In this document: positions 1 through 64,000 of the stretch, in pieces | How the letters are laid out: each line of letters opens with the position of its first letter | How positions within the stretch are numbered: position 1 is the stretch's first letter | DNA from: Candidatus Methylomirabilota bacterium | Lineage (GTDB): Bacteria > Methylomirabilota > Methylomirabilia > Rokubacteriales > CSP1-6 | Assembly: GCA_035635755.1 (NCBI GenBank) | Contig: DASQAK010000052.1 | Span: 6,236-70,235, forward strand | Length of the DNA stretch: 64,000 bases | Direction: 5' to 3' | Notes under the pieces: model-generated | Told to the model about the DNA's origin: nothing | The model's input: only the letters and a program-made list of their open reading frames with translations | Databases searched by the model: none | Made by a program: the position numbers and the translations under genes

Positions 1-78
1 TCCGAGGGCGACGTCGGCCGCTTCAAGCAATACTTCGCGAAGGTCCGCGCCTCTACTGAGTTGACCAAGCGCTACTAA
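1..78 (+). CDS. 3' end of an unidentified CDS (partial, runs off left edge)
   Basis: In-frame sense codons ('...SEGDVGRFKQYFAKVRASTELTKRY') ending at TAA 76-78; product not recognisable from 25 aa. Confidence 0.25.
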   Translation, partial: SEGDVGRFKQYFAKVRASTELTKRY

Positions 79-147
79 TGAGTCTCGTACAACTGGGTGA
101 TGGTTTTCACCCTCGTGAGGCCGTGTCACTGTGATTCACGAGGTTCA

Positions 148-1272
148 TTAGAGGCTGCCCCAGACCTCGGTCGCCAGCTCGACGCAGAGCCTCAGCTTGG
201 CCTTCTCCTGCTCCACGGTGACCTCGTTGCCCTCCATGGTCGAGGAGAAGCCGCACTGGGGGCTGACGCAGAGCTGCTCCATGGCCACGTAGCGCGAGGC
301 CTCGTCCAGCCGACGCTTGAGATCGTCCTTCTTCTCGAGGGTGCCCACCTTGGTGGTGACCAGCCCCAGCACGACCCGGACATTCTTCGGCATGTGGCGG
401 AGGGGCGAGAAGTCCCCCGAGCGCGCGTCGTCGAACTCGAGGAAGAAGCCATCGTAGGGAAGCTGGGTGAAGATGGTCTCGGCGATCTTCGCGTAGCCGC
501 CCTGGGCGCGCCAGGACGAGCGGAAGTTGCCCCGGCAGAGATGGGTGCACACGGTCAGATCCGGGGGCTTGTTCCGCAGGGTGGCCCGGATGAGCTTGAC
601 GGACAGCGCGAGCTGCTCGTCGGGATCGTCGTTCCGCGCCTTGCCCTGGGCGCGCATGTCGTCGTCGCACAGATAGGCCAGGCTGACGTCGTCGAGCTGG
701 AGATAGCGGCAGCCCGCGGCGTAGAGGTCGGCGATCTCCGCCCGATAGGCGGCGGCGGTGTCTTCCACGAAGCCGTCGAGATCGGCGTACACCGCCTTGT
801 CGATGTTCTCGCGTCCCACCTGCGTGTAGAGCATGCAGGGCGACGGCATGGTCAGCTTGGCCGTGCGCGAGACCGCCGATTTCAGGAACGAGAACGGCGC
901 GACGAAGATCGGGCGCGGCCGTGTGATCCGGCTCGTGATGGCCAGATCCGGCCGGGTGAAGAAGACCTCACCCGTCGGCCCGCGGAAGGTGACGGGCAGC
1001 GCCTTGCCCGCGCTGGCGAGGCCGCCGAGCTGGGTCAGGAAGTCCATGTGCCAGGACTTCCGCCGGAGCTCGCCATCCGTGATGCCCTGGAGGCCCGCGT
1101 CCTCCTGGAGCTTCACGACGTCGCGGATGCCCGCGTCCTCGGCGACCGCGAGCTCCTCGGCGGTGGCCTGCCCCGATTCCTTCTTGATCCGCAGCGCCTT
1201 GAGGCTCGGCGGGCGGAGCAGGCTTCCCACGTGATCAGCGCGAAACGGGGGGCGCGACGCCACGATAGTCAC
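148..1272 (-). CDS. cobalamin-independent methionine synthase family protein (MetE C-terminal-like, YxjG/YxjH-type)
   Basis: C-terminal 374 aa of ORF 148..2574. N-terminus 'PFRADHVGSLLRPPSLKALR...GITDGELRR' and 'SPQCGF' near the C-terminus are typical of short MetE-like enzymes. The upstream 430 aa of the ORF are Arg/Pro/Gly-rich high-GC artefact. Start GTG/ATG near 1260-1272. Confidence 0.7.
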   Translation of the reverse strand: MTIVASRPPFRADHVGSLLRPPSLKALRIKKESGQATAEELAVAEDAGIRDVVKLQEDAGLQGITDGELRRKSWHMDFLTQLGGLASAGKALPVTFRGPTGEVFFTRPDLAITSRITRPRPIFVAPFSFLKSAVSRTAKLTMPSPCMLYTQVGRENIDKAVYADLDGFVEDTAAAYRAEIADLYAAGCRYLQLDDVSLAYLCDDDMRAQGKARNDDPDEQLALSVKLIRATLRNKPPDLTVCTHLCRGNFRSSWRAQGGYAKIAETIFTQLPYDGFFLEFDDARSGDFSPLRHMPKNVRVVLGLVTTKVGTLEKKDDLKRRLDEASRYVAMEQLCVSPQCGFSSTMEGNEVTVEQEKAKLRLCVELATEVWGSL

Positions 1273-1379
1273 CCTTTCTTCCTCCAGGTCTTCCCCAGGA
1301 TGGGTCAGGGGCGAGACCACGGCGCCGATCCTGCCAGAGCGACGGCGACGCGTCAAACGGAGCGCCGCCTCGACACATC

Positions 1380-2684
1380 TCAGGCCTCTCGCGCGATGGC
1401 CTCCTCGCCTTTCAGGGTCGAGGGCGAGAGATCGCCCGTCTTCCCCGGGACGACGGAGGGAGCGACGGACTCCATCCCGCGCGCCACGACATGGGGCAGG
1501 GCCATCACCGCCCACGCGACCATCACCACCTCGGAGTCGCCGAAGTTGTACTCGGACAGCCCGGCCACGAGGAATCCCGTGACCGCGGCGAGGCTGCCCA
1601 CCACGAGGGCCCGCTCGCGGCGCCGCGCCGGATCGAGGCCCCGCAGGAGGGCGACGGCGCGCGCGTAGAAGACGACCCAGATGGACAGCCACGCCGCCAG
1701 CCCGAAGAGCCCGCGCTCCACGAGGATCTGCAGCGGCGTGTTGTGCACGTGCCCCGTGCGCTTCTTGGAAGCCTCGGGCTGCGCGTATCGCACGTACTCG
1801 CGCTTGACTCCGCCGGGGCCCCAGCCGAGGAGCGGGCGCTCGCGCCACATGGCCGCGCCACTCTCCCACATGAAGCGCCGCTCCTGGATGCCCGCCTCGC
1901 GCGGGTCGACCATGGTCAGGATGCGATGCCGGAGCTCGACGAGGGTGCGGAACTTGATGCGGACCTCGTAGGGCACGACGAGCAGGCCCACCACGATCAG
2001 GGCGAGGACGCCCACCACGATCCACCCGCGCCGGAAGGCAGGCAGGACGGCCGCCACTCCCGCCGCCACGCCGAGCCAGGCGCCCCGCGTGTAGGTCGCG
2101 ATGAGGCCGGCCAGGGACACGAGCCAGAGGAGCGCCGAGCCGGGACGGAATCCGCCCCCTTGCACCACACGCGGGAGCGTGGCGAGAATCACGAGGGTGA
2201 GGACACCCGCGAGGGTCATGTAGATGCTGAAGAAGGCGCGGGCCCTCTCGCAGTGGTGATAGATGAAGCGCGGCCACCAGTCGACGGGCTCGGGTCCCGG
2301 ACACAGGCCGACCTGGACGAGGCCCACGAGGGCGGCGCCGGCCGCGACCACGGCCAGCGCCGAGAGGAACCGGTCGGCGGATGAGCCGTCGGGGAGCGCG
2401 TCGGCGGTGACGTAGAGAGCAGAAGCGAGCAGGAGCCCCTTGCACGCGACGAGACTCTGGGCGGCGTGCCCCGAGGCGAGCGCGGAGACCAGGCTCAGGA
2501 CCGAGAAGGCGAGCACGGGCGCCCACAGCGGCCAGGCCTGAGCGCGGCGCGCCTCGGCATCGCGCAGCCGCCACAGCCAGAGGAGCGTCAGGAGGGCGAG
2601 GGCGGTCTCCGACAGCGTGATCGAGAAACCGAGCCCGACGACGAAGGCGCCGAGGAGGACGCGGCGGAGGGTGGCGGACGTCAA
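1380..2684 (-). CDS. O-antigen ligase family protein (Wzy_C domain; WaaL/PglL-like)
   Basis: Polytopic membrane protein with 'YTRGAWLG' and 'HNTPLQILVERGLFGLAAW' Wzy_C motifs. Proposed TTG start overlaps the stop of the upstream gene (TTGA). Long N-terminal part of ORF 1380..4007 rejected. Confidence 0.75.
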   Translation of the reverse strand: MTSATLRRVLLGAFVVGLGFSITLSETALALLTLLWLWRLRDAEARRAQAWPLWAPVLAFSVLSLVSALASGHAAQSLVACKGLLLASALYVTADALPDGSSADRFLSALAVVAAGAALVGLVQVGLCPGPEPVDWWPRFIYHHCERARAFFSIYMTLAGVLTLVILATLPRVVQGGGFRPGSALLWLVSLAGLIATYTRGAWLGVAAGVAAVLPAFRRGWIVVGVLALIVVGLLVVPYEVRIKFRTLVELRHRILTMVDPREAGIQERRFMWESGAAMWRERPLLGWGPGGVKREYVRYAQPEASKKRTGHVHNTPLQILVERGLFGLAAWLSIWVVFYARAVALLRGLDPARRRERALVVGSLAAVTGFLVAGLSEYNFGDSEVVMVAWAVMALPHVVARGMESVAPSVVPGKTGDLSPSTLKGEEAIAREA

Positions 2685-4075
2685 TACGCGTTCCGGTCGA
2701 AGAGCACGCGCACCACGGTGAGCACGATGATCTTCAGGTCGAGCCAGAGCGACCAGCGCTCGATGTACTCGAGGTCGTACTCGATGCGCTTCTCGAGGGA
2801 GGTGTTGCCGCGCAGCCCGTGCACCTGCGCCCAGCCCGTGACGCCCGACTTGACCTTGTGGCGCAGCATGTAGCCGGGTACGGTCTGGCGGAAGCGCTCC
2901 ACGAAGACCGGCCGCTCGGGTCGCGGCCCCACCACGCTCATCTCGCCCCGCAGGACATTGATGAACTGGGGCATCTCGTCGAGGCTGAAGCGGCGGAGGA
3001 AGGCGCCGATGGGCGTGCGCCGCGGGTCGTCGGGCGGGGCCCACACCGGTCCCGTCTCCGCCTCCGCGTCGAGTCGCATGGTGCGGAACTTGAGCATGCG
3101 GAAGCGCTGGCCGTCGAGCCCCATGCGCTCCTGGCCGAAGAGGATGGGCCCGCGCGAGGTCGCCTTGACCGCAGCGGCGAGCGCGAGAATGAACGGGGCG
3201 AGCGCGGCGAGGACGGTGACGGAGAAGGCGACGTCGAACACGCGCTTGGCGACCTGGTTCCAGCCGTGGAGCGGCGATTCCCGCAGGTAGACGAAGGGGA
3301 GGCCCTCGAACTCCTCCACTCCCCCGCGCAGCGAGGTGAAGCGGCCGAGGTCTGGCACCACGTGAATGGTCACGGGCTCGTCGCCGATGGCCTCGAGCAG
3401 CCCGCCGAGCCGGCCATAGTCCTCGTGGGAGAGTGCGAGAATCACGTGGTCGACCTGGCGGGCGTCGAGCACCGCCCGCAGGTCGGCATACCCGCCCAGC
3501 GAGGGAATACCTCCGTCCGATTCCTTGGTGTCGCCGACCAGGCCCAGCAGCCGCACGCCGATGTCCGGACGCCCGTGCAGTCGCCGGATCACGCCGGCGG
3601 CCAGCTCGCCCCCGCCCACCACTAGGGCATAGCGCTGGTTGTAGCCGTGACGGCGCGCGAATCGCAGCACCTCGCGAAAGACGTAGCGGGCGAAGGACAC
3701 GGAGGCGATCGACAGCACCCAGAAGTACACGATGACCACGCGCGAGTAGTCGTACTCGCGGAAGAAGAAGGTCATGGCGCTGACGAGGACGAGGGCGCCC
3801 ATGGTCGAGGCCTTGGCGATGTCCGTGACCTCGGAGAGTCGCGAGCCGATGCGCCGCGGCCGGTAGAGGTCGAAGGCCCGGAAGGAGATCCCCCAGACGA
3901 TGAGGATGGGCAGGAGCATCAAGAGATAGGGCTCGATGGGCGGGGTGCCGTGTCGCGACGGCGGGCCCGCCACGAAGAAGCGGATGCCGTAAGCGGCGAG
4001 CCAGCACGCGGCCACGAGCAGAAGATCGCCCACGAGCATGAGCTGCTCGAGTGCGCGCGAGTTCGCCTTCAGCAC
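2681..4075 (-). CDS. undecaprenyl-phosphate hexose-1-phosphate transferase (WbaP/WcaJ-type initiating sugar transferase)
   Basis: 464 aa. N-terminal TM segments plus central Rossmann-like region. C-terminal bacterial sugar transferase domain 'LLRRFSLDEMPQFINVLRGEMSVVGPRPE'. Confidence 0.85.
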   Translation of the reverse strand: MLKANSRALEQLMLVGDLLLVAACWLAAYGIRFFVAGPPSRHGTPPIEPYLLMLLPILIVWGISFRAFDLYRPRRIGSRLSEVTDIAKASTMGALVLVSAMTFFFREYDYSRVVIVYFWVLSIASVSFARYVFREVLRFARRHGYNQRYALVVGGGELAAGVIRRLHGRPDIGVRLLGLVGDTKESDGGIPSLGGYADLRAVLDARQVDHVILALSHEDYGRLGGLLEAIGDEPVTIHVVPDLGRFTSLRGGVEEFEGLPFVYLRESPLHGWNQVAKRVFDVAFSVTVLAALAPFILALAAAVKATSRGPILFGQERMGLDGQRFRMLKFRTMRLDAEAETGPVWAPPDDPRRTPIGAFLRRFSLDEMPQFINVLRGEMSVVGPRPERPVFVERFRQTVPGYMLRHKVKSGVTGWAQVHGLRGNTSLEKRIEYDLEYIERWSLWLDLKIIVLTVVRVLFDRNAY

Positions 4076-5202
4076 CGCGCGTGCTCCACGAGACGGGCGG
4101 CCAGGTACTGCTCGATGCGCTCCTTGAACAGCGGCCGATCGAAGGCCTCGGCGCGACGCCGGAGGGCCTTGGGCTCGAAGCGCGGCGAGTCCGACTCGAA
4201 GCGCTGGATGGCCTCGGCCAGGTCCTCGACGCTCTGGCGCTCGAAGAAGATGCCCGTGGCAGGCTCCCCGCCCCCAGGTCCGACGACGGTCTCCAGGGCG
4301 CCTCCCTGCCCCAGGGCGATCACGGGCCGCCCGGAGGCCATGGCCTCGAGCGGCGTGATGCCGAAGTCTTCCACGGTCGGGAAGAGCAGGGCGCGGCAGC
4401 GTGAGTAGAGTAGGGCGATCTCCGCATCGTCACGCCAGCCCAGGAGCTCCACCGTTGGGCCGGCGAGGGAGCGCAGGCGCGCCTCTTCGGGGCCGCTGCC
4501 CACCACCACGAGGCGCCGCCCGAGCTTGCTCGCGGCCGCCACCGCGAGGTCCACCCGCTTGTACGGCGTGAGGGCGGAGACGACGAGATAGAAGTCGCCC
4601 GGCCCCTCCTCGACGCGGAAGCGCGCGACGTCCACCGGCGGGTAGATGACCTCCGCCGGCCGGCCATAGGCGCGGCGGATCCGATCGGCGACGAAGCGGG
4701 AGATGGCGACGAAGTGATGCACGCCCGCCGCCGTCCGGCGGTCCCAGCGGCGAAGCCAGGCGGCGAGCGGCGGCATCACCGCCCGCGTGAGCGGCCCGGC
4801 CCGCGCCCCGAAGTACTCGCCGTAGAGGTCCCAGACATAGCGCATGGGGGTGAAGCAGTAGCACACGTGAAGCGCGCCGGGCGGCACCCGCACGCCCTTG
4901 GCCACCGCGTGACTGGAGGAAAGCACGAGGTCGTACCCTCGCAGGTCGAAGCGACGGACGGCCGCGGGAAAGAGCGGGAGGTAGTGCCGGTAACGCTGCG
5001 CGGCCCCGGGCATGCCCTGGATGAACGACGTCGTGATGCGCCGGCGCTCGATCGTCTCCGACACCGAGCCGGGCACGCGCAGGAGCGTGAAGAGGTCGGC
5101 CTCGGGAAAGAGCTCGCAGAAGACCTCGAGGCAGCGCTCGCCGCCGCGCATGCCGGTGAGCCAGTCGTGCACGAGCGCGACTCTTGGGACCTGGCCAGGC
5201 AC
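4069..5202 (-). CDS. glycosyltransferase family 4
   Basis: C-terminal ~377 aa of ORF 4069..5952. 'VALVHDWL' N-terminus and GT4 EX7E region 'FPTVEDFGITPLEAMASGRPVIA'. GTG start just downstream of the gmd stop. Confidence 0.8.
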   Translation of the reverse strand: MPGQVPRVALVHDWLTGMRGGERCLEVFCELFPEADLFTLLRVPGSVSETIERRRITTSFIQGMPGAAQRYRHYLPLFPAAVRRFDLRGYDLVLSSSHAVAKGVRVPPGALHVCYCFTPMRYVWDLYGEYFGARAGPLTRAVMPPLAAWLRRWDRRTAAGVHHFVAISRFVADRIRRAYGRPAEVIYPPVDVARFRVEEGPGDFYLVVSALTPYKRVDLAVAAASKLGRRLVVVGSGPEEARLRSLAGPTVELLGWRDDAEIALLYSRCRALLFPTVEDFGITPLEAMASGRPVIALGQGGALETVVGPGGGEPATGIFFERQSVEDLAEAIQRFESDSPRFEPKALRRRAEAFDRPLFKERIEQYLAARLVEHARC

Positions 5203-5234
5203 GTGAGGGAGCCTGATGAGGCCTCCGGGGGCGC

Positions 5235-6203
5235 TCAGCGGGTGGAGGCGCGAATCCGCTGTCGCCAGTAGTCGACGAGCTCCGTCAGGGTGCGCTCGAA
5301 GGGAATCTCCACCTTCCATCCCGTCGCCTTGTGGATCTTGGCGGGGCTGCCCTCGAGCACCATGACGTCGGACGGGCGCAGCCGGGCGGGATCCGTCTTG
5401 ACGGTGATCCCCTTGACCGTGGAGAGGCCGAGGAGGAAGTCGAGCACCTGCTGGATCTGCCACGACTTCCCCGAGCAGAGATTGTAGACCTCGCCGGGCT
5501 CCCCCCGCTCGAGAAGGAGCCAGTAGCCGCGCACGATGTCCCGCACGTCCGAGTAGTCGCGGCGCGGGGTCAGATCCCCGACATAGACGATGGGCTCCCG
5601 CAGGCCGGCCTCGATCTCCGCGACCTGCCGGGCGAAGTTCGAGGTGACGAACACGTCGCCGCGGCGCGGTCCCTCGTGGTTGAAGGCACGGGTGCGGATG
5701 ATGGGCAGGCCATAGCTCTTGAAATACTGGAAGGCCATCATATCCTGCGTCACCTTGCTCACCGCGTACGGCGACAGCGGCCGCAGGGGATTGGTCTCCC
5801 GGATGGGCAGCTCCTCGTCGTGGACGAGCCCGTACTCCTCGCTCGAGCCCACCGCGAGAAACCGTGGCGACATCTTGAGGCCGCGAATGGCCTCGAGCAC
5901 GTTGATCTGGGCGAGGATATTGGTGGTGAGCGTCTCCGCGGGCGCGTGCCACGAGACGCCCACGAAGCTCTGGGCGGCGAGGTGAATGACGTAGTCGGGC
6001 TGGGAGGTCTCGAGCAATGCCCGCACCGAGGACAGATCCCGGAGGTCGGACTCGATGAAGGTCACCTTCGACCGCAGGTGGTCGATGTTCTCCGTCTTGC
6101 TCCGCCAGCGGTTGGAGCCGAAGACCTCGGCGCCCTTGGCCAAGGCATACTCGGCCATGTGGCTGCCCACGAAGCCGGTGATGCCGGTGATCAGCACTCG
6201 CAT
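5235..6203 (-). CDS. gmd: GDP-mannose 4,6-dehydratase (short-form GMD; NAD-dependent epimerase/dehydratase)
   Basis: 322 aa. 'ITGITGFVGSH', 'SPYAVSK' (YxxxK), 'FNHEGPRRG' GMD-type motif. Confidence 0.75.
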   Translation of the reverse strand: MRVLITGITGFVGSHMAEYALAKGAEVFGSNRWRSKTENIDHLRSKVTFIESDLRDLSSVRALLETSQPDYVIHLAAQSFVGVSWHAPAETLTTNILAQINVLEAIRGLKMSPRFLAVGSSEEYGLVHDEELPIRETNPLRPLSPYAVSKVTQDMMAFQYFKSYGLPIIRTRAFNHEGPRRGDVFVTSNFARQVAEIEAGLREPIVYVGDLTPRRDYSDVRDIVRGYWLLLERGEPGEVYNLCSGKSWQIQQVLDFLLGLSTVKGITVKTDPARLRPSDVMVLEGSPAKIHKATGWKVEIPFERTLTELVDYWRQRIRASTR

Positions 6204-6248
6204 GCGGTGACGCTCCCCGGGAAGATTCGCTCGCGTGATTCCCGATAA

Positions 6249-7403
6249 TTATACGCCAGAGGTCGAGGACTTCCCTTCCTGAAAACGGGCGACGGCGCGA
6301 TAGAGGGCGGCCGTCTCCGCGGCCATGCGCTCGGCGCCGAACCGCTGCTCCACGCGGCGCCGCCCCGCCTCGCCCAGAGCGCGCCGCGCGGCCGCGGGCT
6401 CGCCGAGGAGGCTCACCAGCGCATCCGCGAGCGCGCGCGGCTCGTCCGTCGCGACGAGCCGACCGGTGACGCCGTCGCTCACCGCGTCGACGTGACCGGC
6501 CACCCGCGTGGCGACCACGGGCAGCCCGAGGGCCATGGCCTCGAGCACGGCCAGGGACAGCCCCTCGCGGCGTGAGGCCGAGACGTAGAGGTCGAGCCCG
6601 CCGAGCAGGCGCGCGGCATCGGGGACGGCGCCCGTGAAGCGCACGCGCGAGTCGATTCCCAGCGAGCGGGTCAGGGCGTGGAGCCGCCCCGCCTCCGGGC
6701 CGTCGCCGATCACGATGAGGCGCGCGCGTGGCAGCGCGCGGGCCACGCGGGCGAAAGCCTCGAGGAGCGTGTCGACGGCCTTGATGGAGTCGAGTCGCGC
6801 GACGATCCCGATGCCGAGCTCGTCGGCGGCGAGACCGAGGGCGGCCCGCGCCGCCTCTCGCGGCTCCGCCTTCGCCGTCAGGCCCGCCACGTCCACGCCG
6901 TTGACGATCACGTGCGTCCGTCCAGCGGGGGCGAGCCGGAGCGCCTCGGCCTCCCGGGCCTGGCTCTCGGAGACATGGATCACGGCCGTGCCGATGGCCG
7001 CGAGGCGACGCTCGAGAGCGAGGTAGAGCCCGCGCAGCCCGACGGGATACCTGGCGTAATGGATGCCGTGGAAGGTGTGGATGCTCGGGATCCCCGCCCG
7101 ACGCGCGGCGAGCCGTCCATAGAGACCGGCGCCCTTGCCGTGAGAATGAACGAGCTCGATCCCGCGCTCGCCGATGAGCCGGCGCACGGCCACGAACGAG
7201 CCGAGCGACAGGCGATCGGCCGCGATGTTCACGAAGGCGCCGCAGGAATCGCGGAGCCGTCCCGCATAGGCGCCCTCCGGCCCCGCCACCGTGAAGTCGA
7301 ACTCGTCACGCGGCAGACGAGTGGCGAGGTCGAGGACGTGAGCGGGCCCTCCGCCGGGCTCCGTGGAGACGAGCAGCTCGAGCACGCGCAGCGGCTCAGC
7401 CAC
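6249..7403 (-). CDS. glycosyltransferase family 4
   Basis: 384 aa; 'RREGLSLAVLEAMALGLPVVATRVAGHVDAV' GT4 C-terminal motif. Confidence 0.8.
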   Translation of the reverse strand: MAEPLRVLELLVSTEPGGGPAHVLDLATRLPRDEFDFTVAGPEGAYAGRLRDSCGAFVNIAADRLSLGSFVAVRRLIGERGIELVHSHGKGAGLYGRLAARRAGIPSIHTFHGIHYARYPVGLRGLYLALERRLAAIGTAVIHVSESQAREAEALRLAPAGRTHVIVNGVDVAGLTAKAEPREAARAALGLAADELGIGIVARLDSIKAVDTLLEAFARVARALPRARLIVIGDGPEAGRLHALTRSLGIDSRVRFTGAVPDAARLLGGLDLYVSASRREGLSLAVLEAMALGLPVVATRVAGHVDAVSDGVTGRLVATDEPRALADALVSLLGEPAAARRALGEAGRRRVEQRFGAERMAAETAALYRAVARFQEGKSSTSGV

Positions 7404-8193
7404 CCAGCCTCCGCCGGAGCATCCGCCTGAAGGACTGCGGCAGGGCGAGGGCGAGCGCGGGCCGGAGCGCGTGGATGGCGCACCAGGCAGGATAGTCGCC
7501 GCGCCTCACGGCCCGCCAGCGTATGCGCGCTTCCGCGCGCAGCCGATCGTCCTCGCGACTCTCCGAGACCCGGCCGGGAAGGAGACGTCGGATGACCAGG
7601 GGCTCGGGCACGTTGGCGAGCCGGGACAGCCGGCTCACCCGCATCCAGAGATCGTAGTCCTGGGCCACGGGAAATCTCGGGTCGTACCCGCCCGCCTGCT
7701 CGACGATGGAGCGGCGCGCCATCACGGAAGAATGCACGAAGGGATTTCGGCGAATGAGGGCGCGGCGGATACCGGCATCGTCGGCGGGTGGGCGCAGGAC
7801 GGCGACAGCGAATCCAGAGGCGTCCACCTCCTGGGCGCCGGTGCCCAGGAGCCCGATGGCGGGCTGGGCATCGAAGACGGCGCGCTGGCGCGCGAAGCGC
7901 TCGGGCAAGGCCATGTCGTCGGCGTCGAGGCGGGCCACGAGCGGCGCCCGGGCCATCCCGAGCGCGCGATTGAGTGAGCGTGTCAGCCCCTCACGGTTGC
8001 GCTGGCGCTCGACGCGGAGACGCAGGTCGCCCACGGCGGCGAGGAGATCGGGCGTCGCGTCATCGGAGGCATCGTCGATCACGATGAGCTCGAGGTCGGG
8101 AGCGGTCTGGGTCAGCACGCTCATCACCGCCTCCCGGACCCAGGGCGCGCCGTTGTGGACGCCCATGAGCACGGACACCGCGGGGGACGTCAC
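7396..8193 (-). CDS. glycosyltransferase family 2
   Basis: C-terminal 265 aa of ORF 7396..9048. 'VSVLMGVHNGAPWVREAVMSVLTQTAPDLELIVIDDASDDAT' GT2 signature. GTG start overlaps upstream stop (GTGA). Confidence 0.75.
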   Translation of the reverse strand: MTSPAVSVLMGVHNGAPWVREAVMSVLTQTAPDLELIVIDDASDDATPDLLAAVGDLRLRVERQRNREGLTRSLNRALGMARAPLVARLDADDMALPERFARQRAVFDAQPAIGLLGTGAQEVDASGFAVAVLRPPADDAGIRRALIRRNPFVHSSVMARRSIVEQAGGYDPRFPVAQDYDLWMRVSRLSRLANVPEPLVIRRLLPGRVSESREDDRLRAEARIRWRAVRRGDYPAWCAIHALRPALALALPQSFRRMLRRRLGG

Positions 8194-9014
8194 CGGGGAG
8201 CCCGAGGGCTGCGCTGGGCCTCGAGGGCGAGAACGCCGGCGAAGTGGCGGAGGAGCGGGATCCGCCCGAGCGTCCGCTCGACACGAAACCGTGCGGCGGG
8301 GTCGCGGACGATTCGGCCCAGTCCCGGGATCCAGTAGCCCGAGACACGGCGAGGCTCGAAGCCCGCCCCGCGGCAGAGCCCGATGATCTCGCGCCGGGTG
8401 AGGAAATCGTGGGTCGCCCAGTTCATGTCGTTGGACCAGAAGGCCCGCGCCCGGTAGTACTTGATCCATTTCCTGATCAGGCGGGCCACGCGCCTCACGT
8501 TGTGATGCGGCTCGACGACGAGAAGCCTTCCTCCCGGGCGGACCACGCGGGCGAGCGCCTCGAAGACCTCGGGGCGACGATGCAGGTGGTGGAGGCTCTG
8601 GACGACGAGCGCGGTGTCGATCGACGCCGCCGGGACGTGACGCGCGAGCTCGGTGGCGGGCGCGCCGAGGATCTCGACGTTGCGCAGGCCGTCGGTCGCG
8701 CAGCCCGCGAGGAGCACGCGCTGCATGTCCGGCACGGGCTCGACCGCGAGCACGGACTGCGCGCGGGGAGCGATGATGCGGGTGAAGTAGCCCGTGCCCG
8801 CGCCGAGCTCGAGGGCGCGTCCGTACCCGCGACCCGGCCAGATGTCCTCCACGAGCGGCTTGGCGGGATACTCGTGGTGCTCCGCCTCGGCGTAGCGATG
8901 GGTCTGGTCGTAGGCGCTGGCCCCGCTCCCCGAGTACATCGCGACATTGACGGCGAGGTTGACGCGGTCGAGGCGCTCCACGAGCTCCGGAGACAGGAGC
9001 CTCATCTTCATTGA
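8190..9014 (-). CDS. class I SAM-dependent methyltransferase
   Basis: 'LELGAGTGYF' motif I and 'VRPGGRLLVVEP' motif III. Start at MKMRLL; upstream part of ORF 8190..9398 rejected. Confidence 0.7.
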   Translation of the reverse strand, partial: SMKMRLLSPELVERLDRVNLAVNVAMYSGSGASAYDQTHRYAEAEHHEYPAKPLVEDIWPGRGYGRALELGAGTGYFTRIIAPRAQSVLAVEPVPDMQRVLLAGCATDGLRNVEILGAPATELARHVPAASIDTALVVQSLHHLHRRPEVFEALARVVRPGGRLLVVEPHHNVRRVARLIRKWIKYYRARAFWSNDMNWATHDFLTRREIIGLCRGAGFEPRRVSGYWIPGLGRIVRDPAARFRVERTLGRIPLLRHFAGVLALEAQRSPRAPR

Positions 9015-9067
9015 ATGCGGGAGCACGAGGTAGACGAGGAAGCTCCACGGCCCGTTCCGCACGGCCC

Positions 9068-10006
9068 TCACCGCTTGCGGAAGAGCAGGTTGAGATACGG
9101 AAGGGCCAGGGAGGGCGGCAGGCGCAGGCGGTGGAGCGCGCCGCAGGCGAGGGCGAAGGCCGGCAGCGCCAGCTTGCGCGTCCGCGTGCGCGCGGTGTCG
9201 CGGAAGAAGCGCCAGCCGTAGCCTGCTTCCTCCGTCACGTCCTCCAGCCCGGCGCGCCCCGACGACGGGAGACAGGCGGCCAGCGAGGCGTTGCGCCAGC
9301 CCGTGCCGTCGGCGACGAACTCTCCGTAGCCGATGCCGCGGAAGCGCCAGGGACGGCCCACCTTGGCGTACGCGAAAGCCAGGGGCGCGGGCATCCACTG
9401 CGCGAGGGGCAGTCCGATCGAGTGCGTCTCCAGCGGGAAGAGCCGGTTCGGCGTGTCGAGGATGGCGATGTGGCCGCCGGGGGCGAGCACCCGGTAGTAC
9501 TCCTCCACGATCTCCCGCCGGCCGCGCACGGGCAGGTGCTCGATGACGCCGACCACGAGGACGAGATCGAATCGGCCGTCAGGATACGGCAGACGTCGGG
9601 TCTCCTCGTTGTCGAGGAGCCGCACGTCCCGCACGCGGGCGAGCCCGAGCTCTTCGACCTTGGCGCGGACGATGGCCACGAAGGAGGGATCGGTGTCGAA
9701 GGTCGAGATCTCCCGCACCTCGGGCTGCTCGGCCAGGTACTCCGTGATGTGGCCGAACGAGCAGCCGACCTCGAGCACCGAGAGACCGTCCCCGCCCCGC
9801 CCGCGCAGGTAGGCGAAGAGCCGGGCGAGGAAGTGCCGGCCCCGCGTCTCCTTGAAGGAGAAGTATTGCGGGGCGCGCAGGGCGCCCTTGCGCTCCACGA
9901 GCATGCGCACCACGCGCGCGCTGTACGCGGTGGGATAGTCCCGCCCGGCGACCGTGAGCACGCGTCGGTCGCCCAGGTCCTCGAGGCGGTAAGAGGGCTC
10001 GGTCAT
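9068..10006 (-). CDS. class I SAM-dependent methyltransferase
   Basis: 312 aa; 'VLEVGCSFGHI', 'LAPGGHIAILDTP'. Confidence 0.75.
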   Translation of the reverse strand: MTEPSYRLEDLGDRRVLTVAGRDYPTAYSARVVRMLVERKGALRAPQYFSFKETRGRHFLARLFAYLRGRGGDGLSVLEVGCSFGHITEYLAEQPEVREISTFDTDPSFVAIVRAKVEELGLARVRDVRLLDNEETRRLPYPDGRFDLVLVVGVIEHLPVRGRREIVEEYYRVLAPGGHIAILDTPNRLFPLETHSIGLPLAQWMPAPLAFAYAKVGRPWRFRGIGYGEFVADGTGWRNASLAACLPSSGRAGLEDVTEEAGYGWRFFRDTARTRTRKLALPAFALACGALHRLRLPPSLALPYLNLLFRKR

Positions 10007-10040
10007 GCCACGCAGAATAGCAGCGGGGATGACCGCTTGC

Positions 10041-10753
10041 CTACGCCGGCTTCTCCAGGACGACGAGCGTCCGCGTGGCGAGCCAGCGGCGCAGCGGACC
10101 GAGGGTGGCTTCGCCCAGACGGGCGAGACGCTGGAGGGCGTGGGGCAGCGGGCGCTCCACCTTGAAGCCGAAGGTGACGAGGTACGGCAGGCCGATGAAG
10201 GGCTCGGCGCTGAGCAGGCGAAGCGGCAGCCTACCCTCGCGGACGCGCGCGAGGATCAGGTAGGGAATCGCCGCGTTGCCATCGAGGGCCGCCTTGTCGT
10301 CGCCGCCGAAGGGTCGGGTCAGGTCCACGCCGAGGCGGCAGTCCTCGTGGTGGAAATAGCGGTACAGCACCCACGAGGGTGGGGTGATCCACGGCTCTAT
10401 CATGGCCACCCGCCCGCGCGGCTGGAGGACGCGCGCGGCCTCGGCGAGAAAATCCAGGGGGCGAGGGAGATGGTGGAGCGTGTCCACGAGGAGAAGACCT
10501 CCCACGCTGGCCGACCGGAAGGGCAGGACATCGGCATCGCAGCGGACGTCCACGCGGAGCCCCGCCACCACGTCCGTGGCGACCAGACGCGGCGCGAACT
10601 CTTTCAAGAAGCCCGGGCCCGCCCCCACCTCGACTACGGGATCCATGCCCTCCACGGCGCCCAGGAGGCGCGCGAACCATTCGCGGTAGACCTGCCGCAG
10701 CTCGGGGCGCGCCTCCCACACGGCCCGGTGCCGGGCCAGGACCTCCGCCTCGG

Positions 10754-10757
<4 letters not shown>
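10041..10757 (-). CDS. SAM-dependent methyltransferase
   Basis: 238 aa from 'MTEAEVLARH'. 'VVEVGAGPGF', 'LQPRGRVAMIEPW'. ATG overlaps upstream stop (ATGA). Confidence 0.7.
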
Positions 10758-14010
<3,253 letters not shown>

Positions 14011-14019
14011 GGCCGGCTC

Positions 14020-15138
14020 TCAGCGCCTCGCCACGCTGCGCACGAGCTCGATCTCGCGCTGCACGAGCGTGCCCAGGTCGTAGCGCTCGGCGACGAGGGC
14101 TCGGCCGGCCTTCCCGAGCCGCGCGGCGAGGGCGGGGTCGTCCAGGACTCGCCGCAGGCAATCCCTGAGCTCATGGGGACTGTAGGGGTCGAAGAGCAGT
14201 CCGGTCTCGCCGTCAGCAACGAGCGATCGATTCCCGGCGCAGTCTGAGGTGATGCACGGCAGTCCACACGCCATGGCCTCAAGGAGAGCCTTCGGATGCC
14301 CTTCCGTGAACGAAGCGAGGACGAAGACGTTCGCGGAACCATAGACTACGGGCAGTTTGGCTTGTTCCACTATCCCGGGCAGGTGGATCTCGACCCCCAG
14401 TTCCCGGGCCAACGCCTCGAGATCGCCTCGGAGCGGGCCCGCACCCACCATGATGTCGAGAGCGCCATCGCCGACGTAGGACGTCGCGGTCACGATAGTC
14501 TTCAGGTTCTTCTCCATCGAGAGGCGACCGACATAGAGTATTCGCGGAGGGCCCGAACGAGGCGCCGGTCCGGCGGGCGTAAAGAGCTGGGTGTCCACGC
14601 CATTCGGGAGCAGCTCGACGCGCGAGGAGAAGCGCGAGGCCACGGAGCGGAGTTCCTCGGTCGTCGCGATAACTGCGGCCGCGTCGCGCAGGCCTTGCTT
14701 CTCGACGCGCGCCTTGAGCGGGCGCTTGAGCCAGCCCATGGGGCCTGATGCGGAGAGCTGGCCGTACCAGAAGCCATAGGTAGTGACGTAAGGAATCCCG
14801 AAGCGCTTCGTGGCTCTCCGGGCCGGGATGGTCCCCGTGATCTGAAAGACGCGCAGGGCCCGGCAGCGGCGGAACTCCCCGGCGTGCGCCGTGGCCATGG
14901 TCAGGGCCCGGCGCCCGCGGCTCATGGGATGCGCGGGGGCGATCACACGCACGCGCCTGAGGAGCGCAGGATCGCTCGTGAACTCCTCGAGGGACTCCGG
15001 CAGGTAGCTGAAGTAGAGGACCTCGCCGAAGGCATCGGCGTACGGCCGCATGTAGCCGTCGAGGAGACGCGAGAGCTGGCCGGTCTCGGCGAGGGCGCGG
15101 ATCCCGCTCCCGAGGGCGGGGAGGAACCCGATGGTCAT
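14020..15138 (-). CDS. glycosyltransferase family 4
   Basis: From 'MTIGFLPALGSG'. 'FTEGHPKALLEAMACGLPCITSD' EX7E region. ATG overlaps upstream stop (ATGA). Confidence 0.75.
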   Translation of the reverse strand: MTIGFLPALGSGIRALAETGQLSRLLDGYMRPYADAFGEVLYFSYLPESLEEFTSDPALLRRVRVIAPAHPMSRGRRALTMATAHAGEFRRCRALRVFQITGTIPARRATKRFGIPYVTTYGFWYGQLSASGPMGWLKRPLKARVEKQGLRDAAAVIATTEELRSVASRFSSRVELLPNGVDTQLFTPAGPAPRSGPPRILYVGRLSMEKNLKTIVTATSYVGDGALDIMVGAGPLRGDLEALARELGVEIHLPGIVEQAKLPVVYGSANVFVLASFTEGHPKALLEAMACGLPCITSDCAGNRSLVADGETGLLFDPYSPHELRDCLRRVLDDPALAARLGKAGRALVAERYDLGTLVQREIELVRSVARR

Positions 15139-15926
15139 GCGCGCCGCTTCCTCGCCACCACCCGGAAGCCCGTGCTCTCTTCGGGACGGCGCACCGCCGC
15201 GTCCCGCTTCCAGCGGCTGAGCCTGTCGTAGAGGCCGAGGGAAAGCCCGCCCAGAGCGTCGATGGCTCCCGCCCACGGCGTGTCGAGGACCACGGGCATG
15301 ACCGGCCCGTCCGGCTCGAACCCGGCCGCGGCCAGCTCGGCCAGGAACTCCTCCCGCGTGTACTCGACCTTGTGGTCCGGATCGGAGTACGAGAAGAGCC
15401 CGGCCTCCCGCAGGGTCTGGCGCCAGCGCGTCTCTCGATTGGGACCCGAGACGAGAAGCCGCCCGTCCTCGGTGAGGACCCGATGAATCTCCCTCAGGAC
15501 GTCCAGGCGCGGAACGAGATGCTCGATCACGTCCAGGAAGAGCGCGGCGTCGAACGAGCAGGAGGGAAACGGAAAGGCGCCCGTGATGTCCCAGGCGAAG
15601 ATGCGCGCGTTGGCGAGCCTCTGCTCGCGGATGGTGCGCGCGGCGATGGGCAGCTGGGCGAGGTCGTAGTCGAACCCGACGATGGCCCGGCACCGAGTGG
15701 CCGCCCGCGACAGGTGCGCGCCGTTGGCGCAGCCGACGTCGAGGACCCGGTCGCTCGACGAGAGATACGGCAGGTACCAGTCGTGCCACGGATGCTCGAC
15801 GAGATGCTTGGGATGGATGGCATAGGGCCGCTTGCCCGTCCAGCGCACGAGGCGGACCCCGAGGGCCTTGCCGCGGCGATTCACCACGTCCACTGCGCGC
15901 ACGGTCAGCCGGCCGAGGGGATTCAT
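15135..15926 (-). CDS. class I SAM-dependent methyltransferase
   Basis: 263 aa; 'VLDVGCANGAH', 'LTEDGRLLVSGP'. ATGA overlap with upstream GT4. Confidence 0.75.
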   Translation of the reverse strand: MNPLGRLTVRAVDVVNRRGKALGVRLVRWTGKRPYAIHPKHLVEHPWHDWYLPYLSSSDRVLDVGCANGAHLSRAATRCRAIVGFDYDLAQLPIAARTIREQRLANARIFAWDITGAFPFPSCSFDAALFLDVIEHLVPRLDVLREIHRVLTEDGRLLVSGPNRETRWRQTLREAGLFSYSDPDHKVEYTREEFLAELAAAGFEPDGPVMPVVLDTPWAGAIDALGGLSLGLYDRLSRWKRDAAVRRPEESTGFRVVARKRRA

Positions 15927-17086
15927 GGCGCCGGCCGCGCGCCGCGGCGCCGCCAGGCGGAGAGCGTCTCTTCGTACACGCGCCGCGTGCCGTCGACGCA
16001 GGCCTCCCAGCGAAAGAGGCGGTCGGCGCGCTCGCGCCCGACGGCGCCGAACTTTTCCCGGAGGGCGACGTCGCCCAGCAAGAGGAGCAGGCGCTCCACG
16101 AAGCGCTCGGGCGCCGAAGGATCGCAGACGAAGCCGCTCTGGCCCTCGGCCACCAGCTCGGGAATGGACCCGCGGTCGGAGGCGACCACGGGCACGCCCG
16201 CGGACATCGCCTCGGCCACGCTGAAGCCGAAGCCCTCCATGGCCGAGGGAAACAGGAACACGTCGGCGAGGCGGAAGTGCGCGGCCTTCTCGGCCTCGGG
16301 GACATAGCCCGTGAAGACCACCCGGGCCTCGAGGCCGAGCCGCCGGGCATGGCGCTCGAGATCGGCGCGCAGGGGGCCGCCGCCCGCGATGACGAGCCGC
16401 GCCTCGGGCACCCGGGCGGCGACCGGCGCCCAGACGTCCAGGAGCAGGAAGAGATTCTTGCGAGGCTTGAGCCCGCCCAAGAAGAGCACGACAGGGTGCC
16501 CGCGGAGGCGGTAGCGGTCGAGCAGGTCAGGCGCGAGCGGCCCGGGGACGAAAGCGGGATCGACGCCGTAGTAGACGACGGAGACGTGATCCGTGCGGAC
16601 CCCGAGCTCGGCCGCGAGCTGGCGGCGGCCGAACTCGCTTCCCACCACCACGCGATCGGAGGCCTCCACCACCCGCTTCTCGATGAGCCGGTTCAGCGGG
16701 CTCGGATCGAGGTGGTGGTGGTGCGACACCACCGGGACGTTCAAGTTGAAGCGGCGGCGGGCGATGAGCGCGCTCGGCCCGATGTAGCGGAGCGAGTGCA
16801 CGCGCAGGAGGTCGAAGGGACGCTCGTCCCACACGCGCTTGATGGCCGAGGGCACGATGAACGGCGCTACCCACCACCGCAGTCCCCGGCGCATGGGAAA
16901 GCGGTGGACGGTCCAGTGGGGCACGCCCTCGGGATGCGGCTTGCCACGGGCCAGGATGAGATCGACGTCCACCCCTGCCCGCCCGAGCCTGGCCAGGAGC
17001 TCCCGCTCATAGGTCTCGCCCCCTGAGGTCGTCTCCGGCGCGACGCCGCAATGAGGCGAGCAGATGCGCATGTCGCCCAGGCTCAT
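15923..17086 (-). CDS. glycosyltransferase family 4
   Basis: From 'MSLGDMRI'. 'FPSAMEGFGFSVAEAMSAGVPVVASD'. ATGA overlap with upstream methyltransferase stop. Confidence 0.75.
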   Translation of the reverse strand: MSLGDMRICSPHCGVAPETTSGGETYERELLARLGRAGVDVDLILARGKPHPEGVPHWTVHRFPMRRGLRWWVAPFIVPSAIKRVWDERPFDLLRVHSLRYIGPSALIARRRFNLNVPVVSHHHHLDPSPLNRLIEKRVVEASDRVVVGSEFGRRQLAAELGVRTDHVSVVYYGVDPAFVPGPLAPDLLDRYRLRGHPVVLFLGGLKPRKNLFLLLDVWAPVAARVPEARLVIAGGGPLRADLERHARRLGLEARVVFTGYVPEAEKAAHFRLADVFLFPSAMEGFGFSVAEAMSAGVPVVASDRGSIPELVAEGQSGFVCDPSAPERFVERLLLLLGDVALREKFGAVGRERADRLFRWEACVDGTRRVYEETLSAWRRRGARPAP

Positions 17087-17745
17087 GGCTTGCGCGCCGT
17101 CACGAGATAGCCGGTGGCATAGCTCGACAGGAATGGCGAGCGGGCGACCCCGGGCAGCCGGTCCATGGCGAGGAGGAGCGCGCCCAAGGGGAGCACGGGA
17201 AGCGCGGCGAGGGCGCGCAGTGGACGCGAGCCGACCTGGGCCGTGGCCTGGCGAAGCATGTGAGCGAGACTGGTGAAGAAGCGGCCCTGCTGGCTGACCG
17301 CCTCGACGCGGAGCCCCGCCCGGTCGAGAAGCTCGCCCAGCCGCGCCGCGGAGAAGCGGTGGCGGTCCAGCGGATGATCCGGCCGATGGAGGAGCGGGGC
17401 AGAGAGCACGATGCGTCCGCCGGGCACGAGCACGCGGGCGAACTCCTCGAGCATGTCCTCGTACCGGTCCACGTACTGGATGACCTCGGTGCACACGATG
17501 CGGTCGACGGACCCGCACCGGAGAGGCAGAGCCTCGGCGTCGGCGATCACATCCGGACGCTCGGCCGCATCCATGTTGAGAAGAATCCAGCGTCGCGCGC
17601 GCTCCTCTTGACGTCGGAAGCTCCCGCGGGGCACGCGCTTGCCGCCGACATCCAGGACGAGGCCCGTGAGATCGGGGGCCAGCCTCGCCAACTCGGCGTC
17701 GAGAAGCGCGCGCCGATAGGAGGTCCCGAGACGCGGTCCCCTCAC
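17083..17745 (-). CDS. SAM-dependent methyltransferase (short, ~220 aa)
   Basis: C-terminal 220 aa of ORF 17083..18969. '[10 protein letters not shown]', '[12 protein letters not shown]'. GTG overlapping upstream GT4 stop. Upstream 400 aa of that ORF are high-GC artefact. Confidence 0.65.
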
Positions 17746-19025
17746 CGGGCCCGCACCTCGTCGTAGAGGGCGAGGAGCCGGTCGAGGCTGGTCTCGGGGT
17801 CGAAGTGCGATTCCACGCGCTTGCGCGCCGCGGCTCCCAGGGCATGGCGCAGCGGTTCGTCCAGGAGCAGCGTCTCCACCGCCCGGGCGAGCTCGGCGGG
17901 ATCGCGCGGCCTGACGAGGAGCCCGGTGACGCCGTCGACCACGAGCTCCGGAGTCCCTCCGACGCGCGTGCCCACCACCGCGCGTCCCGCACTCATGGCC
18001 TCGAGGATGACCCGGCTCAGCGAATCGGGGACGACGGAGGGGACGACGACCACGTCGGCGGCGGCGTAGAGGGCGAGCACCTCGACGTTGGGGAGGGGCC
18101 CGAGCCGGCGCACCCAGGGCGCGTCGGGCAGCGGAGTCACGCCGTCGCCCACGAAGACGAAGACGGCGTCGGGGACCGATTTCAGGATGCGCGGCGCGGC
18201 CTCCGCCAGGTCGCCCGTCCCCTTGCCGGGAGAGAACTTGCCCACGTAGAGCACCACGCGCCGGCCTTCGAGGCCATAGGCGCGCCGGATGTCCGCGGCC
18301 AGCGAAGGGATGGCGGGCACCGTGGGAGGCGGGATCGTGTACACGGTACGCAGGCGCCGGACGCCGTCGAGAAGGCCCGATCGGCTGTAGATCCCGAGAA
18401 TGCCGTCGCTGACCCCGACCACGGCGTCGACGCGACGGAGGAAGCGCTGCTTGACGCAGGCATCGAGCCAGCCCGCGAGGAAGGCGAGCTTGGTCATGAG
18501 CCGGGAGCGCCGGCCCCGCATGTAGAGATCGAAGTACTCGACCGAGCATTCGCCCCACAGCTTCCGAACCCCGCAGTCGTCCGGTCGCCGATCCCCGTGA
18601 TGGAGGCACATGGGCGAGGGGTCGATGAGGCTGCCGTCCCGTATGGTCAGCAAGACCGGCACCCGGGTCAGCCAGCGCGCGATGAGGGACGGGACGAGCA
18701 TGTGCTTGTTCTGGGCGTGAAGGACATCGGCGCCCTCGCGGCGGACGAGGCGCGCGAGCTGGAGCCCGGCCCAGAGCGCGAAGAGGGGGCTCTGCAGCAT
18801 GCGCTGGGGGAGCACGGTGCGGCCCGGCGGGCGCTTGAACGGGAAGGAGAAACGTCGGATGACGAAGCCCGCGCTCTCCTCGACGGGGGCCGCTCCGTAG
18901 TTGGGGGTGGCGACCATCACCTGCGCCCCGCGCCCCGCGAGGGCAGTGGCGAGCGCCTGCGTGCTCCATTCCGTGCCGCCCGGGGCGTGCGGCGGGAAAT
19001 ACTCGTTGGCGAGACAGACCTTCAC
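17742..19025 (-). CDS. glycosyltransferase family 4
   Basis: From '[19 protein letters not shown]' (GT4 N-terminal domain). '[24 protein letters not shown]'. GTGA overlap with upstream stop. Confidence 0.8.
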
Positions 19026-19807
19026 GCCGCGGCCACCTCGCGCACCGTCACGTAGCCCCCGGAGGGCGCGCCGACCTGGAGGCGCTCCAGCCAGCGGATC
19101 CCTCCCCGCACGATGTCGCGGTCGTGGAACGCGCGCACCCGGCGGTCGTCGACGAGCACGAGCCCGTCGGCGGGAGCCCACGCCTGGGCCCCCAGGCAGG
19201 AGACATAGCGCAGGCCCGCCGCCGCCGCGGCCGTCAAGGTCTTGCGCGAGAGCACGTTGCCGGGAGGGACGAGGGTCTCGACCTTGCGGCCGAGAAAGTC
19301 TTGAAGGATCTCCTGGGAGTTCCTGACGTGCTCGCGATGAACGGACTCCGGCAGCCAGTCGTAGAACTCGCGATGGTCGGCGCGATTGCCGGAGAACAGG
19401 CGAGGCCGGAACCGTCCGCGCTCCAGCACGCAGTGGGTGTAGCCATGGTTGGCGACCTCGAGGAGCCCCCGGTCCACGCCTGAGCGGACCACACGACTCG
19501 CCTCGGGGAACTTGCGCGGATACGGAGTGATCGAGCCGTCGTCCTCGACCCAGCCCGCGGTCACGCCGACGGTCAGGCGCGAGCCGTGACGCTCGAGCCA
19601 GTCGAGGACGGCTTCCCAGTCACGCCCGCCGAGCTCGCGATAAGGCCCCCACCGCTTGATGGGCGGCAGGTACTTGAAGAAGAGGAGGTTGCCGGGAAAC
19701 AGCACCCGCAGCCCGCCCAGCTCGAGCCGGGTGATCCCGTACACCTCGTTCCGCTTGGAGGCGGCACCGACGTCGTCCATGCGCAGCGCCATCGCCGGCC
19801 CGGTCAC
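19022..19807 (-). CDS. polysaccharide deacetylase-like (CE4/NodB-homology) protein
   Basis: CE4-like motifs 'RMDDVGA' (Asp-Asp), 'NHGYTH' (His-X3-His), 'LVPPGN'. Assignment tentative. Confidence 0.5.
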
Positions 19808-20640
19808 TTGCGGGCCAGGAGCTCGATGTGGGGCCCGACGCCGAAGAGCCGGTAGTAGGCCCGCACGAGCGGCCATAGCGGGCTGCCCGTCTCGGGCAGT
19901 CGCGCGTCGGCGGGCTCGAGCCTCGTCACCTGCCGGGCGCCCGCTTCCCGCACGAGCGACTCGAGGCGCCGCGGCAGGAGCGGGGTCAGCGTGTCCACGA
20001 AGCCCGTGGGACGCCCGCGCGCCCGGAGATACCAGCGCGCGAGCGCCTTCGGCATGCGCGGCACCCAGAAGAGCTTGTAGTGCCCCTCGTAGCACGCGAG
20101 CGCGCTCGGAGCGTGGACGTACACGGCCCCGCCCGGGCGCGCGACCCGAAGCATCTCGCGCACGGTGGCGGGCACGCTCTCGACGTGCTCGAGCGTCGAG
20201 AAGCAGTACACGACGTCGAAGCACGCGTCGGGGAACGGCAGGGCCTCGGCGGCGCCGAGGAGGCAGATCGGCCCGCCCTTCTCGGCGTCGGCTTTGAGCC
20301 GGCATATCTCGACGGCGGCCGGCTCGGCGTCGATTCCGACGGCGCTCGCGCCGGCGCGCTGGGCGACCATGGTGAAGCCTCCGGTGCCGCAGCCCACGTT
20401 GAGGAGCCGGAGACCCGCCACCCTCCGTCCGATCGCCGATTCCAGCCGGGAGAGATGGCGGGTCTCGAGAGCTTCCTCTCCGAGTCGGACGGCCACGAGA
20501 TCCTGCCAACCGGGCACGCCCAGGGTGTCCCGATAGTAGCGGGTGTAGTACTCGGCGAGCCGCCGTCGCACCGCCTCCGGCCAGGCCTCGACGTCTCCCG
20601 CTCCTCGCGCCACCGTCACGGCGGGCGCTCCCGCCTTCAC
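19804..20640 (-). CDS. class I SAM-dependent methyltransferase
   Basis: 'LLNVGCGTGGF', 'ARPGGAVYVHAP'. GTG start overlapping stop of upstream DegT gene. Confidence 0.75.
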   Translation of the reverse strand: MKAGAPAVTVARGAGDVEAWPEAVRRRLAEYYTRYYRDTLGVPGWQDLVAVRLGEEALETRHLSRLESAIGRRVAGLRLLNVGCGTGGFTMVAQRAGASAVGIDAEPAAVEICRLKADAEKGGPICLLGAAEALPFPDACFDVVYCFSTLEHVESVPATVREMLRVARPGGAVYVHAPSALACYEGHYKLFWVPRMPKALARWYLRARGRPTGFVDTLTPLLPRRLESLVREAGARQVTRLEPADARLPETGSPLWPLVRAYYRLFGVGPHIELLARK

Positions 20641-21803
20641 GGCTCGAGCGCGGAGACGAGCGCTTCGGCGACGAGCCGGCGCTCTTCCGGCGTGATGCCG
20701 ACCGAGCACGGCAGGGACAGTCCCCGGTCGTACAGCCGCGTGGCGACCTCGACCCGGTACGTCAGCGCGGACTTGAACGCCGGCTGCAGATTGAGCGGGC
20801 GCCAGAGCGGGCGCGCCCCGATGCCCTCCGCATTGAGCCGGCGCAGGAGCGCCCGCACGTCGGGGCCGCGTCGCTCGTCGAGAAGGAGCGAGGGCATCCA
20901 GTAGGTCGAGCGCGCCCAGGGCGCTTCCGTGAAGACCGTGAGCCCTGGCACGCCGCCCAGGAGCTCACGATAGTGGGCGGCGGTGGCGCGCTTGGCCTCG
21001 ATGAAGGCGTCGAGCTGCTCGAGCTGGGCGACGCCCAGCGCCGCCTGGATGTTGGTCAGGCGATAGTTGAAGCCGACCTCGTCGTGGACGAACTCGAGGG
21101 CGTCGCCCCGCGCCTGCGTGGTCAGGGACCGGACACGGGCCGCCACCCCGGGATCCCGCGTCAGCACCATGCCGCCCCCACCCGTCGTGATGATCTTGTT
21201 GCCGTTGAAGGACAGGCAGCTCACGAGGCCGTCGCCGCCCACGGCGCGTCCCCGGTAGCGGGCGCCGAGCGCCTCCGCGGCATCCTCGACCACGGCGAGA
21301 GGGTGGCGCCCCGCGATCTCGAGAATCGCGTCGAGGTCGCACGGATGTCCGTACAGATCCACGGGCACGAGCGCGCGCACGACGCGGCCCGTGGCGCGAT
21401 GCACGACGTGGCCCGCCTTGACCAGGCACTCGCGCGAGAGGAAGTCGGCCGTCTTCTCCGGGTCGAGCCCCCACGAGGTCTCCTCCGAGTCGAGGAAGAC
21501 GGGCTCGGCGCCGCAGTAGGCGATGGCATTGCCCGTGGCCATGAAGGTGAGGGCGGGCACGAGCACGAGATCGCCCGGCTTGACCCCCGCGACGAGGAGC
21601 GCCACGTGAAGCGCGGCCGTGCCGTTGACGGTGGCCACGGCGTGGGCCACGCCCACGTGCGCCGCCACCTCGCGCTCGAAGCGGTCCACGAAGGGCCCGG
21701 CCGAGGACACCCAGCTGGTGTCGAGGCATTCCTTGACGTACTTCCACTCGTTGCCGGCGAGGTAGGGAACCGCGTTGGGGATTCCGCGCCCGGGCCCGCT
21801 CAC
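20637..21803 (-). CDS. DegT/DnrJ/EryC1/StrS-family PLP-dependent sugar aminotransferase
   Basis: C-terminal 388 aa of ORF 20637..22574. 'GVAHAVATVNGTAALH', 'SFNGNKIITTGGGG' (PLP lysine), 'GFNYRLTNIQAAL'. Confidence 0.85.
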   Translation of the reverse strand: MSGPGRGIPNAVPYLAGNEWKYVKECLDTSWVSSAGPFVDRFEREVAAHVGVAHAVATVNGTAALHVALLVAGVKPGDLVLVPALTFMATGNAIAYCGAEPVFLDSEETSWGLDPEKTADFLSRECLVKAGHVVHRATGRVVRALVPVDLYGHPCDLDAILEIAGRHPLAVVEDAAEALGARYRGRAVGGDGLVSCLSFNGNKIITTGGGGMVLTRDPGVAARVRSLTTQARGDALEFVHDEVGFNYRLTNIQAALGVAQLEQLDAFIEAKRATAAHYRELLGGVPGLTVFTEAPWARSTYWMPSLLLDERRGPDVRALLRRLNAEGIGARPLWRPLNLQPAFKSALTYRVEVATRLYDRGLSLPCSVGITPEERRLVAEALVSALEP

Positions 21804-22786
21804 CGCGACCCCGCTTCCGATTCGTGGCGCAGGCGATACCAGGCGAAGGTCTCGCGCACGCCCGCCTCGAGGGAGACCTTGGCCACGAAGCCCGTGAGCT
21901 CGCGAAGGCGCCCGATGTCGGGACAGCGCCGGGCGACCGACCCCGCGGGCGCGGCCACCCGCTCGAGCCTCGGCGCGAATCCCGCCTCTCTCAGCACGAG
22001 GCTCGCCAGATCCTCTATCCGCGTCTCCTCCGTGTCGTTGCCGATGTTCACGACCCGGCCCGAGGCCGCCGGTGTGGCCATGAGCCTGACCATGGCCTCC
22101 ACGGCGTCCGAGACGTGGCAGAAGGCGCGGCGCTGATCGGTGCCGTAGACGCGGAAGGGGTCCTCGCGGCGGAGCGCGCGGAGCGACAGCTCCGGGATGA
22201 CATGATCGGCGCCCATGCGCGGCCCGTACACGTTGTGGAAGCGCCCGATGACGGACGGGAGCGCGCGGGCGCGGGCGGTGTGGATCACCGCCGCTTCCCC
22301 CAGGATCTTGCTCGCCGCGTAGGCGAAGCGAGGCGCGGCCACGTCGGGCACGGACAGCGGCACGTCCTCGGGGGTGGGCACCGCCACCGTGCCCGCCGAC
22401 ACGCCGCCCGCATAGGTCTCGCTCGTCGAGGCGAAGAAGAGCATGCCGGCCTCGGGCGTGAGCCAATCGAGCAGGCGCATGAGGGCGAGCGTGTTGGTGC
22501 GGATCACCCGCGCGGGGTCGGTCTCGACGTTGCGCACGCCGACCACGGCCGCCAGCATGTAGACGGAGTCCCACCGCGCGGGCAGCTCCCGGAGCGCGTC
22601 CTCGCGGGTGAGGTCGGCCTGGACCAGGGTCACGCTCGGCCGCCCGCAGAGGGCTTCGATCTCTCCGTCCCGTCGGCCGCGTGAGAAGTCGTCGACCAGG
22701 GTGAGGGCGTGGCCCTCGGCGGCGAGGCGCGCGGCCAGGTGGTAGCCGATGAACCCCGCTCCGCCCAGGATCAGCGTCCTAGCCAT
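21800..22786 (-). CDS. NAD-dependent epimerase/dehydratase (extended SDR)
   Basis: 328 aa; 'LILGGAGFIGYHL', 'YAASKILGE' (YxxxK). Confidence 0.8.
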   Translation of the reverse strand: MARTLILGGAGFIGYHLAARLAAEGHALTLVDDFSRGRRDGEIEALCGRPSVTLVQADLTREDALRELPARWDSVYMLAAVVGVRNVETDPARVIRTNTLALMRLLDWLTPEAGMLFFASTSETYAGGVSAGTVAVPTPEDVPLSVPDVAAPRFAYAASKILGEAAVIHTARARALPSVIGRFHNVYGPRMGADHVIPELSLRALRREDPFRVYGTDQRRAFCHVSDAVEAMVRLMATPAASGRVVNIGNDTEETRIEDLASLVLREAGFAPRLERVAAPAGSVARRCPDIGRLRELTGFVAKVSLEAGVRETFAWYRLRHESEAGSR

Positions 22787-24071
22787 AGCCGATCCCCGCG
22801 TAGCGCACGCCCGCCCCGCGGACGGTCTCCTCGTCGAGGATGCGCCAGGCGTCGTAGAGGACGGCGGACCGGCGCAGGCGCGGCAGGAGCCGGCCTAGGT
22901 CGAGCTTGGCGTACTCGGGATGGTTGGTGACCACGAGCACCGCGTCCGCGCCGTCGAAGGCCGCCTCCGCCGTGACCGGCTCGGCACCGAGGCCGCGGAT
23001 GATGTCCGCTCCCACCAGGTAGTCGTGACCGCGAAGAGAGAGCCCGGCCGCGCGGAAGAGGGGGAGCATGGGCACGATGGGCGCGCCGCGCATGTCGTCC
23101 GTGGGCGGCCAGCCCTTGTAGGCCCAGCCGAGCACGGAGAGCCGCGCGCCCTCCGCGCTTCCGCGCGCGGACCGGATCATGGCCACGAGCCGCTCGGCGA
23201 CGTGGCCCGGCAGGTGCTCGTTGAGCCCGCGCGCCTGCCCGACCAGCCATGGCGTGTAGCCCGTCGCCCGCGAGGCGCTGATCAAGATGTACGGATCCTT
23301 GGACAGGCACGCCCCGCCCACGAAGCCGGGCTTGGCGAGGTCGGGGCGCGGATAGTCGACATTGGAGGCCCGGATGACTTCGAGCGGATCGAGCCCCCAC
23401 CGCTCGGCCACGAGGGCGATCTCGTTGCCGTAGGAGTAGATCAGGTCCGTGTGGCAATTGTTCGCGAGCTTGACCAGCTCCGCCGCCTCGAGCGAGGAGA
23501 CGGAGACCACGCGGCGGGTCACCCGCTCGAAGAGCTTGGCGGCCGCGCGCCCGCTCTCGGGATCGAGGCCGCCCACCACCTGCGGAAGCTCCTCGAGCTC
23601 GCGCAGCGCCTGTCCCTGGATGGTCCGCTCGGGCGCGAAGGCCAGCCTCGCGTGTCCCCAGGCCGAGAGCAGCTCGGGCAGGACCACGGCGCGGCTCCCT
23701 CCCACGGGCACCGTGCTGCGCACGATCACGAGCGTGTCGGGGGCGCAGCGCTCCGCCACGTGGCGCGCGGCGGCCCGCAGATTGCCGAGCTCGGGCCCGC
23801 GCGTCTCCGGATTGACCGGCGTGGAGACGCAGATGATGGCGGCCTCGACCCCGCGGGCGGGCAAGACGGAGGCGACGTGGAGACGATCGCCCAGAAACGT
23901 GCCGAGTCCCTCGTCGAGCCCGGGCTCGTAGAGGTGCGGCCGGCCCTGGGCGAGCGCGTCGAGCACGGCGGGCGAGGTGTCCACGCCGTGCACGATGAAG
24001 CCCTTGCGCGCAAGCGTCACCGCCAGCGTGAGCCCCACGTAGCCCAGCCCCACCACCCCGACCGTAGTCAT
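22779..24071 (-). CDS. nucleotide-sugar dehydrogenase (UDP-glucose/GDP-mannose dehydrogenase family; WbpA/WecC-like)
   Basis: 430 aa; N-terminal 'VGVVGLGYVGL', catalytic-Cys motif 'GFVGGACLSKD'. Confidence 0.85.
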   Translation of the reverse strand: MTTVGVVGLGYVGLTLAVTLARKGFIVHGVDTSPAVLDALAQGRPHLYEPGLDEGLGTFLGDRLHVASVLPARGVEAAIICVSTPVNPETRGPELGNLRAAARHVAERCAPDTLVIVRSTVPVGGSRAVVLPELLSAWGHARLAFAPERTIQGQALRELEELPQVVGGLDPESGRAAAKLFERVTRRVVSVSSLEAAELVKLANNCHTDLIYSYGNEIALVAERWGLDPLEVIRASNVDYPRPDLAKPGFVGGACLSKDPYILISASRATGYTPWLVGQARGLNEHLPGHVAERLVAMIRSARGSAEGARLSVLGWAYKGWPPTDDMRGAPIVPMLPLFRAAGLSLRGHDYLVGADIIRGLGAEPVTAEAAFDGADAVLVVTNHPEYAKLDLGRLLPRLRRSAVLYDAWRILDEETVRGAGVRYAGIGYG

Positions 24072-24074
24072 GGC

Positions 24075-25124
24075 CTAGTCGAGCAGTCCCTCGGCCACGT
24101 CACGATTGGCCTTCTCCAGATCGGGGAGGCGGCCGACGTCCAGCCAGTACTCGCGGATCAGGTACGCCGCCACCACACGCTCCCGATCGAGGAGCGTCCG
24201 GATCATGTCCGTGGCGTCGAAGTACTCGCCCGCCGGGATCACCTCGACGGCCGAGGGATCGAGGAGATAGATGCCGGCATTGACGGGGAACTCCTTGCGC
24301 GGCTTCTCCTCGACGCGGGTCACACGCTCACCGTGGAGCGTGAACTCGCCATACGGGATGTCGACCTGGTGGGTGGAGACACCGACCGTCATGGCCGCTC
24401 GTCCCTGCCGCCGGTGAAACTCCCACATCGCGCGAAAGTCGCACCTGGTCAGGACATCGGCATTGACCACGAAGAAGGGCTGGCGCAGCCGCTCCCGGAG
24501 GAGGAGGAGCGCGCCCATCGTTCCGAGCGGCTTGGGCTCGAGGGCGTAGCCGATGCGAACGCCGAGCCGGGCGCCGTCGCCGAGCCGCTCCCGGATTATC
24601 TCCGACTTGTGGTGGAGCGCGATGGTGATGTCGGTGATCCCCGACTGGCGCAGGCGCTCGATCATGATCTCGACGAGCGGTCGGCCGCCCACGAGAACGA
24701 GCGGCTTGGGCGTGGACTCCGTGAGCGGCCGGAGCCGCTGCCCTTCCCCGCCCGCCATGATCACGGCGGGTGTGGGCAGGGGCGGCGCGGCGATCTGCTC
24801 CTCGAGGAAGAGCACGTCCACGAGCCGCCGGCCCGCCTCCACGAGAGGCAGGTGGCGGATGCCCCGCGCGAGCATGAGCTCCACGGCGGCCGCGCGCCCG
24901 AGGCCGGGCGAGGCGGTCACGGGCACGGGGTTCATGATGTCGGCGACGCCGCCGTCGAGCGGCACGCCTCGCAGGATGGCGCGGCGCAGATCGCCGTCCG
25001 TGACCATGCCGACGAGGACGCCCTCGGCGTCGGCCACGAGAACGGCCTGCCGGCCGTTCTTGGTGATCGCCTCGAGTGCCTCGCGGAGCGAAGCCCTTGG
25101 GCTGGTCACCATATTGGGGTTCAC
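24075..25124 (-). CDS. CBS-domain-containing sugar-phosphate nucleotidyltransferase
   Basis: 349 aa. N-terminal tandem CBS pair. C-terminal 'AVIMAGGEGQRLRPLTESTPKPL' NTP-transferase G-loop. Architecture resembles GlcN-1-P guanylyltransferases of legionaminic-acid pathways (inference). Confidence 0.75.
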   Translation of the reverse strand: MNPNMVTSPRASLREALEAITKNGRQAVLVADAEGVLVGMVTDGDLRRAILRGVPLDGGVADIMNPVPVTASPGLGRAAAVELMLARGIRHLPLVEAGRRLVDVLFLEEQIAAPPLPTPAVIMAGGEGQRLRPLTESTPKPLVLVGGRPLVEIMIERLRQSGITDITIALHHKSEIIRERLGDGARLGVRIGYALEPKPLGTMGALLLLRERLRQPFFVVNADVLTRCDFRAMWEFHRRQGRAAMTVGVSTHQVDIPYGEFTLHGERVTRVEEKPRKEFPVNAGIYLLDPSAVEVIPAGEYFDATDMIRTLLDRERVVAAYLIREYWLDVGRLPDLEKANRDVAEGLLD

Positions 25125-25199
25125 CGAGGCAGCTCCGCCATGTGGAGGTGCTTAATCATACGGACTTTCAGGGACTTGGGCAAATTCGACCCATCTTCC
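25125..25199 (-). promoter_or_regulatory. 75-nt lower-GC gap inside the minus-strand array; possible internal promoter / RBS region for the CBS-nucleotidyltransferase sub-operon
   Basis: Only sizeable non-overlapping gap in this stretch; GGAG 9 nt before GTG at 25124. Confidence 0.2.
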
Positions 25200-25700
25200 C
25201 TAACCCCCTGGGCCGAGCCGCCAGAGCTTCTTGATCGCCCTGAACGGTAAGGAGACGAGCCGGCCCTTGAAGGTCAGCACGAAGCGGCCGTCCACCCCGA
25301 CGATATACCCCGCCCAGGCTAGGGTCTCGAGACGCCCGGCCAGGGTCTCTTGCACCGGATAGCGACGCCGGATCTGCTCCCGGGAGAGGCCGTGAGGCGC
25401 CGCGCGGACCTCGATCACGAGCTGGACGGACTGAGAGGCCGCCAAGGTGTAGTAGAAGGGCATGTAGAGCAAGAAGCTGCACGCGACCACGACCATTCCG
25501 TAGACCGCGCGCCACCGGTCGACGTCGAGGAGCAAGCACGTCCACAGGGTGGCGACGGCGGCAAGCGCGAACAGCAGCGTCACGGTGCGAGCCCTGTGCT
25601 CGACCCGCGCGAAATGAAAGATCGCAAAGTGCACGACCACGGCCGCCGCGGTCCACGCCGCGCCCGCGCCGAACGCCGTGCCGAGCGCGTCGGGATTCAC
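25200..25700 (-). CDS. hypothetical small membrane protein (paralogue A)
   Basis: ~166 aa from GTG overlapping upstream stop. Hydrophobic N-terminal half, soluble C-terminal domain. Confidence 0.4.
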   Translation of the reverse strand: MNPDALGTAFGAGAAWTAAAVVVHFAIFHFARVEHRARTVTLLFALAAVATLWTCLLLDVDRWRAVYGMVVVACSFLLYMPFYYTLAASQSVQLVIEVRAAPHGLSREQIRRRYPVQETLAGRLETLAWAGYIVGVDGRFVLTFKGRLVSLPFRAIKKLWRLGPGG

Positions 25701-26236
25701 TGCGGCGTCTCGATCTGAAGGAAGGCGCGGAGTCCGCCGAACAGGCGCGCGGCGCGCGCGCCCTTGGGGGTGGCCAGGAGGCAGCCGGCGCGCTCCACCA
25801 TCAAGCGGGTGGAGAGGAGCCCGTCGATCCGCTTGTCGAGCATCCACCCCATGCCGAGCCCGCCGCCGTAGGCGGCTTCTTCCTCCTCAGGCGAGAGCGC
25901 GCGTCCGGGAGATTCGTCGATGTCGACCAGAATACGAAGCGAGAACCCTCGCTCGGCCAGGTTGTAGACCTGCAGCCATCCCCCGAAGAAGAGCGTGGCG
26001 TGGACGAAGAGGCCGAAAGCGCCGCACAGGAAGCTGCGTGGCTCGACGAGCCACTCGGGCAGGAGCCAGAGATCGGCCGGCGTCAGGGCGTAGGCCGCGA
26101 CGTAGAGCGGGATCGTGGCCAGGAAGATCCCCAGCATCGCGGCGGCCCGGCGGCGGACATCGACGATGCGGAAGACAACGGTGACGGCGGCCACGCAGAG
26201 CAGCGAGCTGGCGGCGGCGAGGAGAAGACCCTTCAC
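25697..26236 (-). CDS. hypothetical small membrane protein (paralogue B)
   Basis: 179 aa; four predicted TM helices plus a C-terminal soluble domain. Confidence 0.45.
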   Translation of the reverse strand: MKGLLLAAASSLLCVAAVTVVFRIVDVRRRAAAMLGIFLATIPLYVAAYALTPADLWLLPEWLVEPRSFLCGAFGLFVHATLFFGGWLQVYNLAERGFSLRILVDIDESPGRALSPEEEEAAYGGGLGMGWMLDKRIDGLLSTRLMVERAGCLLATPKGARAARLFGGLRAFLQIETPQ

Positions 26237-26248
26237 CCCCGGCGCGTC

Positions 26249-26923
26249 CTACGCCTGCTCGCTCCACTTGCGGAAGTCCCCGAGGAACTGGTCCACCGCC
26301 TCCGTCGTCTTCGGGTGCTGGGTGAGCGCCGGAAAGAACTTCGGCGGCACCGTGACGATATGGGCGCCGGCGCCGAGCGCCTCGTTGACGTCGGCGATGT
26401 GACGGATGCTGCCCACGATGATCTCCGACCGGATGCCGCCCTCGCGGAAAGCCCGCGCCGTCTGCTCCACGACGGACCGGGCGTCGTAACCGATGTCCTT
26501 GATGCGACCGTAGAAGAGGCTCACGAAGTTGGCCCCCGCCAGCGCCGCCATGTACGCCTGATTGAAGGACATGCAGCAGGTGCAGTTGACCATGATGTCG
26601 CGCTTGCGGAGCTCGGCCACGACCTTGAGCTCCCCCCAGCCTATGGGCACCTTGACGCTGAGCATGGGATAGCGGAAAGCCGAGACGAACTTGAGCGCCT
26701 GATCGAGCATCTCCGCGGGATCGTCCACGAACACCTCGACGGACAGCGGCACCTCGCGCCCGTGGCGGCGGATCAGCCCGATGATCTTGTGGATGTGCTC
26801 CGTGAAGTCGGTCCGCTCCTCCTTCGCCAGGATCGAAGGGTTGGTGGTGATGCCCGCCACGAAGCCGCGCGCGAGCGACTCCTCGATCTCCGCCAGGTTC
26901 GCCGAGTCCACGAAGAGCTTCAT
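26249..26923 (-). CDS. transaldolase / fructose-6-phosphate aldolase family protein (Tal/FsaA-type)
   Basis: 'MKLFVDSANLAEI...GITTNPSIL' signature. Strong RBS GGAGAG. ATGA overlap with gmhB stop. Confidence 0.8.
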   Translation of the reverse strand: MKLFVDSANLAEIEESLARGFVAGITTNPSILAKEERTDFTEHIHKIIGLIRRHGREVPLSVEVFVDDPAEMLDQALKFVSAFRYPMLSVKVPIGWGELKVVAELRKRDIMVNCTCCMSFNQAYMAALAGANFVSLFYGRIKDIGYDARSVVEQTARAFREGGIRSEIIVGSIRHIADVNEALGAGAHIVTVPPKFFPALTQHPKTTEAVDQFLGDFRKWSEQA

Positions 26924-27453
26924 GACTCTCCTCTCGTGAGGGTCAGGATGGTCGCGACGGCCTCGCGCAGGTCGGCCGCGCGGTGGTCCGGCCGCGCCGG
27001 ACCTTCCTCGCGCCCCGCCACCAGGATGGTCACGCACTCCGCCGCTCGTCCGGCGTCCACGTCCCGGTACCGGTCCCCTATCATGAAGGAGCGCGCGACG
27101 TCCACTCCCCATTCGCGCGCGGCCTGGAGGAGGAGCCCCGGCTTCGGCTTGCGGCAGCTGCAGCGATCCGCATCCCGATGGGGACAGACGTAGACCGCGT
27201 CCACGCCGGTCTCGCGACGCAGTCGCTCGTGCATGGCTTCGAGGATGGGCACCGACAGCTCACCCGTCGCCAGCTCGGGCTGGTTCGTGACCACGAGCGA
27301 GAGCAGGCCGATCGCGCGCAGACGGGCCACGCTGTCGGCTGCCCACGGATAGATCTCGAAGGTCTCGAGCCCGAGCGGCGCTCCCCAGCGACCGCCGCGC
27401 TCGACCATGGGATTGAGCACTCCGTCACGGTCGAGAAACACGGCGCGTTTCAT
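26920..27453 (-). CDS. gmhB: D,D-heptose 1,7-bisphosphate phosphatase (HAD-IIIA)
   Basis: From 'MKRAVFLDRDGVLN'. 'VVTNQ' and 'GDRYRD' HAD motifs. Confidence 0.75.
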   Translation of the reverse strand: MKRAVFLDRDGVLNPMVERGGRWGAPLGLETFEIYPWAADSVARLRAIGLLSLVVTNQPELATGELSVPILEAMHERLRRETGVDAVYVCPHRDADRCSCRKPKPGLLLQAAREWGVDVARSFMIGDRYRDVDAGRAAECVTILVAGREEGPARPDHRAADLREAVATILTLTRGES

Positions 27454-28067
27454 CGCCGCGCGAGACCCTCGCCGCCCGCGATGCGCTCGGCCAGGCAGAA
27501 CGCGATCAGGTGATGCAGCACGACGTGGAAACCCTCCACGTGGGGGGTCGTCTCGTACGGCACCACCACGCAGACGTCGCACACCTCACGCATGGCGCCC
27601 CCGTCGAAGCCGGCAAGCCCTATGGTGGTGCCTCCGCGCTCTTTCACGTACGCGATGGCCTTCATGAGGTTCTGGGACCATGCGCCGGCCTTGTCGCGAC
27701 CCGTGCCGCCGTGCACGCTGATGGTCACCAGGACATCCCCCGGCCGATAAAAGGTCGCGAGCTGCTCCGTATAGACATTGTCCCAGCCATCGTCGTTCAC
27801 GAGCGCGCTCACGAGCGGGATATTGTCGACGAGACTCATGGCGCGCAGCCGTGCTCGTCCCGGAATGGACGTCATCTTGTTCAGATCGGCGGCCAAATGC
27901 GTGGCCGTGCCGGCGGAGCCGCCATTGCCCGCCGTGAAGACCGTGCGCCCGTCCCTCCAGGCCTGGTACAGCGCCTCGATCGCCCGGTCGATGTCCTCGC
28001 GGGAGACCTTCCGGGCGATCTCCTCCACACCCTGAAGGAACCGATCGATATAGGCGCCGTTCTTCAC
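27450..28067 (-). CDS. gmhA: phosphoheptose isomerase (SIS domain)
   Basis: ~205 aa from GTG overlapping upstream stop; 'TAGNGGSAGTATHLAADL' SIS motif. Confidence 0.75.
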   Translation of the reverse strand: MKNGAYIDRFLQGVEEIARKVSREDIDRAIEALYQAWRDGRTVFTAGNGGSAGTATHLAADLNKMTSIPGRARLRAMSLVDNIPLVSALVNDDGWDNVYTEQLATFYRPGDVLVTISVHGGTGRDKAGAWSQNLMKAIAYVKERGGTTIGLAGFDGGAMREVCDVCVVVPYETTPHVEGFHVVLHHLIAFCLAERIAGGEGLARR

Positions 28068-28930
28068 GAGAGCCGCTCCTTCAGGCTCCCGTCCGGCAGA
28101 TGGACCGGATTGATTCGCCGCATGGTATAGACCTCCGAGCCGGTGATCTCGTCGAGGTGCGCGCGGAAACGCTCGCTCCGCCACGGATCGAACCCCGCCG
28201 CTATGGTCTTGCCCGTCAGCCCGTCAGCCTCGGGCGAGAGCAGGAACTCGACGCAGGCCACCGGCACCTCCATGGGCACGCCCCCTCGGGCCATGGCCGC
28301 CTCGGTGCGCTCGAAATGCTCGCGCCCCGCCCGGTCAGGTCCGGCGCGCAGCGTCGCCTCATGGATCTCGGTGGCGACCATGCCGGGCGCGACCGCATTG
28401 ACCGCTATGCCCCGGCTCTTGAGCTCTTCGGCCAGGCATTCCGTCAGGCGCACGAGGGCGGCCTTGGACGTAGCATACGCGCTGTAGCGCGGAAACGTGC
28501 CGAATGCGCCGCCCCCCGAGAAGGTGATGATGCGCGAGCGCTCGCCTCGCTCGAGAAGCGGGAGGGCGTGCTTGATCAGGAGATAGGCGCCGAAGACATT
28601 GTCCCGCAGGGTGGACCACCAGGCGTCGCTGTCTGTCTTCTCCACGGGTCCGATGGCCCCGAAGGCGCCGGCGCAGAAGACGACGGCGTCGAGAGCTGGG
28701 ACCTCGGCGGCCACCCACCCGACCAGCGCGCGCACTTGGCTCTCGTCGCCGACGTCGCAGGCGCGGGAGCGCGCCAATGTGTCGCCCTCCGTGACGGCGC
28801 TGAGCGCGGCGACGCGGCGCGCGCAGGCGAAGACCGTGTCTCCACGCGCGGCAAGCGCCCGCACCAGAGCCGCGCCGATTCCGGCGCTGGCCCCCGCGAT
28901 GAGGATCCGGCGGCCCGTCACTACGTCCAT
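28064..28930 (-). CDS. SDR-family oxidoreductase
   Basis: 'ILIAGASAGIGAAL', 'YATSKAAL' (YxxxK). Confidence 0.75.
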   Translation of the reverse strand: MDVVTGRRILIAGASAGIGAALVRALAARGDTVFACARRVAALSAVTEGDTLARSRACDVGDESQVRALVGWVAAEVPALDAVVFCAGAFGAIGPVEKTDSDAWWSTLRDNVFGAYLLIKHALPLLERGERSRIITFSGGGAFGTFPRYSAYATSKAALVRLTECLAEELKSRGIAVNAVAPGMVATEIHEATLRAGPDRAGREHFERTEAAMARGGVPMEVPVACVEFLLSPEADGLTGKTIAAGFDPWRSERFRAHLDEITGSEVYTMRRINPVHLPDGSLKERLS

Positions 28931-30225
28931 GGCGACTCGCCGATGGTTACTCGCGTGAGACCCGCCCGTCGGCAGCGCGCGCCGTCCAGCACTCCGGCCG
29001 CGTCCACCACCACGAATGATCGCAGCCGCTCCTTGAGAGCGGACGGGTCCACCGTGGCGAACTCGTCCCAGTCGGTGAGAATGACGAGGGCATCGGCGCC
29101 CTCGGTCGCCTGGAGGGCGCTCGACGCCATCAGGACGTCCGCGGTGGGCGGGAGCGTCACCTGCGGGTCATATGCGGTGACGACGGCGCGGCCGGCCAGA
29201 TCTCGCAGGAGCCTCAGGCTGATGGCGTTCTTGGTCGACCGGCTGTTCTTCTTGTACGCGAGCCCCCACAGGGCGATGCGCGGCCGCATCCCGGCGCGGA
29301 GGACGTGGCGATCGACGGCCCGCGTGAGCCACGCGTAGCGCGCGGCGCTCCGCTCGAGGATGAGAGCCGGAAGCCCTGCGTCTGTGCCATGGCTCGCCGC
29401 AAGCTCGCGCAGTTGGACGAGGTCACGCTCGAGATTGCCGCCCGCCAGCCCCAGTCCCGGACGGATATAGGCGTGGGGACCGATCCGTCGATCGCTCCGG
29501 AGCGCAGGCAGCATGGCCGTCATGCTCGCCCCCGTCACCTCGCAGAGATCCGCCAGGGCATTGGCATAGGTCACGGAGGCGGCGAGGTAGAAGTTGATGG
29601 CCGCCTTGCAGAGCTCCGCGCTCTCGTAGTTCATGCGGATGGCGGGGCAGCCGAATCGGGCCACGAGGGCGTCGAGGGTGGGCTCGGGCGCATGGTCGGT
29701 CTCGGGCCCGCCCAGCCAATCGGGCCCGCCCAGAATGATGCGCTCGGGCCTGAGATAGCGCGCGACGGCCTCACCGATGACGAGCGTCTCGACCCAGTAG
29801 TAGAGGCGCGACCGCAGATCGGGCCGCTTCTCGCGGAGACGCCCGGCGAGCGTCCGCGTATAGCCAACGGGTACCTGGCTCATGAGGGCGACCACCCCAT
29901 CGGCGGGCAGCCATGGCAGGGCCTGGTCGACATGGCGCTCGAGCTCCGACAGGTCGGCCCGGTTCTCGTCGTCGGTGACGGTGTCCAGCGCGACAATGAT
30001 CGTCTCTGCTCCCTCGAGGGCGCCGAAATCACCGCTGAACGTGGGTGGCGTGCGAGCCAGAAGGTCCGTGAGACCGGGTTCATCGACGGGCAGCGTCCCA
30101 CTGGCGAGCGCCGTGGCCCGCGCGGTGTCGCCGACCGCCATCACCTCGAAGCCCATGGACGAAAGACAGGCGCTCGTCACGAGGCCAAGGTGAGAGAGAC
30201 CGACGACACCGATCCGCTCCGTCAC
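28921..30225 (-). CDS. UDP-glucose/GDP-mannose dehydrogenase-family protein lacking the catalytic cysteine
   Basis: N-terminus 'IGVVGLSHLGL...EPGLTDLL' matches the family. The position of the canonical 'GGxCxxKD' motif reads 'GLAGGNLERD' (no Cys, Lys to Arg). GTGA overlap with upstream stop. Confidence 0.7.
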   Translation of the reverse strand: MTERIGVVGLSHLGLVTSACLSSMGFEVMAVGDTARATALASGTLPVDEPGLTDLLARTPPTFSGDFGALEGAETIIVALDTVTDDENRADLSELERHVDQALPWLPADGVVALMSQVPVGYTRTLAGRLREKRPDLRSRLYYWVETLVIGEAVARYLRPERIILGGPDWLGGPETDHAPEPTLDALVARFGCPAIRMNYESAELCKAAINFYLAASVTYANALADLCEVTGASMTAMLPALRSDRRIGPHAYIRPGLGLAGGNLERDLVQLRELAASHGTDAGLPALILERSAARYAWLTRAVDRHVLRAGMRPRIALWGLAYKKNSRSTKNAISLRLLRDLAGRAVVTAYDPQVTLPPTADVLMASSALQATEGADALVILTDWDEFATVDPSALKERLRSFVVVDAAGVLDGARCRRAGLTRVTIGESPWT

Positions 30226-31148
30226 GGCCCGCTCTTCGCCGAGGCCTGAGCGAGGAGGGAGCGGATCGCCTCCGCGATGCGCCAGTCGTTCTCGAGCGAG
30301 CTCTCTCCCGCTCGCGCGCGCCGCTCGAACTCGTCGAGGTCCGCCTCCCAGGTGACATCGCCCGCCGGCTGTTCCTCGCGCCGCTCCTCCGGAACACCGC
30401 TCGGCAGCACCCGCGTGCGACGCAGCAGGGTAACCCCGCCCCACTTGCCCAGGCCATCCAGGTGCAGCGAGCCCGCGCTCCCGAACACCTCCACCCGGAA
30501 CGTGTTCTTCCAGAAGACATTGCCGACCTCGAGGAAGACCCGGCGATCGACGGAGGTGAAGACCCCGTAGTCGAAGGTGCCCGACTCGACCGGCCGCAGG
30601 TCCAGGAGGGCGTAGCGCTCGCGCTCGTGGCCCAGGAGATAGCCGCAGAGGTCGAGGAGGTGGCAGCCGAGGTCCTCCAGGACCCCGCCGCCGGATTCGC
30701 GCCAGGTGCCGAGCCACTCGCGCACGGTGCCATTGCCGTAGAGCATGCGCACGCGGTCGAGCTTGCCCACGGCGCCCGCGTCGAGCAGCTGCTTGAGCCG
30801 CATGATCGAAGGCTCGAAGCGGTGATTGTACGAGGTATACCAGACGGCGCCGCTGCGCGCGCGGGCCGCGAGTGCCTCCGCTTGGTCGCGGCTCGAGAAG
30901 AGGAGCGGCTTTTCCACCAGGACCGGCTTGCCTTCCGCGAGGAAGCGGCCGACATAGTCGACCTTGGTGGGATTCGGGGTGGCCACGATCACCGCGTCGT
31001 ACGCGTCGGGGTCGACCTCGTCCACCGCCCGCACGGTGGCCCCGGGCGCCACTGGATCCACCGTGGCGGCGCAGCGCGCCCCCAGAAGACGCGCGCGGCG
31101 CCTGCCGATGTTGCCGAGGCCGACGACGAGATAGCGGAGAACGCCCAC
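30222..31148 (-). CDS. Gfo/Idh/MocA-family oxidoreductase
   Basis: 308 aa; 'LRYLVVGLGNIGRR', 'EKPLL' motif. Confidence 0.8.
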   Translation of the reverse strand: MGVLRYLVVGLGNIGRRRARLLGARCAATVDPVAPGATVRAVDEVDPDAYDAVIVATPNPTKVDYVGRFLAEGKPVLVEKPLLFSSRDQAEALAARARSGAVWYTSYNHRFEPSIMRLKQLLDAGAVGKLDRVRMLYGNGTVREWLGTWRESGGGVLEDLGCHLLDLCGYLLGHERERYALLDLRPVESGTFDYGVFTSVDRRVFLEVGNVFWKNTFRVEVFGSAGSLHLDGLGKWGGVTLLRRTRVLPSGVPEERREEQPAGDVTWEADLDEFERRARAGESSLENDWRIAEAIRSLLAQASAKSGP

Positions 31149-31155
31149 CGTCGGC

Positions 31156-32691
31156 TCAGGCCCCGGCCGCGGCCCGCTTGAGGGCGTCGAGCTTGTCCTC
31201 GACCTCGGCGATGACGACCGGCACGTTGCCCGGGCGCTCGCAGGCCACGGCGGCGGCGAGACTGCCGAGGATGCTGGCGATGACGATGCTGCCCGACTGC
31301 GCCAGGGCCAGGGTGGCCATGGCCAGCAGCGCGTCGCCGGCGCCGATAGGGTCGACGAGATTGCCGACGAAGCTGTCCACGATGAAGAACTCGCGGGGCA
31401 TCCGGCCCGGGCTGCGATAGGTCAGAATGCCGCGCTCACCAAGCTTCAAGATCAGGTAGCGGCAGCCTGCGCGCTGGAAGAGGGTCTGCGCCATCGGGCG
31501 CACGCCCGAGTCCTGGTCTCCGAGGCCGAAGCGCGCCTCGCGCTCGTTCGGCGTGATGAGATCGAATCCCTGAAAGTCCAGGATATTGCCCCAGCGGTTC
31601 GACACCTGACTGTCGGCCGCGCGGAGCACGCCCGGTCGCACCGCCGCCGCGTATTCCTCGATCGTCGAGCGATGGAAGATCCCGTGCCGGAAGTCGCTGA
31701 AGATGACGACGTCCGCCGGGTTTCCCTGAATGGCGTCGACGATCTCGCGCCGCAGCCGGTCGGACACGATGTGGTTGTCGACCCGGTCGACCTGGAGCAT
31801 CCGATGATGATCGGCGATGAACCGCTCCTTGAGGGTCGTGGGCCGGCTGGCGTCGACGAGGGCCCGCGTCGCCACCCCGGTGGCGGCCAAGTCGTCGACC
31901 ACGAAGGCCCGCAGCTCGTCGTCGCCCAGGACGGTCGTAAACGACACCTGGGCTCCCACGCTGTGGACGTGCTTGGCCACCACGGCGGCGCCGCCCACGA
32001 AGGTGTCGGCGTGCTCGAACCTGAGGCTGAAGCTCGGGGACTTGGCGCTCTGGCCGAGGAGCGAGCAGTACGAGTAGCGGTCCACGATGGTGTCGCCCAC
32101 GACGTGCGCGCGGACGCGGCCGAGATCGTGAAGGGTCGCCCGGAGCTGATCGAAGGTGACGCCCTCCGACTGCAGCAGCGTGATGAGCTTGTCGACGGTG
32201 AGCCGGGGCTCGTGCTGGGTGATGATCGTGCTCGACGAGTAGACGACGTCGCCGGGCGTGAACACCATCTCGCCGCCGTACGCCTCGAGCGCGCCGACCT
32301 CCTCCTGCGTCTTGGGCGGCAGCGGACTCGTCTGATACTCGAAGCCCTTGGCGAAGAAGTCGGGCTGGACGATCCGGATGCTCTCGATCGGAGTCTCGTT
32401 GGGGTCGATGACAACATAGTCCACGAACTCGAGCGCGGCCAGGTTGGCCGCGCGGAGCTCCTGCGGCACGTAAGGGCGGTAGGCGCCCTTGGAGATGTGG
32501 GCATCGGCCGTCACGCTGGCGATGAGGACGTCCGCCTTCTCCTTGGCGTACATGAGATGGCGCAGGTGACCGGGATGGACGATGTCGAAGGTGCCGTGAC
32601 ACATGATGGCCGTGCGCTTCCGAGGACGAGGGCCCAGGAGGGTCGCCAGCTCCTCGCGGGTCTTGATCTTGTGGGCGAACTTTTCGTACAT
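31156..32691 (-). CDS. bifunctional sugar-1-phosphate nucleotidyltransferase / PfkB-family sugar kinase (HldE/RfaE-like with reversed domain order)
   Basis: Start at 'MYEKFAHK' (GGAG RBS). N-terminal cytidylyltransferase domain 'IMCHGTFDIVHPGHLRHL' (HxGH). C-terminal PfkB kinase with 'DPIGAGDALLA'. Confidence 0.75.
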   Translation of the reverse strand: MYEKFAHKIKTREELATLLGPRPRKRTAIMCHGTFDIVHPGHLRHLMYAKEKADVLIASVTADAHISKGAYRPYVPQELRAANLAALEFVDYVVIDPNETPIESIRIVQPDFFAKGFEYQTSPLPPKTQEEVGALEAYGGEMVFTPGDVVYSSSTIITQHEPRLTVDKLITLLQSEGVTFDQLRATLHDLGRVRAHVVGDTIVDRYSYCSLLGQSAKSPSFSLRFEHADTFVGGAAVVAKHVHSVGAQVSFTTVLGDDELRAFVVDDLAATGVATRALVDASRPTTLKERFIADHHRMLQVDRVDNHIVSDRLRREIVDAIQGNPADVVIFSDFRHGIFHRSTIEEYAAAVRPGVLRAADSQVSNRWGNILDFQGFDLITPNEREARFGLGDQDSGVRPMAQTLFQRAGCRYLILKLGERGILTYRSPGRMPREFFIVDSFVGNLVDPIGAGDALLAMATLALAQSGSIVIASILGSLAAAVACERPGNVPVVIAEVEDKLDALKRAAAGA

Positions 32692-32701
32692 GACGCTCCG
32701 G

Positions 32702-33694
32702 CTAGCCCAGGTACTTGAACCAGTCCCGCGTGGCCTGGGCAATGGTGTCCACCGTCCACACGGGCGCCGCGCGCCAGTCGTCGATATGGTCGAGCATGAT
32801 CTTGACGCCCTCCTCGAAGCTCACCGTGGGCTCCCAGCCCGTCGCGCGTCGGATCTTCGAGATGTCGGCATGCGTGCGGTCGGGCTCCCCTGGCCGCTTC
32901 GGAACATGCACCGTGGGCCCGCCCAGGAGCTCTACCAGGCGATTGACGCTCTGGGGTGCGCCCGCGCCCACGTTGAACACCTCGCCGGCCGAGCGCGATT
33001 GCGCCGCGAGGAGATTGGCCCGCGCCACGTCGGTGACGAAGACGAAGTCGCGGGTCTGCGTGCCGTCACCCACTATCGTGAAGGGATGACCATTGAGCTT
33101 CTGAGCAAGAAAAACACCGAACACCGCCCCGTAGGTGCCTGACGTTCGCGAGCGGGGACCATAGGCATTGAAATACCGGAGCGACACGACGGGGAGGCGG
33201 TAGACCTGCCCCCAGTGGAGGGCCATGGTCTCGCCCAGATACTTGCTGAGGGCATACGGATATTCAGTACGGATCGGCGCCGTCTCCGGCGTGGGATGGA
33301 CATCCGAGATGCCATAGCATGACGACGAGGCGGAATAGATGAACCGCTCCACGCCGGCCGTCCTCGCCGCCTCGAGCGCCCCCAGCGTGCCCATGACGTT
33401 GGCGCGCAGGTAGCGCTCGGGGTGTTCGATCGACGGCACGATATCCGCAAGAGCCGCGAAGTGGAAGACCCAGGCCGCCCCCGCGAACTCCGAGGCCATG
33501 CGCGCGCCGTCGCAGACGTCTGCCGCGACCACCTTGAGCTGGGGGGAGCCGCGATGGTGGGCGAGGTTGTCGGGACGGCCCGTGCTGAAATCATCCACCG
33601 CCACCACGTCGTGGCCTTCCGCGAGCAGGAGGTCGACCATGTGGCTCCCGATGAAGCCGCCCCCGCCCGTGACCACGCTCCGGCGACGCGCCAA
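32702..33694 (-). CDS. NAD-dependent epimerase/dehydratase (extended SDR)
   Basis: '[12 protein letters not shown]', 'YALSKYLGE', 'RYFNAYGPR'. Confidence 0.8.
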
Positions 33695-33747
33695 CGCTAG
33701 CTGGCTCGGAGGGCTCGTGGGGGACAGGAAATCACCTGGACAAGCTC

Positions 33748-34746
33748 CTAGCGCAACCCGGCCGCCTGGATGGCCTTGACGTTGTAGTACTCGATGGCGC
33801 CGACGGGATCGGGCACCTTCCCCGCGGCGAAGGCCCGGCAGAGATCGCGGACGGCGTCCTCGATGGTGCGCTTGGGAACAAAGCCGAGCTCTCGCCGGAT
33901 CTTCTCCGAGGAGATGTGATACGAGCGCAGGTCATCGGACGGCGTGGTGACGATCTCCACCTCCTCGCGGCCCGGCACTTCCCGGCTGACCACGTCGCGT
34001 ACGATGGCGGCGATCTCGGCCACGGTGTGATTCTGGTAGCCGGCATTGAAGGTCTTGCCCGCGATGAGGCCATCGGGCACCTCGAGCAGCATGGCGTAGA
34101 GGTCGCACACATCGTCGATGTGGATGTTCGGCCGGCGCTGGCTCCCGCCGAAGACCGTGATCTTCCCGTTCACCAGGGCCGACATGGTCAGGATATTGAC
34201 GGTCAGATCGAGCCGCAGCCGCGGCGAATAGCCGCAGACGGTCGCGGGCCGGATCGTCACCGTCGTGAACCCGGGCGCTTGGTGCTTGAAGAGCAGCGGC
34301 TCGCACAGGCCCTTGTACTTGTTGTAGTCGGTGAGCGGCACCAGCGGGTGCTCTTCGGTGACGTTCTCCGCGTCGCTCACGCCGTACACGCTCGATGTCG
34401 AGGCGTAGATGAAGCGCCGCACTCCGGCCTCCAGGGCCGCCGTCACCATGGGCTCGAAGCACTCGAAGTTGATGGTGCGGCTCAGCCGGGGATCGAGCGC
34501 GAAGCTCGGATCGTTGGAGATGCAGGCGAGATGGATGACCGCCTCGTGCCCTGGAAGCACGCGCCGCAGGAGGGCTTCGTCGCGGATGTCGCCGGTGATC
34601 CGCCGGAGCCGGTCGGAGTCCGCAGGCAGATGATCGCCGAAGAGAAACAGGTCGAGCGCGGTCACGTCGTGCCCCGCCTCGAGAAGGCGCGGCACCAGCA
34701 CCGTGCCCACGTATCCCGCGCCGCCCGTGACGAAGACGCGGCTCAC
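33748..34746 (-). CDS. NAD-dependent epimerase/dehydratase (extended SDR)
   Basis: '[11 protein letters not shown]', 'YNKYKGLCE'. Confidence 0.8.
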
Positions 34747-35471
34747 AGCTGACCGACCGATGTGAGCATGCGACGTCTCGCCACCCGGAGCGCCCAGAAC
34801 GTGGTGATAACGGTCTTGGCCACACTCAAGAAGTTGCGCAGGCTCAGCGCCCGCGACCGCCGAGCGGCGGCCTCATCGATGGGGACACCCACCTCGACCA
34901 CCGACAGTCCCGCATCGATGGCCTTGAGCAGCGTCTCCGCCTGAAATCCAAACCCCCAGGTCGTGACGGGGCGGGTCAGCAAGAACTGACGCGGGTAAAC
35001 CGACAGGCCGTTGAAGTATCGCATCCGGAGGCCGAAGAGGGCGTTCAGGGTCGTGGTGTAGGCCGTCGATATGACACGCCTGAATCCCACCCGCACCTCG
35101 GGGTTCGTGGCGTACGAGGTGACCACATCGGCCTTCCCCATATGGCGCAGGATCTCGCCGATCGAGTCCTCCGGCCATGTGTTGTCTCCGGGAACGTAGA
35201 CAAAGTGAGACTTTCTCGCCTCGCGCACCCCGCGCGCATAGCTGTAACCGAGCCCCATGTTGCGCAGGTTCTCGACGACGCGAACCCGCGGCTGCGTCCT
35301 CGCGAGCCGCGTGGCCACGGCCCCCGTCCCGTCCGTGCTTCCGTCGTTCACGATGATGATCTCGAAGTCCTCGCACACGCCGGCCACGACGCGAATCAGC
35401 TGCCGTACCGTGGCCTCGAGATCCCGCTCCTCGTTCAGGGCCGGCACCAGGACCGAGAGCGAGTGGGCCAT
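34743..35471 (-). CDS. glycosyltransferase family 2 (polyprenyl-phosphate glycosyltransferase-like)
   Basis: 242 aa; 'LSVLVPALNEERDL...EIIIVNDGSTDGT'. Confidence 0.75.
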   Translation of the reverse strand: MAHSLSVLVPALNEERDLEATVRQLIRVVAGVCEDFEIIIVNDGSTDGTGAVATRLARTQPRVRVVENLRNMGLGYSYARGVREARKSHFVYVPGDNTWPEDSIGEILRHMGKADVVTSYATNPEVRVGFRRVISTAYTTTLNALFGLRMRYFNGLSVYPRQFLLTRPVTTWGFGFQAETLLKAIDAGLSVVEVGVPIDEAAARRSRALSLRNFLSVAKTVITTFWALRVARRRMLTSVGQL

Positions 35472-36505
35472 CAGTAGGGCCCCTGGAAAGCGGATACTTC
35501 CGGAGCGAATTCCGGAAGGATCGACACGTCGCGATCGAGGCTACGGAGACACTCCGCGGCAATGGTGTGGCGATCCGGGTAGAAGGCTCTCTCCAGCGGC
35601 ACCGAGACGGGAGCCGGACAGTCCGCGAGCCCTATGCGCCGGACGGGCGACTTGAGATGTCCCAGAGCGCTCTCGGCGCAGATCGCGGCCACCTCCGCCG
35701 ATAGGCCAAAGGCGAGCCAGCTCGTATCGGCGACAACGACGCGGCCCGTCTTTCTCACCGATCCGAGAATCGTCTCCGCATCGAGGGGACGGATGCTGCG
35801 GCAGTCCACGATCTCGAGACTGATGCCCAGTGGAGCGAGCAGATCGGCGGCGCGCATCGCTTCCACGAGCATCAGCGACACTGCGACCACTGTGAGGTCG
35901 CGGCCTTCCCTGACGATGGACGCCGTGCCGAGGGGCGTCGGCTCGGGAGCTTCCGGCACGGGCCCGCGCGTCTCGTAGAGCGCGCGGTGCTCCAGTATGA
36001 CGACGGGCGCCCGCGCCTGGAGAGCGGCCAGGGTCAGGCCTTTGGCGTCCCGGGGTAGAGCGGGCATGACAACGTGGAGCCCGGGGAAATGCCCGAAGAG
36101 CGCCTGGAGGCTCTGGGAATGTGTCGCGCCCTGCCCCCATCCTTTCCCGACGATGGAACGGACGACTATCGGCACGCTCGACGCCCCACCGTACATGTAG
36201 CGCCACTTCGCCGCCAGGTTGATCATCTGGTCCGTCGCGAGAAACATGAAATCATTGCGCGCGTGCACGACGACGGGACGCTTGCCCATGGCCGCGGCCC
36301 CTATCGCGACCCCCGTGAGGGCCTGTTCGGCTATGGGCACGTCGAAGACTCTGGCCCGGCCGAATTTTTCGTAGGCGGGGCGGGTCGTTCCAAAGATCCC
36401 CTTGTGATCATCGACGCCGATTCCCATGATGAACACATCCGGATCCTGCGCCATTCCCTGAACGAGGGCCTCGGCGATTGCCTCCGCGTATGTGCGCGTG
36501 CGCAT
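35471..36505 (-). CDS. ThDP-dependent 2-oxoacid dehydrogenase E1 component, beta subunit (transketolase-like)
   Basis: 344 aa; 'FIMGIGV', 'RVFDVPIAEQALTGVAIGAA', C-terminal TK_C-like domain. Confidence 0.85.
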   Translation of the reverse strand: MRTRTYAEAIAEALVQGMAQDPDVFIMGIGVDDHKGIFGTTRPAYEKFGRARVFDVPIAEQALTGVAIGAAAMGKRPVVVHARNDFMFLATDQMINLAAKWRYMYGGASSVPIVVRSIVGKGWGQGATHSQSLQALFGHFPGLHVVMPALPRDAKGLTLAALQARAPVVILEHRALYETRGPVPEAPEPTPLGTASIVREGRDLTVVAVSLMLVEAMRAADLLAPLGISLEIVDCRSIRPLDAETILGSVRKTGRVVVADTSWLAFGLSAEVAAICAESALGHLKSPVRRIGLADCPAPVSVPLERAFYPDRHTIAAECLRSLDRDVSILPEFAPEVSAFQGPY

Positions 36506-36516
36506 GATCGCTTCCG

Positions 36517-37557
36517 CTAGTATACGTTCTTGAGGAGATCGCGCGGATCGGGCCAGGGCGCCTGCTTGGCCTCCGCCACCGCCTTGGCGATCTCCTCGGC
36601 GATCTGCGACTCGAACTGTTGGAAGGTCGCGCTGCTCGCGAGCCCGCGTGCTTTCAGCGCCTTGGCGCTCCGCTTGACGGGATCCCTGCGCTTCCAGGAT
36701 TCGATCTCACGCGCGGTCCGATAGCCGCGCTCAGAGTCATCCAGGGGGCCGACGTGCTCGAGCCAACGATACGTCGCGCACTCGAGGAAGACCGGCCCCC
36801 GGCCCCCCCGGCACTGCGTCACCGCCCGCCGGGCGCTGCGGTACACCGCGTACACATCATTGCCGTCGAGCTCCTCCGCGGACATCTCGTACATCTGGGC
36901 GCGTCGGTAGATCTCGGTGCCTCGAGGGAGCCGGACAGACAGCGGCGAGTGCGTGGCATACAGGTTGTTCTCGCACACGAACACCACGGGCAGGCGCTTG
37001 ACAGCCGCCCAGTTCAAGCTCTCGTGAAAGACGCCTTCGTCAACCGCGCCATCGCCGAAGAACGTCACGGCGACCCGCGAGGATCCGTCCATCTGGAACG
37101 CGAGCGCGGATCCCACGGCGACGGGGATTGTCTGAGCGAGGATGGCGGAGGCCGCCACCATTCCCACGGACATGTCGCTCAAGTGAACGGAGCCGCCTCG
37201 GCCGCGAGCCGCCCCACTCTCCCGCCCATAGAGCTCGGCCACGAGCGCCGCCAGATTGCCCCCCTTGGCCAGATAGTGCGCATGGCAGCGGTGTCCGCTG
37301 AAGACGACGTCGTCGGACCGGAGGGCGGCACACATTCCGACCGCCACCGCCTCTTGTCCGACGGAGAAGTGCGTCGGAGTACGCATTTCCTGCTCTTTGT
37401 AGAGCTCCGCCAGCTTCTCCTCCACGCGCCGCGCGCGCAGGAGCTCGAAGTGCAGGCGCAGGCTCGACTCAGCAGACAGCCCTCGAAGAGACGACCCGTC
37501 GACCCGGCGTGCAGCCCGGGCGGAGCGCCTGGCCCTCGGCCGCTTCTTCCCCGTCAT
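36517..37557 (-). CDS. ThDP-dependent 2-oxoacid dehydrogenase E1 component, alpha subunit
   Basis: 'RRVEEKLAELYKEQEMRTPTHFSVGQEAVAVG', 'GDGAVDEGVFHESLNWAA' (ThDP GDG motif). 30-aa basic N-terminal extension may not be translated. Confidence 0.8.
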   Translation of the reverse strand: MTGKKRPRARRSARAARRVDGSSLRGLSAESSLRLHFELLRARRVEEKLAELYKEQEMRTPTHFSVGQEAVAVGMCAALRSDDVVFSGHRCHAHYLAKGGNLAALVAELYGRESGAARGRGGSVHLSDMSVGMVAASAILAQTIPVAVGSALAFQMDGSSRVAVTFFGDGAVDEGVFHESLNWAAVKRLPVVFVCENNLYATHSPLSVRLPRGTEIYRRAQMYEMSAEELDGNDVYAVYRSARRAVTQCRGGRGPVFLECATYRWLEHVGPLDDSERGYRTAREIESWKRRDPVKRSAKALKARGLASSATFQQFESQIAEEIAKAVAEAKQAPWPDPRDLLKNVY

Positions 37558-37663
37558 TGAGCTCTCAAACTCTCAAGGACCTGTACCGGATAGGTACCCC
37601 GCATGCGATACACCGTGGCTCCACGATAGCTGTCGAACGATACCACACACGTGTGGCCCATAC
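37558..37663 (-). promoter_or_regulatory. 106-nt lower-GC intergenic gap with a near-perfect palindrome CCACACACGTGTGG (37633-37646) and a CTCTCAA direct repeat; possible internal promoter/operator
   Basis: Read directly. One of only three >50-nt gaps in the 50-kb minus-strand array. Confidence 0.25.
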
Positions 37664-38584
37664 CTATTGTCCGGAGCCCGTGGCCGCCGGCTTACGAGCG
37701 ACGATGCCGATATTGCCCAGGGGCAAGCTCAGGGGAAGCGTGTCGGCCCCCAGGGTCCGGAGGACACCGTGTCCGAGGCGGCGGAGAATCGGAGGCAGCA
37801 GCGGCGCCTTGTCGAGAAGAAATCCGGTCGAGTAGCGATTGTACGTCGTTCGCACCACCGCGACGTCGAACCCCGCCCGCTCGAAGAGAAGCCTCAGGGT
37901 CCGCTTGGAGAGGAAATAGTGGTGATACACGTTGTAGGGGGGGAAACGCTCTCCCAGGAGCCGCTCCAGGAGCGATTCGACGTTGTGGACGACCGCCAGG
38001 ACCGCCCCGCCTCGCCGAAGGTGACCGCGCACCCGAACCAGGAAATCGTTCACGTCGACCAGGTGATCGACCACATGAATGAGGGTGATCAGATCGAAGT
38101 GCTCCGGGGGATACACGGTAGCCTCGTAGAACGCGCGGGAGATCGAGCTTCCGGGAACAGCCGCCGCCTGCGCAGCCGCTACCGGGTTGGGCTCGATCCC
38201 GAAGACCTCTCGGAAGCCATCTCGCCGGGCCACGTCGAGCAGCATGCCCGTGTCACAACCGATATCGAGCATGCGATCGCGACGGGCCAGGTGCGGGCGG
38301 ATGAGCTCGTAGTAGAGCTCGAACGTCCGTTTGACATTTCCCTCCTCTCCCGAGCGCACGTTGGTGTGGGCAGCCTGGGCGTACAGGTCGCGCACCCCAG
38401 CCTCGTCGAAGATCGGGCTCGAGTACCGAAGGCGGCAGCCGGAGCATTCCCTGATCCGATAATGTACGTGCTCGGGGTCGTGCATCGGCCCGGCCGCCGT
38501 CGGCATCGCATCGGGCGTCAGCGTCTGCCGATAGATGGTGCGCCCTTCGTCCTTGCGGCAGATGGGGCACCCGATGTTCCTCAT
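37664..38584 (-). CDS. class I SAM-dependent methyltransferase with N-terminal Zn-ribbon (CPxC...CxxC)
   Basis: C-terminal 306 aa of ORF 37664..39724 from 'MRNIGCPICRK...CSGCRLRYSSP'. 'MLDIGCDTGML', 'LRRGGAVLAVVHN'. Confidence 0.7.
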   Translation of the reverse strand: MRNIGCPICRKDEGRTIYRQTLTPDAMPTAAGPMHDPEHVHYRIRECSGCRLRYSSPIFDEAGVRDLYAQAAHTNVRSGEEGNVKRTFELYYELIRPHLARRDRMLDIGCDTGMLLDVARRDGFREVFGIEPNPVAAAQAAAVPGSSISRAFYEATVYPPEHFDLITLIHVVDHLVDVNDFLVRVRGHLRRGGAVLAVVHNVESLLERLLGERFPPYNVYHHYFLSKRTLRLLFERAGFDVAVVRTTYNRYSTGFLLDKAPLLPPILRRLGHGVLRTLGADTLPLSLPLGNIGIVARKPAATGSGQ

Positions 38585-38592
38585 GGGGTGGC

Positions 38593-40188
38593 TCACATCG
38601 ACCGCCGGCGGAACACGCCGTATTCCATCCCCAGCGCGCCCTGAACCACGCTGACCTGCTCGAACCGCTCGCTCAGCAGCTTCCGGATGAGTCGGGCCAC
38701 CTCTGGTCGGTACCCGTCCAGGGCATCGAGGGAAGCGGGCGACACGATGGCGTACTGGACGTCCCGACCAAGCCAGCGCTCCACGTCCGCCGCCGACCAG
38801 GCACCGCTCCGGTGCAGAATCGCCTCGTCGGCGCCAGGGGGCGCCACGGTGCCGCCGGGCGACATCAGTTGCTGGACATAGGCCTGGAGCCCGGCAAGGT
38901 AGATCGGCATCGGCTGCGCGAAGAGGAATACCTTCGTTCCCGCAGGCACCAGTGCTCGAAGATCCGAGGCCGCCCGGTCGGTCATCTCGATCGGGTCCTG
39001 TTTGAACGGTGTCGGGATCGGCCGGGGCATGAGCGGGTGGCGGACGGCCACCACGGAGAGCACGAGACCGGCAGCGAGAGAAGCCGCGACGATTCCACGC
39101 GTGAGCCGATCCATATCGGCGCGGGCGAGGCAAGTCGCGCTTACGACCCCCAGCACCACGGCGAAGAGGGGGGCGAACGAGGGAAAGTATGCCGGCACGA
39201 TCTTGAAGTTCATGCGGAGCATGACGAAGTGCCAGGCCAGGATCCAGAGCCAGAGGCCGCCTATCACGCCCAGTCCGCGGCGCCACGGCATCCATGCCGG
39301 TCCTCTTCCGCGAAGCGCCAGCAGGCCACTTGCAACGAGAAGGCCCCCCGCCGTCAGCGTCCAGGACTCGTACCGTCGCGCGAAGATCACGAACGACCAG
39401 ATCTGCTCCTGCCGCCCCGCCTCCCGCACGGGGGAGAATTCGAGAATGGAGCGGTAGCCCAGAGGCTCCACGAAGCCGCGCAGCACGGGCACGTGCGCCA
39501 GGAGCTTCAGATGCGTGGTATCGGCGGCGAGAAACAGCGCGGGAGGAACCACGGCGATGAGCGCGACGGCGAGACGCTCGGCGCGGCCTCGGGCCACGCT
39601 GAAGGCCCACACGAGAAAGAACGGCAGGGACGGGAAAAGATTCGTTCGAGTAAAGAAGAGGAGCGACGCGATGGTCATCCCGATCGCTCCTCGCCACCGC
39701 ATCTCCTCTTTCAGCAACACCCACACGGCCGTCATCAGGACGAGGGCCGTCATGGAATGGTACGTGGCCGTCGCGAAGTAGCCGACCAGGGTGCCTTGCG
39801 TCGCGAGGAGCAGTCCTGCGAGCACCCCCGCCGTGTCGCCGCCAACTCTGCGCGCCACGGCCACCGTGGCCAGCAGCGCGACGAGTCCTATCCCCAGCGA
39901 GACGAGGCGCGCCGCCCAGAGACTCCGCCCGAAGATCTCCTGTGACGCTCCGAGCACGTAGAAGGGCAACGGCATACGCTGCCCCGTCATCTCGTCCTGG
40001 AACAGAGCGATCTGCCCGGTGAGGGCCATCTGGCCGAGAGCGAGAAAGGACGACTCGTCATCCCACGTGATGAGGCTGCGAGAGTAGAAGACGCCGATCG
40101 CCAGATACACGACAACCATCACGGCCACGGCCCCCCGGAACGTCATCGAGGACATCCCGGGCGGTGGCGGAGTCGCGGCCTCGGTCAT
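38593..40188 (-). CDS. GT-C-fold membrane glycosyltransferase (PMT/ArnT-like, GT39/GT83-type)
   Basis: 531 aa, >10 predicted TM helices. N-terminal loop motif 'LFQDEMTGQRMPLPFY' is shared with the paralogue at 56644..58269. Confidence 0.6.
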   Translation of the reverse strand: MTEAATPPPPGMSSMTFRGAVAVMVVVYLAIGVFYSRSLITWDDESSFLALGQMALTGQIALFQDEMTGQRMPLPFYVLGASQEIFGRSLWAARLVSLGIGLVALLATVAVARRVGGDTAGVLAGLLLATQGTLVGYFATATYHSMTALVLMTAVWVLLKEEMRWRGAIGMTIASLLFFTRTNLFPSLPFFLVWAFSVARGRAERLAVALIAVVPPALFLAADTTHLKLLAHVPVLRGFVEPLGYRSILEFSPVREAGRQEQIWSFVIFARRYESWTLTAGGLLVASGLLALRGRGPAWMPWRRGLGVIGGLWLWILAWHFVMLRMNFKIVPAYFPSFAPLFAVVLGVVSATCLARADMDRLTRGIVAASLAAGLVLSVVAVRHPLMPRPIPTPFKQDPIEMTDRAASDLRALVPAGTKVFLFAQPMPIYLAGLQAYVQQLMSPGGTVAPPGADEAILHRSGAWSAADVERWLGRDVQYAIVSPASLDALDGYRPEVARLIRKLLSERFEQVSVVQGALGMEYGVFRRRSM

Positions 40189-41351
40189 TCGGTGAAACGC
40201 TTCTGCACCAGCCGCGCGTCGATGGGAACCGAGCGAAGCACGTCGACGATGCGCGGCGCGGCGTGGCCGTCACCGTAGGGATTGGCGGCCGCGCGGGCCC
40301 GGGCGCGGAAGGCCGGCGCCTGGGCCGCCTCGATGCCCCGCAAGATGTCCTCGCGCGAGGGCTCGACGTCGATGACGTTGGCCCCCCGGAGCCGTCCGCG
40401 CTGGCGCGAGCCCACGTTGACCACGGGCAGCCCGAAGGAAGGCGCCTCGATGAGACCGCTCGAGGAATTGCCGATCATGAGATCGGCGTGGCGCAGCAGC
40501 GAGAGGTAGGGCCGCTCGCCCAGGCTCTTGGCGAGCCGGCAGCGCCGGGAATGGCGCCCCGCGAACTCCTCGATCCGCTCGATGATGAGCCGCCCCGACG
40601 TGTCGGCATTGGGATACGTGATGACGATGAAGCCGTCCGTCTTCTCGATCGCGGCCAGGAGCTCGTCGATGTGGGCGGCGGTGTCCCGGTACTCGAGGGT
40701 GACGGGATGAAAGGTGACGAGGAGCCAGGGCCCCGCCTCGGGCAACCTGAGCTCGCGGGCCAGCGCCGCGCGGGACAGCGGCTCCGTGGTGGCGAGGCGG
40801 TCGAGGCCGGGTGCGCCGACGGAGTGGATGCGCCACGGCTCCTCCCCCATGGCGGCGATGCGCCTCGCATGGGGCTCCGCCGAGGCGAAATGCAGATGCG
40901 CGAGCTTGGTGATCGCATGGCGGATCTGATTGTCCATCGCCCCTTCGGAGAGCTCGCCGCCGTGGATGTGCGCCACGGGGAGGGCAAAGGGAAGCGCGGC
41001 CACCGCCGCCGCGAGCATCTCGAAGCGGTCGCCCAGGACCACGACCACATCCGGGCGTATGCGCGCGAACACCTCTCCGAAGCCCGCCACTCCTCGCCCC
41101 GTGGCGGCCGCCACCGCCTCCGGCGTGTCGTCGCCCCCGAGCATCTCGACGCGGGCGGAGATGGGAAAGCCGTCCGCCTCGATGTCGCGTACCGTCAGGC
41201 CAAACTCGCTTGCCAAATGCATGCCCGCCACCAGGAGAAGCAGCTCGAGGTCGGGCGCGCGCCGCAGCGCCTCGAGCACCGGCCGCAGGTGGCCGTAGTC
41301 CGAGCGGCTGACCGTGACCACGCCGATGCGCCTCGCGGCCCCCTCCGTCAT
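40185..41351 (-). CDS. UDP-N-acetylglucosamine 2-epimerase family (NeuC-like, hydrolysing type)
   Basis: 388 aa; 'VAHIHGGELSEGAMDNQIRHAITKLAHLHF'. ATGA overlaps on both sides. Confidence 0.8.
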   Translation of the reverse strand: MTEGAARRIGVVTVSRSDYGHLRPVLEALRRAPDLELLLLVAGMHLASEFGLTVRDIEADGFPISARVEMLGGDDTPEAVAAATGRGVAGFGEVFARIRPDVVVVLGDRFEMLAAAVAALPFALPVAHIHGGELSEGAMDNQIRHAITKLAHLHFASAEPHARRIAAMGEEPWRIHSVGAPGLDRLATTEPLSRAALARELRLPEAGPWLLVTFHPVTLEYRDTAAHIDELLAAIEKTDGFIVITYPNADTSGRLIIERIEEFAGRHSRRCRLAKSLGERPYLSLLRHADLMIGNSSSGLIEAPSFGLPVVNVGSRQRGRLRGANVIDVEPSREDILRGIEAAQAPAFRARARAAANPYGDGHAAPRIVDVLRSVPIDARLVQKRFTE

Positions 41352-42397
41352 GGCTCCGCCAGCGCCTCCCAGCCGATCACTTCGTCGGCGGCGATATCGC
41401 GAGCGAGCGGGCGCCCGATCGCCTTGTCCAGATCGGCGGGGGAGATGCCCGTGCCGGGCCGCTTGATCAGGACGTCTTCCGCCCCGAGCCGCGCGCCCGC
41501 CCTGAGTGCCCGCGCCGCCACCAGGCTCTTCCGCGCCACCCGGCGGGTGTCGAGCTCCGACGGCATGGGGCGCTTGGTCCCGTCACCGAGCGCGGACTCC
41601 ACGGCCCGGATGGCCCGGACCATGGCCGCGAACTCGACGGGATCGAGGGAGGCGCGATGATCGGGACCGGGCAGGGTCTTGTCGAGCGTCAGGTGCTTCT
41701 CGATGATGGCGGCGCCGCGCGCGGCTGCCGCCACCGCGATCTCGATGCCCAGCGTGTGATCGGAGAAGCCCACGGGACAGCCGCATCGCGCGGCGAGGGC
41801 ATCCATGGCGCGCAGGTTGACCTCGGCGGCGGGAGCGGGATACGCGGAGAGACAGTGGAGCACGGCCAGGGGCGGATTGCCGGCGGCCCGGATGGCCGCC
41901 ACCGCTTGCTCGACTTCGTCCAGGCTCGACATGCCGGTGGACAGGATGATGGGACGGCCCTTGGATGCGAGGTGGCGCAGCAGCGGGAGATTGGTGATCT
42001 CCCCCGACGGCACCTTGAAGAGGGCGACCCCGAGCCTGTCCAGTACATCTGCGCTCTCCTCGTCGAAGGGCGCCGAGAAGAACGTGAGCCCGCGCTTCGC
42101 GGCCCGGTCCTTGAGCTCCGCCAGCACCGCCGTGGCGAGCTCGAGTCGCGCGAGCATGTCGCGCTGGCTCTCGTCCGCCCCCGTGGTCTCGACCTGGTAT
42201 CCCGCCTTGGGCGCGCCGCGGGTCAGCAAGGCGTCGACGCGAAACGTCTGGAACTTGACGGCGTCCGCCCCGCTCTCGGCCGCGGCGTCCACCAGGCGGC
42301 GGGCGAGCGCCGGATCGCCATTGTGATTCACGCCGGCCTCGGCCACGATGTAGATACGCCCGCCCGCGCCGAAGCAGGGCAGGCCCGGCGCGGTCAC
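41348..42397 (-). CDS. N-acylneuraminate-9-phosphate / nonulosonic acid synthase family (NeuB/LegI/PseI-like) with C-terminal SAF domain
   Basis: 'IYIVAEAGVNHNGDPALARRLVDAAAESGADAVKFQTF'; C-terminal SAF/AFP-like domain. GTGA overlap with upstream stop. Confidence 0.85.
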   Translation of the reverse strand: MTAPGLPCFGAGGRIYIVAEAGVNHNGDPALARRLVDAAAESGADAVKFQTFRVDALLTRGAPKAGYQVETTGADESQRDMLARLELATAVLAELKDRAAKRGLTFFSAPFDEESADVLDRLGVALFKVPSGEITNLPLLRHLASKGRPIILSTGMSSLDEVEQAVAAIRAAGNPPLAVLHCLSAYPAPAAEVNLRAMDALAARCGCPVGFSDHTLGIEIAVAAAARGAAIIEKHLTLDKTLPGPDHRASLDPVEFAAMVRAIRAVESALGDGTKRPMPSELDTRRVARKSLVAARALRAGARLGAEDVLIKRPGTGISPADLDKAIGRPLARDIAADEVIGWEALAEP

Positions 42398-44340
42398 GAT
42401 CCGCTCCGCGCCGCGCTGATCTCCTCGGCCAATGCCAGCACCCGCTCCCCCAGGCGGCCGTCGACGGGATGAACGTAGCGCGCGGAGAAGGCGCGCCCCC
42501 GCTCGATCATGACCGCCCGCTCCGCGGGATTCCAGAGCACGACGCGGAGCGTGTCCGCGAGGGCCGCGGCCTTGCCCAGGTCCACCCGCCGGACCGCGCC
42601 CGCGCTGACATAGGGCGGCATGTACTCGCCCTCGAAGTCCTTGCCGGCCGTCTGCACGGCCACCACCGGGCAGCCCAGGGCCATGGCCTCGAGGCCGGCC
42701 ATGGACGTGACCATGACGGCGGCGTCCGCGGCCCCGAAGAGGCGATGGATGTCGTAGTCCTTGGTCAGGAGGGCCTCCGGCCATCCCCACTCGCCCACCT
42801 GCTCGCGCAGACGCTCGAGATCCTCGTTCGGATGGACCTTGACGATGAAGTCCACGTCGCCCAGCTGACGCGCAGCCGCCACCATGGTCCGGTAGAAGCC
42901 TTCTCTCTCCTGCGCCGAGAAGAGCAGCGAGACGTACTTGGACACGAAGACCACGAGGGGGCGGCCGGGGGCGAGGCTGAAGTCGTGGCGGACCTCCTCG
43001 CGCAGCCGCCCCGTGGGCACCAATCGCGCGGCGTTGGAGCGGGGGTCGCCGACCACCGACACCCGTCCCGCCTCGATGCCGAGCTCCCTGACCAGGCTCT
43101 CCCGGAGATGCTCGCCGATGACGACGAGGCGGTCGCCGATATCGAAGCGGCTGGTCAGATCGCGAGGAAGGACGAGAGTTCCCGAGAAGAGCAACGAGGG
43201 AATGCCATTCGCGCGGGCGACGAAGGCCATGGCCCGCTCGCCGAGGCGCCGGTCACTCGTGACGACGAGGGCGTCCGGACGTGTGGCCCTGACGGCACGG
43301 TACGCGGCTTCCTGGCACAGGAGGGCAGCCAGGAGGCTCGCCTCGGAGCCGGCCAGGAATGGCCGGAGGACAGGCCAGAGCGAGACGCCTCGCCACGACA
43401 CTCGCTCCGCGAGCTCCGGATCGCGCTCGGCACGTCGGAGCGCGCGGCGGAACAGCGGCCGGAACCGTCGGACGAGCCGCGCCGCCGTGGCCTGGGGAAG
43501 ATAGTCCATGAGATAAGCCGTAGGCACACCCGCTGCGCTGAGGTCGCTGACACGGGCCGAGAGCTCCGGGTCCTCGTTCGACTGCGCGACGAGACGGGGC
43601 GACGCGCCGGCCGAGCGCACGGCCTCGATCAGAGGGTCCACGAGCAGATGATGGCGGCTCCGGCACGTCACGAAGAGGATGCGCCGGCCCTCGGCGCGCT
43701 GAGAGACGGGGGCATGCCGCTCCTGACGGAGCAGCTGCTGGAGATTGATCCGATCCTCTCGCGGAAAGAGCGCCGCGTAGGCCCGCGCCGCGAGCTGCGG
43801 CAGGGGCGAGCGCGAGACGCCGCGCACCCCCAGGCCGCGGGCCCGCGCCACGAGGCGGGCCACCTGCTCCGTCATCGAGGCGCCGCTCAGCAGCCGCAGC
43901 TGATCGGGCTTCACCTCGTCGAGCACCCGGTTGATGATACCGAGCCGCTCCACCACCTCGAGCCGGACCCGAAGTCTCTTGCCCACCGTGAGCAGATCAG
44001 GCAGCCAGACGCCGCGGTACGAGAGATCGAGCTCGTCCGACGTCGCCTGCCACCAGCCGGTGACGAGGCGTTGCGTCAGCGATTCGAGCTCTCGCGAGTC
44101 GACGGCGTAGGCTTCCTCGTCGTAGTAGTGCACGGCGACCGTGGGGGGAATGGCCGAGGCGTCCACGAGCTGGCGGGCGCCCAGCACGGTCACCTCATGG
44201 TCCTCGATCAGGCGCTTGACCGCGCGGGTCACGGCCCGCCGGTACCAGTGGGCATAGGCGAGAAAGGATCGACGCACCATGGGCCGGCGAAACTCGCCGA
44301 TGCTCCGGGTCGCCTCGGTGACGAGGAGGAGCCGGATCAC
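42394..44340 (-). CDS. large two-domain GT-B-like transferase with HP motif (TagF/KpsC/sialyltransferase-like); candidate ulosonic-acid or glycerophosphate transferase
   Basis: C-terminal ~649 aa of ORF 42394..45036. 'FIVKVHPNED' HP motif typical of CDP-/CMP-dependent GT-B transferases. N-terminal 230 aa of the ORF rejected as artefact. Confidence 0.45.
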   Translation of the reverse strand: MIRLLLVTEATRSIGEFRRPMVRRSFLAYAHWYRRAVTRAVKRLIEDHEVTVLGARQLVDASAIPPTVAVHYYDEEAYAVDSRELESLTQRLVTGWWQATSDELDLSYRGVWLPDLLTVGKRLRVRLEVVERLGIINRVLDEVKPDQLRLLSGASMTEQVARLVARARGLGVRGVSRSPLPQLAARAYAALFPREDRINLQQLLRQERHAPVSQRAEGRRILFVTCRSRHHLLVDPLIEAVRSAGASPRLVAQSNEDPELSARVSDLSAAGVPTAYLMDYLPQATAARLVRRFRPLFRRALRRAERDPELAERVSWRGVSLWPVLRPFLAGSEASLLAALLCQEAAYRAVRATRPDALVVTSDRRLGERAMAFVARANGIPSLLFSGTLVLPRDLTSRFDIGDRLVVIGEHLRESLVRELGIEAGRVSVVGDPRSNAARLVPTGRLREEVRHDFSLAPGRPLVVFVSKYVSLLFSAQEREGFYRTMVAAARQLGDVDFIVKVHPNEDLERLREQVGEWGWPEALLTKDYDIHRLFGAADAAVMVTSMAGLEAMALGCPVVAVQTAGKDFEGEYMPPYVSAGAVRRVDLGKAAALADTLRVVLWNPAERAVMIERGRAFSARYVHPVDGRLGERVLALAEEISAARSGS

Positions 44341-44960
44341 GGACGGCCTCCGCGGGGACGCGCGGGAACGCCCATCACCGTTTCGCCCGCCGGCACATCC
44401 GAGATCACCACGGCGCCGGCGGCGACTTCGGCTTCCTTCCCCACCGTCAGGTTCGGCAGCACGGTTGCCCGGGCGCCGAGGAAGCCGCCCGCCTCGATGG
44501 TGACGCCGCCGCAGAGGACGACGCCGGGCGAGAGGTAGGCGTGCGCTCCGATGCGGCAGTCGTGCTCGACGATGACTCCGCTGTAGATGACGGCATTGTC
44601 CCCGACCTCGACCGACGCGCCGAGCACGCCGCCCGCGAACACCACGACGCCTTCGCCGAGGTGGCAGGTGCGTGACAGCACGGCGCGCGGGTGCACCAGG
44701 GTGGCGACCACGATACCCGAGGCCTTGAGAAGCTGGAAGAGCGCGGCGCGACGGTCGAGGGCGGCGTTGCCGATGCCGACCACGGCGGCATCCATGGCGC
44801 GGGCCGCCGCCAGCGCGGTCAGGTTCTCGTCCCGGCCCAGAACCGACGGGCCGGGCGAGCGATCGGTGAAGCCGGCGACGGTCCAGCCGCACTCGACCGC
44901 GAGATCGGCTACGGCCCGGCCGTGGCCTCCAGCGCCCAGGATCAAGAGTCGCTTGGCCAC
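44337..44960 (-). CDS. sugar N-acetyltransferase, NeuD/PglD/LegH family (hexapeptide repeat)
   Basis: 207 aa; 'LLILGAGGHGRAV' N-terminal Rossmann-like and C-terminal left-handed beta-helix repeats. Confidence 0.8.
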   Translation of the reverse strand: MAKRLLILGAGGHGRAVADLAVECGWTVAGFTDRSPGPSVLGRDENLTALAAARAMDAAVVGIGNAALDRRAALFQLLKASGIVVATLVHPRAVLSRTCHLGEGVVVFAGGVLGASVEVGDNAVIYSGVIVEHDCRIGAHAYLSPGVVLCGGVTIEAGGFLGARATVLPNLTVGKEAEVAAGAVVISDVPAGETVMGVPARPRGGRP

Positions 44961-44966
44961 GGCTCG

Positions 44967-45692
44967 CTAGCTCCGGCCCGGCGCGAGGGCCGCGCGACCT
45001 TCTCGCAAGAGCAGCTCGGCGAGGAGGAAATCCCACTCCGTGTCGATGTTCACGGAGGCCTCGAAATCCATCACGATGCCGCGGTTGTCCTCACCGAGGA
45101 TGTGCCCGTGGCGCATCAGGGTCTCGTAGCGCGTCACGTACACCGCGCCGGAGGGCTGATAGACGGGCGGCGCGTCCTGGCGACGCACATAGGTGTGCCC
45201 CTCGGGGAAGAGCGCCACCGTGCGGTCCCCGTCGAGCGTCTTCATGAAGTATGGATGATACGAGGCCTCCGAGAGCGTCTGGGCCGAGTCGGCGCCCGTC
45301 TCGGCGACCTTCCGGATCGTCGCGTCGATCTCGGCGCCCCGGCGGAACGGCGAGGTCGGCTGAAGGGTCACGATCACGTCGGGCTTCACGCCCGCCGACG
45401 ACTCGAGCCAGCGCACCGCGTGCTGGAGGACGCCGAGCATCCCCGCCTCGTCGGTGGCGAGCCCCGCCGGCCGCAGGAACGGGACGGGGAGACCCTGACG
45501 CTCGGCCTCGGCGGCGATCTCCTCGCTATCCGTGGAGACGATGAAGCGCGTGAGCAGCGCGGACTCGCGGGCGGAGGCGATGGCCTGCCCCAGGAGCGAG
45601 AGCGCGCCGAGCTTGCGCAGGTTCTTGCCCGGCAGGCCCTTGGAGCCGCCGCGCGCGGGAATGACCCCGAAGGCGTACGGCGTCGCCGTCAT
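44967..45692 (-). CDS. acylneuraminate cytidylyltransferase family (CMP-nonulosonic acid synthetase, NeuA-like)
   Basis: 241 aa; 'FGVIPARGGSKGLPGKNL' signature. Confidence 0.85.
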   Translation of the reverse strand: MTATPYAFGVIPARGGSKGLPGKNLRKLGALSLLGQAIASARESALLTRFIVSTDSEEIAAEAERQGLPVPFLRPAGLATDEAGMLGVLQHAVRWLESSAGVKPDVIVTLQPTSPFRRGAEIDATIRKVAETGADSAQTLSEASYHPYFMKTLDGDRTVALFPEGHTYVRRQDAPPVYQPSGAVYVTRYETLMRHGHILGEDNRGIVMDFEASVNIDTEWDFLLAELLLREGRAALAPGRS

Positions 45693-45695
45693 CCG

Positions 45696-46679
45696 CTAGA
45701 CCCGGACCCAGCGCCGCTCCGCCGAGGCCTTCACGGCGGCGTCGATCACGCGCATGGTCTTGAGCCCGTCCCAGCCGTCGCAGGCGGGGGAGGCCTCGCC
45801 GCGGATGCAGGCCAGGAAGTGGCGGGCCTCCTCGACGTACATGTCGTTGAGCTGGCAGGCGAACGGATAGATCTCCCACCGGTTCGCCCTGGGATCGAAG
45901 ACCCGGATCTCGTTCTCGAATCGCCGCCACTGGATCACGCCCTCTTCGCCCATCAGCTCGAAGTGGCTGTGCACGTTCCAGGCAAAGAGGTTCATATGGA
46001 TGTTGCCCACCGTGCCCGAGGCGAAGCGTACGGTCAGGTCGGCGATGTCGTCGGTGGTGATCTCGAGGCTCGAGACGCGGTCGACCACCGCGCTGACCTC
46101 GGTGATCTCGCCGCAGAGCCACCGCATAAAGTCGATGGCATGGCTCTCGTCGAGCACGCAGCCACCGCCCTGCTTGGCGTCGGCCATGTAGAACGTGCGG
46201 TAGTCCTTGCCGGGATAGCGCGTGGTCAGGTGGTAGGCGTACTCGGTCCGCGCCGCGCGCACGGCCCCGATGCGCCCTTCCTTGAGCAGCTTCTCGGCGA
46301 GCAGCATGGGCGGCCAGTAGCGCCAGTTGTAGGCGGTGAGTACCTTGAGGCCCTTGGCGTCGCAGAGCTTGAGGAGGTCTTCCACGCCGTCCACGGACTG
46401 GGCGAAGGGCTTTTCGACCATGAGGTGCGCGCCGCGCTCGGCGGCCTGGCGGCCCAGGGCGAGGTGCGAGTCGGGCGGAGTGCAGATCACGGCGCCGTCG
46501 GCGCCCGCGAGGGCGGCTTCCGCCGTGGGCGCGATGGCCGCCCAGGGAAAATCCTTGGCCGCGGCCTCGCGCTGCGCGGGGGCGGCATCGTAGGCGGCGA
46601 GGCTCTCGACGCCGACCGTCCGGAAATTTCCGAGATGCCGGCGGCCGATCGAGCCCAGTCCGAGGACGGCGAGCTTCAT
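45696..46679 (-). CDS. Gfo/Idh/MocA-family oxidoreductase
   Basis: From 'MKLAVLGLGSIGRRH'; 'EKPFA'. ATGA overlap with upstream stop. Confidence 0.8.
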   Translation of the reverse strand: MKLAVLGLGSIGRRHLGNFRTVGVESLAAYDAAPAQREAAAKDFPWAAIAPTAEAALAGADGAVICTPPDSHLALGRQAAERGAHLMVEKPFAQSVDGVEDLLKLCDAKGLKVLTAYNWRYWPPMLLAEKLLKEGRIGAVRAARTEYAYHLTTRYPGKDYRTFYMADAKQGGGCVLDESHAIDFMRWLCGEITEVSAVVDRVSSLEITTDDIADLTVRFASGTVGNIHMNLFAWNVHSHFELMGEEGVIQWRRFENEIRVFDPRANRWEIYPFACQLNDMYVEEARHFLACIRGEASPACDGWDGLKTMRVIDAAVKASAERRWVRV

Positions 46680-48220
46680 CTCTTGGTCTCCAGGACGAGC
46701 CGCGGGGCGGGGGGGGGCGGCGGGTCCGCGGCGTGCAGGCGGTTCCATTCCTTCTCGTAGCGCTCGATGCGGGCGATGTCCCGCCGGACCATCAGCTCAC
46801 GCAGCCCGTAGAGCTCGACGGCGTTGAACTTCTTGGAGATGACGGCGGTGACCCGCGTGGCATCGCCCAGGTCCAGCAGAAATGCTTCGAGGTCTCCGTC
46901 GTACTGGTCGAGGATGCGCTGCTTGTTCGCGTAGTACCACTCCGTTCCCGGATACGGGGTGGCGAAGAAGGGCTTGACGTTGAGGCCGAGGCGATTCCAG
47001 GCGCGGATGTTGTCCTTGAGGCTGTCGAAGTCCTCGTCGGGGAAGCCCATCATCTGGTTGGGGATGGGCCGGATACCCGCCTCGAGCGTCCACTTGAGCG
47101 AGCGCTCGTTGGTCTCGGGAGTGGCGCCCTTGCCGATGGTTTTCATCACGCGCGCGGAGAAGCTCTCGTAGCCGTAGACGAGATGCGAGCACCCCGCCTG
47201 CTTGATGGCTCTCAACACCTCGGGCGAGCAGAGGGTGGCGTGGCTGGTGCCGCCCCAGTGGACGCCACTGCACTTCTCGGGGTCGTGGGGGACGCCGTCA
47301 CGCACACACTGGGGCTGCAGGCCCTCCTCGATCCAGAGCTTTGCGATATCCGTCAGCCACTTCTTGCCCGAGAACTGGTGCATGGTCATGAGGTTCTCGT
47401 CGAGGAAGCCGATGAAGTCCACCCCGAAGCGCTCGCGAGCGTACTTGACGAGGTTGACGACGTAGCGCGGGCTGTGGAAGCGGATCTTGCGGTCGTAGGT
47501 GAAGGCGACGTCGTTCTCGCCCTCCGCGTTCTCCTGGTGCTGCATGTCGCCCGCGATGCCCAGGTGGAAGCAGAAGCGGCAGATGAGCGAGCAGCCGTAG
47601 CTGGCGTTGATGTCGAGGCGCCGCTGGGCGAGCATGCCCTCCTCGGAGTAGAGCGCCATGCTGTTCTTGAAGTAGACCTCGAGCGGGAAGAGCTCCCAGG
47701 CCGGATAGGGCAGGCTGTCGAGATCCATGAGGAGGGGCTGCTCCGGGTTCAGCCTGGTCTTGCCCGAGGCGTCGCGCCAGATCAGCCCGGGAACGGCCGC
47801 CCAGTCGCGATTCCCCCCGTCCACCCGGCGAAGCAGCTCGGGAAAGGACACGAAGGCCTCGCCCACCACGCCCACGTCTATCCGAGGCAGGAAGCGCATG
47901 ATGTCGTGAGGCATGCTCGTGAGGAAGCCGCCCCCCGCCACCACCAGCGCCTGCGGGCAAAGCTCCCTGGCCATCTCGACGATCTGCTTGATCGAGCGGT
48001 ACGCCGTGGTGATGCCGCCGAGCGCGACCACGTCCCAGTGGTCCGCCTGCAGCACCTGGGCGATGACGGCATCCGAGGGGCGCCAGGCATTGTGGTCGTA
48101 CACCTGCACCTTGTGTCCCTGGCCCACCACGATGGCGGCGAGGAGGGCCATGCCGTAGGGCACATGACGCGGATCGTCCTCCTCGCGCATCAGCGGATTG
48201 ACGAACAGCACTTTAGCCAT
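46676..48220 (-). CDS. B12-binding domain radical SAM protein (class B radical SAM; putative methyltransferase)
   Basis: From 'MAKVLFVNP' (AAGGA RBS). N-terminal cobalamin-binding domain. 'YGCSLICRFCFH' CxxxCxxC radical SAM cluster motif. Confidence 0.8.
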   Translation of the reverse strand: MAKVLFVNPLMREEDDPRHVPYGMALLAAIVVGQGHKVQVYDHNAWRPSDAVIAQVLQADHWDVVALGGITTAYRSIKQIVEMARELCPQALVVAGGGFLTSMPHDIMRFLPRIDVGVVGEAFVSFPELLRRVDGGNRDWAAVPGLIWRDASGKTRLNPEQPLLMDLDSLPYPAWELFPLEVYFKNSMALYSEEGMLAQRRLDINASYGCSLICRFCFHLGIAGDMQHQENAEGENDVAFTYDRKIRFHSPRYVVNLVKYARERFGVDFIGFLDENLMTMHQFSGKKWLTDIAKLWIEEGLQPQCVRDGVPHDPEKCSGVHWGGTSHATLCSPEVLRAIKQAGCSHLVYGYESFSARVMKTIGKGATPETNERSLKWTLEAGIRPIPNQMMGFPDEDFDSLKDNIRAWNRLGLNVKPFFATPYPGTEWYYANKQRILDQYDGDLEAFLLDLGDATRVTAVISKKFNAVELYGLRELMVRRDIARIERYEKEWNRLHAADPPPPPAPRLVLETKR

Positions 48221-49226
48221 GATGGTCCTTCGCGGCGGTCTCGAGGAATGCGTCCAGAGTGGACGTGATGACGCCATCGCCGAAGAGCAGGCCGCCCTCG
48301 GTGCAGTTGAAGGTCTGGCAATCGGCATCGCGGGCCATCTCGAGAAAGACCTCGCGAAACCAATGATAGGTCGGGTCGCTGAACCACACTTCGCGCGTCA
48401 CTGGATTCTCGGTGTGGATGAAGGCCTCGCGGTGCCGGGCCTTCAGGAGGTCGACGAGTTCCCGGAAGTATTGCGTCTTCTCGTACGGCGTGTCCGGAGC
48501 ATATCCCAAATCGATGCCCACGAGTCCGATGCGCCGCTTCCCCAGCACGGCATGCGTGAGCACCCATGCCGAGGTGCCGACGTTGCCGCCGCCATTGAGA
48601 CAGGGCAGGCCGTTCATCTCCCAGAGACGACGCGAATGGCTACCGGGCTTGTCATAGTCGTCGTACATCGGGTTCCACCAGTAGAGTTCCATGCGCGTCT
48701 GCTGGCAACGCCGCACCACCGCTGGCGCCGCGGAGGTCGCCGCGGCCACCTTGATCTTCGGCCCGTACGTATCGACGAGGTCGACCAGCGTGCTGTTGGC
48801 GCCAAGCTCATCCTCGCCATGGACGGAATCCATCTCCTGGCGGCGGAAGTAATCGTCAGCGGGGACCTCTGTCAGCCTCGGGTCGCCGAACCAGCGGACG
48901 ATACGGTCCGGATGCGGGTCCACGCTCACCACAACATGAGGCACGACGCCCGCCCGCAAGCAAGCTCCGAGCGCCCCGTCAGCGGCAACGATGGTGCCGG
49001 GGAAGTTTGAGTCGCGCAGCCGCTCGATGCTTTGGCGTCGCCGAAGGCTTGGCCCAGCGCCCACGACGACGGCGGTATCCCCCGTGCCGAGCTGCGCGTC
49101 ACGAAGCTCGAGAACAGAGCGTCCGATGTATGGCCGATTGTCCTCGGCGTTCTTGAGGCCTTCGCTCGCCACATGCTCGAACGTGGCCGCCTCAAGCTCG
49201 CGGGCGATCTTTCTTCCCAGCTCCAT
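48213..49226 (-). CDS. DUF115 / MptE-like (motility-accessory-factor Maf-like) protein; putative nonulosonic-acid transferase
   Basis: 337 aa; 'TAVVVGAGPSLRR...TIVAADGA...VVVSVDPHP' matches the DUF115 Rossmann-like core. Confidence 0.55.
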   Translation of the reverse strand: MELGRKIARELEAATFEHVASEGLKNAEDNRPYIGRSVLELRDAQLGTGDTAVVVGAGPSLRRRQSIERLRDSNFPGTIVAADGALGACLRAGVVPHVVVSVDPHPDRIVRWFGDPRLTEVPADDYFRRQEMDSVHGEDELGANSTLVDLVDTYGPKIKVAAATSAAPAVVRRCQQTRMELYWWNPMYDDYDKPGSHSRRLWEMNGLPCLNGGGNVGTSAWVLTHAVLGKRRIGLVGIDLGYAPDTPYEKTQYFRELVDLLKARHREAFIHTENPVTREVWFSDPTYHWFREVFLEMARDADCQTFNCTEGGLLFGDGVITSTLDAFLETAAKDHHG

Positions 49227-49563
49227 CCTGACGCCCTTTCGCTGTTCTATCTTCCGTATCCGCTCGGCTCGCTGTCCTGCTGGTCGCCTCGCTTGCGGCT
49301 GCGGCTCCTCCGGCGGGACGCGCTTTCGCTGGTCCGTCTTCCGTATCCGCTCGGCTCGCTGTCCTGCTGGTCGCCTCGCCTGCGGCTGCGGCTCCTCCGG
49401 CGGGCTGCGCCTCGCCCTGCCACATCAAACTCTTCTTGCTCACGAAGCAGATGCTGCCTCCGAGACGCGAGAGGGCCTTCTTCTCGAATTCATCGGTCGA
49501 GTTCGCGGCATCCCCCTTGTCCTCGATCTTCGCGTCAACCTTGTAGTTGCCCTTGAGGAACTC
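49192..49563 (-). CDS. small protein (123 aa) with N-terminal charged domain and 2x 29-aa Ala/Gly/Ser/Thr-rich tandem repeats
   Basis: Perfect RBS AAGGAG 7 nt before ATG. Very high GC3 in the N-terminal half. 'MPEFLKGNYKVDAKIEDKGDAANSTDEFEKK...' then repeats 'PAGGAAAAGEATSRTASRADTED'. 3' end overlaps DUF115 start by 35 nt. Missing from the obvious track reading because it lies inside a longer artefactual ORF. Confidence 0.5.
   Translation of the reverse strand, partial: EFLKGNYKVDAKIEDKGDAANSTDEFEKKALSRLGGSICFVSKKSLMWQGEAQPAGGAAAAGEATSRTASRADTEDGPAKARPAGGAAAASEATSRTASRADTEDRTAKGRQDGAGKKDRPRA
49247..49420. repeat. tandem direct repeat, 2 x 87 nt (~95% identical) inside the small ORF
   Basis: 'ccgtatccgctcggctcgctgtcctgctggtcgcctcgc' recurs with 87-nt period. 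In frame (29 aa). Confidence 0.85.
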
Positions 49564-49571
49564 CGGCATGC

Positions 49572-50240
49572 TCAGCTCCTTTTCGCGATCCGCCCGCCCG
49601 TGCTGTCGCCGTTGCCCGCGGGCGAGGCCAGGCGCCTCAGCGTGAGGAACTTCTCGGGCGGCAGACCCAGGCGAACCAGGCCCGCCACGTGCCGTTCGGG
49701 CCTTTCGAAGGTGGCGACGACGATGCCGTCGACATCGGCCATGGGCAGCTCGGAGACCGGCCGCACAGGCAGGCCCAGGAAATGGCCGCCTCCCTCCCCC
49801 GCGAAGATCCCCACCGGCTCCAGCCCGAATTCCTTGAGGGTGAGGTAGGCCAGCTCGGCCGCCTCCCCGGTTCCGCAGAGCGCGATGCGCTTCATCCCGT
49901 TCCGCCCCAGCTGCCCCATGGCCTCCCGGAGATTGTCGCGGGTCCGCCGGTAGAGCTGCAGTGAATGTCCCATGTACTCGTAGGTCAGGCGGGCCTTCTC
50001 CGTAGCGCCCTTGGCCGTGAGCATGTAGCGGAGGCGCTTGCGGGCGGAGGGCTTGCTGGAGAACTCCCGTATCTTGATGAAGCCCTTCCCGGCCAGCCGC
50101 TTCAGATACAGGTTGGTCAGCCCGAGGGCCACGCCCATTCGCGCGGCGAGGGCGCGCTGGGTCAGGGGCGCCCCCTCCTCGATGGCGGTCAGGATCTCGA
50201 GCTCGCGCTCGATGTGACGCTCGATGGCCATGGCGTTCAA
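49572..50240 (-). CDS. winged-helix transcriptional regulator with C-terminal Rossmann-like (Rex-C-like) domain
   Basis: 222 aa; 'LTQRALAARMGVALGLTNLYLKRL' wHTH; C-terminal 'KRIALCGTGEAAELA...GIVVATFERPE'. Confidence 0.55.
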   Translation of the reverse strand: MNAMAIERHIERELEILTAIEEGAPLTQRALAARMGVALGLTNLYLKRLAGKGFIKIREFSSKPSARKRLRYMLTAKGATEKARLTYEYMGHSLQLYRRTRDNLREAMGQLGRNGMKRIALCGTGEAAELAYLTLKEFGLEPVGIFAGEGGGHFLGLPVRPVSELPMADVDGIVVATFERPERHVAGLVRLGLPPEKFLTLRRLASPAGNGDSTGGRIAKRS

Positions 50241-50251
50241 TATATGAACAC
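50232..50251. promoter_or_regulatory. palindromic operator-like motif GGCGTTCAATATATGAACAC overlapping the regulator start codon
   Basis: Inverted repeat GTTCA-N5-TGAAC. Near-identical copy at 51776-51795 at the flippase start. Confidence 0.5.
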
Positions 50252-50275
50252 AGGCAGCGCGCCCGAGTCAAATTG

Positions 50276-51784
50276 CTAGGAGCTCGCTCTCAGGAAGGCC
50301 ACGAACCTCCGCGGGTCCACGAGCTCCCTGGCGTAGCGGAGATTGTCCGTCCCGGTGTGAGTCAGCCAGAGAAACCCCGTGTAGACGCCGAGGGCAAGCA
50401 CGAATCCCCCGGCCAGGGCTGCCGGCTCGGGCGCGCCGGCGGCGGCGAGGCCTTCCCGGGTCGCCTCGTTGACGGCCACGAGCACGGCGAAGCCCGTCAG
50501 GTACGCCACGGTCACCCGCTGGAAGCCGATGCCGGCCAGCTCGCGCGTCCATCGGATGAACACCCAGCAGGGGAAGATCACCATGAGCAGACGCACGGCC
50601 GCCGCCCCCGTGCCACCGAGGGTCGGAACCAGTACCACCATGGCGACAAGATAGACGGCCAGGCGCAGGAGAACGACGCGCACGAACCGTCCGTGCTGAT
50701 CCATGGCGTAGAGGATGAACTGATACGGATTGAAAGCCGTCTGGGCCAGGGCCGCCAGCACCAGGACCATGAGCGGCGCGACTGCGAGAAGGAAGCGCCG
50801 GCCATAGAGCAGGGTGAGGATGGGCTCACGCAGCGCCCAGAGGCAGAAGGCGGCCGGCACCGCGATGAAGAGTAGCCGGTCCATGGCCGCGGCGAAGACC
50901 CGCCGGCTCTCGGCCGCGGCCTCGAGCCCCGGTGTGGCGAAGAGCCGAGAGAGCCGCGACAGGAGAAGCTGGAAGGGATACTGGTTGAGCCGGCCGAGCA
51001 CTTCCCAGAGTGCCCGCGCGACCTGGTAGTACCCGGCGGCGGTCAAGCCCGCCCAGCGCGCGACGAGAACACGATCGAGAGAGTCCTGGAGCATGCCGAT
51101 GGGACTCGTGATGAAGAGCGGGCGCGCGTAGCTCCAGTAGGCCTGAAGCGTCGCGCGATCGGGACGACGCAGCGCGATGCCTCTGCGGAAGACGAGGATG
51201 TACCCGCCCACGAGGATCTCCGTGGCGCCCTCGACCACCAGGGCCGCCGCCACCCAGCGGATGTCGGGTGCCCAGATCAGCACGGTCATCGTCACCGCGA
51301 AGCGGAGCCCCTTGCCGGCCACCTCCGTGATCGCGTGGGCGCTCGCCCACTCCCGTCCCACGAAGGCGACGCTGAGGGTCGCCGCGAGATTCATCAGGAG
51401 CTGGGCGACGAGGACGAAGAGAACGACCTCGAGGGGCACGCTCGTCGGGATCACCAGGGATCCCCAGCGGGCCGCTGCGAGCACGAGGAGGAGGGCCGCG
51501 ACCTGGATCACCAGCTGGAGCGCGGCCATGGTCCCCACGCAGCGGCCGAGGTCGCCGCCTTCCGCCACCCGCTTCTGGTGCGCCTGATTCAAGCCGGGGA
51601 GCAGGAACGCGGTCAGCATCCCCACCAGGCCCATGCTGAAACCCAGGATGCCGAGGGCGTCGGGTCCGAGCCAGCGGGCGATGAGGATCGTGGTGACGAA
51701 GCCGAAGGCGCTGGCGAGACCGGTGCCGAAGAAGAGGACGACAGACTTCCTGCCGAGATTCCCCTCGTGGCTCACGGCGTTCAA
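50276..51784 (-). CDS. polysaccharide biosynthesis protein / oligosaccharide flippase (Wzx-like, MOP superfamily)
   Basis: 502 aa, ~12-14 TM helices. 'RWLGPDALGILGF' typical of PST-family flippases. Confidence 0.75.
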   Translation of the reverse strand: MNAVSHEGNLGRKSVVLFFGTGLASAFGFVTTILIARWLGPDALGILGFSMGLVGMLTAFLLPGLNQAHQKRVAEGGDLGRCVGTMAALQLVIQVAALLLVLAAARWGSLVIPTSVPLEVVLFVLVAQLLMNLAATLSVAFVGREWASAHAITEVAGKGLRFAVTMTVLIWAPDIRWVAAALVVEGATEILVGGYILVFRRGIALRRPDRATLQAYWSYARPLFITSPIGMLQDSLDRVLVARWAGLTAAGYYQVARALWEVLGRLNQYPFQLLLSRLSRLFATPGLEAAAESRRVFAAAMDRLLFIAVPAAFCLWALREPILTLLYGRRFLLAVAPLMVLVLAALAQTAFNPYQFILYAMDQHGRFVRVVLLRLAVYLVAMVVLVPTLGGTGAAAVRLLMVIFPCWVFIRWTRELAGIGFQRVTVAYLTGFAVLVAVNEATREGLAAAGAPEPAALAGGFVLALGVYTGFLWLTHTGTDNLRYARELVDPRRFVAFLRASS

Positions 51785-51795
51785 TAGGTGAACAC
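51776..51795. promoter_or_regulatory. palindromic operator-like motif GGCGTTCAATAGGTGAACAC overlapping the flippase start codon
   Basis: Second copy of the GTTCA-N5-TGAAC palindrome; first 12 nt of both genes identical (TTGAACGCC.TG). Confidence 0.5.
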
Positions 51796-51853
51796 ACCCG
51801 TCGCCGGCCGGTCAAGGTCATTCGGCGCCGGTACTGGGTCAAGTTGCGAGCCA

Positions 51854-51895
51854 GATCAACTCAGCCCTCGCCTCGGGCTGCGCCCTCAGCTCGAA
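51854..51895 (-). repeat. conserved intergenic element, copy A (reverse orientation)
   Basis: Reverse complement 'TTCGAGCTGAGGGCGCAGCCCGAGGCGAGGGCTGAGTTGATC' matches the family consensus. Confidence 0.6.
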
Positions 51896-51975
51896 CCGCC
51901 ACGCCCGAGGGAGCCAGCTTTGCCCAGCGTACGTGGGTGTACGTTGAGCGTTGCTAGCGACCGAGAACGTGGCAT

Positions 51976-52018
51976 TTCGAGCTGAGCGGCCCCGCCGCGA
52001 GGCGAGAGCTGAGTAGAA
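51976..52018 (+). repeat. conserved intergenic element, copy B
   Basis: 'TTCGAGCTGAGCGGCCCCGCCGCGAGGCGAGAGCTGAGTAGAA'. Conserved arms flank a GCGGC-CCC-GCCGC hairpin. Confidence 0.6.
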
Positions 52019-52090
52019 CTGGCGAAGCAAATTGGCCCAGTACCCGGGCTCCTTGGGCCCCACCCGTCCTCGTGATAGGCTTCATGGCCG

Positions 52091-52858
52091 ATGGGCCTGA
52101 GAAAGCTCGCGAAAAGGGTCCTCGGCGTCCAGCGTCAGCCGACGTACTACCTGCCGTGGCTGACGCGCCCTCATCTCCAGTGCGCCCTCGTGCTCAGCAA
52201 CGTCGAGTCGCGCTTCAAGGTCGGCTACAACCGCGGGAGCTTCCCGGTCTCCGTGGTCCAGTACGATGCCGACGGCGCAGTGGCGGGTCGGCACGAGGTG
52301 ACGCTGCCCGACGCGGTGGAGGCCGTCGAGCTGCCCCTGCCGTCCGCTCCGGGCGGATGCGGCTTCGCCACGGTGAGCGGCGAGCGCATCAACTCCGATC
52401 TCTACGTCACCCTCTCCGACGGCCTCGCCTATACCGCGACCCACGGTCGCGGCGAATTCATCGAGCGCTATGCGCTCCCGGGCCGCTTGCTCCTGGCCAT
52501 GATCGGCGGGCTCCTGGGACTGGCGGGCCGAGCCATTCCCGCCTTCGTTCGCCACCAGTACGCGTACGTCGGCCCCGACAGCCGCTCGCACCTGCTCGTG
52601 ATGAACCTGTCCAACGTGACGAACCGCGTCCGCGTCGTGGCCAGCTGGGAGGGGCGCGTCCTTGGCGCCCGGCTTCTGCGGCTCCCTCCCATGGGCTCGA
52701 CGCTCCTGGACATCGGGACGTTTGGCTCAGCCTCGGGCGGCACCGCCACGGAGGTGTGGAGGCTCCGGCTCGAGGGCGCGGCGTGGTTCAACCTGTACGT
52801 CGTCGGCGCGGGTGCCCGGAACCTCGAGGGGCCGCTGTCGCTGATGCATGTCAAATAG
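52091..52858 (+). CDS. hypothetical protein (255 aa), no recognisable family
   Basis: Diverse composition and high GC3; first gene of plus-strand operon. Stop overlaps the next gene's ATG by 11 nt. Confidence 0.5.
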   Translation: MGLRKLAKRVLGVQRQPTYYLPWLTRPHLQCALVLSNVESRFKVGYNRGSFPVSVVQYDADGAVAGRHEVTLPDAVEAVELPLPSAPGGCGFATVSGERINSDLYVTLSDGLAYTATHGRGEFIERYALPGRLLLAMIGGLLGLAGRAIPAFVRHQYAYVGPDSRSHLLVMNLSNVTNRVRVVASWEGRVLGARLLRLPPMGSTLLDIGTFGSASGGTATEVWRLRLEGAAWFNLYVVGAGARNLEGPLSLMHVK

Positions 52859-53561
52859 CGTCTCGGCCCTGCTCTCGGCCACGTTCTACGAGCCGGGCTA
52901 CGACCACCTCGTCGAGCTGGTGCACCAGCGCGATCCGGAGGCGCGCCGCCGGCTCGCCTCCCTCGATCTCTCCGCCTACGGCCCCGACGGCAAGCTGCTC
53001 CTCGAGCATGGCCTGGACACGCGGGAGGAGACGCTGGACCTGGGCGCCCTCCTCGCCCCCACCGCGCGCGAGCACGGGCGCGTCATGGCCGTGTTCGACG
53101 CGCGCTACGAGGAAGACGCGTTTCCCTACCGCCCCCACCACTACGCCTACGTCCATCGCGCGGGCTCCGCCACCCCGGCGCTCTACTATGCCGTCAGCGC
53201 GGCCCTCGGGGGCGTGCCCGACCGGATCGGGGACATGTCCCGCATCAACAACTTCGACACCTATGTCTTCCGTCGCGGGCCCCACGCCGCGCGGTACTCG
53301 GTCATGCTCGGCAACGTCGGCCGCTTCGCTCCCACAGAGGCGCAGGTCTTCGCCTACTACGGTGCCGAGCGCGTGGAGGAGACGGTCCCCCTCGGACCCC
53401 GAGCCCATGCCGAGGTCGCCCTCGCGCCCGAGCGCGGCGGGCAGCCCCTCACCCGCGTCGAGACCAAGTCGCTCTTCCGTCTGGCCGGATACGTGGCCGG
53501 CCGTCGGGACCCCTCGGGCGACCTCGTGCTCTTCGACCACCTCTTCACGTTTTTCAAGTGA
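52848..53561 (+). CDS. hypothetical protein (237 aa), no recognisable family
   Basis: Coding-like composition; His/Tyr-rich segment 'YRPHHYAYVHRAG'. Confidence 0.5.
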   Translation: MSNSVSALLSATFYEPGYDHLVELVHQRDPEARRRLASLDLSAYGPDGKLLLEHGLDTREETLDLGALLAPTAREHGRVMAVFDARYEEDAFPYRPHHYAYVHRAGSATPALYYAVSAALGGVPDRIGDMSRINNFDTYVFRRGPHAARYSVMLGNVGRFAPTEAQVFAYYGAERVEETVPLGPRAHAEVALAPERGGQPLTRVETKSLFRLAGYVAGRRDPSGDLVLFDHLFTFFK

Positions 53562-53588
53562 TTTTCGAGCTGAGACGTGGCCACGCAC

Positions 53589-53633
53589 TTCGAGTTGAGC
53601 AGCGAAGCTGCGAGACGAGAGCTGAATTGATTC
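53589..53633 (+). repeat. conserved intergenic element, copy C2 (partial copy C1 at 53564-53588)
   Basis: 'TTCGAGTTGAGCAGCGAAGCTGCGAGACGAGAGCTGAATTGATTC'; central CAGC-gaa-GCTG hairpin. Confidence 0.6.
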
Positions 53634-53647
53634 CGCAGGCGTGGCAA

Positions 53648-53692
53648 TTCGAGTTGAGCGGTGAAGCCGCGAGACGAGAGCTGAGTGGATTC
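53648..53692 (+). repeat. conserved intergenic element, copy C3 (partial copy C4 at 53693-53717)
   Basis: 'TTCGAGTTGAGCGGTGAAGCCGCGAGACGAGAGCTGAGTGGATTC'; central GCGG-tgaa-GCCGC hairpin. Confidence 0.6.
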
Positions 53693-53712
53693 ACGGCGAG
53701 GCGAGTGCTGAT

Positions 53713-53928
53713 TTGACCCACGGTCCCGAGCCCGAGGACGCGCTCATCCTCTGCTACTGCACCATGTTGACCGTCGGCGAGCTGCGCCGGGCCTGCGCGG
53801 CGGGCGGCTGGCCGCTGCCCGGCAAGGAGAACACCGGCCGGCTGTGCACCGGGTGCCTCGGAGACCTCCTCTACTGTCAGTCGCGATTCGAGAGGCCGCC
53901 GCGAGAGGCCCGGAGCGTCGGCCCGTGA
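53713..53928 (+). CDS. BFD-like [2Fe-2S]-binding mini-protein (71 aa)
   Basis: Cys pattern 'CYC...(35)...CTGC' resembling BFD/[2Fe-2S]-binding domains. TTG start lies inside repeat copy C4. Stop overlaps GTG of next gene (GTGA). Confidence 0.4.
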   Translation: MTHGPEPEDALILCYCTMLTVGELRRACAAGGWPLPGKENTGRLCTGCLGDLLYCQSRFERPPREARSVGP

Positions 53929-54851
53929 CGACGCGCGACGAGCTGCGCCTGCACGATGTCCCCTGTCCGCTGTGCGGGGGGAGCCGCGTCTCGCCCGTGA
54001 TGCGTGACGAGGGGTTCCATCGGATCAGCGGTCCCGGCCTCGTGGCGTGCACGAGCCTGGACCACGGCGCCTTCGGGCAGATCGTGGCCTGCGATCAGTG
54101 CGGCCTCCGCTTCCGGAGCCCGCGCGAGGACGACGCCACCATCCTCTCCCTCTACGCCGACGTGGAGGACCACGTCTACCTCGAGAACGAAACGGCGCGG
54201 GTGGCGACCTTCTCGCGCGCCCTCTCGCGCCTGGAGAGACATGTCCCCGTGCGCGGACCGCTGCTGGACGTCGGCTGCTATACCGGCGTCTTCCTCGACG
54301 TCGCCGCGCGGGCGGGCTGGCCGGTGGTGGGGCTCGAGCCCAGCCGCTGGGCCGCCAAGGCCGCCTCCGCCAAGGGGCACCGCGTGCACACGGGCACGCT
54401 CGACACGGCGCCCTTTCCCCGGGGATCCTTCGCCGTCGCCACCATGTGGGATGCCCTCGAGCACTATGCCGATCCCGTGGGCGAGCTGAGGCGCGCGAGG
54501 GATTTCGTCCGGGACGGCGGCTATCTCGTGCTGACCACGATGAACATCGACACGCTGGCCGTGCGGATGCTCAGGAAGCGCTGGCCCTGGTACATGCGCA
54601 TGCACCTGACCTACTTCACGCCCGAGACGGTGGAGGCGGCCCTCGGCCGGGCGGGCTGGCGCCTGGCCCACCGCCATGGCTACGGTCACGTGGTCACCTG
54701 GGACTATCTCCTGCTCAAGCTCGCCCCTTACTGGCACGGAGGGAGCGCGGCCGGCCGCGCGGGCCTGCGTCGGCTCGGCCTCTCCCACCGGACGCTCACC
54801 GTCGACCTCGGCGATTTCATGACCGTCTACGCGGAGAAACTGCCCGGATGA
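53925..54851 (+). CDS. class I SAM-dependent methyltransferase with N-terminal Zn-ribbon
   Basis: 'CPLCGG...CDQCGLRFRSP' Zn-ribbon. 'LLDVGCYTGVF', 'VRDGGYLVLTTMN'. Paralogous architecture to 37664..38584. Confidence 0.75.
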   Translation: MTTRDELRLHDVPCPLCGGSRVSPVMRDEGFHRISGPGLVACTSLDHGAFGQIVACDQCGLRFRSPREDDATILSLYADVEDHVYLENETARVATFSRALSRLERHVPVRGPLLDVGCYTGVFLDVAARAGWPVVGLEPSRWAAKAASAKGHRVHTGTLDTAPFPRGSFAVATMWDALEHYADPVGELRRARDFVRDGGYLVLTTMNIDTLAVRMLRKRWPWYMRMHLTYFTPETVEAALGRAGWRLAHRHGYGHVVTWDYLLLKLAPYWHGGSAAGRAGLRRLGLSHRTLTVDLGDFMTVYAEKLPG

Positions 54852-55594
54852 CCACTCGCCTCGTCGTCCTCGCCTACAACGAGGAAGCGGGCATCGGCCA
54901 GAGCCTCGCGGCCATCCACGGCCTCGGCCTTCCCGACCTCGACGTCATCGTGGTGGACGACGGCAGCACGGACCGCACGGAGGCGATCGTGCGCCAGATG
55001 AAGGCGACCGTTCCCCTCGAGCTCCTCTCCCACGAGGTCAACCGCGGCGTCGCCGCCGCCTTCGACACCGGCCTCCGCCACGCCGCCGCCATCTCCAAGC
55101 CCGGGGACTTCGTGATCACCATCGAGGGCGACGGCACCAACAGCCTCCAGGCCCTCGGCCCCATCATCTCCCTCCTCGGTCAGGGCTACGACGTCGTGTG
55201 CGGGTCGCGCTACGTCCCCGGGGGCGGCTATCATGGCTTCCCGCTCGGGCGGCGGATCTGGAGCGTAGGCGCCAACCTCGTGATGCGCTGGTACTGCGGC
55301 CTCGTGCCCGTCAAGGACTACACGCTCTTCTATCGGGGCTATCGGGCGGAGCTCCTGCAGGAGGCCTTCCGGCGCTACGGGCGGCGCTTCATCGAGGCGC
55401 AAGGATTCTTCGCCAACATCGAGATACTGGTGAAGCTCTCGCGGCTCCGGCCGCTGCGGGCGGCCGAGACTCCCGTGGTCTACGCCTACGGCGCGAAGCG
55501 CTCGGGGAGCAAGATGCGCGTGTGGCGCAACCTCAGCGAGTACCTGCGCTTCTTCGTCCGCGACTCGCGGCGGCCCTCGCGGCCCGGCTCCTGA
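54848..55594 (+). CDS. glycosyltransferase family 2 (polyprenyl-phosphate glycosyltransferase-like)
   Basis: 248 aa; 'RLVVLAYNEEAGI...DVIVVDDGSTDRT'. ATGA overlap with the methyltransferase stop. Confidence 0.8.
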   Translation: MTTRLVVLAYNEEAGIGQSLAAIHGLGLPDLDVIVVDDGSTDRTEAIVRQMKATVPLELLSHEVNRGVAAAFDTGLRHAAAISKPGDFVITIEGDGTNSLQALGPIISLLGQGYDVVCGSRYVPGGGYHGFPLGRRIWSVGANLVMRWYCGLVPVKDYTLFYRGYRAELLQEAFRRYGRRFIEAQGFFANIEILVKLSRLRPLRAAETPVVYAYGAKRSGSKMRVWRNLSEYLRFFVRDSRRPSRPGS

Positions 55595-56630
55595 GCGTTC
55601 CCGGGTCGCGGAAGAGCCGCGGATTGGTACGTATCCACTCGTAGAGCCGGCGCACGCCCGCCTCCGGCGAGGTCCTCGGCCGCCAGCCGAGCACGCGGGC
55701 CGCCTTGCGAATGTCGCTGACGTACACCTTCTGGTCTCCGGGCCGCCAGTCGTCGTAGCCGACGGGCACGCGACGGCCCAGCAGCTCCCCGAGCATGTCG
55801 AGCAGCTCGAGGAGGGACATCGTGCTCGCGGGCCCGCCGCCGATGTTGAAGATCTCTCCGGCCGCGGCGTCGATGCGCCGGTAGGCCGCGCGGTAGGCGC
55901 GCACGAGGTCGTCGACGTACAGCACGTCACGGACCTGGCGGCCGTCGCCGAAGATGGTGATGGGACGGCCGTAGACGGCGGCCAGGGTGAACCAGGCGAC
56001 CCACCCCTGGTCCTCCATGCCGAACTGGCGCGGCCCGTAGATGCAGGACTTGCGGAAGACCACGGTCCGGAGCCCGTAAATGCGGCTGTAGTCCCGCACG
56101 TACTGATCGCCCGCCCCCTTCGAGCAGCCGTACGGCGAGTGGAAGTCCAGGGGAAACGACTCGGGGATACCTCGAGGCCAGCCCTTGAAGACGTGGCGCG
56201 TCCCCGCCCGCCGCGTCCGCACGCCTTCGAGCCCGCCATACACCTTGTTCGTGGACGAGAACACGAGGGCGGGCCGACGGCGCGAGGTCCGGATGGCTTC
56301 GAGGACCTCGAGGGTGCCGCCCGCGTTGACGGCGAAGTCGTCCCGGGGATTTGTCACGGAGGTGGTGACGGCGGTTTGGCCGGCATTGTGGATGACGAGG
56401 TCCGCCTCGCTCACCAGCTCGGAGAGGCGCCGGCGTGGCCATCGGATGTCTCCCCGCACGATGCGCACGCGACGACCGTGGGAGGCGGCGAGCCAGCGGG
56501 CATTGGCCTGGGCGCCCGGACGCGAGAAGTTGTCGAAGACGGTGACCCGGGCGCCCGAGCGCAGGAAGCCGTCGGAGACGTTGGAGCCGATGAAGCCTGC
56601 GCCGCCGGTCACGAGCACGCGTGTGGGCAC
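55533..56630 (-). CDS. NAD-dependent epimerase/dehydratase (extended SDR; CDP/dTDP-sugar epimerase-like)
   Basis: From GTG with GGAGGA RBS. '[13 protein letters not shown]', 'YGCSKGAGD', 'SCIYGPRQFG'. Convergent ~60-nt overlap with the plus-strand GT2 3' end. Confidence 0.8.
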   Translation of the reverse strand: MPTRVLVTGGAGFIGSNVSDGFLRSGARVTVFDNFSRPGAQANARWLAASHGRRVRIVRGDIRWPRRRLSELVSEADLVIHNAGQTAVTTSVTNPRDDFAVNAGGTLEVLEAIRTSRRRPALVFSSTNKVYGGLEGVRTRRAGTRHVFKGWPRGIPESFPLDFHSPYGCSKGAGDQYVRDYSRIYGLRTVVFRKSCIYGPRQFGMEDQGWVAWFTLAAVYGRPITIFGDGRQVRDVLYVDDLVRAYRAAYRRIDAAAGEIFNIGGGPASTMSLLELLDMLGELLGRRVPVGYDDWRPGDQKVYVSDIRKAARVLGWRPRTSPEAGVRRLYEWIRTNPRLFRDPGTLRSRAARAAASRGRRSAGTR

Positions 56631-56643
56631 CGGGATCCTCCGT

Positions 56644-58269
56644 TCAGACGGTGTTTCGGCGATACAGGCGGAAGACGTGATCGCCACCTGCCCGCACCGT
56701 CTCGACAAGCGTGAAGTGCCGGGCCAGGAGCGTGTCGATCCGGGCCACCAGCTCGACGTAGGGGCGGCGCCCGCCGTAGAACTGGAGGACGTTCGGCTCG
56801 ATCACGGCAAACCGCGCGTCGCTCCCCAGCCACCCCTCGAGCTCGTCCGCGCCCCACATGCCAGCCCGATGGTAGCGCTGCTTGTCGCGTGAGCTCGTGA
56901 ACACCATCAGGTGCTGGTGGAATTGCCGGAGGTAGCTCTGCCGGCCCGCGAGATGGAGGGGCAGCGGGTCGCCCAGCAGAAACACCCGTCGTTCGCCGCT
57001 TGGGATGACGGCGGCGATCCGGGCGGCCACCGCGCGCAGCGCGGGGATCTCGGCCTCCGCGGGCACGATGCGCCGCGGCAGGTACGGCGAGCGATGGACC
57101 CACGGCGAGACGATGAGGGCGAGAAGGAAGGCGGCCGCGACGAGACGACGAGGCGTCGCGGACAGCTCGAGTCGCCCCCACGCCTCCGCGAAGAGGCAGC
57201 CGATGACGATGACGAGAAGGGGGGCAATGGCCCCCACGTACGCGTAGCTCTGCTTGACGTACGGCCCCACGATGACGAACTGCCAGGCCACGAGGTACCA
57301 GAAAAGCCAGAAGGTGAACCACAGGCCCGTGGGTCGCCACGGCGCCGTCGAGATCCGCCCCTTCCACGTCCGCAGTGCCTCGAGGGCGCTCAGTCCGACG
57401 AGGGCGACCATCCAGATCGCATAGCGGCGCAGGAAGAAGGCGAAGGACTTTGCCATGCCGGCGAGCCGCCCGAGCGGGCTCGGATCCCATGGGATGTCCG
57501 TGTAGTCGGAGACCCACACCGCGGCGGGATCTTCCATCAGGTTATGCCAGGAGTAGTAGCCCATGGGCTCGACCCACGCGCGCACGATCGGCATGTACGC
57601 GAGCATCTTCCAGTGCTGCCGGTCCCACACGAAGAAGAGGAGGGGGATGGAGGCGGCCACGGCTACCAGGCCGGCCCGTCGCGCCAGGGAGCCCGCGCGA
57701 AACACCGTGTACGCGAGGGCGAACGGAATGGCCGGCCAGTAGTGGGGCTTCACGAGGAAGAGGGCGGAGAAGACGGCCATGGCGAGGAGATCGCGCCCGG
57801 GCCACGCTGTACAGAACAGGATGTAGATGGCGAGGAGCGTAAGCGCGGCCACGAGGGGCGAGAAGTGCGCGGTGGCGAAGTAGCCCATGACGAGGCCGTG
57901 GGTGCAGAACAGACCGCACGCCGCCACCCCCGCCAGCCTCCCGCCCCAGCGCGCCGCCAGCGCGAAGATCAGGACGACCACGAGCGCCCCTACGAGGACG
58001 GCGAGGAGCCGGGCCACGAGCAGGCTGGGTCCGAAGATCGCCTGGGAGAGGCCGAAGAAATAGAAGGGCAGGGGCACCCACTGCCCGGTCATCTCGTCCT
58101 GGTAGAGCGTGATGTCGCCCCGGACGAGCAGGGTGCCCAGGGCCAGATACTCGGCCTCGTAGTCATGATCCACGAGCACCCAGGCGAGCAGGACGGCCAC
58201 GATCAGGAAGGCGATCACACAGCAGGCGAGCAGCATCGGGCCGCCTGACGCCGGCGCGCGGCCGGTCAT
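56644..58269 (-). CDS. GT-C-fold membrane glycosyltransferase (PMT/ArnT-like), paralogue of 38593..40188
   Basis: ~541 aa, many TM helices; shared motif 'LYQDEMTGQWVPLPFYFFG'. Start ATG 58269 or 58236. Confidence 0.6.
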   Translation of the reverse strand: MTGRAPASGGPMLLACCVIAFLIVAVLLAWVLVDHDYEAEYLALGTLLVRGDITLYQDEMTGQWVPLPFYFFGLSQAIFGPSLLVARLLAVLVGALVVVLIFALAARWGGRLAGVAACGLFCTHGLVMGYFATAHFSPLVAALTLLAIYILFCTAWPGRDLLAMAVFSALFLVKPHYWPAIPFALAYTVFRAGSLARRAGLVAVAASIPLLFFVWDRQHWKMLAYMPIVRAWVEPMGYYSWHNLMEDPAAVWVSDYTDIPWDPSPLGRLAGMAKSFAFFLRRYAIWMVALVGLSALEALRTWKGRISTAPWRPTGLWFTFWLFWYLVAWQFVIVGPYVKQSYAYVGAIAPLLVIVIGCLFAEAWGRLELSATPRRLVAAAFLLALIVSPWVHRSPYLPRRIVPAEAEIPALRAVAARIAAVIPSGERRVFLLGDPLPLHLAGRQSYLRQFHQHLMVFTSSRDKQRYHRAGMWGADELEGWLGSDARFAVIEPNVLQFYGGRRPYVELVARIDTLLARHFTLVETVRAGGDHVFRLYRRNTV

Positions 58270-58273
58270 GCCC

Positions 58274-59005
58274 TCAGGCCTTGCGGGCAACGAACACGTT
58301 GAGGGTGAAGGTTCGCGCGAGAGGCCGCCAGTGACCGAGCCAGCCCTCCAACTTCCGCGTGGCGGGAAAGACATTGTGCACGAATGGCGGGAAGCAGCCC
58401 ACGGTAGTGACGCGGCACGCGCGGAATCCCGCCGCCTCGAACCCGCGGCACACGCGGCCCGGCCATACCCGCACGATGCCGCGCTCGACCCGCCAGCTCC
58501 GTCGGGGGTGCATGGCCAGATGGACGTACCACTGGGGGTTCCAGGGATTGGGCTCGAGGAAGACGGCCCGGCCGGCCGCTCTCAGACGCTCGAAGGCGCG
58601 CGTCGCCACCGCGCGGACGTCGGGCACGTGGTGGAGGATGTGGCCGCCCACCACCGCGTCGAACTCCCGCCCTCTCACGCGAGAGAGCGTGGTGGCGTCG
58701 TCCTCGACCAGGGTGAGGCTCCCCCGCTCCGGATGCTCGGCGGTGAGTCGCTCGAGATACTCGATCGATCGTCGCGAGATGTCCACCGCGGTGACGCGGC
58801 AGCCCCGGTCGAGCAGGGGCAGCGTGAAGCGGCCCCCGGAGGCGCCCAGCTCCAGGATCCGCTCGCCCCGCCGCGGGTCCACGGCCTCCAGGAAGCGATC
58901 GAGCACGAACGCGAAGTACGGATTCGCCTGCTGGAAGTTCTCGTCGTACTCGTCCGCGGTGGCGTCGTAGAACCGACGCTGCACGTCCTGCCAGTCAGAA
59001 GGCAT
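58274..59005 (-). CDS. class I SAM-dependent methyltransferase
   Basis: 243 aa; 'ILELGASGGRF', 'GRAVFLEPN'. Confidence 0.75.
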   Translation of the reverse strand: MPSDWQDVQRRFYDATADEYDENFQQANPYFAFVLDRFLEAVDPRRGERILELGASGGRFTLPLLDRGCRVTAVDISRRSIEYLERLTAEHPERGSLTLVEDDATTLSRVRGREFDAVVGGHILHHVPDVRAVATRAFERLRAAGRAVFLEPNPWNPQWYVHLAMHPRRSWRVERGIVRVWPGRVCRGFEAAGFRACRVTTVGCFPPFVHNVFPATRKLEGWLGHWRPLARTFTLNVFVARKA

Positions 59006-59214
59006 CGGCCGTTATGGTAGGCTATTCGGCGTCGTCATTCCAGAATTTTGAGGACCACGCTCCGACACGAGGTGCCACGAAACCTTGGAATCGCCGGACG
59101 ATGCCGCGCGGGTGATCGCCGTGGCCACCGTCGTGATCGCGCTGGTCTTCGTCGCATACGCGTGGAGCGGAGCCGACCTCTGCCTCTGGTGCGCGGTCCT
59201 CGGCCGGTAGCCGC
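59006..59214. promoter_or_regulatory. divergent intergenic region (lower GC) between minus-strand methyltransferase and plus-strand methyltransferase operon; contains a possible 41-codon small TM ORF (59084-59209, TTG start, 'CLWC')
   Basis: AT-richer stretch 'cattccagaattttgagga'. Small ORF 'LESPDDAARVIAVATVVIALVFVAYAWSGADLCLWCAVLGR' is hydrophobic. Speculative. Confidence 0.2.
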
Positions 59215-60159
59215 GTGAACCTCTACGACGATTTCCGCCCCGATGTCGTCGCTCTCCTCAAAGACCAAGAGGCGAAGCTCCCCGCCCCCGACGGGCAGGC
59301 GCGGAGCGGTGACAGGCTGGGCCCGCTCGGCCGCCTGCGGAGCCTCGCCGCCCTCTACGCGCTGGGGGCGCAGGTCAAGACGGGTCTGCACCGGCGTCTG
59401 GTCCACGCCGATCTCCGGCTCGGGTGGTTCGAGGAGTTCCAGAGGTACTGGATGGGCGAGCTGGGCTGTCGTCCCATCCACCCTCACGACTTCTACTTCC
59501 TCTCCGGCGTCTATCGCCAGCGCGCCCAGACCCTCTACTTCGAGCACCTCGAGCGCCCCGACCTCGCCTCCGACGACAAGCACCTGGATGCCTGGCGCGA
59601 TTCGCGCATGGTCTCGTACCTGTTCCTGCACGCCTATCGCCTCGCCCTTTCCCCCCTCCGCGTGCATCCCTTCGCCCGCTTCATCCCGCGCGGCGGCCGC
59701 GTGGCCGAGTACGGGTGCGGCGCCGCCCCCATCGTGACCGCCCTCGCCCGTCACTACCGCCACCTCGATCTCCAGCTGGTGGGCGCCGACATCCCGCACC
59801 TGCTCTTCCACTACGCGCGCTGGAAGTTCCGCGGGGACCGCTTCGTGAGCATGGTGCCGATTGTCCCGAACGACGACACGCCCCTGGCGGGGGAGTACGA
59901 CACGATCTTCTGCCTCGAGACCTTCGAGCACCTGCCCCGCCCGGTCGCCGTGGTCGAGCATCTCTACCGCGTGTTGAAGCCCGGCGGCTGCCTCGTCTTC
60001 GACTATGTCCGCTCCGACGGCACCGGGCTCGACACGGCCGCCGCGCTCCGCGATCGCGTCCCCGCCCTCGAGCTCATCCTGAGGCGCTTCGACATCGTCC
60101 AGGGCCGCGTGACGACGGAGGGCGTCCACGTCGACGCCACCGTGGCGCGGAAGCGCTGA
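59215..60159 (+). CDS. class I SAM-dependent methyltransferase with ~130-aa N-terminal extension
   Basis: 'VAEYGCGAAP' motif I, 'IFCLETFEHL', 'LKPGGCLVF'. Confidence 0.65.
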   Translation: MNLYDDFRPDVVALLKDQEAKLPAPDGQARSGDRLGPLGRLRSLAALYALGAQVKTGLHRRLVHADLRLGWFEEFQRYWMGELGCRPIHPHDFYFLSGVYRQRAQTLYFEHLERPDLASDDKHLDAWRDSRMVSYLFLHAYRLALSPLRVHPFARFIPRGGRVAEYGCGAAPIVTALARHYRHLDLQLVGADIPHLLFHYARWKFRGDRFVSMVPIVPNDDTPLAGEYDTIFCLETFEHLPRPVAVVEHLYRVLKPGGCLVFDYVRSDGTGLDTAAALRDRVPALELILRRFDIVQGRVTTEGVHVDATVARKR

Positions 60160-60177
60160 CCGGGGCCACAGGACGGC

Positions 60178-62352
60178 ATGACCCGCCGTCCCCTCTTGGC
60201 TCTCGCCGGGCTGTGGCTGGCCATCTGCGTCGCGGCCGCGGCCTGGGTCACCGTCGATAGACGCCCGCCCGAGTGGGACCACGCCAATCACCTGGAGCGC
60301 GCGGTGGACTGCTACCGCAATCTCCGCATCGTCACCGACTCGGGAGCGCGCGAGATCCTGGAGGCCTCGTCCTTCTATCCGCCGCTCGCCACCTGCGCCG
60401 CGGGCGCCCTCTACCTCGTCTTCCCCATCACGCCCCTGACTGCGCAGGTCGTCATGATGGCCTTTCTCGCCCTCGCCCTCGCCTGCGTCTACGGGCTCGG
60501 CCGCCGCCTTGCCGACGTCGAGACGGGACTCTGGGCCGCCTTCCTCCTCGCCACCGCGCCCTTCGTCGTCTTCTCGCTGACCAACTTCCAGCTCGATCTG
60601 CCCCTGGCCGCCATGGTGGCGCTGACGCTCTACGCCGTCATCCGAGCGGAGGATTTCGGGAGGCCCGGCTGGTCGCTCGCCCTGGGGGCGGCCCTCGGCC
60701 TCGGCATGCTGACCAAGCCGCCCTTCGCCGCCTATGTCGTCCCGTCCCTCCTCTGGAGCCTCGGGCGCGCCCTCGCCTCCCCCGAGCGCCGCCGGCGGCT
60801 CCTCTGGGCGGCCGGCGCGCTCGTGATGGGCGCGGCCCTGGCCCTTCCCTGGTATGGCCCCCGGCTCTTCGGACTCCCCGCCCAGATGCTCAATCGCTCC
60901 TTCAAGCAGGCCGCCGAGCAACAGAATCCCGACCCCCTGACGGCGGCGGCGCTCTCGTTCTACCCGCGGACCCTGCCGACCCAGCTCGGCCTCGTCGCCG
61001 CCTTCCTGCTCCTCTGGGGGCTGTGGACCCTCGGCAAGGAGGGGCGGACGGCCCGCGGCTTTCTCTGGCTCGCCACCCTGGGGCCCTTCGTGCTCTTCTC
61101 GCTGATCCAGAACAAGAACCTGCGCTACACGCTTCCCATCTTGCCGGCGGCCGTGCTCGTCGCGGCCAGGGGCTTGCGCGCGCTCCCGTCCGCGTGGCGC
61201 CGCGCCGCCGGCGCGGGCGCGCTGGCCGCGGGCGTTCTCCAGGTCTCGATGACGCTCTGGGCCCTGCCGCCACCACCCACCTTGCCCGGCATGATCTTGC
61301 CCCTGGCCATCGGCAGGCCGCCCAGCGGCGCCGACTGGCAGCACGATCGAATCCTGGCCGACCTCGGTCGCGCCAGCCGCGGCCACGCCGTCACCGTGGC
61401 CATCGTGCCGAACGACAACTTCTTCTCCGTGTCGAACTTTCGCTACGAGGTCGTGCGCCGCGGCCTGCCGTACCGGATGACGCGATCCTGGACCGACGCG
61501 CCCCTCGGCGTGGAGTTCGTGGTGCTCAAGACGGGCGCCCAGGGTCCATCCTATGCGGCGGCGCGGCCGGAGAGGATCAGCCGCGCCTTCACGGGCGGCG
61601 ATCCCTACTGGATGTCGGCCTTCCCCGTGATCGCGGAGTATCCATTGCCCGATGGGAGCACCGCCTCGCTCCGCGCGCGCCGCATCCCACCCCTCGTCGG
61701 AGTGACGCCCGGCGCCGTCGCCGAGCGCCTCGAGCGCGATCCCGCTGCCTTGCTCGCCGACAACGTCGACGACGCGCAGGGCTTGAAGGTCCGCCTCGAG
61801 TACCGGCCGCAAGGCATCCTGCGCGGCGAGATCGACCGGGCCGTGCTCACGGCGGAATCCGCCTTCGTGGGCGAGTTCGGCCGGCGCCGGCCCGCCCCCC
61901 TGCGGATGCGCGACATCTGGATCGAGGGGAAGGGTCTCGTCTTCAACCCGCAGCGCCTCATGCGCGAGGGGCGGCTCGAGATCCTGGACCTGAACGCCCT
62001 TGTGATCCGCAGCGTGACCGTCACCCAGGAGGATCTGAGCGAGTTCCTCCTGGATCAGCCCATCGGGAGCGGCATGAGCATCGCCCTCGAGGACGGCGCG
62101 GCCAAGGTGCGGGTGACACGCTTCGGGCCGACACTCAAGGCCCGCGTGCGCTTCGGCCCCGGCGACAGCGAGCGGCCCTTCACGCTGTCGGTGAGCCGGG
62201 TCAGCCTGGGAGGGATGACCGTGCCCGGCCCCTTCGTGAACTGGCTCATCCGCCATCTCGACCCGACCACGGCCTTGCGTCGCCTGCCCGTGCCCATCGT
62301 GCTCGAGCCGCCGCGCATCGTCGAGGGCAAGATCACTCTCGGCACAAACTGA
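60178..62352 (+). CDS. GT-C-fold membrane glycosyltransferase (PMT_2/ArnT-like) with ~300-aa C-terminal extracytoplasmic domain
   Basis: 724 aa. N-terminal ~400 aa polytopic with 'PPEWDHANHL...FYPPL'. C-terminal soluble domain of unknown function. Confidence 0.65.
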   Translation: MTRRPLLALAGLWLAICVAAAAWVTVDRRPPEWDHANHLERAVDCYRNLRIVTDSGAREILEASSFYPPLATCAAGALYLVFPITPLTAQVVMMAFLALALACVYGLGRRLADVETGLWAAFLLATAPFVVFSLTNFQLDLPLAAMVALTLYAVIRAEDFGRPGWSLALGAALGLGMLTKPPFAAYVVPSLLWSLGRALASPERRRRLLWAAGALVMGAALALPWYGPRLFGLPAQMLNRSFKQAAEQQNPDPLTAAALSFYPRTLPTQLGLVAAFLLLWGLWTLGKEGRTARGFLWLATLGPFVLFSLIQNKNLRYTLPILPAAVLVAARGLRALPSAWRRAAGAGALAAGVLQVSMTLWALPPPPTLPGMILPLAIGRPPSGADWQHDRILADLGRASRGHAVTVAIVPNDNFFSVSNFRYEVVRRGLPYRMTRSWTDAPLGVEFVVLKTGAQGPSYAAARPERISRAFTGGDPYWMSAFPVIAEYPLPDGSTASLRARRIPPLVGVTPGAVAERLERDPAALLADNVDDAQGLKVRLEYRPQGILRGEIDRAVLTAESAFVGEFGRRRPAPLRMRDIWIEGKGLVFNPQRLMREGRLEILDLNALVIRSVTVTQEDLSEFLLDQPIGSGMSIALEDGAAKVRVTRFGPTLKARVRFGPGDSERPFTLSVSRVSLGGMTVPGPFVNWLIRHLDPTTALRRLPVPIVLEPPRIVEGKITLGTN

Positions 62353-62434
62353 AAAGGCCGGCTATCTCGGCGCTGCTATGAGGGACCCCGCAGGCGGCTC
62401 AAAAAGGTCCCGATGCGAGGCGGCGCCCCGCGGT

Positions 62435-62486
62435 TCGAGGTGAGCGGCGGCCCCCGGCCGTCGCGAGACGAGAGCTGAGTTGATTC
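62435..62486 (+). repeat. conserved intergenic element, copy D
   Basis: 'TTCGAGGTGAGCGGCGGCCCCCGGCCGTCGCGAGACGAGAGCTGAGTTGATTC'. Followed by an AACGTAC-tttctg-GTACGTT hairpin (62495-62514) that echoes 'CGTACgtgggtgTACG' at 51927-51948. Confidence 0.6.
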
Positions 62487-62566
62487 GCAGGTGAAACGTA
62501 CTTTCTGTACGTTGAACCCGCGGCCGAGGGCGCCAACGAAGCAGATGGGCCTTTCTCAGCCGCCTG

Positions 62567-63298
62567 CTAGCTCAGCTTTACTTTGTCTCCGACCAGCGTC
62601 GCCAGGCGGACCATGGCCAGGATCTTGATGACCACCCACGATGGGTCGAACTCCGAGCGCCGGACGCTGAACTTGGGGCTCGACGGGTAGGCGTGGTGGT
62701 TGTTGTGCAGGCTCTCCCCGCCCGTGAGCCAGGCGAGGAGTCGGATGTTCGTGCCGGAGTTGTTCATGAAGTTCTTGCGTCCCCACCAGTGGCCGAGACC
62801 GTTGATGGAGGGGGCGAGGACGAAGACGTACAGGACGAGGTGCACGGCGACCACGAAGATTCCCCACGCGGGTCCGAGCACGAGCATGGCGAGGGCGAGA
62901 CCGATGATGCCCCCGAGGGTGCCCTTGGAGAAGATCCGCCGGTCCCACCAGTCTTCCTTGATGTCCTTGGCCCAGCGGGTCAGGGTCTCCGGGTTCCGGG
63001 CCTCGCGCACGTAGTAGTAAACGTTCCAGAGCTGGATGCGCCAGAAGCCGTGCACGAGAGGGCTGTGGGGATCCTTCTCGGTGTCCGTGAAGGCGTGGTG
63101 CTTGCGATGCACGGCCACCCACTGACGACGGTCCTGCCCCGTGGTGATCCACAGGATGATGCGGAAGAAGAAATCCGCGATGGGGTGCAGCGTGAGGGCG
63201 CGATGCGCGAGACCTCGATGCAGGTACACGGAGGTCGCAACCACCGCGCCTTGCGTGACCAGGACCGTGACGGCGACAGCCAGCAACGCTTTCAGCAC
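62567..63298 (-). CDS. fatty acid desaturase-family membrane protein (di-iron, three His boxes)
   Basis: 243 aa; His boxes 'HRGLAH', 'HRKHH', 'HNNHH'; hydrophobic N-terminus. Confidence 0.7.
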   Translation of the reverse strand: MLKALLAVAVTVLVTQGAVVATSVYLHRGLAHRALTLHPIADFFFRIILWITTGQDRRQWVAVHRKHHAFTDTEKDPHSPLVHGFWRIQLWNVYYYVREARNPETLTRWAKDIKEDWWDRRIFSKGTLGGIIGLALAMLVLGPAWGIFVVAVHLVLYVFVLAPSINGLGHWWGRKNFMNNSGTNIRLLAWLTGGESLHNNHHAYPSSPKFSVRRSEFDPSWVVIKILAMVRLATLVGDKVKLS

Positions 63299-63353
63299 GT
63301 AGGGGTCTCCTTTTTTTTCTCTGTCGTGAGCGCTCGTCGCCGGCCCGTCTTCG

Positions 63354-64000
63354 CTATCCCGCCAGTTTCGGGTCGAGGAGATCCCTCAGGCCGTCGCCAA
63401 GCAGGTTTAACCCTAGCACAGTCGAGGCGATCGCGGTGCCCGGAAAGATGGCAAACCAGGGAGACATGCTCAAAAAGGCTTGGGCCTCCCGGAGCATCAG
63501 GCCCCACGACGGATGCGGCGGCTGGGTGCCCAGGCCGAGATAGGACAGCGCTGCCTCGGCCAGGATGGCCACGGGGAAGCTGATGGTCGCCTGGACGATG
63601 AGCGGTGGCACCGTGTTGGGAAAGATGTGCCGGCCGACCAGGGTGGCGTCCCCCGCGCCGAGCGCCCGGGCCGCCAGCACGAACTCGCGGTCGCGCAGCT
63701 CCAGAAAGCTGGCGCGGGTGAGCCGCGCGAAGACGGGCAGGAAGCTCACGCCGATGGCGACCATGGTCATGGCGACACTTGGCCGGAACACCGCGGTGAT
63801 GAGGAGGGCGGAAAGGATGGCGGGAAAGCCCTGGACGGCGTCCATGAGACGCATGAACACCTCGTCGAGCCAGCCGCCGAAGTAGCCGGAAAGCATGCCG
63901 AGCAGGACGCCCAGGCCCATGCCGATGCCGACGGCGATGACCCCGACCAGGATCGACGTGACGGAGCCGATCATGACGCGCGAGAGCAGATCGCGGCCGA
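63354..64000 (-). CDS. ABC transporter permease (Dpp/Opp-type inner-membrane component), 5'-partial at window edge
   Basis: 'VIAVGIGMGLGVLLGMLSGYFGGWLDEVFMRLMDAVQGFPAILSALLI' binding-protein-dependent transport signature. ORF continues beyond 64000. Confidence 0.8.
   Translation of the reverse strand, partial: GRDLLSRVMIGSVTSILVGVIAVGIGMGLGVLLGMLSGYFGGWLDEVFMRLMDAVQGFPAILSALLITAVFRPSVAMTMVAIGVSFLPVFARLTRASFLELRDREFVLAARALGAGDATLVGRHIFPNTVPPLIVQATISFPVAILAEAALSYLGLGTQPPHPSWGLMLREAQAFLSMSPWFAIFPGTAIASTVLGLNLLGDGLRDLLDPKLAG

Follow-up and report, generated by a model that had tools for sequence, protein, structure and literature searches.

Can an enzyme whose nucleotidyltransferase and kinase domains stand in the order opposite to that of HldE still be assigned to NDP-heptose synthesis, and to what pathway does it belong? 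NDP-heptoses are precursors of cell-envelope glycans as well as innate-immune agonists sensed by ALPK1. The question is raised by a minus-strand gene block at positions 26249-32691 of the window, by which we mean the whole stretch of 64,000 nucleotides analyzed here, from contig DASQAK010000052.1 of a Candidatus Methylomirabilota bacterium. The seven genes that a sequence-only reading had placed there are all present at those coordinates, and all have Pfam matches. They are translationally coupled, with start/stop overlaps of 4-10 bp, and are transcribed in the order fusion, Gfo/Idh/MocA oxidoreductase (Gfo), UDP-glucose dehydrogenase-like (UGDH-like) protein, SDR, SIS protein, HAD phosphatase, and transaldolase. 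The fusion gene lies in a variable glycan island, with legionaminic-acid genes on both sides.

The fusion (31156..32691, minus strand) starts at an ATG at 32691, with a GGAG 6 nt upstream, and genes called independently on two metagenome contigs encode the same 511-aa product. Pfam places a CTP_transf_like domain (residues 31-157, E 1.6e-12) ahead of a PfkB domain (residues 197-488, E 7e-22). The nucleotidyltransferase domain extends over approximately residues 25-160 (32212..32619, minus strand) and the kinase domain over approximately residues 190-500 (31192..32124, minus strand). The HxGH and GAGD motifs quoted by the sequence-only reading are real, and H39-P-G-H42, G233-G234, N382..E385 and G450-x-G452-D453 are all invariant in 39 homologues. 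In a BLASTP comparison with E. coli HldE the alignment falls into two non-collinear blocks, residues 9-159 of the fusion aligning with HldE 322-470 and residues 183-499 with HldE 1-310. Relative to E. coli HldE the fusion is thus cleanly permuted, its halves standing in reverse order, as had been claimed from the motifs. The two proteins share both domain families, and the fusion retains the HxGH, GG, NxxE and GAGD motifs and linked GmhA-like and GmhB-like genes; HldE, however, has its kinase at the N-terminus and its nucleotidyltransferase at the C-terminus, identities are 35% and 23%, and its genes lie among those for the LPS core rather than in a tailoring cassette. They also differ at the C-terminal motif of the nucleotidyltransferase, where the fusion reads GDVVYSSS and HldE FEDGCSTT; this stretch falls in a region (147-162) of low confidence in the AF2 model, which has an overall pLDDT of 82.7.

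Each half of the fusion is nearest to heptose enzymes, by a wide margin over other families. The N-terminal half is indeed a nucleotidyltransferase, with HldC as its top relative in a PDB sequence search (5x9q, E 2e-17) and a far better NCBIfam match to rfaE_dom_II (E 7e-26) than to TagD (8e-8). Nor is the kinase ribokinase-like, a doubt that had been raised for it: its NCBIfam match is to rfaE_dom_I (E 4e-44, versus 9e-11 for ribokinase), HldA comes first in the PDB sequence search (E 4e-21, next PfkB at 1e-8), and Foldseek again places HldA on top (E 1e-24, TM 0.83), about six orders of magnitude ahead of the next match (1e-18). Judged by its domains, the 511-aa protein is a genuine HldE-like bifunctional kinase/nucleotidyltransferase, with predicted catalysis on both sides. 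It nevertheless scores well below the cut-offs of the NCBIfam HldE equivalogs NF008454 (159 versus 521 bits), TIGR02198 (151 versus 345) and TIGR02199 (91 versus 181.5).

The same holds for its putative upstream partners. The GmhA-like SIS-domain ketose-phosphate isomerase (27450..28067, minus strand; Pfam SIS_2) reaches 91 bits against gmhA TIGR00441, where the cut-off is 209, and the GmhB-like HAD-IIIA sugar-bisphosphate phosphatase (26920..27453, minus strand; Pfam HAD hydrolase) reaches 111 bits against the GmhB-type NCBIfam equivalog, with a cut-off of 178. Because these scores are far below the heptose equivalog cut-offs, we regard the core enzymes as paralogues, not orthologues, of the ADP-heptose enzymes. 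Accordingly, the sequence-only reading of a bifunctional heptose enzyme stands as far as the HldE-type kinase and nucleotidyltransferase domains are concerned, while heptose as the substrate is not established.

The entry enzyme had been described as transaldolase/FSA-like, of which only the first term survives. This short-type transaldolase (224 aa; 26249..26923, minus strand; Pfam TAL_FSA, E 5e-41) scores 138 bits against B. subtilis Tal (3r8r) and 44 bits against E. coli FSA, and has a Glu (SVEV) and a Phe (SLFYGR) where FSA has Gln59 and Tyr131. Its catalytic set of Asp6, Glu, Lys and Phe is kept in 58/58 cassette transaldolases. Transaldolases of two different subfamilies are found in the cassette. 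The catalytic set, together with the higher score to Tal, marks a true transaldolase and not a fructose-6-phosphate aldolase.

The module reaches beyond the span that the sequence-only reading had marked. Immediately 5' of the fusion, and likewise on the minus strand, are a GalE-like SDR epimerase/oxidoreductase (EPI_B, 32702..33694) and a second epimerase-type SDR (EPI_A, 33748..34746), then a small family-2 glycosyltransferase (GT2, 34743..35471), all three identified by Pfam, and the E1 beta-type (35471..36505) and E1 alpha-type (36517..37557) subunits of a thiamine-diphosphate enzyme. Comparison across genomes yields the cassette order SIS-HAD-transaldolase-epimerase-epimerase-fusion-Gfo-UGDH-like, usually with a two-subunit thiamine enzyme. 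Across 49 well-flanked loci from many phyla, 41-45 retain the genes of the segment EPI_A-EPI_B-fusion-Gfo-UGDH-like (EPI_A in 45, UGDH-like in 44, Gfo and EPI_B in 41 each), while a GT2 is present in 16/49 and a classical SDR in only 6/49. The Gfo (30222..31148, minus strand; Pfam), directly 3' of the fusion, the UGDH-like protein and the classical SDR (28064..28930, minus strand; Pfam adh_short) therefore do not interrupt the module, as they had seemed to: Gfo and the UGDH-like protein are the most constant partners of the fusion, and the SDR is a variable member. The SIS-HAD-transaldolase block recurs upstream of the fusion; of 60 loci flanked by 6 kb or more, 31 contain all three genes, and about a quarter of well-flanked loci have no transaldolase nearby. 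The fusion is the fixed centre of this cassette, whose predicted function is to make a 7- or 8-carbon nucleotide sugar.

Two of the tailoring components are unusual. The UGDH-like protein (28921..30225, minus strand) has the three UDPG_MGDP_dh domains of the UDP-glucose/GDP-mannose dehydrogenase family in Pfam, and its earlier labelling as a Cys-less dehydrogenase homologue is correct: alignment shows GGNLERD where UDP-glucose dehydrogenase 4a7p has GGSCFPKD, and the position of the catalytic Cys is occupied by Asn in 76/78 cassette orthologues and by His in 2/78. In UGDH, this Cys forms the thiohemiacetal and the thioester for the second oxidation. Uronic acid formation would therefore be closed to the Cys to Asn homologue, whose reaction probably ends at a carbonyl; loss of the Cys needed for acid formation implies a new function. 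The two-subunit thiamine enzyme is present in 36/49 loci, as an E1-type in 19 and as a split-transketolase-type in 17, never both together. In the main cassette it sits among late-stage genes (a DegT pair, present in most other loci, and a dehydratase-type SDR) and not with the SIS, HAD and transaldolase genes.

A survey of domain order across homologues, which the sequence-only reading had proposed, shows that the permutation is no local oddity. The order-swapped family comprises 1178 clusters at E<=1e-30, and in the best 150 of these the reversed order was found in 150/150 representatives, down to 28% identity. At least 573 GTDB species genomes, representing more than 12 phyla plus one archaeon, encode close relatives of the fusion, and thousands of metagenome proteins belong to the family. 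Present annotations of its members go no further than 'PfkB family carbohydrate kinase' or 'rfaE'. The family is thus large and old. The cassette is also carried by monoderm lineages and by an archaeon, with 52-64% identity across phyla, which points to its movement between phyla by horizontal transfer. Cultured carriers of the cassette include Bradyrhizobium liaoningense NBRC 100396 and Azospirillum sp. TSO22-1, and those of the wider family include Leptospira species and Azospirillum oryzae KACC 14407. When this wider family is followed to about 30% identity, the fusion retains as partners a SIS protein and either an E1 alpha/beta pair or a split transketolase; transaldolase, HAD, Gfo and UGDH-like genes drop out, and distant members have no HAD phosphatase nearby. 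Such reduced contexts are found in Leptospira weilii, a Brocadiaceae MAG, and plasmids of Azospirillum oryzae and Solidesulfovibrio carbinolicus. Hundreds of species genomes carry the family, and the unusual tailoring enzymes linked to it form a constant set, so that it marks an uncharacterised surface-sugar pathway.

We tentatively favour, with a probability of about 45%, a module in which the HldE route leads to an NDP-heptose that is then heavily tailored. The identity and swapped order of the domains, their intact catalytic motifs and the conservation of the cassette are established above; in the scheme that follows, each substrate, the tailoring order, the nucleotide and the acceptor are inferred. 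The transaldolase would supply a ketose phosphate, with sedoheptulose-7-P from fructose-6-P and erythrose-4-P as our working assumption, and the GmhA-like isomerase would convert it into an aldose 7-phosphate. The C-terminal PfkB domain would then place a phosphate onto the anomeric hydroxyl, the GmhB-like phosphatase would take off the distal one, and the N-terminal domain would join the sugar-1-phosphate and an NTP into an NDP-heptose. This intermediate may be tailored by the two GalE-like SDRs, by the Gfo and the Cys to Asn UGDH homologue acting together, by the thiamine enzyme adding a two-carbon unit and, in this window, by the classical SDR, before the small GT2 would transfer it into a surface glycan. 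In favour of this route we counted the heptose-enzyme kinship of both fusion halves, the invariant catalytic motifs, the grouping of GmhA-like, GmhB-like and transaldolase genes in one operon and their recurrence as a block, the conserved cassette, the Asn of the UGDH-like orthologues, and the alternation of the two types of thiamine enzyme; against it, the sub-cut-off core scores, the GDVVYSSS motif, the presence of a transaldolase, and the distant members without HAD. Sedoheptulose-7-P is a product of both transaldolase and transketolase in pentose-phosphate chemistry, and because it is a central metabolite, heptose clusters do without a transaldolase, at least in those known to us.

A serious rival, to which we give somewhat less weight, is that the sugar is an octose. 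The transaldolase would resemble LmbR and move a C3 unit from fructose-6-P or sedoheptulose-7-P onto ribose-5-P to yield octulose-8-P; the SIS protein would act like LmbN, the PfkB domain would form the 1,8-bisphosphate, the HAD enzyme would act like LmbK, and the nucleotidyltransferase would give the NDP-octose. The epimerases would resemble LmbM, and Gfo with the UGDH-like protein would correspond to LmbZ and LmbL (which we take to be of the Gfo/Idh/MocA and UGDH families, respectively), performing a 6,8-dehydration to a 6-keto-8-deoxy sugar that would be reduced by the SDR of the window or transaminated by the DegT pair of most other loci. The logic is indeed that of the lincosamide GDP-octose pathway of Streptomyces lincolnensis (LmbR, N, P, K, O, M, L, Z, S), which has a transaldolase, a GmhA-like isomerase, an anomeric kinase, a GmhB-like phosphatase, a nucleotidyltransferase, and later an epimerase, a 'dehydrogenase' plus NAD(P) oxidoreductase pair and an aminotransferase. 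Enzyme families match at seven of its nine sugar steps (transaldolase, isomerase, phosphatase, epimerase, 'dehydrogenase' L, NAD(P) oxidoreductase Z and aminotransferase), at family level only (PMC12945683; PMC4351081). A transaldolase kept in the cassette together with a UGDH-like/Gfo pair would be the hallmark of such a pathway. The conserved transaldolase beside SIS and HAD with its catalytic set always kept, the constancy of the UGDH-like/Gfo pair, the lost Cys, and the position of all core enzymes well under the heptose cut-offs agree with an octose. LmbP and LmbO are named by function, as C8 kinase and C8 guanylyltransferase (PMC12945683; PMC4351081). However, they are unfused and probably belong to other kinase and nucleotidyltransferase families than the single HldE-type fusion, and the Lmb pathway leads to an antibiotic whereas the cassette lies in surface-glycan islands. 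The loci lacking a transaldolase also speak against an octose, and the two transaldolase subfamilies would fit any generic transaldolase reaction, including the supply of sedoheptulose-7-P. Octoses are hardly known from bacterial surface glycans, Kdo-type acids excepted. That the cassette is a widespread pathway, absent from the literature searched, to an NDP-eight-carbon sugar (lincosamine-like, 8-deoxy or amino), or to a thiamine-extended or branched derivative, for cell-surface glycans is possible but less likely than not; if it were, the antibiotic pathway to the lincosamide sugar would have arisen from the cassette as a specialised branch, and the order-swapped HldE would be the beta-anomer kinase/nucleotidyltransferase of the cassette.

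It is unlikely that the substrate is another one altogether, either because the two halves of the fusion act on different molecules or because the two-subunit thiamine enzyme, in place of the transaldolase, is the true entry and makes an unusual ketose phosphate for activation by the SIS enzyme and the fusion. The family-wide persistence of SIS with a split transketolase or E1 pair fits such an entry, but in the main cassette the thiamine gene is grouped with late-stage genes, and pyruvate-using PDH-E1-type enzymes would give 1-deoxy-ketoses, unusable by an aldose-ketose isomerase. E1 alpha/beta pairs are moreover reported, for avilamycin and paulomycin, as adding two-carbon branches to NDP-keto sugars (PMC4753412). 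The branched-sugar pathways of avilamycin (AviB1/B2) and paulomycin resemble the cassette in having a stand-alone E1 alpha/beta without E2 or E3 in a nucleotide-sugar cluster, whereas a split transketolase replaces the pair in about half of the cassettes. Very improbable, finally, is a plain housekeeping role in making ADP-L-glycero-D-manno-heptose for the LPS inner core, the change of domain order being no more than cosmetic. Some homologues are labelled 'rfaE bifunctional protein' or 'ADP-heptose synthase' in JGI and some NCBI records, but the scores under the HldE cut-offs, the place of the gene between legionaminic-acid genes, the monoderm and archaeal carriers with a cross-phylum identity that points to horizontal transfer, and the invariable link to tailoring enzymes that core heptose does not use all argue against it.

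Whichever sugar is made, the family bears on two questions raised by the 2024 cross-kingdom survey, the choice of nucleotide and the range of existing sugars. That survey (Tang et al., Science 2024) treats mono-, di- and tri-domain heptose nucleotidyltransferases, among which the fusion would be a di-domain kinase/nucleotidyltransferase, and whether specificity is for ADP or for CDP or UDP would be asked of it too. It has a conserved Tyr at the position of the specificity-marking Arg (STTR5). The two commentaries consulted on that study present only kinase/nucleotidyltransferase and isomerase/kinase/nucleotidyltransferase types and leave the reverse order unmentioned.

The best matches of the window GT2 are weak and are polyprenyl-phosphate glycosyltransferases (DPMS, GtrB, ArnC). 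Directly after the transaldolase come two ORFs for small hydrophobic proteins of 179 aa and 166 aa (25200..26236, minus strand), neither with a match in Pfam; the pair is found elsewhere in only three other loci, and may represent membrane or flippase-like partners of the cassette.

Between ~14 kb and ~52 kb the window (G+C ~70%) carries an unbroken series of glycan-biosynthesis genes on the minus strand. Seven of these, at 26249-32691, have overlaps of 4-10 bp between consecutive stops and starts. The first transcribed codes for a fusion of an N-terminal nucleotidyltransferase and a C-terminal PfkB kinase (32691-31156, 511 aa), followed by a Gfo/Idh/MocA oxidoreductase (Gfo; 31148-30222, 308 aa), a UDP-glucose-dehydrogenase-family protein (UGDH-like; 30225-28921, 434 aa), a classical SDR (28930-28064, 288 aa), a GmhA-like SIS-domain isomerase (SIS; 28067-27450, 205 aa), a GmhB-like HAD-IIIA phosphatase (HAD; 27453-26920, 177 aa) and, last transcribed, a transaldolase-family protein (26923-26249, 224 aa). 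The genes and families that the sequence-only reading had listed here are real, and Pfam backs all seven assignments. The fusion starts with an ATG lying 6 nt downstream of a GGAG; on two independent soil-metagenome contigs with an identical fusion, gene calling set the boundaries at the same places.

Pfam places the cytidylyltransferase-like domain at residues 31-157 of the fusion and the PfkB kinase at 197-488. By BLASTP, E. coli K-12 HldE aligns in two blocks in swapped order, fusion residues 9-159 with HldE 322-470 (35% identity, E 4e-20) and 183-499 with HldE 1-310 (23% identity, E 3e-15), which bears out the reversed domain order noticed in the sequence-only reading. The closest curated families are rfaE_dom_I (E 4e-44) and rfaE_dom_II (E 7e-26), the runners-up being far weaker (ribokinase, 9e-11; glycerol-3-phosphate cytidylyltransferase, 8e-8). 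Among solved structures, the top sequence matches are Burkholderia HldA, a heptose-7-phosphate kinase (E 4e-21), and HldC, a heptose-1-phosphate nucleotidyltransferase (E 2e-17). An AlphaFold model based on an alignment of 39 homologues (mean pLDDT 82.7) also retrieved HldA first in Foldseek (E ~1e-24, TM 0.83), with all other PfkB kinases at 1e-18 or worse. The N-terminal domain, with its HPGH motif and HldC as top PDB match, is thus a nucleotidyltransferase as proposed, and the kinase is not ribokinase-like, HldA being nearest in both sequence and fold. These comparisons show the fusion to be a predicted two-domain enzyme whose kinase and nucleotidyltransferase sites are both intact and whose halves are each nearest to heptose enzymes. 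However, both HldE domain models score below half their trusted cut-off (151 vs 345 bits and 91 vs 181.5 bits). Overall, the observation made by the sequence-only reading stands, and its interpretation stands only in part. The fusion would work like HldE but departs from it in domain order and falls short of the curated cut-offs, and is best called an order-swapped HldE paralogue.

HPGH (39-42), GG (233-234), N382..E385 and G450-x-G-D453 are invariant across the family. One motif differs: FEDGCSTT of E. coli HldE is replaced in the fusion by GDVVYSSS, of which Y151, S152 and S153 are conserved. Residues 147-162, which include the conserved Y-S-S-S, are the lowest-confidence part of the AlphaFold model (pLDDT <50) and probably form a mobile nucleotide-binding loop. 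According to two commentaries on the 2024 survey by Tang et al. (PMC11573728, PMC11461863), broad NTP use goes with an Arg as the fifth residue of this motif; the fusion has a conserved Tyr there, so the rule as summarized in them predicts nothing on its nucleotide. The same commentaries distinguish mono-, di- (kinase/nucleotidyltransferase) and tri-domain heptose nucleotidyltransferases and do not mention a reversed order, nor did we find any description of the reversed-order fusion or its cassette in the literature searched.

A HMMER scan of 1.84 billion cluster representatives returned 1178 clusters at E<=1e-30, the best 150 of which all align collinearly over their full length, down to 28% identity, which argues that the order-swapped form is a large and old family. 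A word-indexed search gave thousands of close relatives of ~511 aa, chiefly from soil and groundwater metagenomes (Methylomirabilota, Chloroflexota), whose database names are only 'rfaE bifunctional protein' or 'PfkB family carbohydrate kinase'. Scanning one genome per GTDB species, we confirmed at least 573 fusion loci. The best 80 (52-75% identity) come from Verrucomicrobiota, Omnitrophota, Myxococcota, Bacillota, Planctomycetota, Chloroflexota, Methylomirabilota, Alpha-, Beta- and Gammaproteobacteria, Acidobacteriota, Actinomycetota, Elusimicrobiota, Bipolaricaulota and one Thermoplasmata archaeon, and such identity between phyla indicates horizontal spread of the family. Cultured carriers include Bradyrhizobium liaoningense NBRC 100396 and Azospirillum sp. 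TSO22-1. The archaeal locus (L051, contig JAHWGK010000001.1 of a metagenome-assembled genome) combines a fusion of 52% identity with genes for a transaldolase, HAD, Gfo, UGDH-like, DegT and NeuB proteins, and implies either inter-domain transfer or a binning error. The taxon labels in the record titles of L008, L035, L052, L028, L029 and L011 are doubtful; names such as Akkermansia muciniphila, Bordetella parapertussis, Enterobacteriaceae and Bifidobacterium on these MAGs are not reliable at face value.

When the six-frame ORFs of 87 loci were searched with the window's proteins, a recurrent order emerged, SIS - HAD - transaldolase - EPI_A - EPI_B - fusion - Gfo - UGDH-like, in which EPI_A and EPI_B are two epimerase-type SDRs (33748-34746 and 32702-33694 in the window). 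Often found downstream are one more SDR, a methyltransferase of 217 aa, two DegT-family enzymes, a two-subunit thiamine-diphosphate enzyme and a GT2 glycosyltransferase. Among the 49 loci flanked by 9 kb or more on both sides, EPI_A is present in 45, the UGDH-like gene in 44, Gfo and EPI_B in 41 each, the extra SDR in 37, the methyltransferase and the thiamine enzyme in 36 each, HAD and transaldolase in 32 each, and SIS in 30. The window holds a variant: upstream of its fusion, 32702-37557 codes for the E1 alpha/beta subunits of a thiamine enzyme, the GT2 and both epimerases; the functional unit therefore reaches ~5 kb past the end of the seven genes. A classical SDR takes the place of the DegT pair.

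In most cassettes from other phyla, an SDR of ~285 aa and the 217-aa class I methyltransferase directly follow the UGDH-like gene (for example L083 13811-15312 and L054 5923-6645); both are absent from the window's cassette. The methyltransferase was spotted by single-linkage clustering of stop-to-stop ORFs, which was put to no other use, being too noisy because of antisense ORFs in high-GC DNA. A NUDIX hydrolase also recurs by the fusion in close and distant members (L074 8577-9260, L083 20648-21160, L088 17284-17721, L091 21664-22239), and may be a nucleotide-sugar hydrolase controlling the pool.

Three partners have distinctive features. The UGDH-like orthologues share a fixed GGNLERD motif in which the catalytic Cys is replaced by Asn (76/78) or His (2/78), making two-step oxidation to a uronic acid impossible and requiring another role. 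The proposed 'transaldolase/FSA-like' entry enzyme can be narrowed to a transaldolase: the catalytic Asp, Glu, Lys and Phe are kept in 58/58 cassette copies, and these residues together with PDB scores rule out an FSA-type aldolase. The window's copy is nearest to B. subtilis Tal; in the cassettes of most other phyla the TIGR02134 subtype serves, scoring above its cut-off, so two subfamilies were recruited to one position. The thiamine enzyme occurs in mutually exclusive forms, a PDH-E1-type alpha/beta pair (19/49) or a split transketolase (17/49; Transketolase_N plus Transket_pyr/C, as at L062 16252-18213, L088 14152-15893 and L092 5710-7478), never both (0/49). The split form, found in about half of the cassettes, also occurs in distant family members.

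Members at ~30% identity are annotated 'RfaE domain I' or 'ADP-heptose synthase' in Leptospira; others at this identity lie in a Brocadiaceae genome and on plasmids of Azospirillum oryzae KACC 14407 and Solidesulfovibrio carbinolicus (pDCAR1). On pDCAR1, a NeuB-family gene and a SIS gene flank it within a pseudaminic-acid cluster. None of these four loci has transaldolase, HAD, Gfo or UGDH-like genes. All four have a split transketolase or E1 pair and three have a SIS gene, missing from the Brocadiaceae locus only, so that the deepest conserved partnership is that of the fusion with the thiamine enzyme, usually with SIS. NUDIX, radical-SAM and methyltransferase genes are frequent there.

The two remaining enzymes of the HldE route have homologues that are co-transcribed with the fusion. 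On the natural reading, activation would proceed in four steps, from ketose-phosphate to aldose-phosphate, 1,omega-bisphosphate, 1-phosphate and finally NDP-sugar, with the transaldolase feeding the first. Our working assumption (probability roughly 0.45) is that sedoheptulose-7-phosphate, a product of transaldolase and also of transketolase, would be the substrate and an NDP-heptose the product, because heptose enzymes are nearest to all four proteins. The NDP-sugar would then be tailored; we infer all steps beyond the domain assignments. Both upstream SDRs have active-site motifs, read from sequence, of the epimerase and not the dehydratase type. Gfo and the Cys-less UGDH homologue probably generate a carbonyl, and the E1 alpha/beta pair probably attaches a two-carbon unit, by analogy with branched-sugar pathways in which E1 alpha/beta pairs are reported to do so (PMC4753412). 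The small GT2, which matches polyprenyl-phosphate glycosyltransferases best, though weakly, probably passes the product onward.

A dedicated transaldolase is hard to justify for supplying sedoheptulose-7-phosphate, a central metabolite, and this favours the main rival reading, a lincosamide-like NDP-octose route, which we regard as possible, if tentative. The parallel is one of enzyme families: the cassette has seven of the nine in the lincosamide pathway, among them the unusual UGDH-like/Gfo pair, for which we take LmbL to be of the UGDH family and LmbZ of the Gfo/Idh/MocA family. Among characterised pathways in the searched literature, only that of lincosamide clusters a transaldolase with GmhA-like and GmhB-like enzymes. 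There, LmbR makes octulose-8-phosphate, LmbN isomerises it, LmbP phosphorylates, LmbK dephosphorylates and LmbO yields GDP-octose, which the epimerase LmbM, the 'dehydrogenase' LmbL, the NAD(P) oxidoreductase LmbZ and the aminotransferase LmbS convert to GDP-lincosamide (PMC12945683, PMC4351081). As an LmbS equivalent we rejected the window's DegT (20637-21779), which scores above the LegC-family cut-off and is one of the legionaminic-acid genes alongside; other cassette loci have DegT pairs of their own. The persistence of the thiamine enzyme in the wider family suggests an entry role for it, and that it, rather than the transaldolase, is the true entry enzyme seems rather unlikely. Higher branched sugars of the erwiniose or caryophyllose type were discarded as products: they are made by YerE-type thiamine enzymes, which use long keto-acid donors and a 3,6-dideoxy-4-keto-hexose as substrate, and not by a GmhA/HldE-type route (PMC9306805). 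A housekeeping role in the LPS core is very unlikely. The activation chemistry is familiar; the architecture, the identity of the sugar and the constant association with a transaldolase, a thiamine enzyme and a UGDH homologue devoid of the catalytic Cys are not. The fusion is no unique oddity, and provides a clear marker of a nucleotide-sugar pathway that is uncharacterised and has a very wide distribution.

A gene set for a legionaminic-acid-type nonulosonic acid surrounds the cassette. One side (20637-25112) codes for the LegC-family aminotransferase (461 bits vs a cut-off of 420), a dehydratase-type SDR, a Cys-containing NDP-sugar dehydrogenase and a CBS-domain nucleotidyltransferase (24075-25112), the last dismissed as a module member as it is found in only 2-4 of 49 loci. 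The other side (40185-46748) codes for NeuC-like and NeuB proteins, a PglD-like acetyltransferase, a CMP-sugar synthetase (CTP_transf_3) and a second Gfo/Idh/MocA protein. NeuB-family genes also lie close to the fusion in L042, L051, L082 and L092. A PMT_2 (ArnT-like GT-C) membrane glycosyltransferase (38593-40188) and a polysaccharide deacetylase (19022-20509), neither conserved with the cassette at the other loci surveyed, recall, together with the GT2, DegT, dehydrogenase and two small hydrophobic ORFs, the parts list of the Ara4N (Arn) lipid-carrier pathway. Lying upstream of the nonulosonic acid set, 46676-49226 codes for a 550-aa B12-binding radical SAM protein and a 337-aa MptE-like/Maf-type protein; next come a MarR regulator and a Wzx-type flippase.

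Follow-up and report, generated by a model that had tools for sequence, protein, structure and literature searches.

How might a protein with the fold of a UDP-glucose dehydrogenase (UGDH) act when its catalytic cysteine is missing? The question is raised by a gene in the window, a 64,000-nucleotide stretch of contig DASQAK010000052.1 from a Candidatus Methylomirabilota bacterium (assembly GCA_035635755.1). The gene, at 28921..30225 on the minus strand, encodes a 434-aa protein of the UDP-glucose/GDP-mannose dehydrogenase family, here called UGDH', in which the active-site motif GGxCxxKD is replaced by AGGNLERD (29422..29445, minus strand). Asn264 stands in the place of Cys and Arg267 in the place of Lys, while Asp268 is kept. 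A canonical Cys paralogue (22779..24071, minus strand) lies in the same operon and has the motifs GGACLSKD, GLGYVG and STVPVG. The original prediction had read the Cys and Lys replacements from 'GLAGGNLERD' and the GGACLSKD motif from the paralogue, and it left three options for UGDH': that it stops at the aldehyde, that it acts as a 2-electron dehydrogenase on another position, or that it is non-catalytic.

Reading frame and fold of UGDH'

The open reading frame starts with a GTG at 30225, which shares the sequence GTGA with the TGA of the upstream gene, and ends with a TAG at 28921-28923, so that its last 10 nt are shared with the next gene, from the ATG of that gene on. The frame is intact and codon bias is normal, with a GC3 of 0.85 similar to that of the adjacent genes. 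Pfam detected all three UDPG_MGDP_dh domains, the NAD-binding (PF03721), central (PF00984) and nucleotide-sugar-binding (PF03720) domains, above their gathering thresholds and with E-values of 1e-16 to 1e-19. The domain scores were lower than those of the paralogue, and on TIGR03026 UGDH' reached 188.3 bits, under the cutoff of 189.8, compared to 283.5 for the paralogue. The AlphaFold2 model (pLDDT 94) predicts an intact Rossmann fold for the N-terminal domain (pLDDT >90), and its top Foldseek matches were UGDH structures with TM-scores of 0.87-0.89. The UGDH-like fold of the original prediction thus holds. UGDH' has the same three-domain fold and a similar length as the UDP-glucose 6-dehydrogenases (human UGDH, Ugd/BceC/UgdG; PDB 2q3e, 2y0e, 4a7p), from which it differs by an identity of only 23-28% in addition to the missing cysteine.

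The position of the catalytic cysteine was established by two alignments. In the HMMER alignment to the Sphingomonas UDP-glucose dehydrogenase 4a7p, 'glglaggnlerd' of UGDH' lay opposite 'gpgyggscfpkd', with the posterior probability at its maximum, and alignment with human UGDH by MAFFT placed C276 on N264, K279 on R267 and D280 on D268. A shifted cysteine nearby would have overturned the original prediction; neither alignment revealed one, and there is no Cys within several residues of position 264, so the loss stands. Only two cysteines elsewhere in the protein are widely conserved, C228, which canonical enzymes also have, and C193, and neither is invariant. We considered Cys193 as a substitute nucleophile and rejected it, as 14 of the 95 clade-A representatives (see below) have Ala, Ser or Gly there and clade B lacks it. 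Cys206 was rejected likewise, most relatives having Ala, Thr or Ser at this position.

A large and conserved Cys-less branch

The motif GGN[LIV]ERD, with GGH in three sequences, was present in 116 of the 120 nearest homologues; the remaining four are fragments without this region, and Cys was found in none. The motif was also present at 78 of 80 metagenome loci, the other two sequences being truncated. Of 132 full-length representatives of 50%-identity clusters, about 126 lacked the Cys and two were canonical Cys enzymes. The Cys-less sequences fell into two clades, clade A (GGN/H-L-E-RD), with 95 representatives and UGDH' itself, and clade B (GGTLARD), with 31. The substituted residues hardly vary over hundreds of sequences, which come from five phyla or more. 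By these alignments, UGDH' is not the single odd paralogue for which it had been taken: it belongs to a Cys-less branch that is very large and ancient and whose active site has been remodelled in a coordinated way. The best matches of a tblastn search of plasmids (Kitasatospora, Streptomyces and Aeromonas) were canonical Cys enzymes in unrelated contexts, of use only for comparison with the canonical type.

The lower domain scores and the loss of a key catalytic residue might suggest that UGDH' is a paralogue of the canonical dehydrogenase nearby that is decaying or non-functional. We consider this highly improbable, as the conservation of the substituted residues effectively refutes it. The presence of only two canonical Cys enzymes among the 132 representatives also indicates that UGDH' is no recent copy of the paralogue. 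The intact reading frame and normal codon bias argue against decay, as do synteny and gene fusions, both of which are conserved. A Cys-less branch of this size and conservation is a strong argument against the option of a non-catalytic or degenerate protein, which the coordinated remodelling of the active site likewise opposes. UGDH' is a conserved protein and probably an active enzyme.

Residues kept and replaced around the active site

In human UGDH, K220, N224 and D280 serve alcohol oxidation and oxyanion stabilisation, while Thr131, Tyr14 and Glu165 control the active-site water and the coenzyme, Glu165 orienting the nicotinamide (PMC3129169). The MAFFT alignment showed that the first set is kept in UGDH' (K220 as K207, N224 as N211, D280 as D268), together with E161 (E146) and R260 (R247), and the FK/YK motif of the nucleotide-binding domain is also common to both. 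K207, N211 and D268 are invariant across the Cys-less family in the alignment of 50%-identity cluster representatives. The second set is replaced (Y14 by H12, T131 by Q117, E165 by I150), as are G13 (S11), N90/G (D81) and R442 (A410). Both Cys-less clades carry H12, D81, Q117, N/T264 and R267 almost without exception, at positions where canonical enzymes have Y, G/N, T, C and K; His12, for example, is found in 89 of 95 clade-A and 30 of 31 clade-B representatives.

The cofactor site has changed as well. The dinucleotide-binding motif GxGYxG reads GLSHLG in UGDH' (30184..30201, minus strand), its second Gly being Ser11 and its Tyr14 being His12. Across the family, clade A has Ser or Thr in place of this second Gly and clade B has Trp, and the outer two glycines are conserved. 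The beta2 Asp, a determinant of NAD specificity in human UGDH (PMC3129169), is retained in ~85% of clade A and clade B, with a shift of one residue in UGDH' (G32-D33). The cofactor pocket has an invariant Asp81 in its 'GTP' loop, and the equivalent of Glu165 is hydrophobic. Given these changes, binding of NAD by UGDH' is not assured. The changes at Tyr14/His12, Thr131/Gln117, Glu165/Ile150 and GxGxxG/GLSHLG had not been described in the original prediction.

The pattern is open to a non-redox reading, in which UGDH' would still bind the NDP-sugar but would have given up NAD, and would be the acid/base subunit (a dehydratase, enolase or isomerase) or a substrate-presenting subunit of a complex, with all hydride transfers left to a neighbouring Gfo/Idh/MocA oxidoreductase (and a short-chain dehydrogenase where there is one). 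The remodelled cofactor pocket, with its substituted second Gly, lost Glu165 equivalent and invariant Asp81, is consistent with this, and so is the clustering of the new invariant polar residues His12, Asp81, Gln117, Asn/Thr264 and Arg267 at sites lining the UGDH active site. The conserved outer glycines, the frequent beta2 Asp and the predicted intact Rossmann fold argue against this reading, and the invariance of the alcohol-oxidation set Lys207, Asn211 and Asp268 points the same way. We regard a non-redox role as rather unlikely.

The pattern also bears on whether UGDH' could still be a 4-electron NDP-sugar 6-dehydrogenase, with no covalent thiol-bound intermediate in the oxidation of the aldehyde hydrate. 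The C276A variant of human UGDH retains the conversion of UDP-Glc to UDP-GlcUA and forms 2 NADH for each product molecule, at a rate 1.8e4-fold lower (PMC3129169). The original claim that UGDH' cannot perform the 4-electron oxidation was therefore too absolute, although its inference of a non-canonical enzyme was reasonable. The JGI annotation, UDPglucose 6-dehydrogenase for relatives of UGDH', would also favour this activity. Against it stand the size of the rate loss in C276A, the additional replacement of Tyr14, Thr131 and Glu165, the presence of a canonical Cys paralogue in the same operon, the sub-cutoff TIGR03026 score and a cassette that offers no downstream use of a uronic acid. NCBI names a member of the 90%-identity cluster only 'UDP binding domain-containing protein'. 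We consider retention of the 4-electron reaction very unlikely. As most of the 132 full-length representatives lack the residue that defines the labelled activity, recognition of the Cys-less branch and its invariant partners corrects a systematic mis-annotation.

The cassette around UGDH'

UGDH' lies in a cassette of minus-strand genes. Directly upstream is a gene for a Gfo/Idh/MocA oxidoreductase (30222..31148), its presumed partner, the GTGA overlap indicating translational coupling. Linkage was counted over metagenome loci, 21 of which had long flanks (the long loci). A Gfo homologue was directly upstream of UGDH' on the same strand at 55 of 57 loci and was present at all 21 long loci, and natural fusions were found of Gfo to UGDH' (P0130) and of a classical short-chain dehydrogenase (adh_short) to UGDH' (P0203). 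The non-redox reading gains from this nearly obligate pairing and from the fusions, as it does from the two to four bona fide NAD(P) enzymes that the cassette already has. Downstream, an adh_short gene (28064..28930) has a start that overlaps the UGDH' stop by the 10 nt noted above. This SDR was directly downstream at 21 of 70 loci and was present at just 8 of the 21 long clade-A loci, and is thus no core partner.

Further downstream are genes for a SIS-domain, GmhA-like ketose-phosphate isomerase (27450..28067; SIS_2; 19 of 21 long loci), a HAD-IIIA, GmhB-like sugar-bisphosphate phosphatase (26920..27453; 21 of 21) and an FSA/TalC-type transaldolase (26249..26923; TAL_FSA; 19 of 21). Gfo, UGDH', SDR, SIS, HAD and transaldolase genes are chained by start/stop overlaps. 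Upstream of Gfo are genes for a bifunctional HldE-like protein (31156..32691) and for two extended-SDR NDP-sugar epimerases/dehydratases, Epi1 (32702..33676; Pfam and NCBIfam) and Epi2 (33748..34746; Pfam), each of the three present at 21 of 21 long loci. The HldE-like protein has a reversed domain order, with the nucleotidyltransferase N-terminal and the PfkB kinase C-terminal. A scan for promoters and terminators around the cassette gave nothing meaningful.

The families that make ADP-L-glycero-D-manno-heptose (GmhA, HldE, GmhB, HldD) would also supply the activated sugar in the window. In that pathway HldD transiently oxidises C6 of the heptose by NAD. Transaldolase, Gfo and UGDH-like genes are absent from the canonical pathway, and its HldE has the opposite domain order. 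The cassette proteins of these types all scored well under the NCBIfam equivalog cutoffs: 91 bits against 209 for the isomerase (TIGR00441, gmhA), 111 against 178 for the phosphatase (NF006506), 159 against 521 for the HldE-like protein (NF008454) and 149 against 246 for the transaldolase (TIGR00875). Such scores fit a dedicated pathway paralogous to the ADP-heptose route. Clade-B loci, from Terriglobia and the actinobacterium Jatrophihabitans, have the same cassette with a GHMP kinase and an NTP_transferase instead, and their components are 30-67% identical to those of the window, one for one.

DegT aminotransferase genes and genes for E1 alpha/beta or a split transketolase recur near the cassette, in the window (20637-21803 and 35471-37557) and at loci L005, L006, L007 and L012. 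This recurrence could support an aldehyde-forming UGDH', which would oxidise a terminal primary alcohol once (C6 of a hexose, C7 of a heptose or C8 of an octose) and pass the aldehyde to the DegT or to an E1-type ThDP enzyme; without Cys the aldehyde cannot be trapped. Neither DegT nor E1 genes belong to the near-universal core, however, and the DegT of the window adjoins nonulosonic-acid-type genes. In addition, transaldolase/GmhA-type chemistry gives a secondary alcohol at the position that UGDH oxidises. An aldehyde product, the first option of the original prediction, thus appears unlikely to us, and a version with UDP-glucose as the substrate found no support.

Parallel with the lincosamide sugar pathway

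The enzyme set of the cassette matches the lincomycin GDP-octose pathway family by family (LmbR/N/P/K/O/M/L/Z). LmbL and CcbZ are said to carry out a 6,8-dehydration jointly, a result attributed to Wang et al. 2020 (PNAS). The roles assigned in the lmb cluster are phosphatase (lmbK), 'C8 dehydrogenase' (lmbL), epimerase (lmbM), isomerase (lmbN), oxidoreductase (lmbZ), kinase (lmbP), guanylyltransferase (lmbO) and transaldolase (lmbR); CcbL is a 436-aa nucleotide sugar dehydrogenase, and the closest non-Lmb relatives of CcbK and CcbZ are in Acidobacteria (PMC4351081 and its S1). LmbR converts ribose 5-phosphate to octulose 8-phosphate (PMC5854111), and LmbM, LmbL, CcbZ and CcbS convert GDP-octose to GDP-lincosamide (PMC12945683).

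Both systems pair a UGDH-family protein of ~430 aa (LmbL/CcbL or UGDH') with a Gfo/Idh/MocA protein (LmbZ/CcbZ in the antibiotic clusters), a likeness of family and gene context. They also have in common a transaldolase, a GmhA-like isomerase, a kinase, a GmhB-like phosphatase, a nucleotidyltransferase and an epimerase, and clade-B cassettes such as that of Jatrophihabitans (L010) reproduce the lmb-style version with GHMP kinase and NTP_transferase. The window differs from lmb in its HldE-type fused kinase/nucleotidyltransferase, which suggests that the carrier is probably ADP- or CDP-linked and not GDP, in its extra adh_short SDR and in having no core aminotransferase. The cassette also lies in a surface-glycan locus, whereas lmb and ccb belong to antibiotic clusters.

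A scan of genome contigs with the lmbL qPCR primer L-rtR (PMC7014725 Table S2) matched only one 22-mer, by chance, in an ECF sigma-factor gene of Terriglobia. The peptide LGNLKD encoded by this primer was considered as an active-site motif and set aside, as it matches a helix of the C-terminal domain ('LIGDLKDRA' in P0029) and is uninformative on the position of the Cys. No Streptomyces entry and no LmbL (ABX00608) appeared among the homologues found with P0244, the clade-B protein that looked most actinobacterial, and searches of the literature on 'Cys-less UGDH' and on octoses in bacterial polysaccharides gave no relevant report.

Proposed role of UGDH'

We propose, with a probability of about 0.5, that UGDH' is an active Cys-less enzyme of the UGDH superfamily that works in a cassette for 7- or 8-carbon sugars and oxidises the C6 side chain without forming a uronic acid. 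By analogy with the lincosamide pathway, the best reading, at roughly even odds, is that UGDH' is an oxidoreductase of the LmbL type, which together with Gfo would modify the side chain of an NDP-heptose or NDP-octose. Of the three options in the original prediction, the 2-electron dehydrogenase on another position fits this context best. The substrate is likely an NDP-heptose or NDP-octose made by the co-transcribed genes, as the context suggests, and not the UDP-glucose of UGDH.

In the proposed scheme, the transaldolase, the GmhA-like isomerase, the HldE-like kinase/nucleotidyltransferase and the GmhB-like phosphatase would build a nucleotide-activated 7- or 8-carbon sugar, and the epimerases, Gfo, UGDH' and sometimes the SDR would then tailor its exocyclic side chain. 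UGDH' would bind the NDP-sugar in the manner of UGDH and remove a single hydride at the C6 carbon. Lys207, Asn211, Asp268 and Glu146 would be retained for the first, alcohol-oxidising half-reaction, along with the outer Rossmann glycines and mostly the beta2 Asp, and the replaced Cys, Tyr14, Thr131 and Glu165 would belong to the thiohemiacetal/thioester half or to coenzyme cycling. It is from this division between kept and replaced residues that we infer a single removal of hydride from C6. As C6 of a heptose or octose is a secondary alcohol, the product would be a 6-ketone, for which the thiol would be dispensable. The tightly coupled Gfo, with the SDR if present, may then complete a net dehydration, deoxygenation or epimerisation or hand the ketone on to an aminotransferase, much as LmbL and LmbZ/CcbZ are said to act on GDP-octose in lincomycin biosynthesis. 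The proposed logic resembles that of the NDP-hexose 4,6-dehydratases RmlB and Gmd, namely oxidation by NAD next to the leaving-group carbon, elimination and re-reduction. RmlB and Gmd are, however, single extended-SDR enzymes with a Tyr/Lys pair, whereas the chemistry in the window would be directed at the side chain and split across a UGDH fold and a Gfo fold.

We suggest only tentatively, and would sooner doubt than assert, that the cassette belongs to primary metabolism, is widespread and leads to an 8-carbon sugar nucleotide with a modified side chain, or to an unusual heptose, for surface glycans in groups that include Methylomirabilota, Acidobacteria, Chloroflexi and Actinobacteria. In that case the lincosamides would owe their sugar pathway to recruitment from this route, and the UGDH-fold and Gfo-fold proteins would be a hitherto unrecognised two-component enzyme, either a side-chain dehydrogenase/dehydratase or one with a non-redox UGDH fold. 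Higher-carbon sugars, which are known mainly from lincosamide antibiotics, may on this evidence be common units of surface glycans in abundant, largely uncultured soil phyla, and the Cys-less branch with its cassette is a possible evolutionary source of the lincomycin sugar pathway. The UGDH-fold and Gfo-fold proteins form a testable enzyme pair, and the Cys-less branch itself is a natural experiment on which residues of UGDH serve which half-reaction.

Active-site substitutions in the target

The target gene (28921..30225, – strand) encodes a 434-aa UDP-glucose-dehydrogenase-like protein (UGDH'). Translation begins at a GTG that overlaps the preceding gene's TGA in a GTGA, and ends at a TAG within the opening codons of the next gene (overlap of 10 nt); its GC3 of 0.85 is like that of the surrounding genes in a window of 69% G+C. 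Long antisense ORFs (28100..29338 and 29305..30249, both +, and others) showed high GC1 or GC2 and low GC3, and were rejected as high-G+C artefacts. All three UDP-glucose/GDP-mannose dehydrogenase domains are present (Pfam). AlphaFold2, run on 47 family members, gave a confident model (pLDDT 94) that came closest in the PDB to BceC, UgdG and human and C. elegans UDP-glucose dehydrogenase (UGDH; TM 0.83-0.89, identity 22-28%).

The original prediction that the target has lost the Cys of GGxCxxKD was borne out. Translation of 29422..29445 (–) yielded AGGNLERD at the active site. HMMER set this motif against GGSCFPKD of 4a7p with the highest posterior probability, and alignment with human UGDH (hUGDH) placed N264 at C276 and R267 at K279. 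The changes proved wider than the Cys and Lys first claimed: G13, Y14, N90, T131, E165 and R442 correspond to S11, H12, D81, Q117, I150 and A410 of the target, and D36 falls, shifted, at G32 with Asp33 adjacent. The residues kept were E161 (E146), K220 (K207), N224 (N211), R260 (R247), D280 (D268) and K339 (K325). The hUGDH sequence used in this alignment has all literature-numbered residues at the right positions. UGDH has six conserved active-site residues, Thr131, Glu161, Lys220, Asn224, Cys276 and Asp280; in hUGDH Cys276 is the nucleophile, Lys220 the likely base for alcohol oxidation, Tyr14, Glu161 and Glu165 gate the coenzyme, and Asp36 sets NAD specificity (PMC3129169). Read with these roles, the mapping indicates that the target keeps what the first half-reaction needs, and that the residues specific to covalent catalysis and to cycling of the coenzyme have been exchanged.

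Compared with canonical NDP-sugar 6-dehydrogenases, the target lacks the Cys, the equivalents of Thr131, Tyr14 and Glu165, and GxGxxG; it scored 188.3 bits against the general NCBIfam model TIGR03026, slightly below the 189.8 cutoff (paralogue, 283.5). The paralogue (22779..24071, –) is canonical, with GLGYVG, STVPVG and, as first noted, GGACLSKD. Its nearest models are UDP-ManNAc dehydrogenases, but it falls far below their cutoffs. Residual 4-electron chemistry in the target is very improbable: C276A hUGDH still yields product, but 1.8 × 10^4-fold more slowly (PMC3129169), and the operon also encodes the canonical paralogue.

The Cys-less proteins form a conserved branch

GGN[LIV]ERD (GGH in three) was found in 116 of the 120 nearest homologues, down to 46% identity, the other four being fragments without the region. 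These homologues also share GLSHLG, MSQVP and W[VA]ETL, and those with source names are Methylomirabilota MAGs. Searching 1.84 billion cluster representatives returned 1152 proteins at E<1e-30; among the best 150 of these, canonical GGSC..KD occurred in only 2 of 132 full-length representatives. Clade A, which includes the target (95 representatives), carries GLSHLG, MSQVP, VETL and GG(N/H)LERD, and clade B (31) carries GLWHLG, SSQVPVG, PENLRLG and GGTLARD. Against six canonical sequences, both clades have Y changed to H12, G/N to D81, T to Q117, C to N/T264, K to R267 and F to Y324, and both keep G9, G14, E146, K207, N211 and D268; about 85% of their members keep the beta2 Asp. The SAE..K helix and the GG motif were 60 residues apart in 259 of 261 sequences, and no other invariant cysteine was found in the clade A and B representatives. 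GGN[LI]ERD also occurred in 78 of 80 metagenome loci (the other two were truncated). From these alignments we conclude that the target belongs to a conserved branch and is not a broken copy; a pseudogene, excluded by conservation of the motif, is scarcely credible. The branch has no solved structure (the best PDB sequence match, 1e-44, is a canonical Ugd), no NCBIfam model describes it, and its members are annotated publicly as 'UDPglucose 6-dehydrogenase' or 'UDP binding domain-containing protein'.

Some of the conserved changes would also suit a protein that has lost NAD and serves as an acid/base or substrate-binding subunit of a complex centred on a Gfo/Idh/MocA protein (Gfo): the cofactor pocket is clearly altered, with Ser/Thr (Trp in clade B) for the second Gly of GxGxxG, a hydrophobic residue at the Glu165 position, and an invariant Asp81 in the GTP loop. 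We regard such a non-redox role as unlikely but worth keeping in view.

The target is embedded in a recurrent sugar cassette

The target lies within a long minus-strand operon. Two extended-SDR epimerases (33748..34746 and 32702..33676) and an HldE-like protein (31156..32691) precede Gfo (30222..31148), which is directly upstream of the target; an adh_short SDR (28064..28930), a GmhA-like SIS isomerase (27450..28067), a GmhB-like HAD phosphatase (26920..27453) and an FSA/TalC-type transaldolase (26249..26923) follow, all on the – strand, and start/stop overlaps chain the genes from Gfo to the transaldolase. The HldE-like protein has an N-terminal nucleotidyltransferase and a C-terminal PfkB kinase, the opposite order to E. 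coli HldE; this order is kept in all clade-A cassettes, and clade B has a separate GHMP kinase instead. None of the sugar-supply proteins comes near its NCBIfam equivalog cutoff for the ADP-heptose pathway, and they therefore appear to be paralogues dedicated to something else. Two small ORFs at 25200..26236 (–; 166 and 179 aa), each predicted to have membrane helices at the N-terminus ahead of a short soluble C-terminal domain, had no match in Pfam, NCBIfam or PDB.

The arrangement recurs in five database loci (L001, L005, L006, L007 and L012; UGDH-like protein 42-51% identical). Among the 80 metagenome loci, 55 of the 57 with enough sequence had a Gfo homologue as the adjacent upstream gene in the same orientation, and the gene directly downstream in 68 of 70 was a HAD phosphatase (43), an adh_short SDR (21) or a SIS isomerase (4). 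In the 21 long loci (≥6 kb on both sides), Gfo, HldE-like, both epimerases and HAD were each present in 21/21, SIS and transaldolase in 19/21 and the adh_short SDR in 8/21; homologues of the two small ORFs were near the cassette in 7/21 and 12/21. Natural fusions that physically join the partners occur in both clades: Gfo/Idh/MocA::UGDH-like in clade A (P0130, 719 aa) and adh_short::UGDH-like in clade B (P0203, 723 aa).

A Terriglobia clade-B set, placed within a Wza/Wzc/flippase exopolysaccharide locus, comprises transaldolase, epimerase, GHMP kinase, UGDH', adh_short, Gfo, SIS and HAD. In the actinobacterium Jatrophihabitans the order is SIS, HAD, transaldolase, epimerase, GHMP kinase, Gfo, adh_short and UGDH', then a GT2 glycosyltransferase, a methyltransferase and an NTP_transferase. 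Clade-B components are 30-67% identical to those of the window, one for one; judged by gene content, the clade-B cassette has the same logic as clade A with different activation enzymes.

A proposed role in higher-carbon sugar synthesis

Judged by its gene families, the cassette has the enzymes needed for building and activating a higher-carbon sugar. The transaldolase would add a C3 unit to an aldose phosphate, the GmhA-type isomerase would convert the ketose phosphate to an aldose, the kinase would phosphorylate C1, the GmhB-type phosphatase would remove the terminal phosphate and the nucleotidyltransferase would form the NDP-sugar. In a heptose or octose the carbon at the UGDH C6 position is a secondary alcohol, for which one hydride transfer gives a ketone with no need of a thiol. 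This would explain the joint loss of Cys, Tyr14, Thr131 and Glu165 with Lys, Asn and Asp kept, and on these grounds we propose that the target carries out an NAD-dependent 2-electron oxidation at a side-chain carbon. From there the coupled Gfo, together with the SDR in cassettes that have one, would finish a net dehydration, deoxygenation or epimerisation, or else pass on the ketone. We give this specific chemistry roughly even odds, and consider it probable (about 0.85) that the target is a functional enzyme other than a UGDH and serves, together with Gfo, a dedicated NDP-heptose/octose pathway.

In lincomycin synthesis, the transaldolase LmbR converts ribose 5-phosphate to octulose 8-phosphate (PMC5854111), followed by LmbN isomerase, LmbP kinase, LmbK phosphatase and LmbO guanylyltransferase (PMC4351081); GDP-octose then becomes GDP-lincosamide through LmbM (epimerase), LmbL (nucleotide-sugar-dehydrogenase family), CcbZ/LmbZ (oxidoreductase) and CcbS (aminotransferase; PMC12945683). 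The window cassette matches this route family by family, and the target has the contextual features of the LmbL/LmbZ system, a likeness of gene families and gene context. Wang et al., in PNAS in 2020, reportedly assigned a 6,8-dehydration to LmbL and CcbZ jointly. A 22-nt lmbL RT-PCR primer (PMC7014725) matched exactly at 6079..6100 of L004, a coincidental hit within a Terriglobia MAG's ECF sigma-factor gene, in which the primer sequence reads ELGNLKDR; the genome collection scanned with it gave no match to Streptomyces lincolnensis itself. A UGDH homologue that lacks the Cys and works on a different substrate would not startle a specialist. What merits pursuit is how large the branch is, its obligate pairing with Gfo, and the implication that a lincosamide-like higher-sugar pathway is widespread in the surface glycans of uncultured phyla.

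Neighbouring glycan genes

An E1 alpha/beta pair (ThDP-dependent, pyruvate-dehydrogenase-like) lies inside the sugar operon at 35471..37557 (–), and E1 or split-transketolase pairs are also beside the cassette in L005 and L012, a hint that a keto-sugar gains a two-carbon branch or has its chain extended. That the target forms an aldehyde to supply such E1-type enzymes or an aminotransferase is decidedly unlikely, as both kinds of gene lie outside the core. The paralogue is flanked by a CBS-domain nucleotidyltransferase (24075..25124), an epimerase/dehydratase (21800..22786) and a DegT aminotransferase (20637..21803).

Upstream of the cassette, a nonulosonic-acid-type set (40185..49226, all –) comprises a Maf/MptE-like protein (48213..49226), a B12-binding radical SAM enzyme (46676..48211), a second Gfo/Idh/MocA (45696..46679), a CMP-sugar synthetase (CTP_transf_3, 44967..45692), a PglD-like acetyltransferase (44337..44960), a large putative glycosyltransferase (42394..44340), NeuB (41348..42397) and a NeuC-like 2-epimerase (40185..41351). 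Genes of this kind also border the cassette in L001, L006 and L007, and both modules may therefore serve one glycan. A dense run at 10041..20640 (–), with at least six methyltransferases and GT4 and GT2 glycosyltransferases, together with a methyltransferase-GT2 fusion (10754..12247, –) and a polysaccharide deacetylase (19022..19807, –), suggests a heavily methylated glycan.

Follow-up and report, generated by a model that had tools for sequence, protein, structure and literature searches.

Within the 64 kb window, as we call the whole stretch of DNA analysed, an E1 alpha-like ThDP subunit of an E2-less subfamily (36517-37557, 346 aa) and an E1 beta-like subunit (35471-36505, 344 aa) are encoded with a gap of 11 nt, both on the reverse strand, as are all operon and cassette genes described below. 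The alpha subunit matches the Pfam family E1_dh (PF00676, E=3.2e-69) over profile positions 5-299 of 300, carries a TYRWLEHVGP loop and the HRCHAHYLAKGG motif and has an intact ThDP/Mg motif GDG(X)nNN, read as FFGDGAVDEG...CENN. The beta subunit combines Transket_pyr (PF02779, 1.7e-29) and Transketolase_C (PF02780, 4.4e-32) domains with a C-terminal extension ending in FQGPY. Its ThDP-activating Glu lies in VPIAEQ, opposite TPLAES in chain B of 1W85, and the catalytic histidines in TYRWLEH (alpha) and ATHSQS (beta) both align with solved PDH E1s. These domains and catalytic motifs agree with the preliminary description, which had placed an E1 alpha with a GDG motif and an E1 beta at 35471-37557, between a GT2 and a methyltransferase and with E2/E3 partners missing nearby; both neighbours were found, and a search of about 63 ORFs spanning the whole window detected no E2, E3 or lipoyl domain. 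An acetolactate-synthase-like TPP_enzyme_N/M/C architecture was likewise absent from the pair, which is built from E1_dh and transketolase domains only.

The nearest curated models and solved structures are those of PDH E1 subunits (human PDH E1 alpha with 170 bits, G. stearothermophilus E1 beta with 217 bits), as would suit an ordinary catabolic E1 of a pyruvate, acetoin or branched-chain 2-oxoacid dehydrogenase that resides in the island by chance, with its E2/E3 encoded elsewhere. However, the scores fall below both curated cut-offs (303.5 bits against the PDH cut-off of 393.85 for TIGR03182 on E1 alpha, 296.7 against 321 for PRK09212 on E1 beta), the pair is translationally coupled to GT2 and SDR genes, its linkage to a sugar cassette is kept across phyla, and it differs from E2-linked E1s by an altered active-site loop and an added C-terminal tail of the beta subunit, which makes a stray catabolic enzyme most improbable. 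We tentatively regard the pair as an alpha2beta2-type ThDP enzyme with the E1 fold of 2-oxoacid dehydrogenases, independent of an E2/E3 complex and acting as a tailoring enzyme in a dedicated nucleotide-sugar pathway, and give this assignment slightly less than even odds.

The loop and the tail serve as family signatures. TYRW[LR]EH[VC]GP in E1 alpha and the C-terminal F-x-G-P-Y/F tail in E1 beta recur in loci that were located independently of E1 sequence, via HldE or tblastn, and are absent from E2-linked controls and E2-linked homologues, respectively. In the four E2-linked controls (L086, L169, L170, L172) E2 follows directly after E1 beta and the alpha loop reads TYRFRAHS with no GP insertion, in contrast to TYRWLEHVGP in the window, and behind plasmid pdhA genes (41-46% identity) lie those for E1 beta, E2 and an ACP. 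When an NJ tree is rooted on the E2-linked E1s, with context-defined proxies alone standing for AviB1/AviB2, the window pair falls into one large E2-less group, so that the phylogenetic comparison suggested in the preliminary description separates it from E2-linked E1s by signature and tree alike. Nested in the same clade are Streptomyces pairs, 53-61% identical, beside dTDP-glucose 4,6-dehydratase/3,5-epimerase genes. Together with the sugar-nucleotide operon of the window, these pairs speak for the AviB-type sugar enzyme proposed earlier, but the clade leaves the acceptor unfixed, since a 56.6%-identical E1 homologue on pSGRIFU1 (Streptomyces) precedes genes for a condensation-domain protein of 1100 aa, ACPs and a PPTase, in PKS/NRPS rather than sugar surroundings. 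This arrangement would fit an enzyme whose C2 acyl unit goes to a thiol carrier or to some other acceptor that is not a sugar, yielding an acyl decoration instead of a C–C bond; no ACP, PPTase, condensation or E2-like domain is encoded in the window, however, nor was such a domain evident among the inspected recurrent ORF clusters of the cassette loci, and we regard this reading as scarcely credible here.

Stop and start codons overlap or nearly overlap along E1 alpha, E1 beta, a small GT2 and an extended SDR. The GT2 (34743-35471, 242 aa; PF00535, 3.9e-22) is Dpm1/GtrB/ArnC-like, and its start overlaps the stop of E1 beta by 1 nt; the E1 pair is thus translationally coupled to it. Its NCBIfam matches are weak throughout, with a dolichyl-phosphate hexose transferase among them, and it is probably a polyprenyl-phosphate sugar transferase. 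Directly upstream of E1 alpha lies a SAM-dependent methyltransferase (37664-38584, start MRNIGCP; PF13489, 1.6e-20), found at this position also in L002, L003, L005 and L089, and then a GT-C membrane glycosyltransferase (38593-40188, PMT_2, ArnT-like; PF13231, 5.4e-06), which stays together with the methyltransferase and E1 genes in L002, L005, L089 and L090 and probably uses a lipid-linked sugar.

Downstream of the GT2 follows a set of genes for a higher-carbon sugar. The extended SDR next to it (33748-34746) has 6vo6/6vo8 as its best solved relative, with 133 bits against 92 for the next structure and 33% identity over 316 aa. We take 6VO6, going by the depositor's name, to be Cj1427, a heptose C4-dehydrogenase that releases a 4-keto-heptose nucleotide. 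This SDR lies 730 nt from E1 beta in the window, at a median of 788 nt from E1 across loci, and is likewise found with distant E1 pairs (43-50% identity) in L085, L087 and L088; it is a candidate NDP-heptose C4-dehydrogenase that could supply the keto acceptor. The keto-sugar context assumed in the preliminary description is supported by the tightest neighbour of the pair, but the likely substrate is an NDP-heptose or -octose and not a 4-keto-6-deoxyhexose: the dehydratase acid/base Asp/Glu is missing from the Cj1427-like SDR (ASTSSVYG), the dehydratase motif was not found in the second extended SDR (32702-33694; PF01370, 1.3e-59; SASSSCYG...YALSK), a GalE/UXS-like epimerase or oxidoreductase whose top PDB matches are UDP-glucose 4-epimerases, and both stand in a dedicated heptose/octose cassette.

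This cassette continues with an HldE-like bifunctional enzyme (31156-32691) of a strongly conserved family, in which the domain order is reversed, with the nucleotidyltransferase N-terminal (PF01467, residues 48-174) and the PfkB kinase C-terminal (PF00294, residues 214-505), and which reaches 159 bits on the HldE equivalog against a cut-off of 521. A GmhA-like SIS sugar-phosphate isomerase (27450-28060; PF13580; gmhA, 90.5 bits against 209), a GmhB-like HAD-IIIA phosphatase (26920-27455; NF006506, 110.8 bits against 178; TIGR01656, 115.8 bits) and an FSA/TalC-type transaldolase (26249-26925; PF00923, 1.3e-40; TIGR00875, 147.7 bits against 246) are encoded further downstream. Between these and the HldE-like gene lie a Gfo/Idh/MocA oxidoreductase (GFO, 30222-31148; PF22725 and PF01408), a UDP-glucose/GDP-mannose-dehydrogenase-like (UGDH-like) protein (28921-30225; PF03720, PF03721, PF00984), which is always the partner of the GFO gene in related loci, and a FabG-like classical SDR (28064-28930; PF00106, 4.4e-41). 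The latter recurs in the window-type cassettes L002, L004, L089 and L090 and is a candidate ketoreductase of the new side chain. A NeuB and a CMP-sugar synthetase are encoded in the same window.

The set of transaldolase, GmhA-like, GmhB-like and reversed HldE-like proteins, two extended SDRs, GFO and Cys-less UGDH-like protein is kept across Rokubacteria, Bacillota, Chloroflexota, Planctomycetota, Proteobacteria and one archaeon, and forms a widespread, hitherto undescribed operon that would make an unusual surface sugar of seven or eight carbons. Of the 37 non-actinobacterial genome E1 loci whose flanks both extend for at least 8 kb, 28 contain cassette genes (HldE in 25, the Cj1427-like SDR in 22, the GT2 in 20). 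Conversely, E1 is present in 10 of 17 well-flanked HldE-anchored cassettes and missing from 7 (~40%), including L099, L144 and L163 with full flanks; it is a frequent but optional component and therefore not required for synthesis of the core sugar. In these HldE-anchored loci the GT2 occurs in 7/10 with E1 and 2/7 without, so that the link of E1 to the GT2 is tighter than that to any of the sugar-nucleotide genes, and the role of E1 may be tied to the lipid-linked stage. An additional SDR, which could be a C4-reductase, is found in the E1-less cassettes.

Building on what was observed, namely the identities of the genes, their operon structure, the lack of E2/E3 in the window, the conserved cassette and the family signatures, we propose that the pair is an E2-independent carboligase which transfers an acetyl unit derived from pyruvate to an NDP-keto-heptose or -octose, a reading that we favour with somewhat less than even confidence and in which we infer every chemical step, the pyruvate donor, the acceptor position and the lipid carrier from family assignments. 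The transaldolase, GmhA-like, HldE-like and GmhB-like enzymes would yield an NDP-heptose or, should the transaldolase build octulose phosphate like LmbR, an NDP-octose, and the Cj1427-like SDR would oxidise it to a free NDP-4-keto sugar, with the GFO/Cys-less UGDH-like pair as an alternative source of the carbonyl. E1 alpha/beta would then decarboxylate pyruvate to hydroxyethylidene-ThDP and add it to the sugar carbonyl to produce a C9-C10 sugar with a C-acetyl (later hydroxyethyl) branch, which the classical SDR and the methyltransferase would complete. The co-translated GT2 would place this sugar on polyprenyl phosphate and the GT-C enzyme would move it to an envelope glycan. In ThDP carboligation ketones are less good acceptors than aldehydes, which counts against this proposal; the Cys-less UGDH-like protein could provide an aldehyde acceptor instead.

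In the UGDH-like proteins the catalytic Cys motif GGxCxxKD is replaced by GGNLERD, with Asn for Cys, in 26/26 cassette members (the window protein and 25 orthologues), while a UGDH paralogue in the window (22779-24071) retains the Cys (GGACLSKD). The standard thioester route to the acid is therefore impossible, and the protein might stop at a terminal NDP-heptose aldehyde, to which E1 would add the pyruvate-derived C2 unit in a manner similar to DXP synthase. Such a linear chain extension, the same chemistry with another regiochemistry and with the proteobacterial gene order GFO, UGDH-like, SDR, (methyltransferases), E1 alpha, E1 beta in its favour, we consider unlikely, because E1 occurs with HldE-like and SDR genes in five loci in which UGDH-like and GFO genes were not detected (L085, L049, L069, L074, L005) and because 5/7 E1-less cassettes keep both genes. 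Its product, a C9 sugar with an omega-deoxy methyl-ketone terminus that is later reduced or transaminated, is equally doubtful, even though DegT aminotransferases directly after E1 beta in L085, L087 and L088 are consistent with a new ketone.

The pair could also act early, as a transketolase- or DXS-like C2 transferase that builds heptulose or octulose phosphate together with the transaldolase, whose gene lies directly upstream of E1 alpha in five loci (L009, L015, L034, L037, L119). The E1 fold is akin to that of transketolase and DXS, but the matches are weak and partial (34 and 85 bits against a transketolase cut-off of 488, 22 and 60 bits against 466 for dxs). Moreover, the transaldolase is still found in 6/7 E1-less cassettes, E1 co-varies with the late-acting GT2, dTDP-deoxysugar clusters holding E1 relatives have no sugar-phosphate genes, and the SIS enzyme presumably could not isomerise a 1-deoxy-ketose product, so that early action appears rather improbable. 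Decarboxylation of a sugar-derived 2-oxoacid, such as a nonulosonic, octulosonic or 6-keto-hepturonic acid, would draw on the NeuB and CMP-sugar synthetase of the window and on NeuB near E1 in L001, L004 and L060. NeuB accompanies E1 in only 3 of the first 83 loci, however, and the cassette UGDH-like protein is without the Cys needed for a uronic acid; we judge this substrate very unlikely. Hardly more plausible are its two outcomes, namely a shortened substrate or its use as donor of a long-chain acyl anion, along the lines suggested for YerE-type enzymes and caryophyllose-like sugars, the latter in keeping with the C4-C8 functionalised 2-oxoacid donors taken by the unrelated YerE family (PMC9306805).

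Addition of an acetyl unit to an NDP-keto-heptose or -octose would place the window in a broader picture, in which an E2-independent E1 subfamily, recognisable by its EH(V/C)GP loop and the F-x-G-P-Y tail of the beta subunit, has repeatedly been recruited, with swaps between sub-clades, into an undescribed heptose/octose cassette of many phyla that extends to the archaea. There it would form a C–C bond on a keto-heptose and so yield a branched or extended C9-C10 sugar for polyprenyl-phosphate export and periplasmic glycosylation. We put this forward as possible, though on balance doubtful. If it is true, a whole class of unknown envelope sugars would exist in soil and freshwater bacteria, and the cassette would point to branched sugars of higher carbon number in the envelopes of environmental bacteria. 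For twenty years, C2 branches of antibiotic sugars have been ascribed to PDH-E1-like pairs, none of which has been reconstituted; the window shows that this enzyme type is far commoner outside antibiotics, where it recurs in many phyla as part of a conserved heptose/octose cassette. Culturable carriers including Azospirillum, Skermanella, Polaromonas and Sulfidibacter offer tractable systems with a defined candidate substrate, the product of the Cj1427-like C4-dehydrogenase. Signatures that separate E2-less from E2-dependent E1s would in addition correct many 'pyruvate dehydrogenase E1' annotations.

With the E1 heterotetramers of pyruvate, acetoin and branched-chain dehydrogenases the window pair shares fold and catalytic residues, while it differs from complex-bound E1s by E-H-V-G-P in place of G-H-S in the loop, a 2-residue insertion, by H-R-C-H-A for Y-R-E-H-G, and by a beta subunit about 20 residues longer at its C-terminus. 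AviB1/AviB2, Pau11/Pau12 and EvdU5/EvdS3 are likewise E2/E3-less pairs among nucleotide-sugar genes with an adjoining keto-sugar enzyme, and Streptomyces dTDP-deoxysugar pairs from an AviB/Pau-type context, which stand in for the named proteins and for AlmDI/AlmDII, share TYRWREHVGP and F-x-GPY with the window. PDH-like heterodimers are the proposed enzymes for C-acetyl branching of eurekanate and paulomycose (PMC4753412, PMC10338323); this C2 branching is unproven, and EvdU5/EvdS3 were still 'hypothesized' in 2023 (PMC10338323). Unlike these pairs, the one described here belongs to an island for cell-envelope glycans in an uncultured Rokubacteria-like organism and not to an antibiotic cluster, its precursor would come from a heptose/octose cassette and not from a dTDP-glucose 4,6-dehydratase or UDP-GlcA decarboxylase, and its product probably takes a GT2/GT-C lipid-carrier route.

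ThDP-dependent acyl-anion addition to a nucleotide keto-sugar for surface glycans, as proposed here, has its counterpart in YerE, ErwE and MyGE, acetolactate-synthase-type enzymes which branch CDP-4-keto-3,6-dideoxyglucose (PMC9306805) but belong to an unrelated single-chain ThDP fold family. The C. jejuni capsular GDP-heptose pathway (GmhA, kinase, GmhB, nucleotidyltransferase, Cj1427, epimerases and C4-reductases) resembles the route proposed for the cassette in that an NDP-heptose is made and then oxidised at C4 to a released intermediate, GDP-4-keto-heptose in the case of Cj1427 (PMC10680097). In contrast, the cassette proteins all score far under the equivalog cut-offs, the HldE-like domains are reversed, and transaldolase, GFO, Cys-less UGDH-like and E1 genes are added. 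At the level of enzyme classes, the cassette resembles the lincosamide octose pathway (LmbR, N, P, K, O, L, M, Z, S; PMC12945683, PMC4351081), which has in common with the cassette a transaldolase, SIS isomerase, kinase, phosphatase, nucleotidyltransferase, NDP-sugar-dehydrogenase-like protein, epimerase and NAD(P) oxidoreductase, and in which the position of the aminotransferase LmbS is taken here by E1 alpha/beta.

By their sequences, E1 alpha (36517-37557(-), 346 aa) and E1 beta (35471-36505(-), 344 aa) are members of the E1 alpha/beta superfamily. In the Pfam profile search, E1 alpha matched E1_dh end to end (E=3.2e-69) and it contains the ThDP motif FFGDGAVDEG...CENN, while E1 beta comprises the transketolase pyrimidine-binding and C-terminal domains, bearing out the assignment of both subunits in the preliminary description. 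The best solved relatives in a PDB comparison were human PDH E1 alpha (170 bits) and Geobacillus PDH E1 beta (217 bits), and alignment to solved PDH E1s showed the catalytic His of both subunits and the ThDP-activating Glu to be kept. The curated NCBI PDH cut-offs were missed by both subunits (alpha, 303.5 vs 393.85; beta, 296.7 vs 321), the curated score being one of three tested features of PDH-complex E1s that the pair misses, the other two being the active-site loop and, as far as the window reaches, E2 linkage. Downstream, the ATG of a GT2 gene (242 aa) overlaps the E1 beta stop, and upstream a SAM methyltransferase is encoded at 37664-38584, the two neighbours that had been named before; the earlier statement that no E2/E3 lies nearby likewise holds, with zero lipoyl, E2 catalytic or E3 domains in the ~63 ORFs scanned across all 64 kb. 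We consider it very improbable that the pair is a conventional E1 working with a distant E2/E3. A scan around the operon returned no promoter-like sites, and terminator-like hits were no more frequent than background.

Plasmid-borne pdhA genes with 41-46% identity (Cupriavidus, Sinorhizobium, Rhodococcus and Streptomyces fungicidicus) all reside in acsA-pdhA-E1beta-E2-ACP operons, a five-gene arrangement common to unrelated plasmids (L086, L169, L170 and L172, our E2-linked controls), in which the ACP directly behind E2 is unusual for a PDH/acetoin operon. Beside the catalytic His, E2-less alpha subunits display TYRW[LR]EH[VC]GP with a two-residue insertion, in contrast to TYRFRAHS in the controls, and HRxHxxYLAKGG where the controls have YREHGHAL; E2-less beta subunits carry ~20 additional C-terminal residues ending in F-x-G-P-Y/F, which are absent from the controls. 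The genome-locus set is biased for the alpha signature, since it served as one search pattern; the signature was also present in loci reached without it, either from the HldE-like protein or by tblastn against plasmids (L085, L088, L090, L092, L110, L125, L136, L141, L143 and L147), with a divergent loop, GHAGC, in L087. Neighbour-joining with the E2-linked group as root placed all E2-less sequences in a single assemblage, and nested among the clades from cassette loci lies a Streptomyces clade holding pairs that adjoin dTDP-glucose 4,6-dehydratase and 3,5-epimerase genes, the AviB/Pau-type context. The phylogeny proposed at the outset therefore sets the window pair apart from E2-linked E1s and together with sugar-context Streptomyces pairs, where AviB-type is defined by gene context and where one Streptomyces homologue of 56.6% identity, carried by plasmid pSGRIFU1, has a PKS/NRPS setting. 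This Streptomyces griseofuscus pair (L084, 14974-24062) carries both E2-less signatures; behind it come a condensation-domain protein (1100 aa), an ACP-annotated protein and a PPTase, with type II PKS genes close by, so that this subfamily member seems to feed a carrier-protein pathway. For the window pair itself, transfer of an acyl unit to a carrier is given only a very small probability.

The tight operon downstream of E1 beta encodes the GT2, two extended SDRs, an HldE-like kinase/nucleotidyltransferase, a GFO oxidoreductase, a UDP-glucose-dehydrogenase-like (UGDH-like) protein, a classical SDR, a GmhA-like isomerase, a GmhB-like phosphatase and an FSA-type transaldolase. All cassette proteins score far below the curated ADP-heptose-pathway equivalog cut-offs, and as judged from these profiles the cassette is a divergent pathway outside any curated family. 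The HldE-like protein (31156-32691(-); 159 bits vs the HldE cut-off of 521) has a reversed domain order, with a cytidylyltransferase-like N-terminus and a PfkB kinase C-terminus, and is very strongly conserved between phyla, the mean column identity being 69% in six sequences taken from different loci. Small proteins of ~160-180 aa with an apparent membrane part and a soluble C-terminal part recur at the cassette end or, in proteobacterial loci, right behind E1 beta; they comprise the window ORF at 25697-26236(-), the one member searched against Pfam and without a match there, and the ORF clusters c32, c49, c50 and c51 in L006, L013, L016, L040 and L056.

Relatives of E1 alpha number in the thousands, the closest named genomes being Candidatus Rokubacteria (78% identity) and Methylomirabilia MAGs. 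A tblastn search of 83 loci retrieved by way of E1 alpha, with window proteins as queries, located the cassette beside the E1 pair in Rokubacteria, Bacillota, Chloroflexota, Planctomycetota, a Nitrosocosmicus archaeon, Azospirillum, Polaromonas, Kordiimonas, Legionellales, Finniella, Sulfidibacter and Lindowbacteria. Among 37 non-actinobacterial loci flanked by 8 kb or more on each side, 28 contained one or more cassette genes (HldE-like 25/37, first SDR 22/37, GT2 20/37); the figure for actinobacterial loci was 0 of 17. Culturable carriers of the pair include Azospirillum cavernae (L030), Azospirillum sp. BE72 (L071), Sulfidibacter corallicola (L078) and Azospirillum rugosum (L020), the last with no cassette gene in the flanks that were read. 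De novo ORF clustering revealed further recurrent members with no counterpart in the window, namely a ~297-aa SDR, two methyltransferases, a NUDIX protein, a GtrA-like protein and a flippase-like membrane protein. In the MAG of Candidatus Nitrosocosmicus, an ammonia-oxidising archaeon (L022), E1 alpha, E1 beta, GT2, both SDRs and the HldE-like protein share 62-66% identity with those of the window, which implies cross-domain transfer or a mis-binned contig.

In the reverse test, a metagenome scan anchored on the HldE-like protein, the cassette core stayed constant, while E1 alpha/beta accompanied it in 10 of the 17 loci that extend 5 kb or more to either side, and in 9 of 12 where each flank reaches 7 kb. 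E1 as an obligate part of the core is ruled out by its absence from 7 of these 17 loci. GT2 varies together with E1, being present in 7/10 loci with E1 vs 2/7 without. Several HldE-anchored loci combine a cassette close to the window's with an E1 pair from another sub-clade, as in L090, where HldE is 77% identical to that of the window and E1 alpha just 51%. Optional presence and sub-clade mismatch together indicate that E1 is no core enzyme but a tailoring module that is frequent, exchangeable and optional. Such other-sub-clade pairs (37-54% identity) occur in window-orthologous cassettes of L090, L092, L110, L125, L136, L141, L143 and L147, with the motifs YYRSHGWYLAKGG / GWGGSMHL or GKAGSQDI, among others, which suggests that the E1 module was replaced repeatedly within cassettes. 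The type in L125, L136, L141 and L147 is without the canonical GGS(V/M)H motif, and its E1 beta is missing the tail (checked in L125, L141 and L147). Within the window, G+C dips to 0.658-0.666 at 32000-40000, the E1/SDR/MT/GT-C segment, vs ~0.70 in flanking 2-kb bins, compatible with later acquisition of the E1-GT2 module.

Concerning the acceptor carbonyl, an antibiotic-style supply by a 4,6-dehydratase is ruled out, since the Asp/Glu pair of these enzymes is missing from both adjacent extended SDRs, which show SASSSCYG and ASTSSVYG instead. Across loci, E1 has its closest linkage to the gene of the SDR at 33748-34746 (median gap 788 nt), whose best solved relative is 6VO6/6VO8 (133 bits, 33% identity; next 92 bits). 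We take this structure to be Campylobacter jejuni Cj1427, the depositor's name fitting the Cj1427 genome annotation. Cj1427 oxidises C4 of GDP-D-glycero-D-manno-heptose and releases the 4-keto sugar (PMC10680097). Members of the ORF cluster of this SDR also lie beside distant E1 pairs on Azospirillum and Solidesulfovibrio plasmids (L085, L087, L088), a second recurring context with E1 alpha, E1 beta and a DegT aminotransferase in 3/3 loci, a nearby NUDIX hydrolase and the Cj1427-like SDR, besides a radical SAM protein (L085, L087), a kinase (L087, L088) and a GT-C (L087); it may yield an amino derivative of a similar C2-modified sugar.

Building on the observed gene identities, linkage and signatures, we infer every step of a route in which the cassette would make an NDP-heptose, or an NDP-octose if the transaldolase makes octulose phosphate, and the Cj1427-like SDR would convert it to the NDP-4-keto sugar. 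E1 alpha/beta would decarboxylate pyruvate and add the hydroxyethylidene-ThDP carbanion to the 4-keto carbonyl, giving a C-acetyl branch; the sugar would then be modified by the classical SDR and the methyltransferase, loaded onto polyprenyl phosphate by the GT2 and transferred outside the membrane by a PMT_2 GT-C. Addition of a pyruvate-derived C-acetyl unit to a cassette-made NDP-keto sugar is our tentative proposal, held at somewhat below an even chance. A transketolase/DXS-like role at the sugar-phosphate stage, in concert with the transaldolase, appears quite improbable.

Further alternatives involve the UGDH-like protein (28921-30225(-)), in which GGNLERD replaces the catalytic-Cys motif GGxCxxKD in all 26 orthologues (L002-L078), while the canonical paralogue at 22779-24071 retains GGACLSKD; from its sequence it looks like a conserved, catalytically re-purposed subfamily. 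Lacking the catalytic Cys, it cannot give a uronic acid by the standard mechanism, which weakens formation of a sugar 2-oxoacid by UGDH and GFO for decarboxylation by the E1 pair and leaves this option with little probability. The protein may stop at an aldehyde or, by analogy, act jointly with GFO like the lincosamide enzymes LmbL/LmbZ, for which joint action is reported and to which the likeness is one of enzyme class only; PDB searches with both proteins returned generic relatives only. Chain extension by E1 on an aldehyde so supplied is unlikely, and what is left of our expectation falls to unknown chemistry.

The whole window (G+C ~69%, with nearly all genes of 21-52 kb on the minus strand by codon-position G+C) is one very large glycan island with a Bac_transf initiating transferase, a Wzx-like flippase, GT4s and a nonulosonic-acid gene set. 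Three PMT_2-type GT-C glycosyltransferases, at 38593-40188(-), 56644-58374(-) and, fused to an LmeA-like phospholipid-binding domain, 60178-62352(+), and >10 SAM methyltransferases, among them an MT-GT2 fusion at 10754-12430, point to a heavily methylated glycan assembled on a lipid carrier. The nonulosonic-acid set (40185-46748, 48213-49226, 24075-25124 and 20637-21760, all (-)) comprises a NeuC-like 2-epimerase, NeuB+SAF, a PglD-like acetyltransferase, a CMP-sugar synthetase, a GFO oxidoreductase, an NTP-transferase with CBS domains, presumably PtmE-like, and a DegT aminotransferase; by comparison with the C. jejuni legionaminic-acid pathway, a GDP-GlcNAc-based legionaminic-acid-type route seems likely. 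It is accompanied by an MptE-like (Maf-type) protein and a ~650-aa weakly GT-like protein at 42394-44340. A tie between E1 and these genes is rejected, since no more than 3 of the first 83 loci have NeuB in the neighbourhood of E1. A B12-binding radical SAM enzyme and a MarR-type regulator (46676-48328 and 49572-50240, both (-)) accompany the window-type cassette in L004 and L090 (80-81% and 65-67% identity); radical C-methylation of one sugar is possible.

Literature searches found no description of the cassette and nothing relevant on E1 with heptose or in O-antigen clusters. New are the setting in a heptose/octose cassette conserved over many phyla, with GT2 and GT-C as its lipid-carrier exit, the 4-keto-heptose as candidate acceptor, the two sequence signatures marking E2-less E1s and the Cys-less UGDH-like partner. 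The reading of the E1 pair is unsurprising in principle; it predicts unknown higher-carbon sugars and makes a long-unvalidated enzyme class testable in culturable bacteria. ThDP sugar-branching chemistry is demonstrated only for the YerE family, unrelated to the E1 pair (PMC9306805), while the chemistry proposed here is the same as that proposed for the antibiotic-sugar pairs AviB1/B2, Pau11/12 and EvdU5/EvdS3 (PMC4753412, PMC10338323). By analogy, the window pair would work most like these AviB-type branching pairs.
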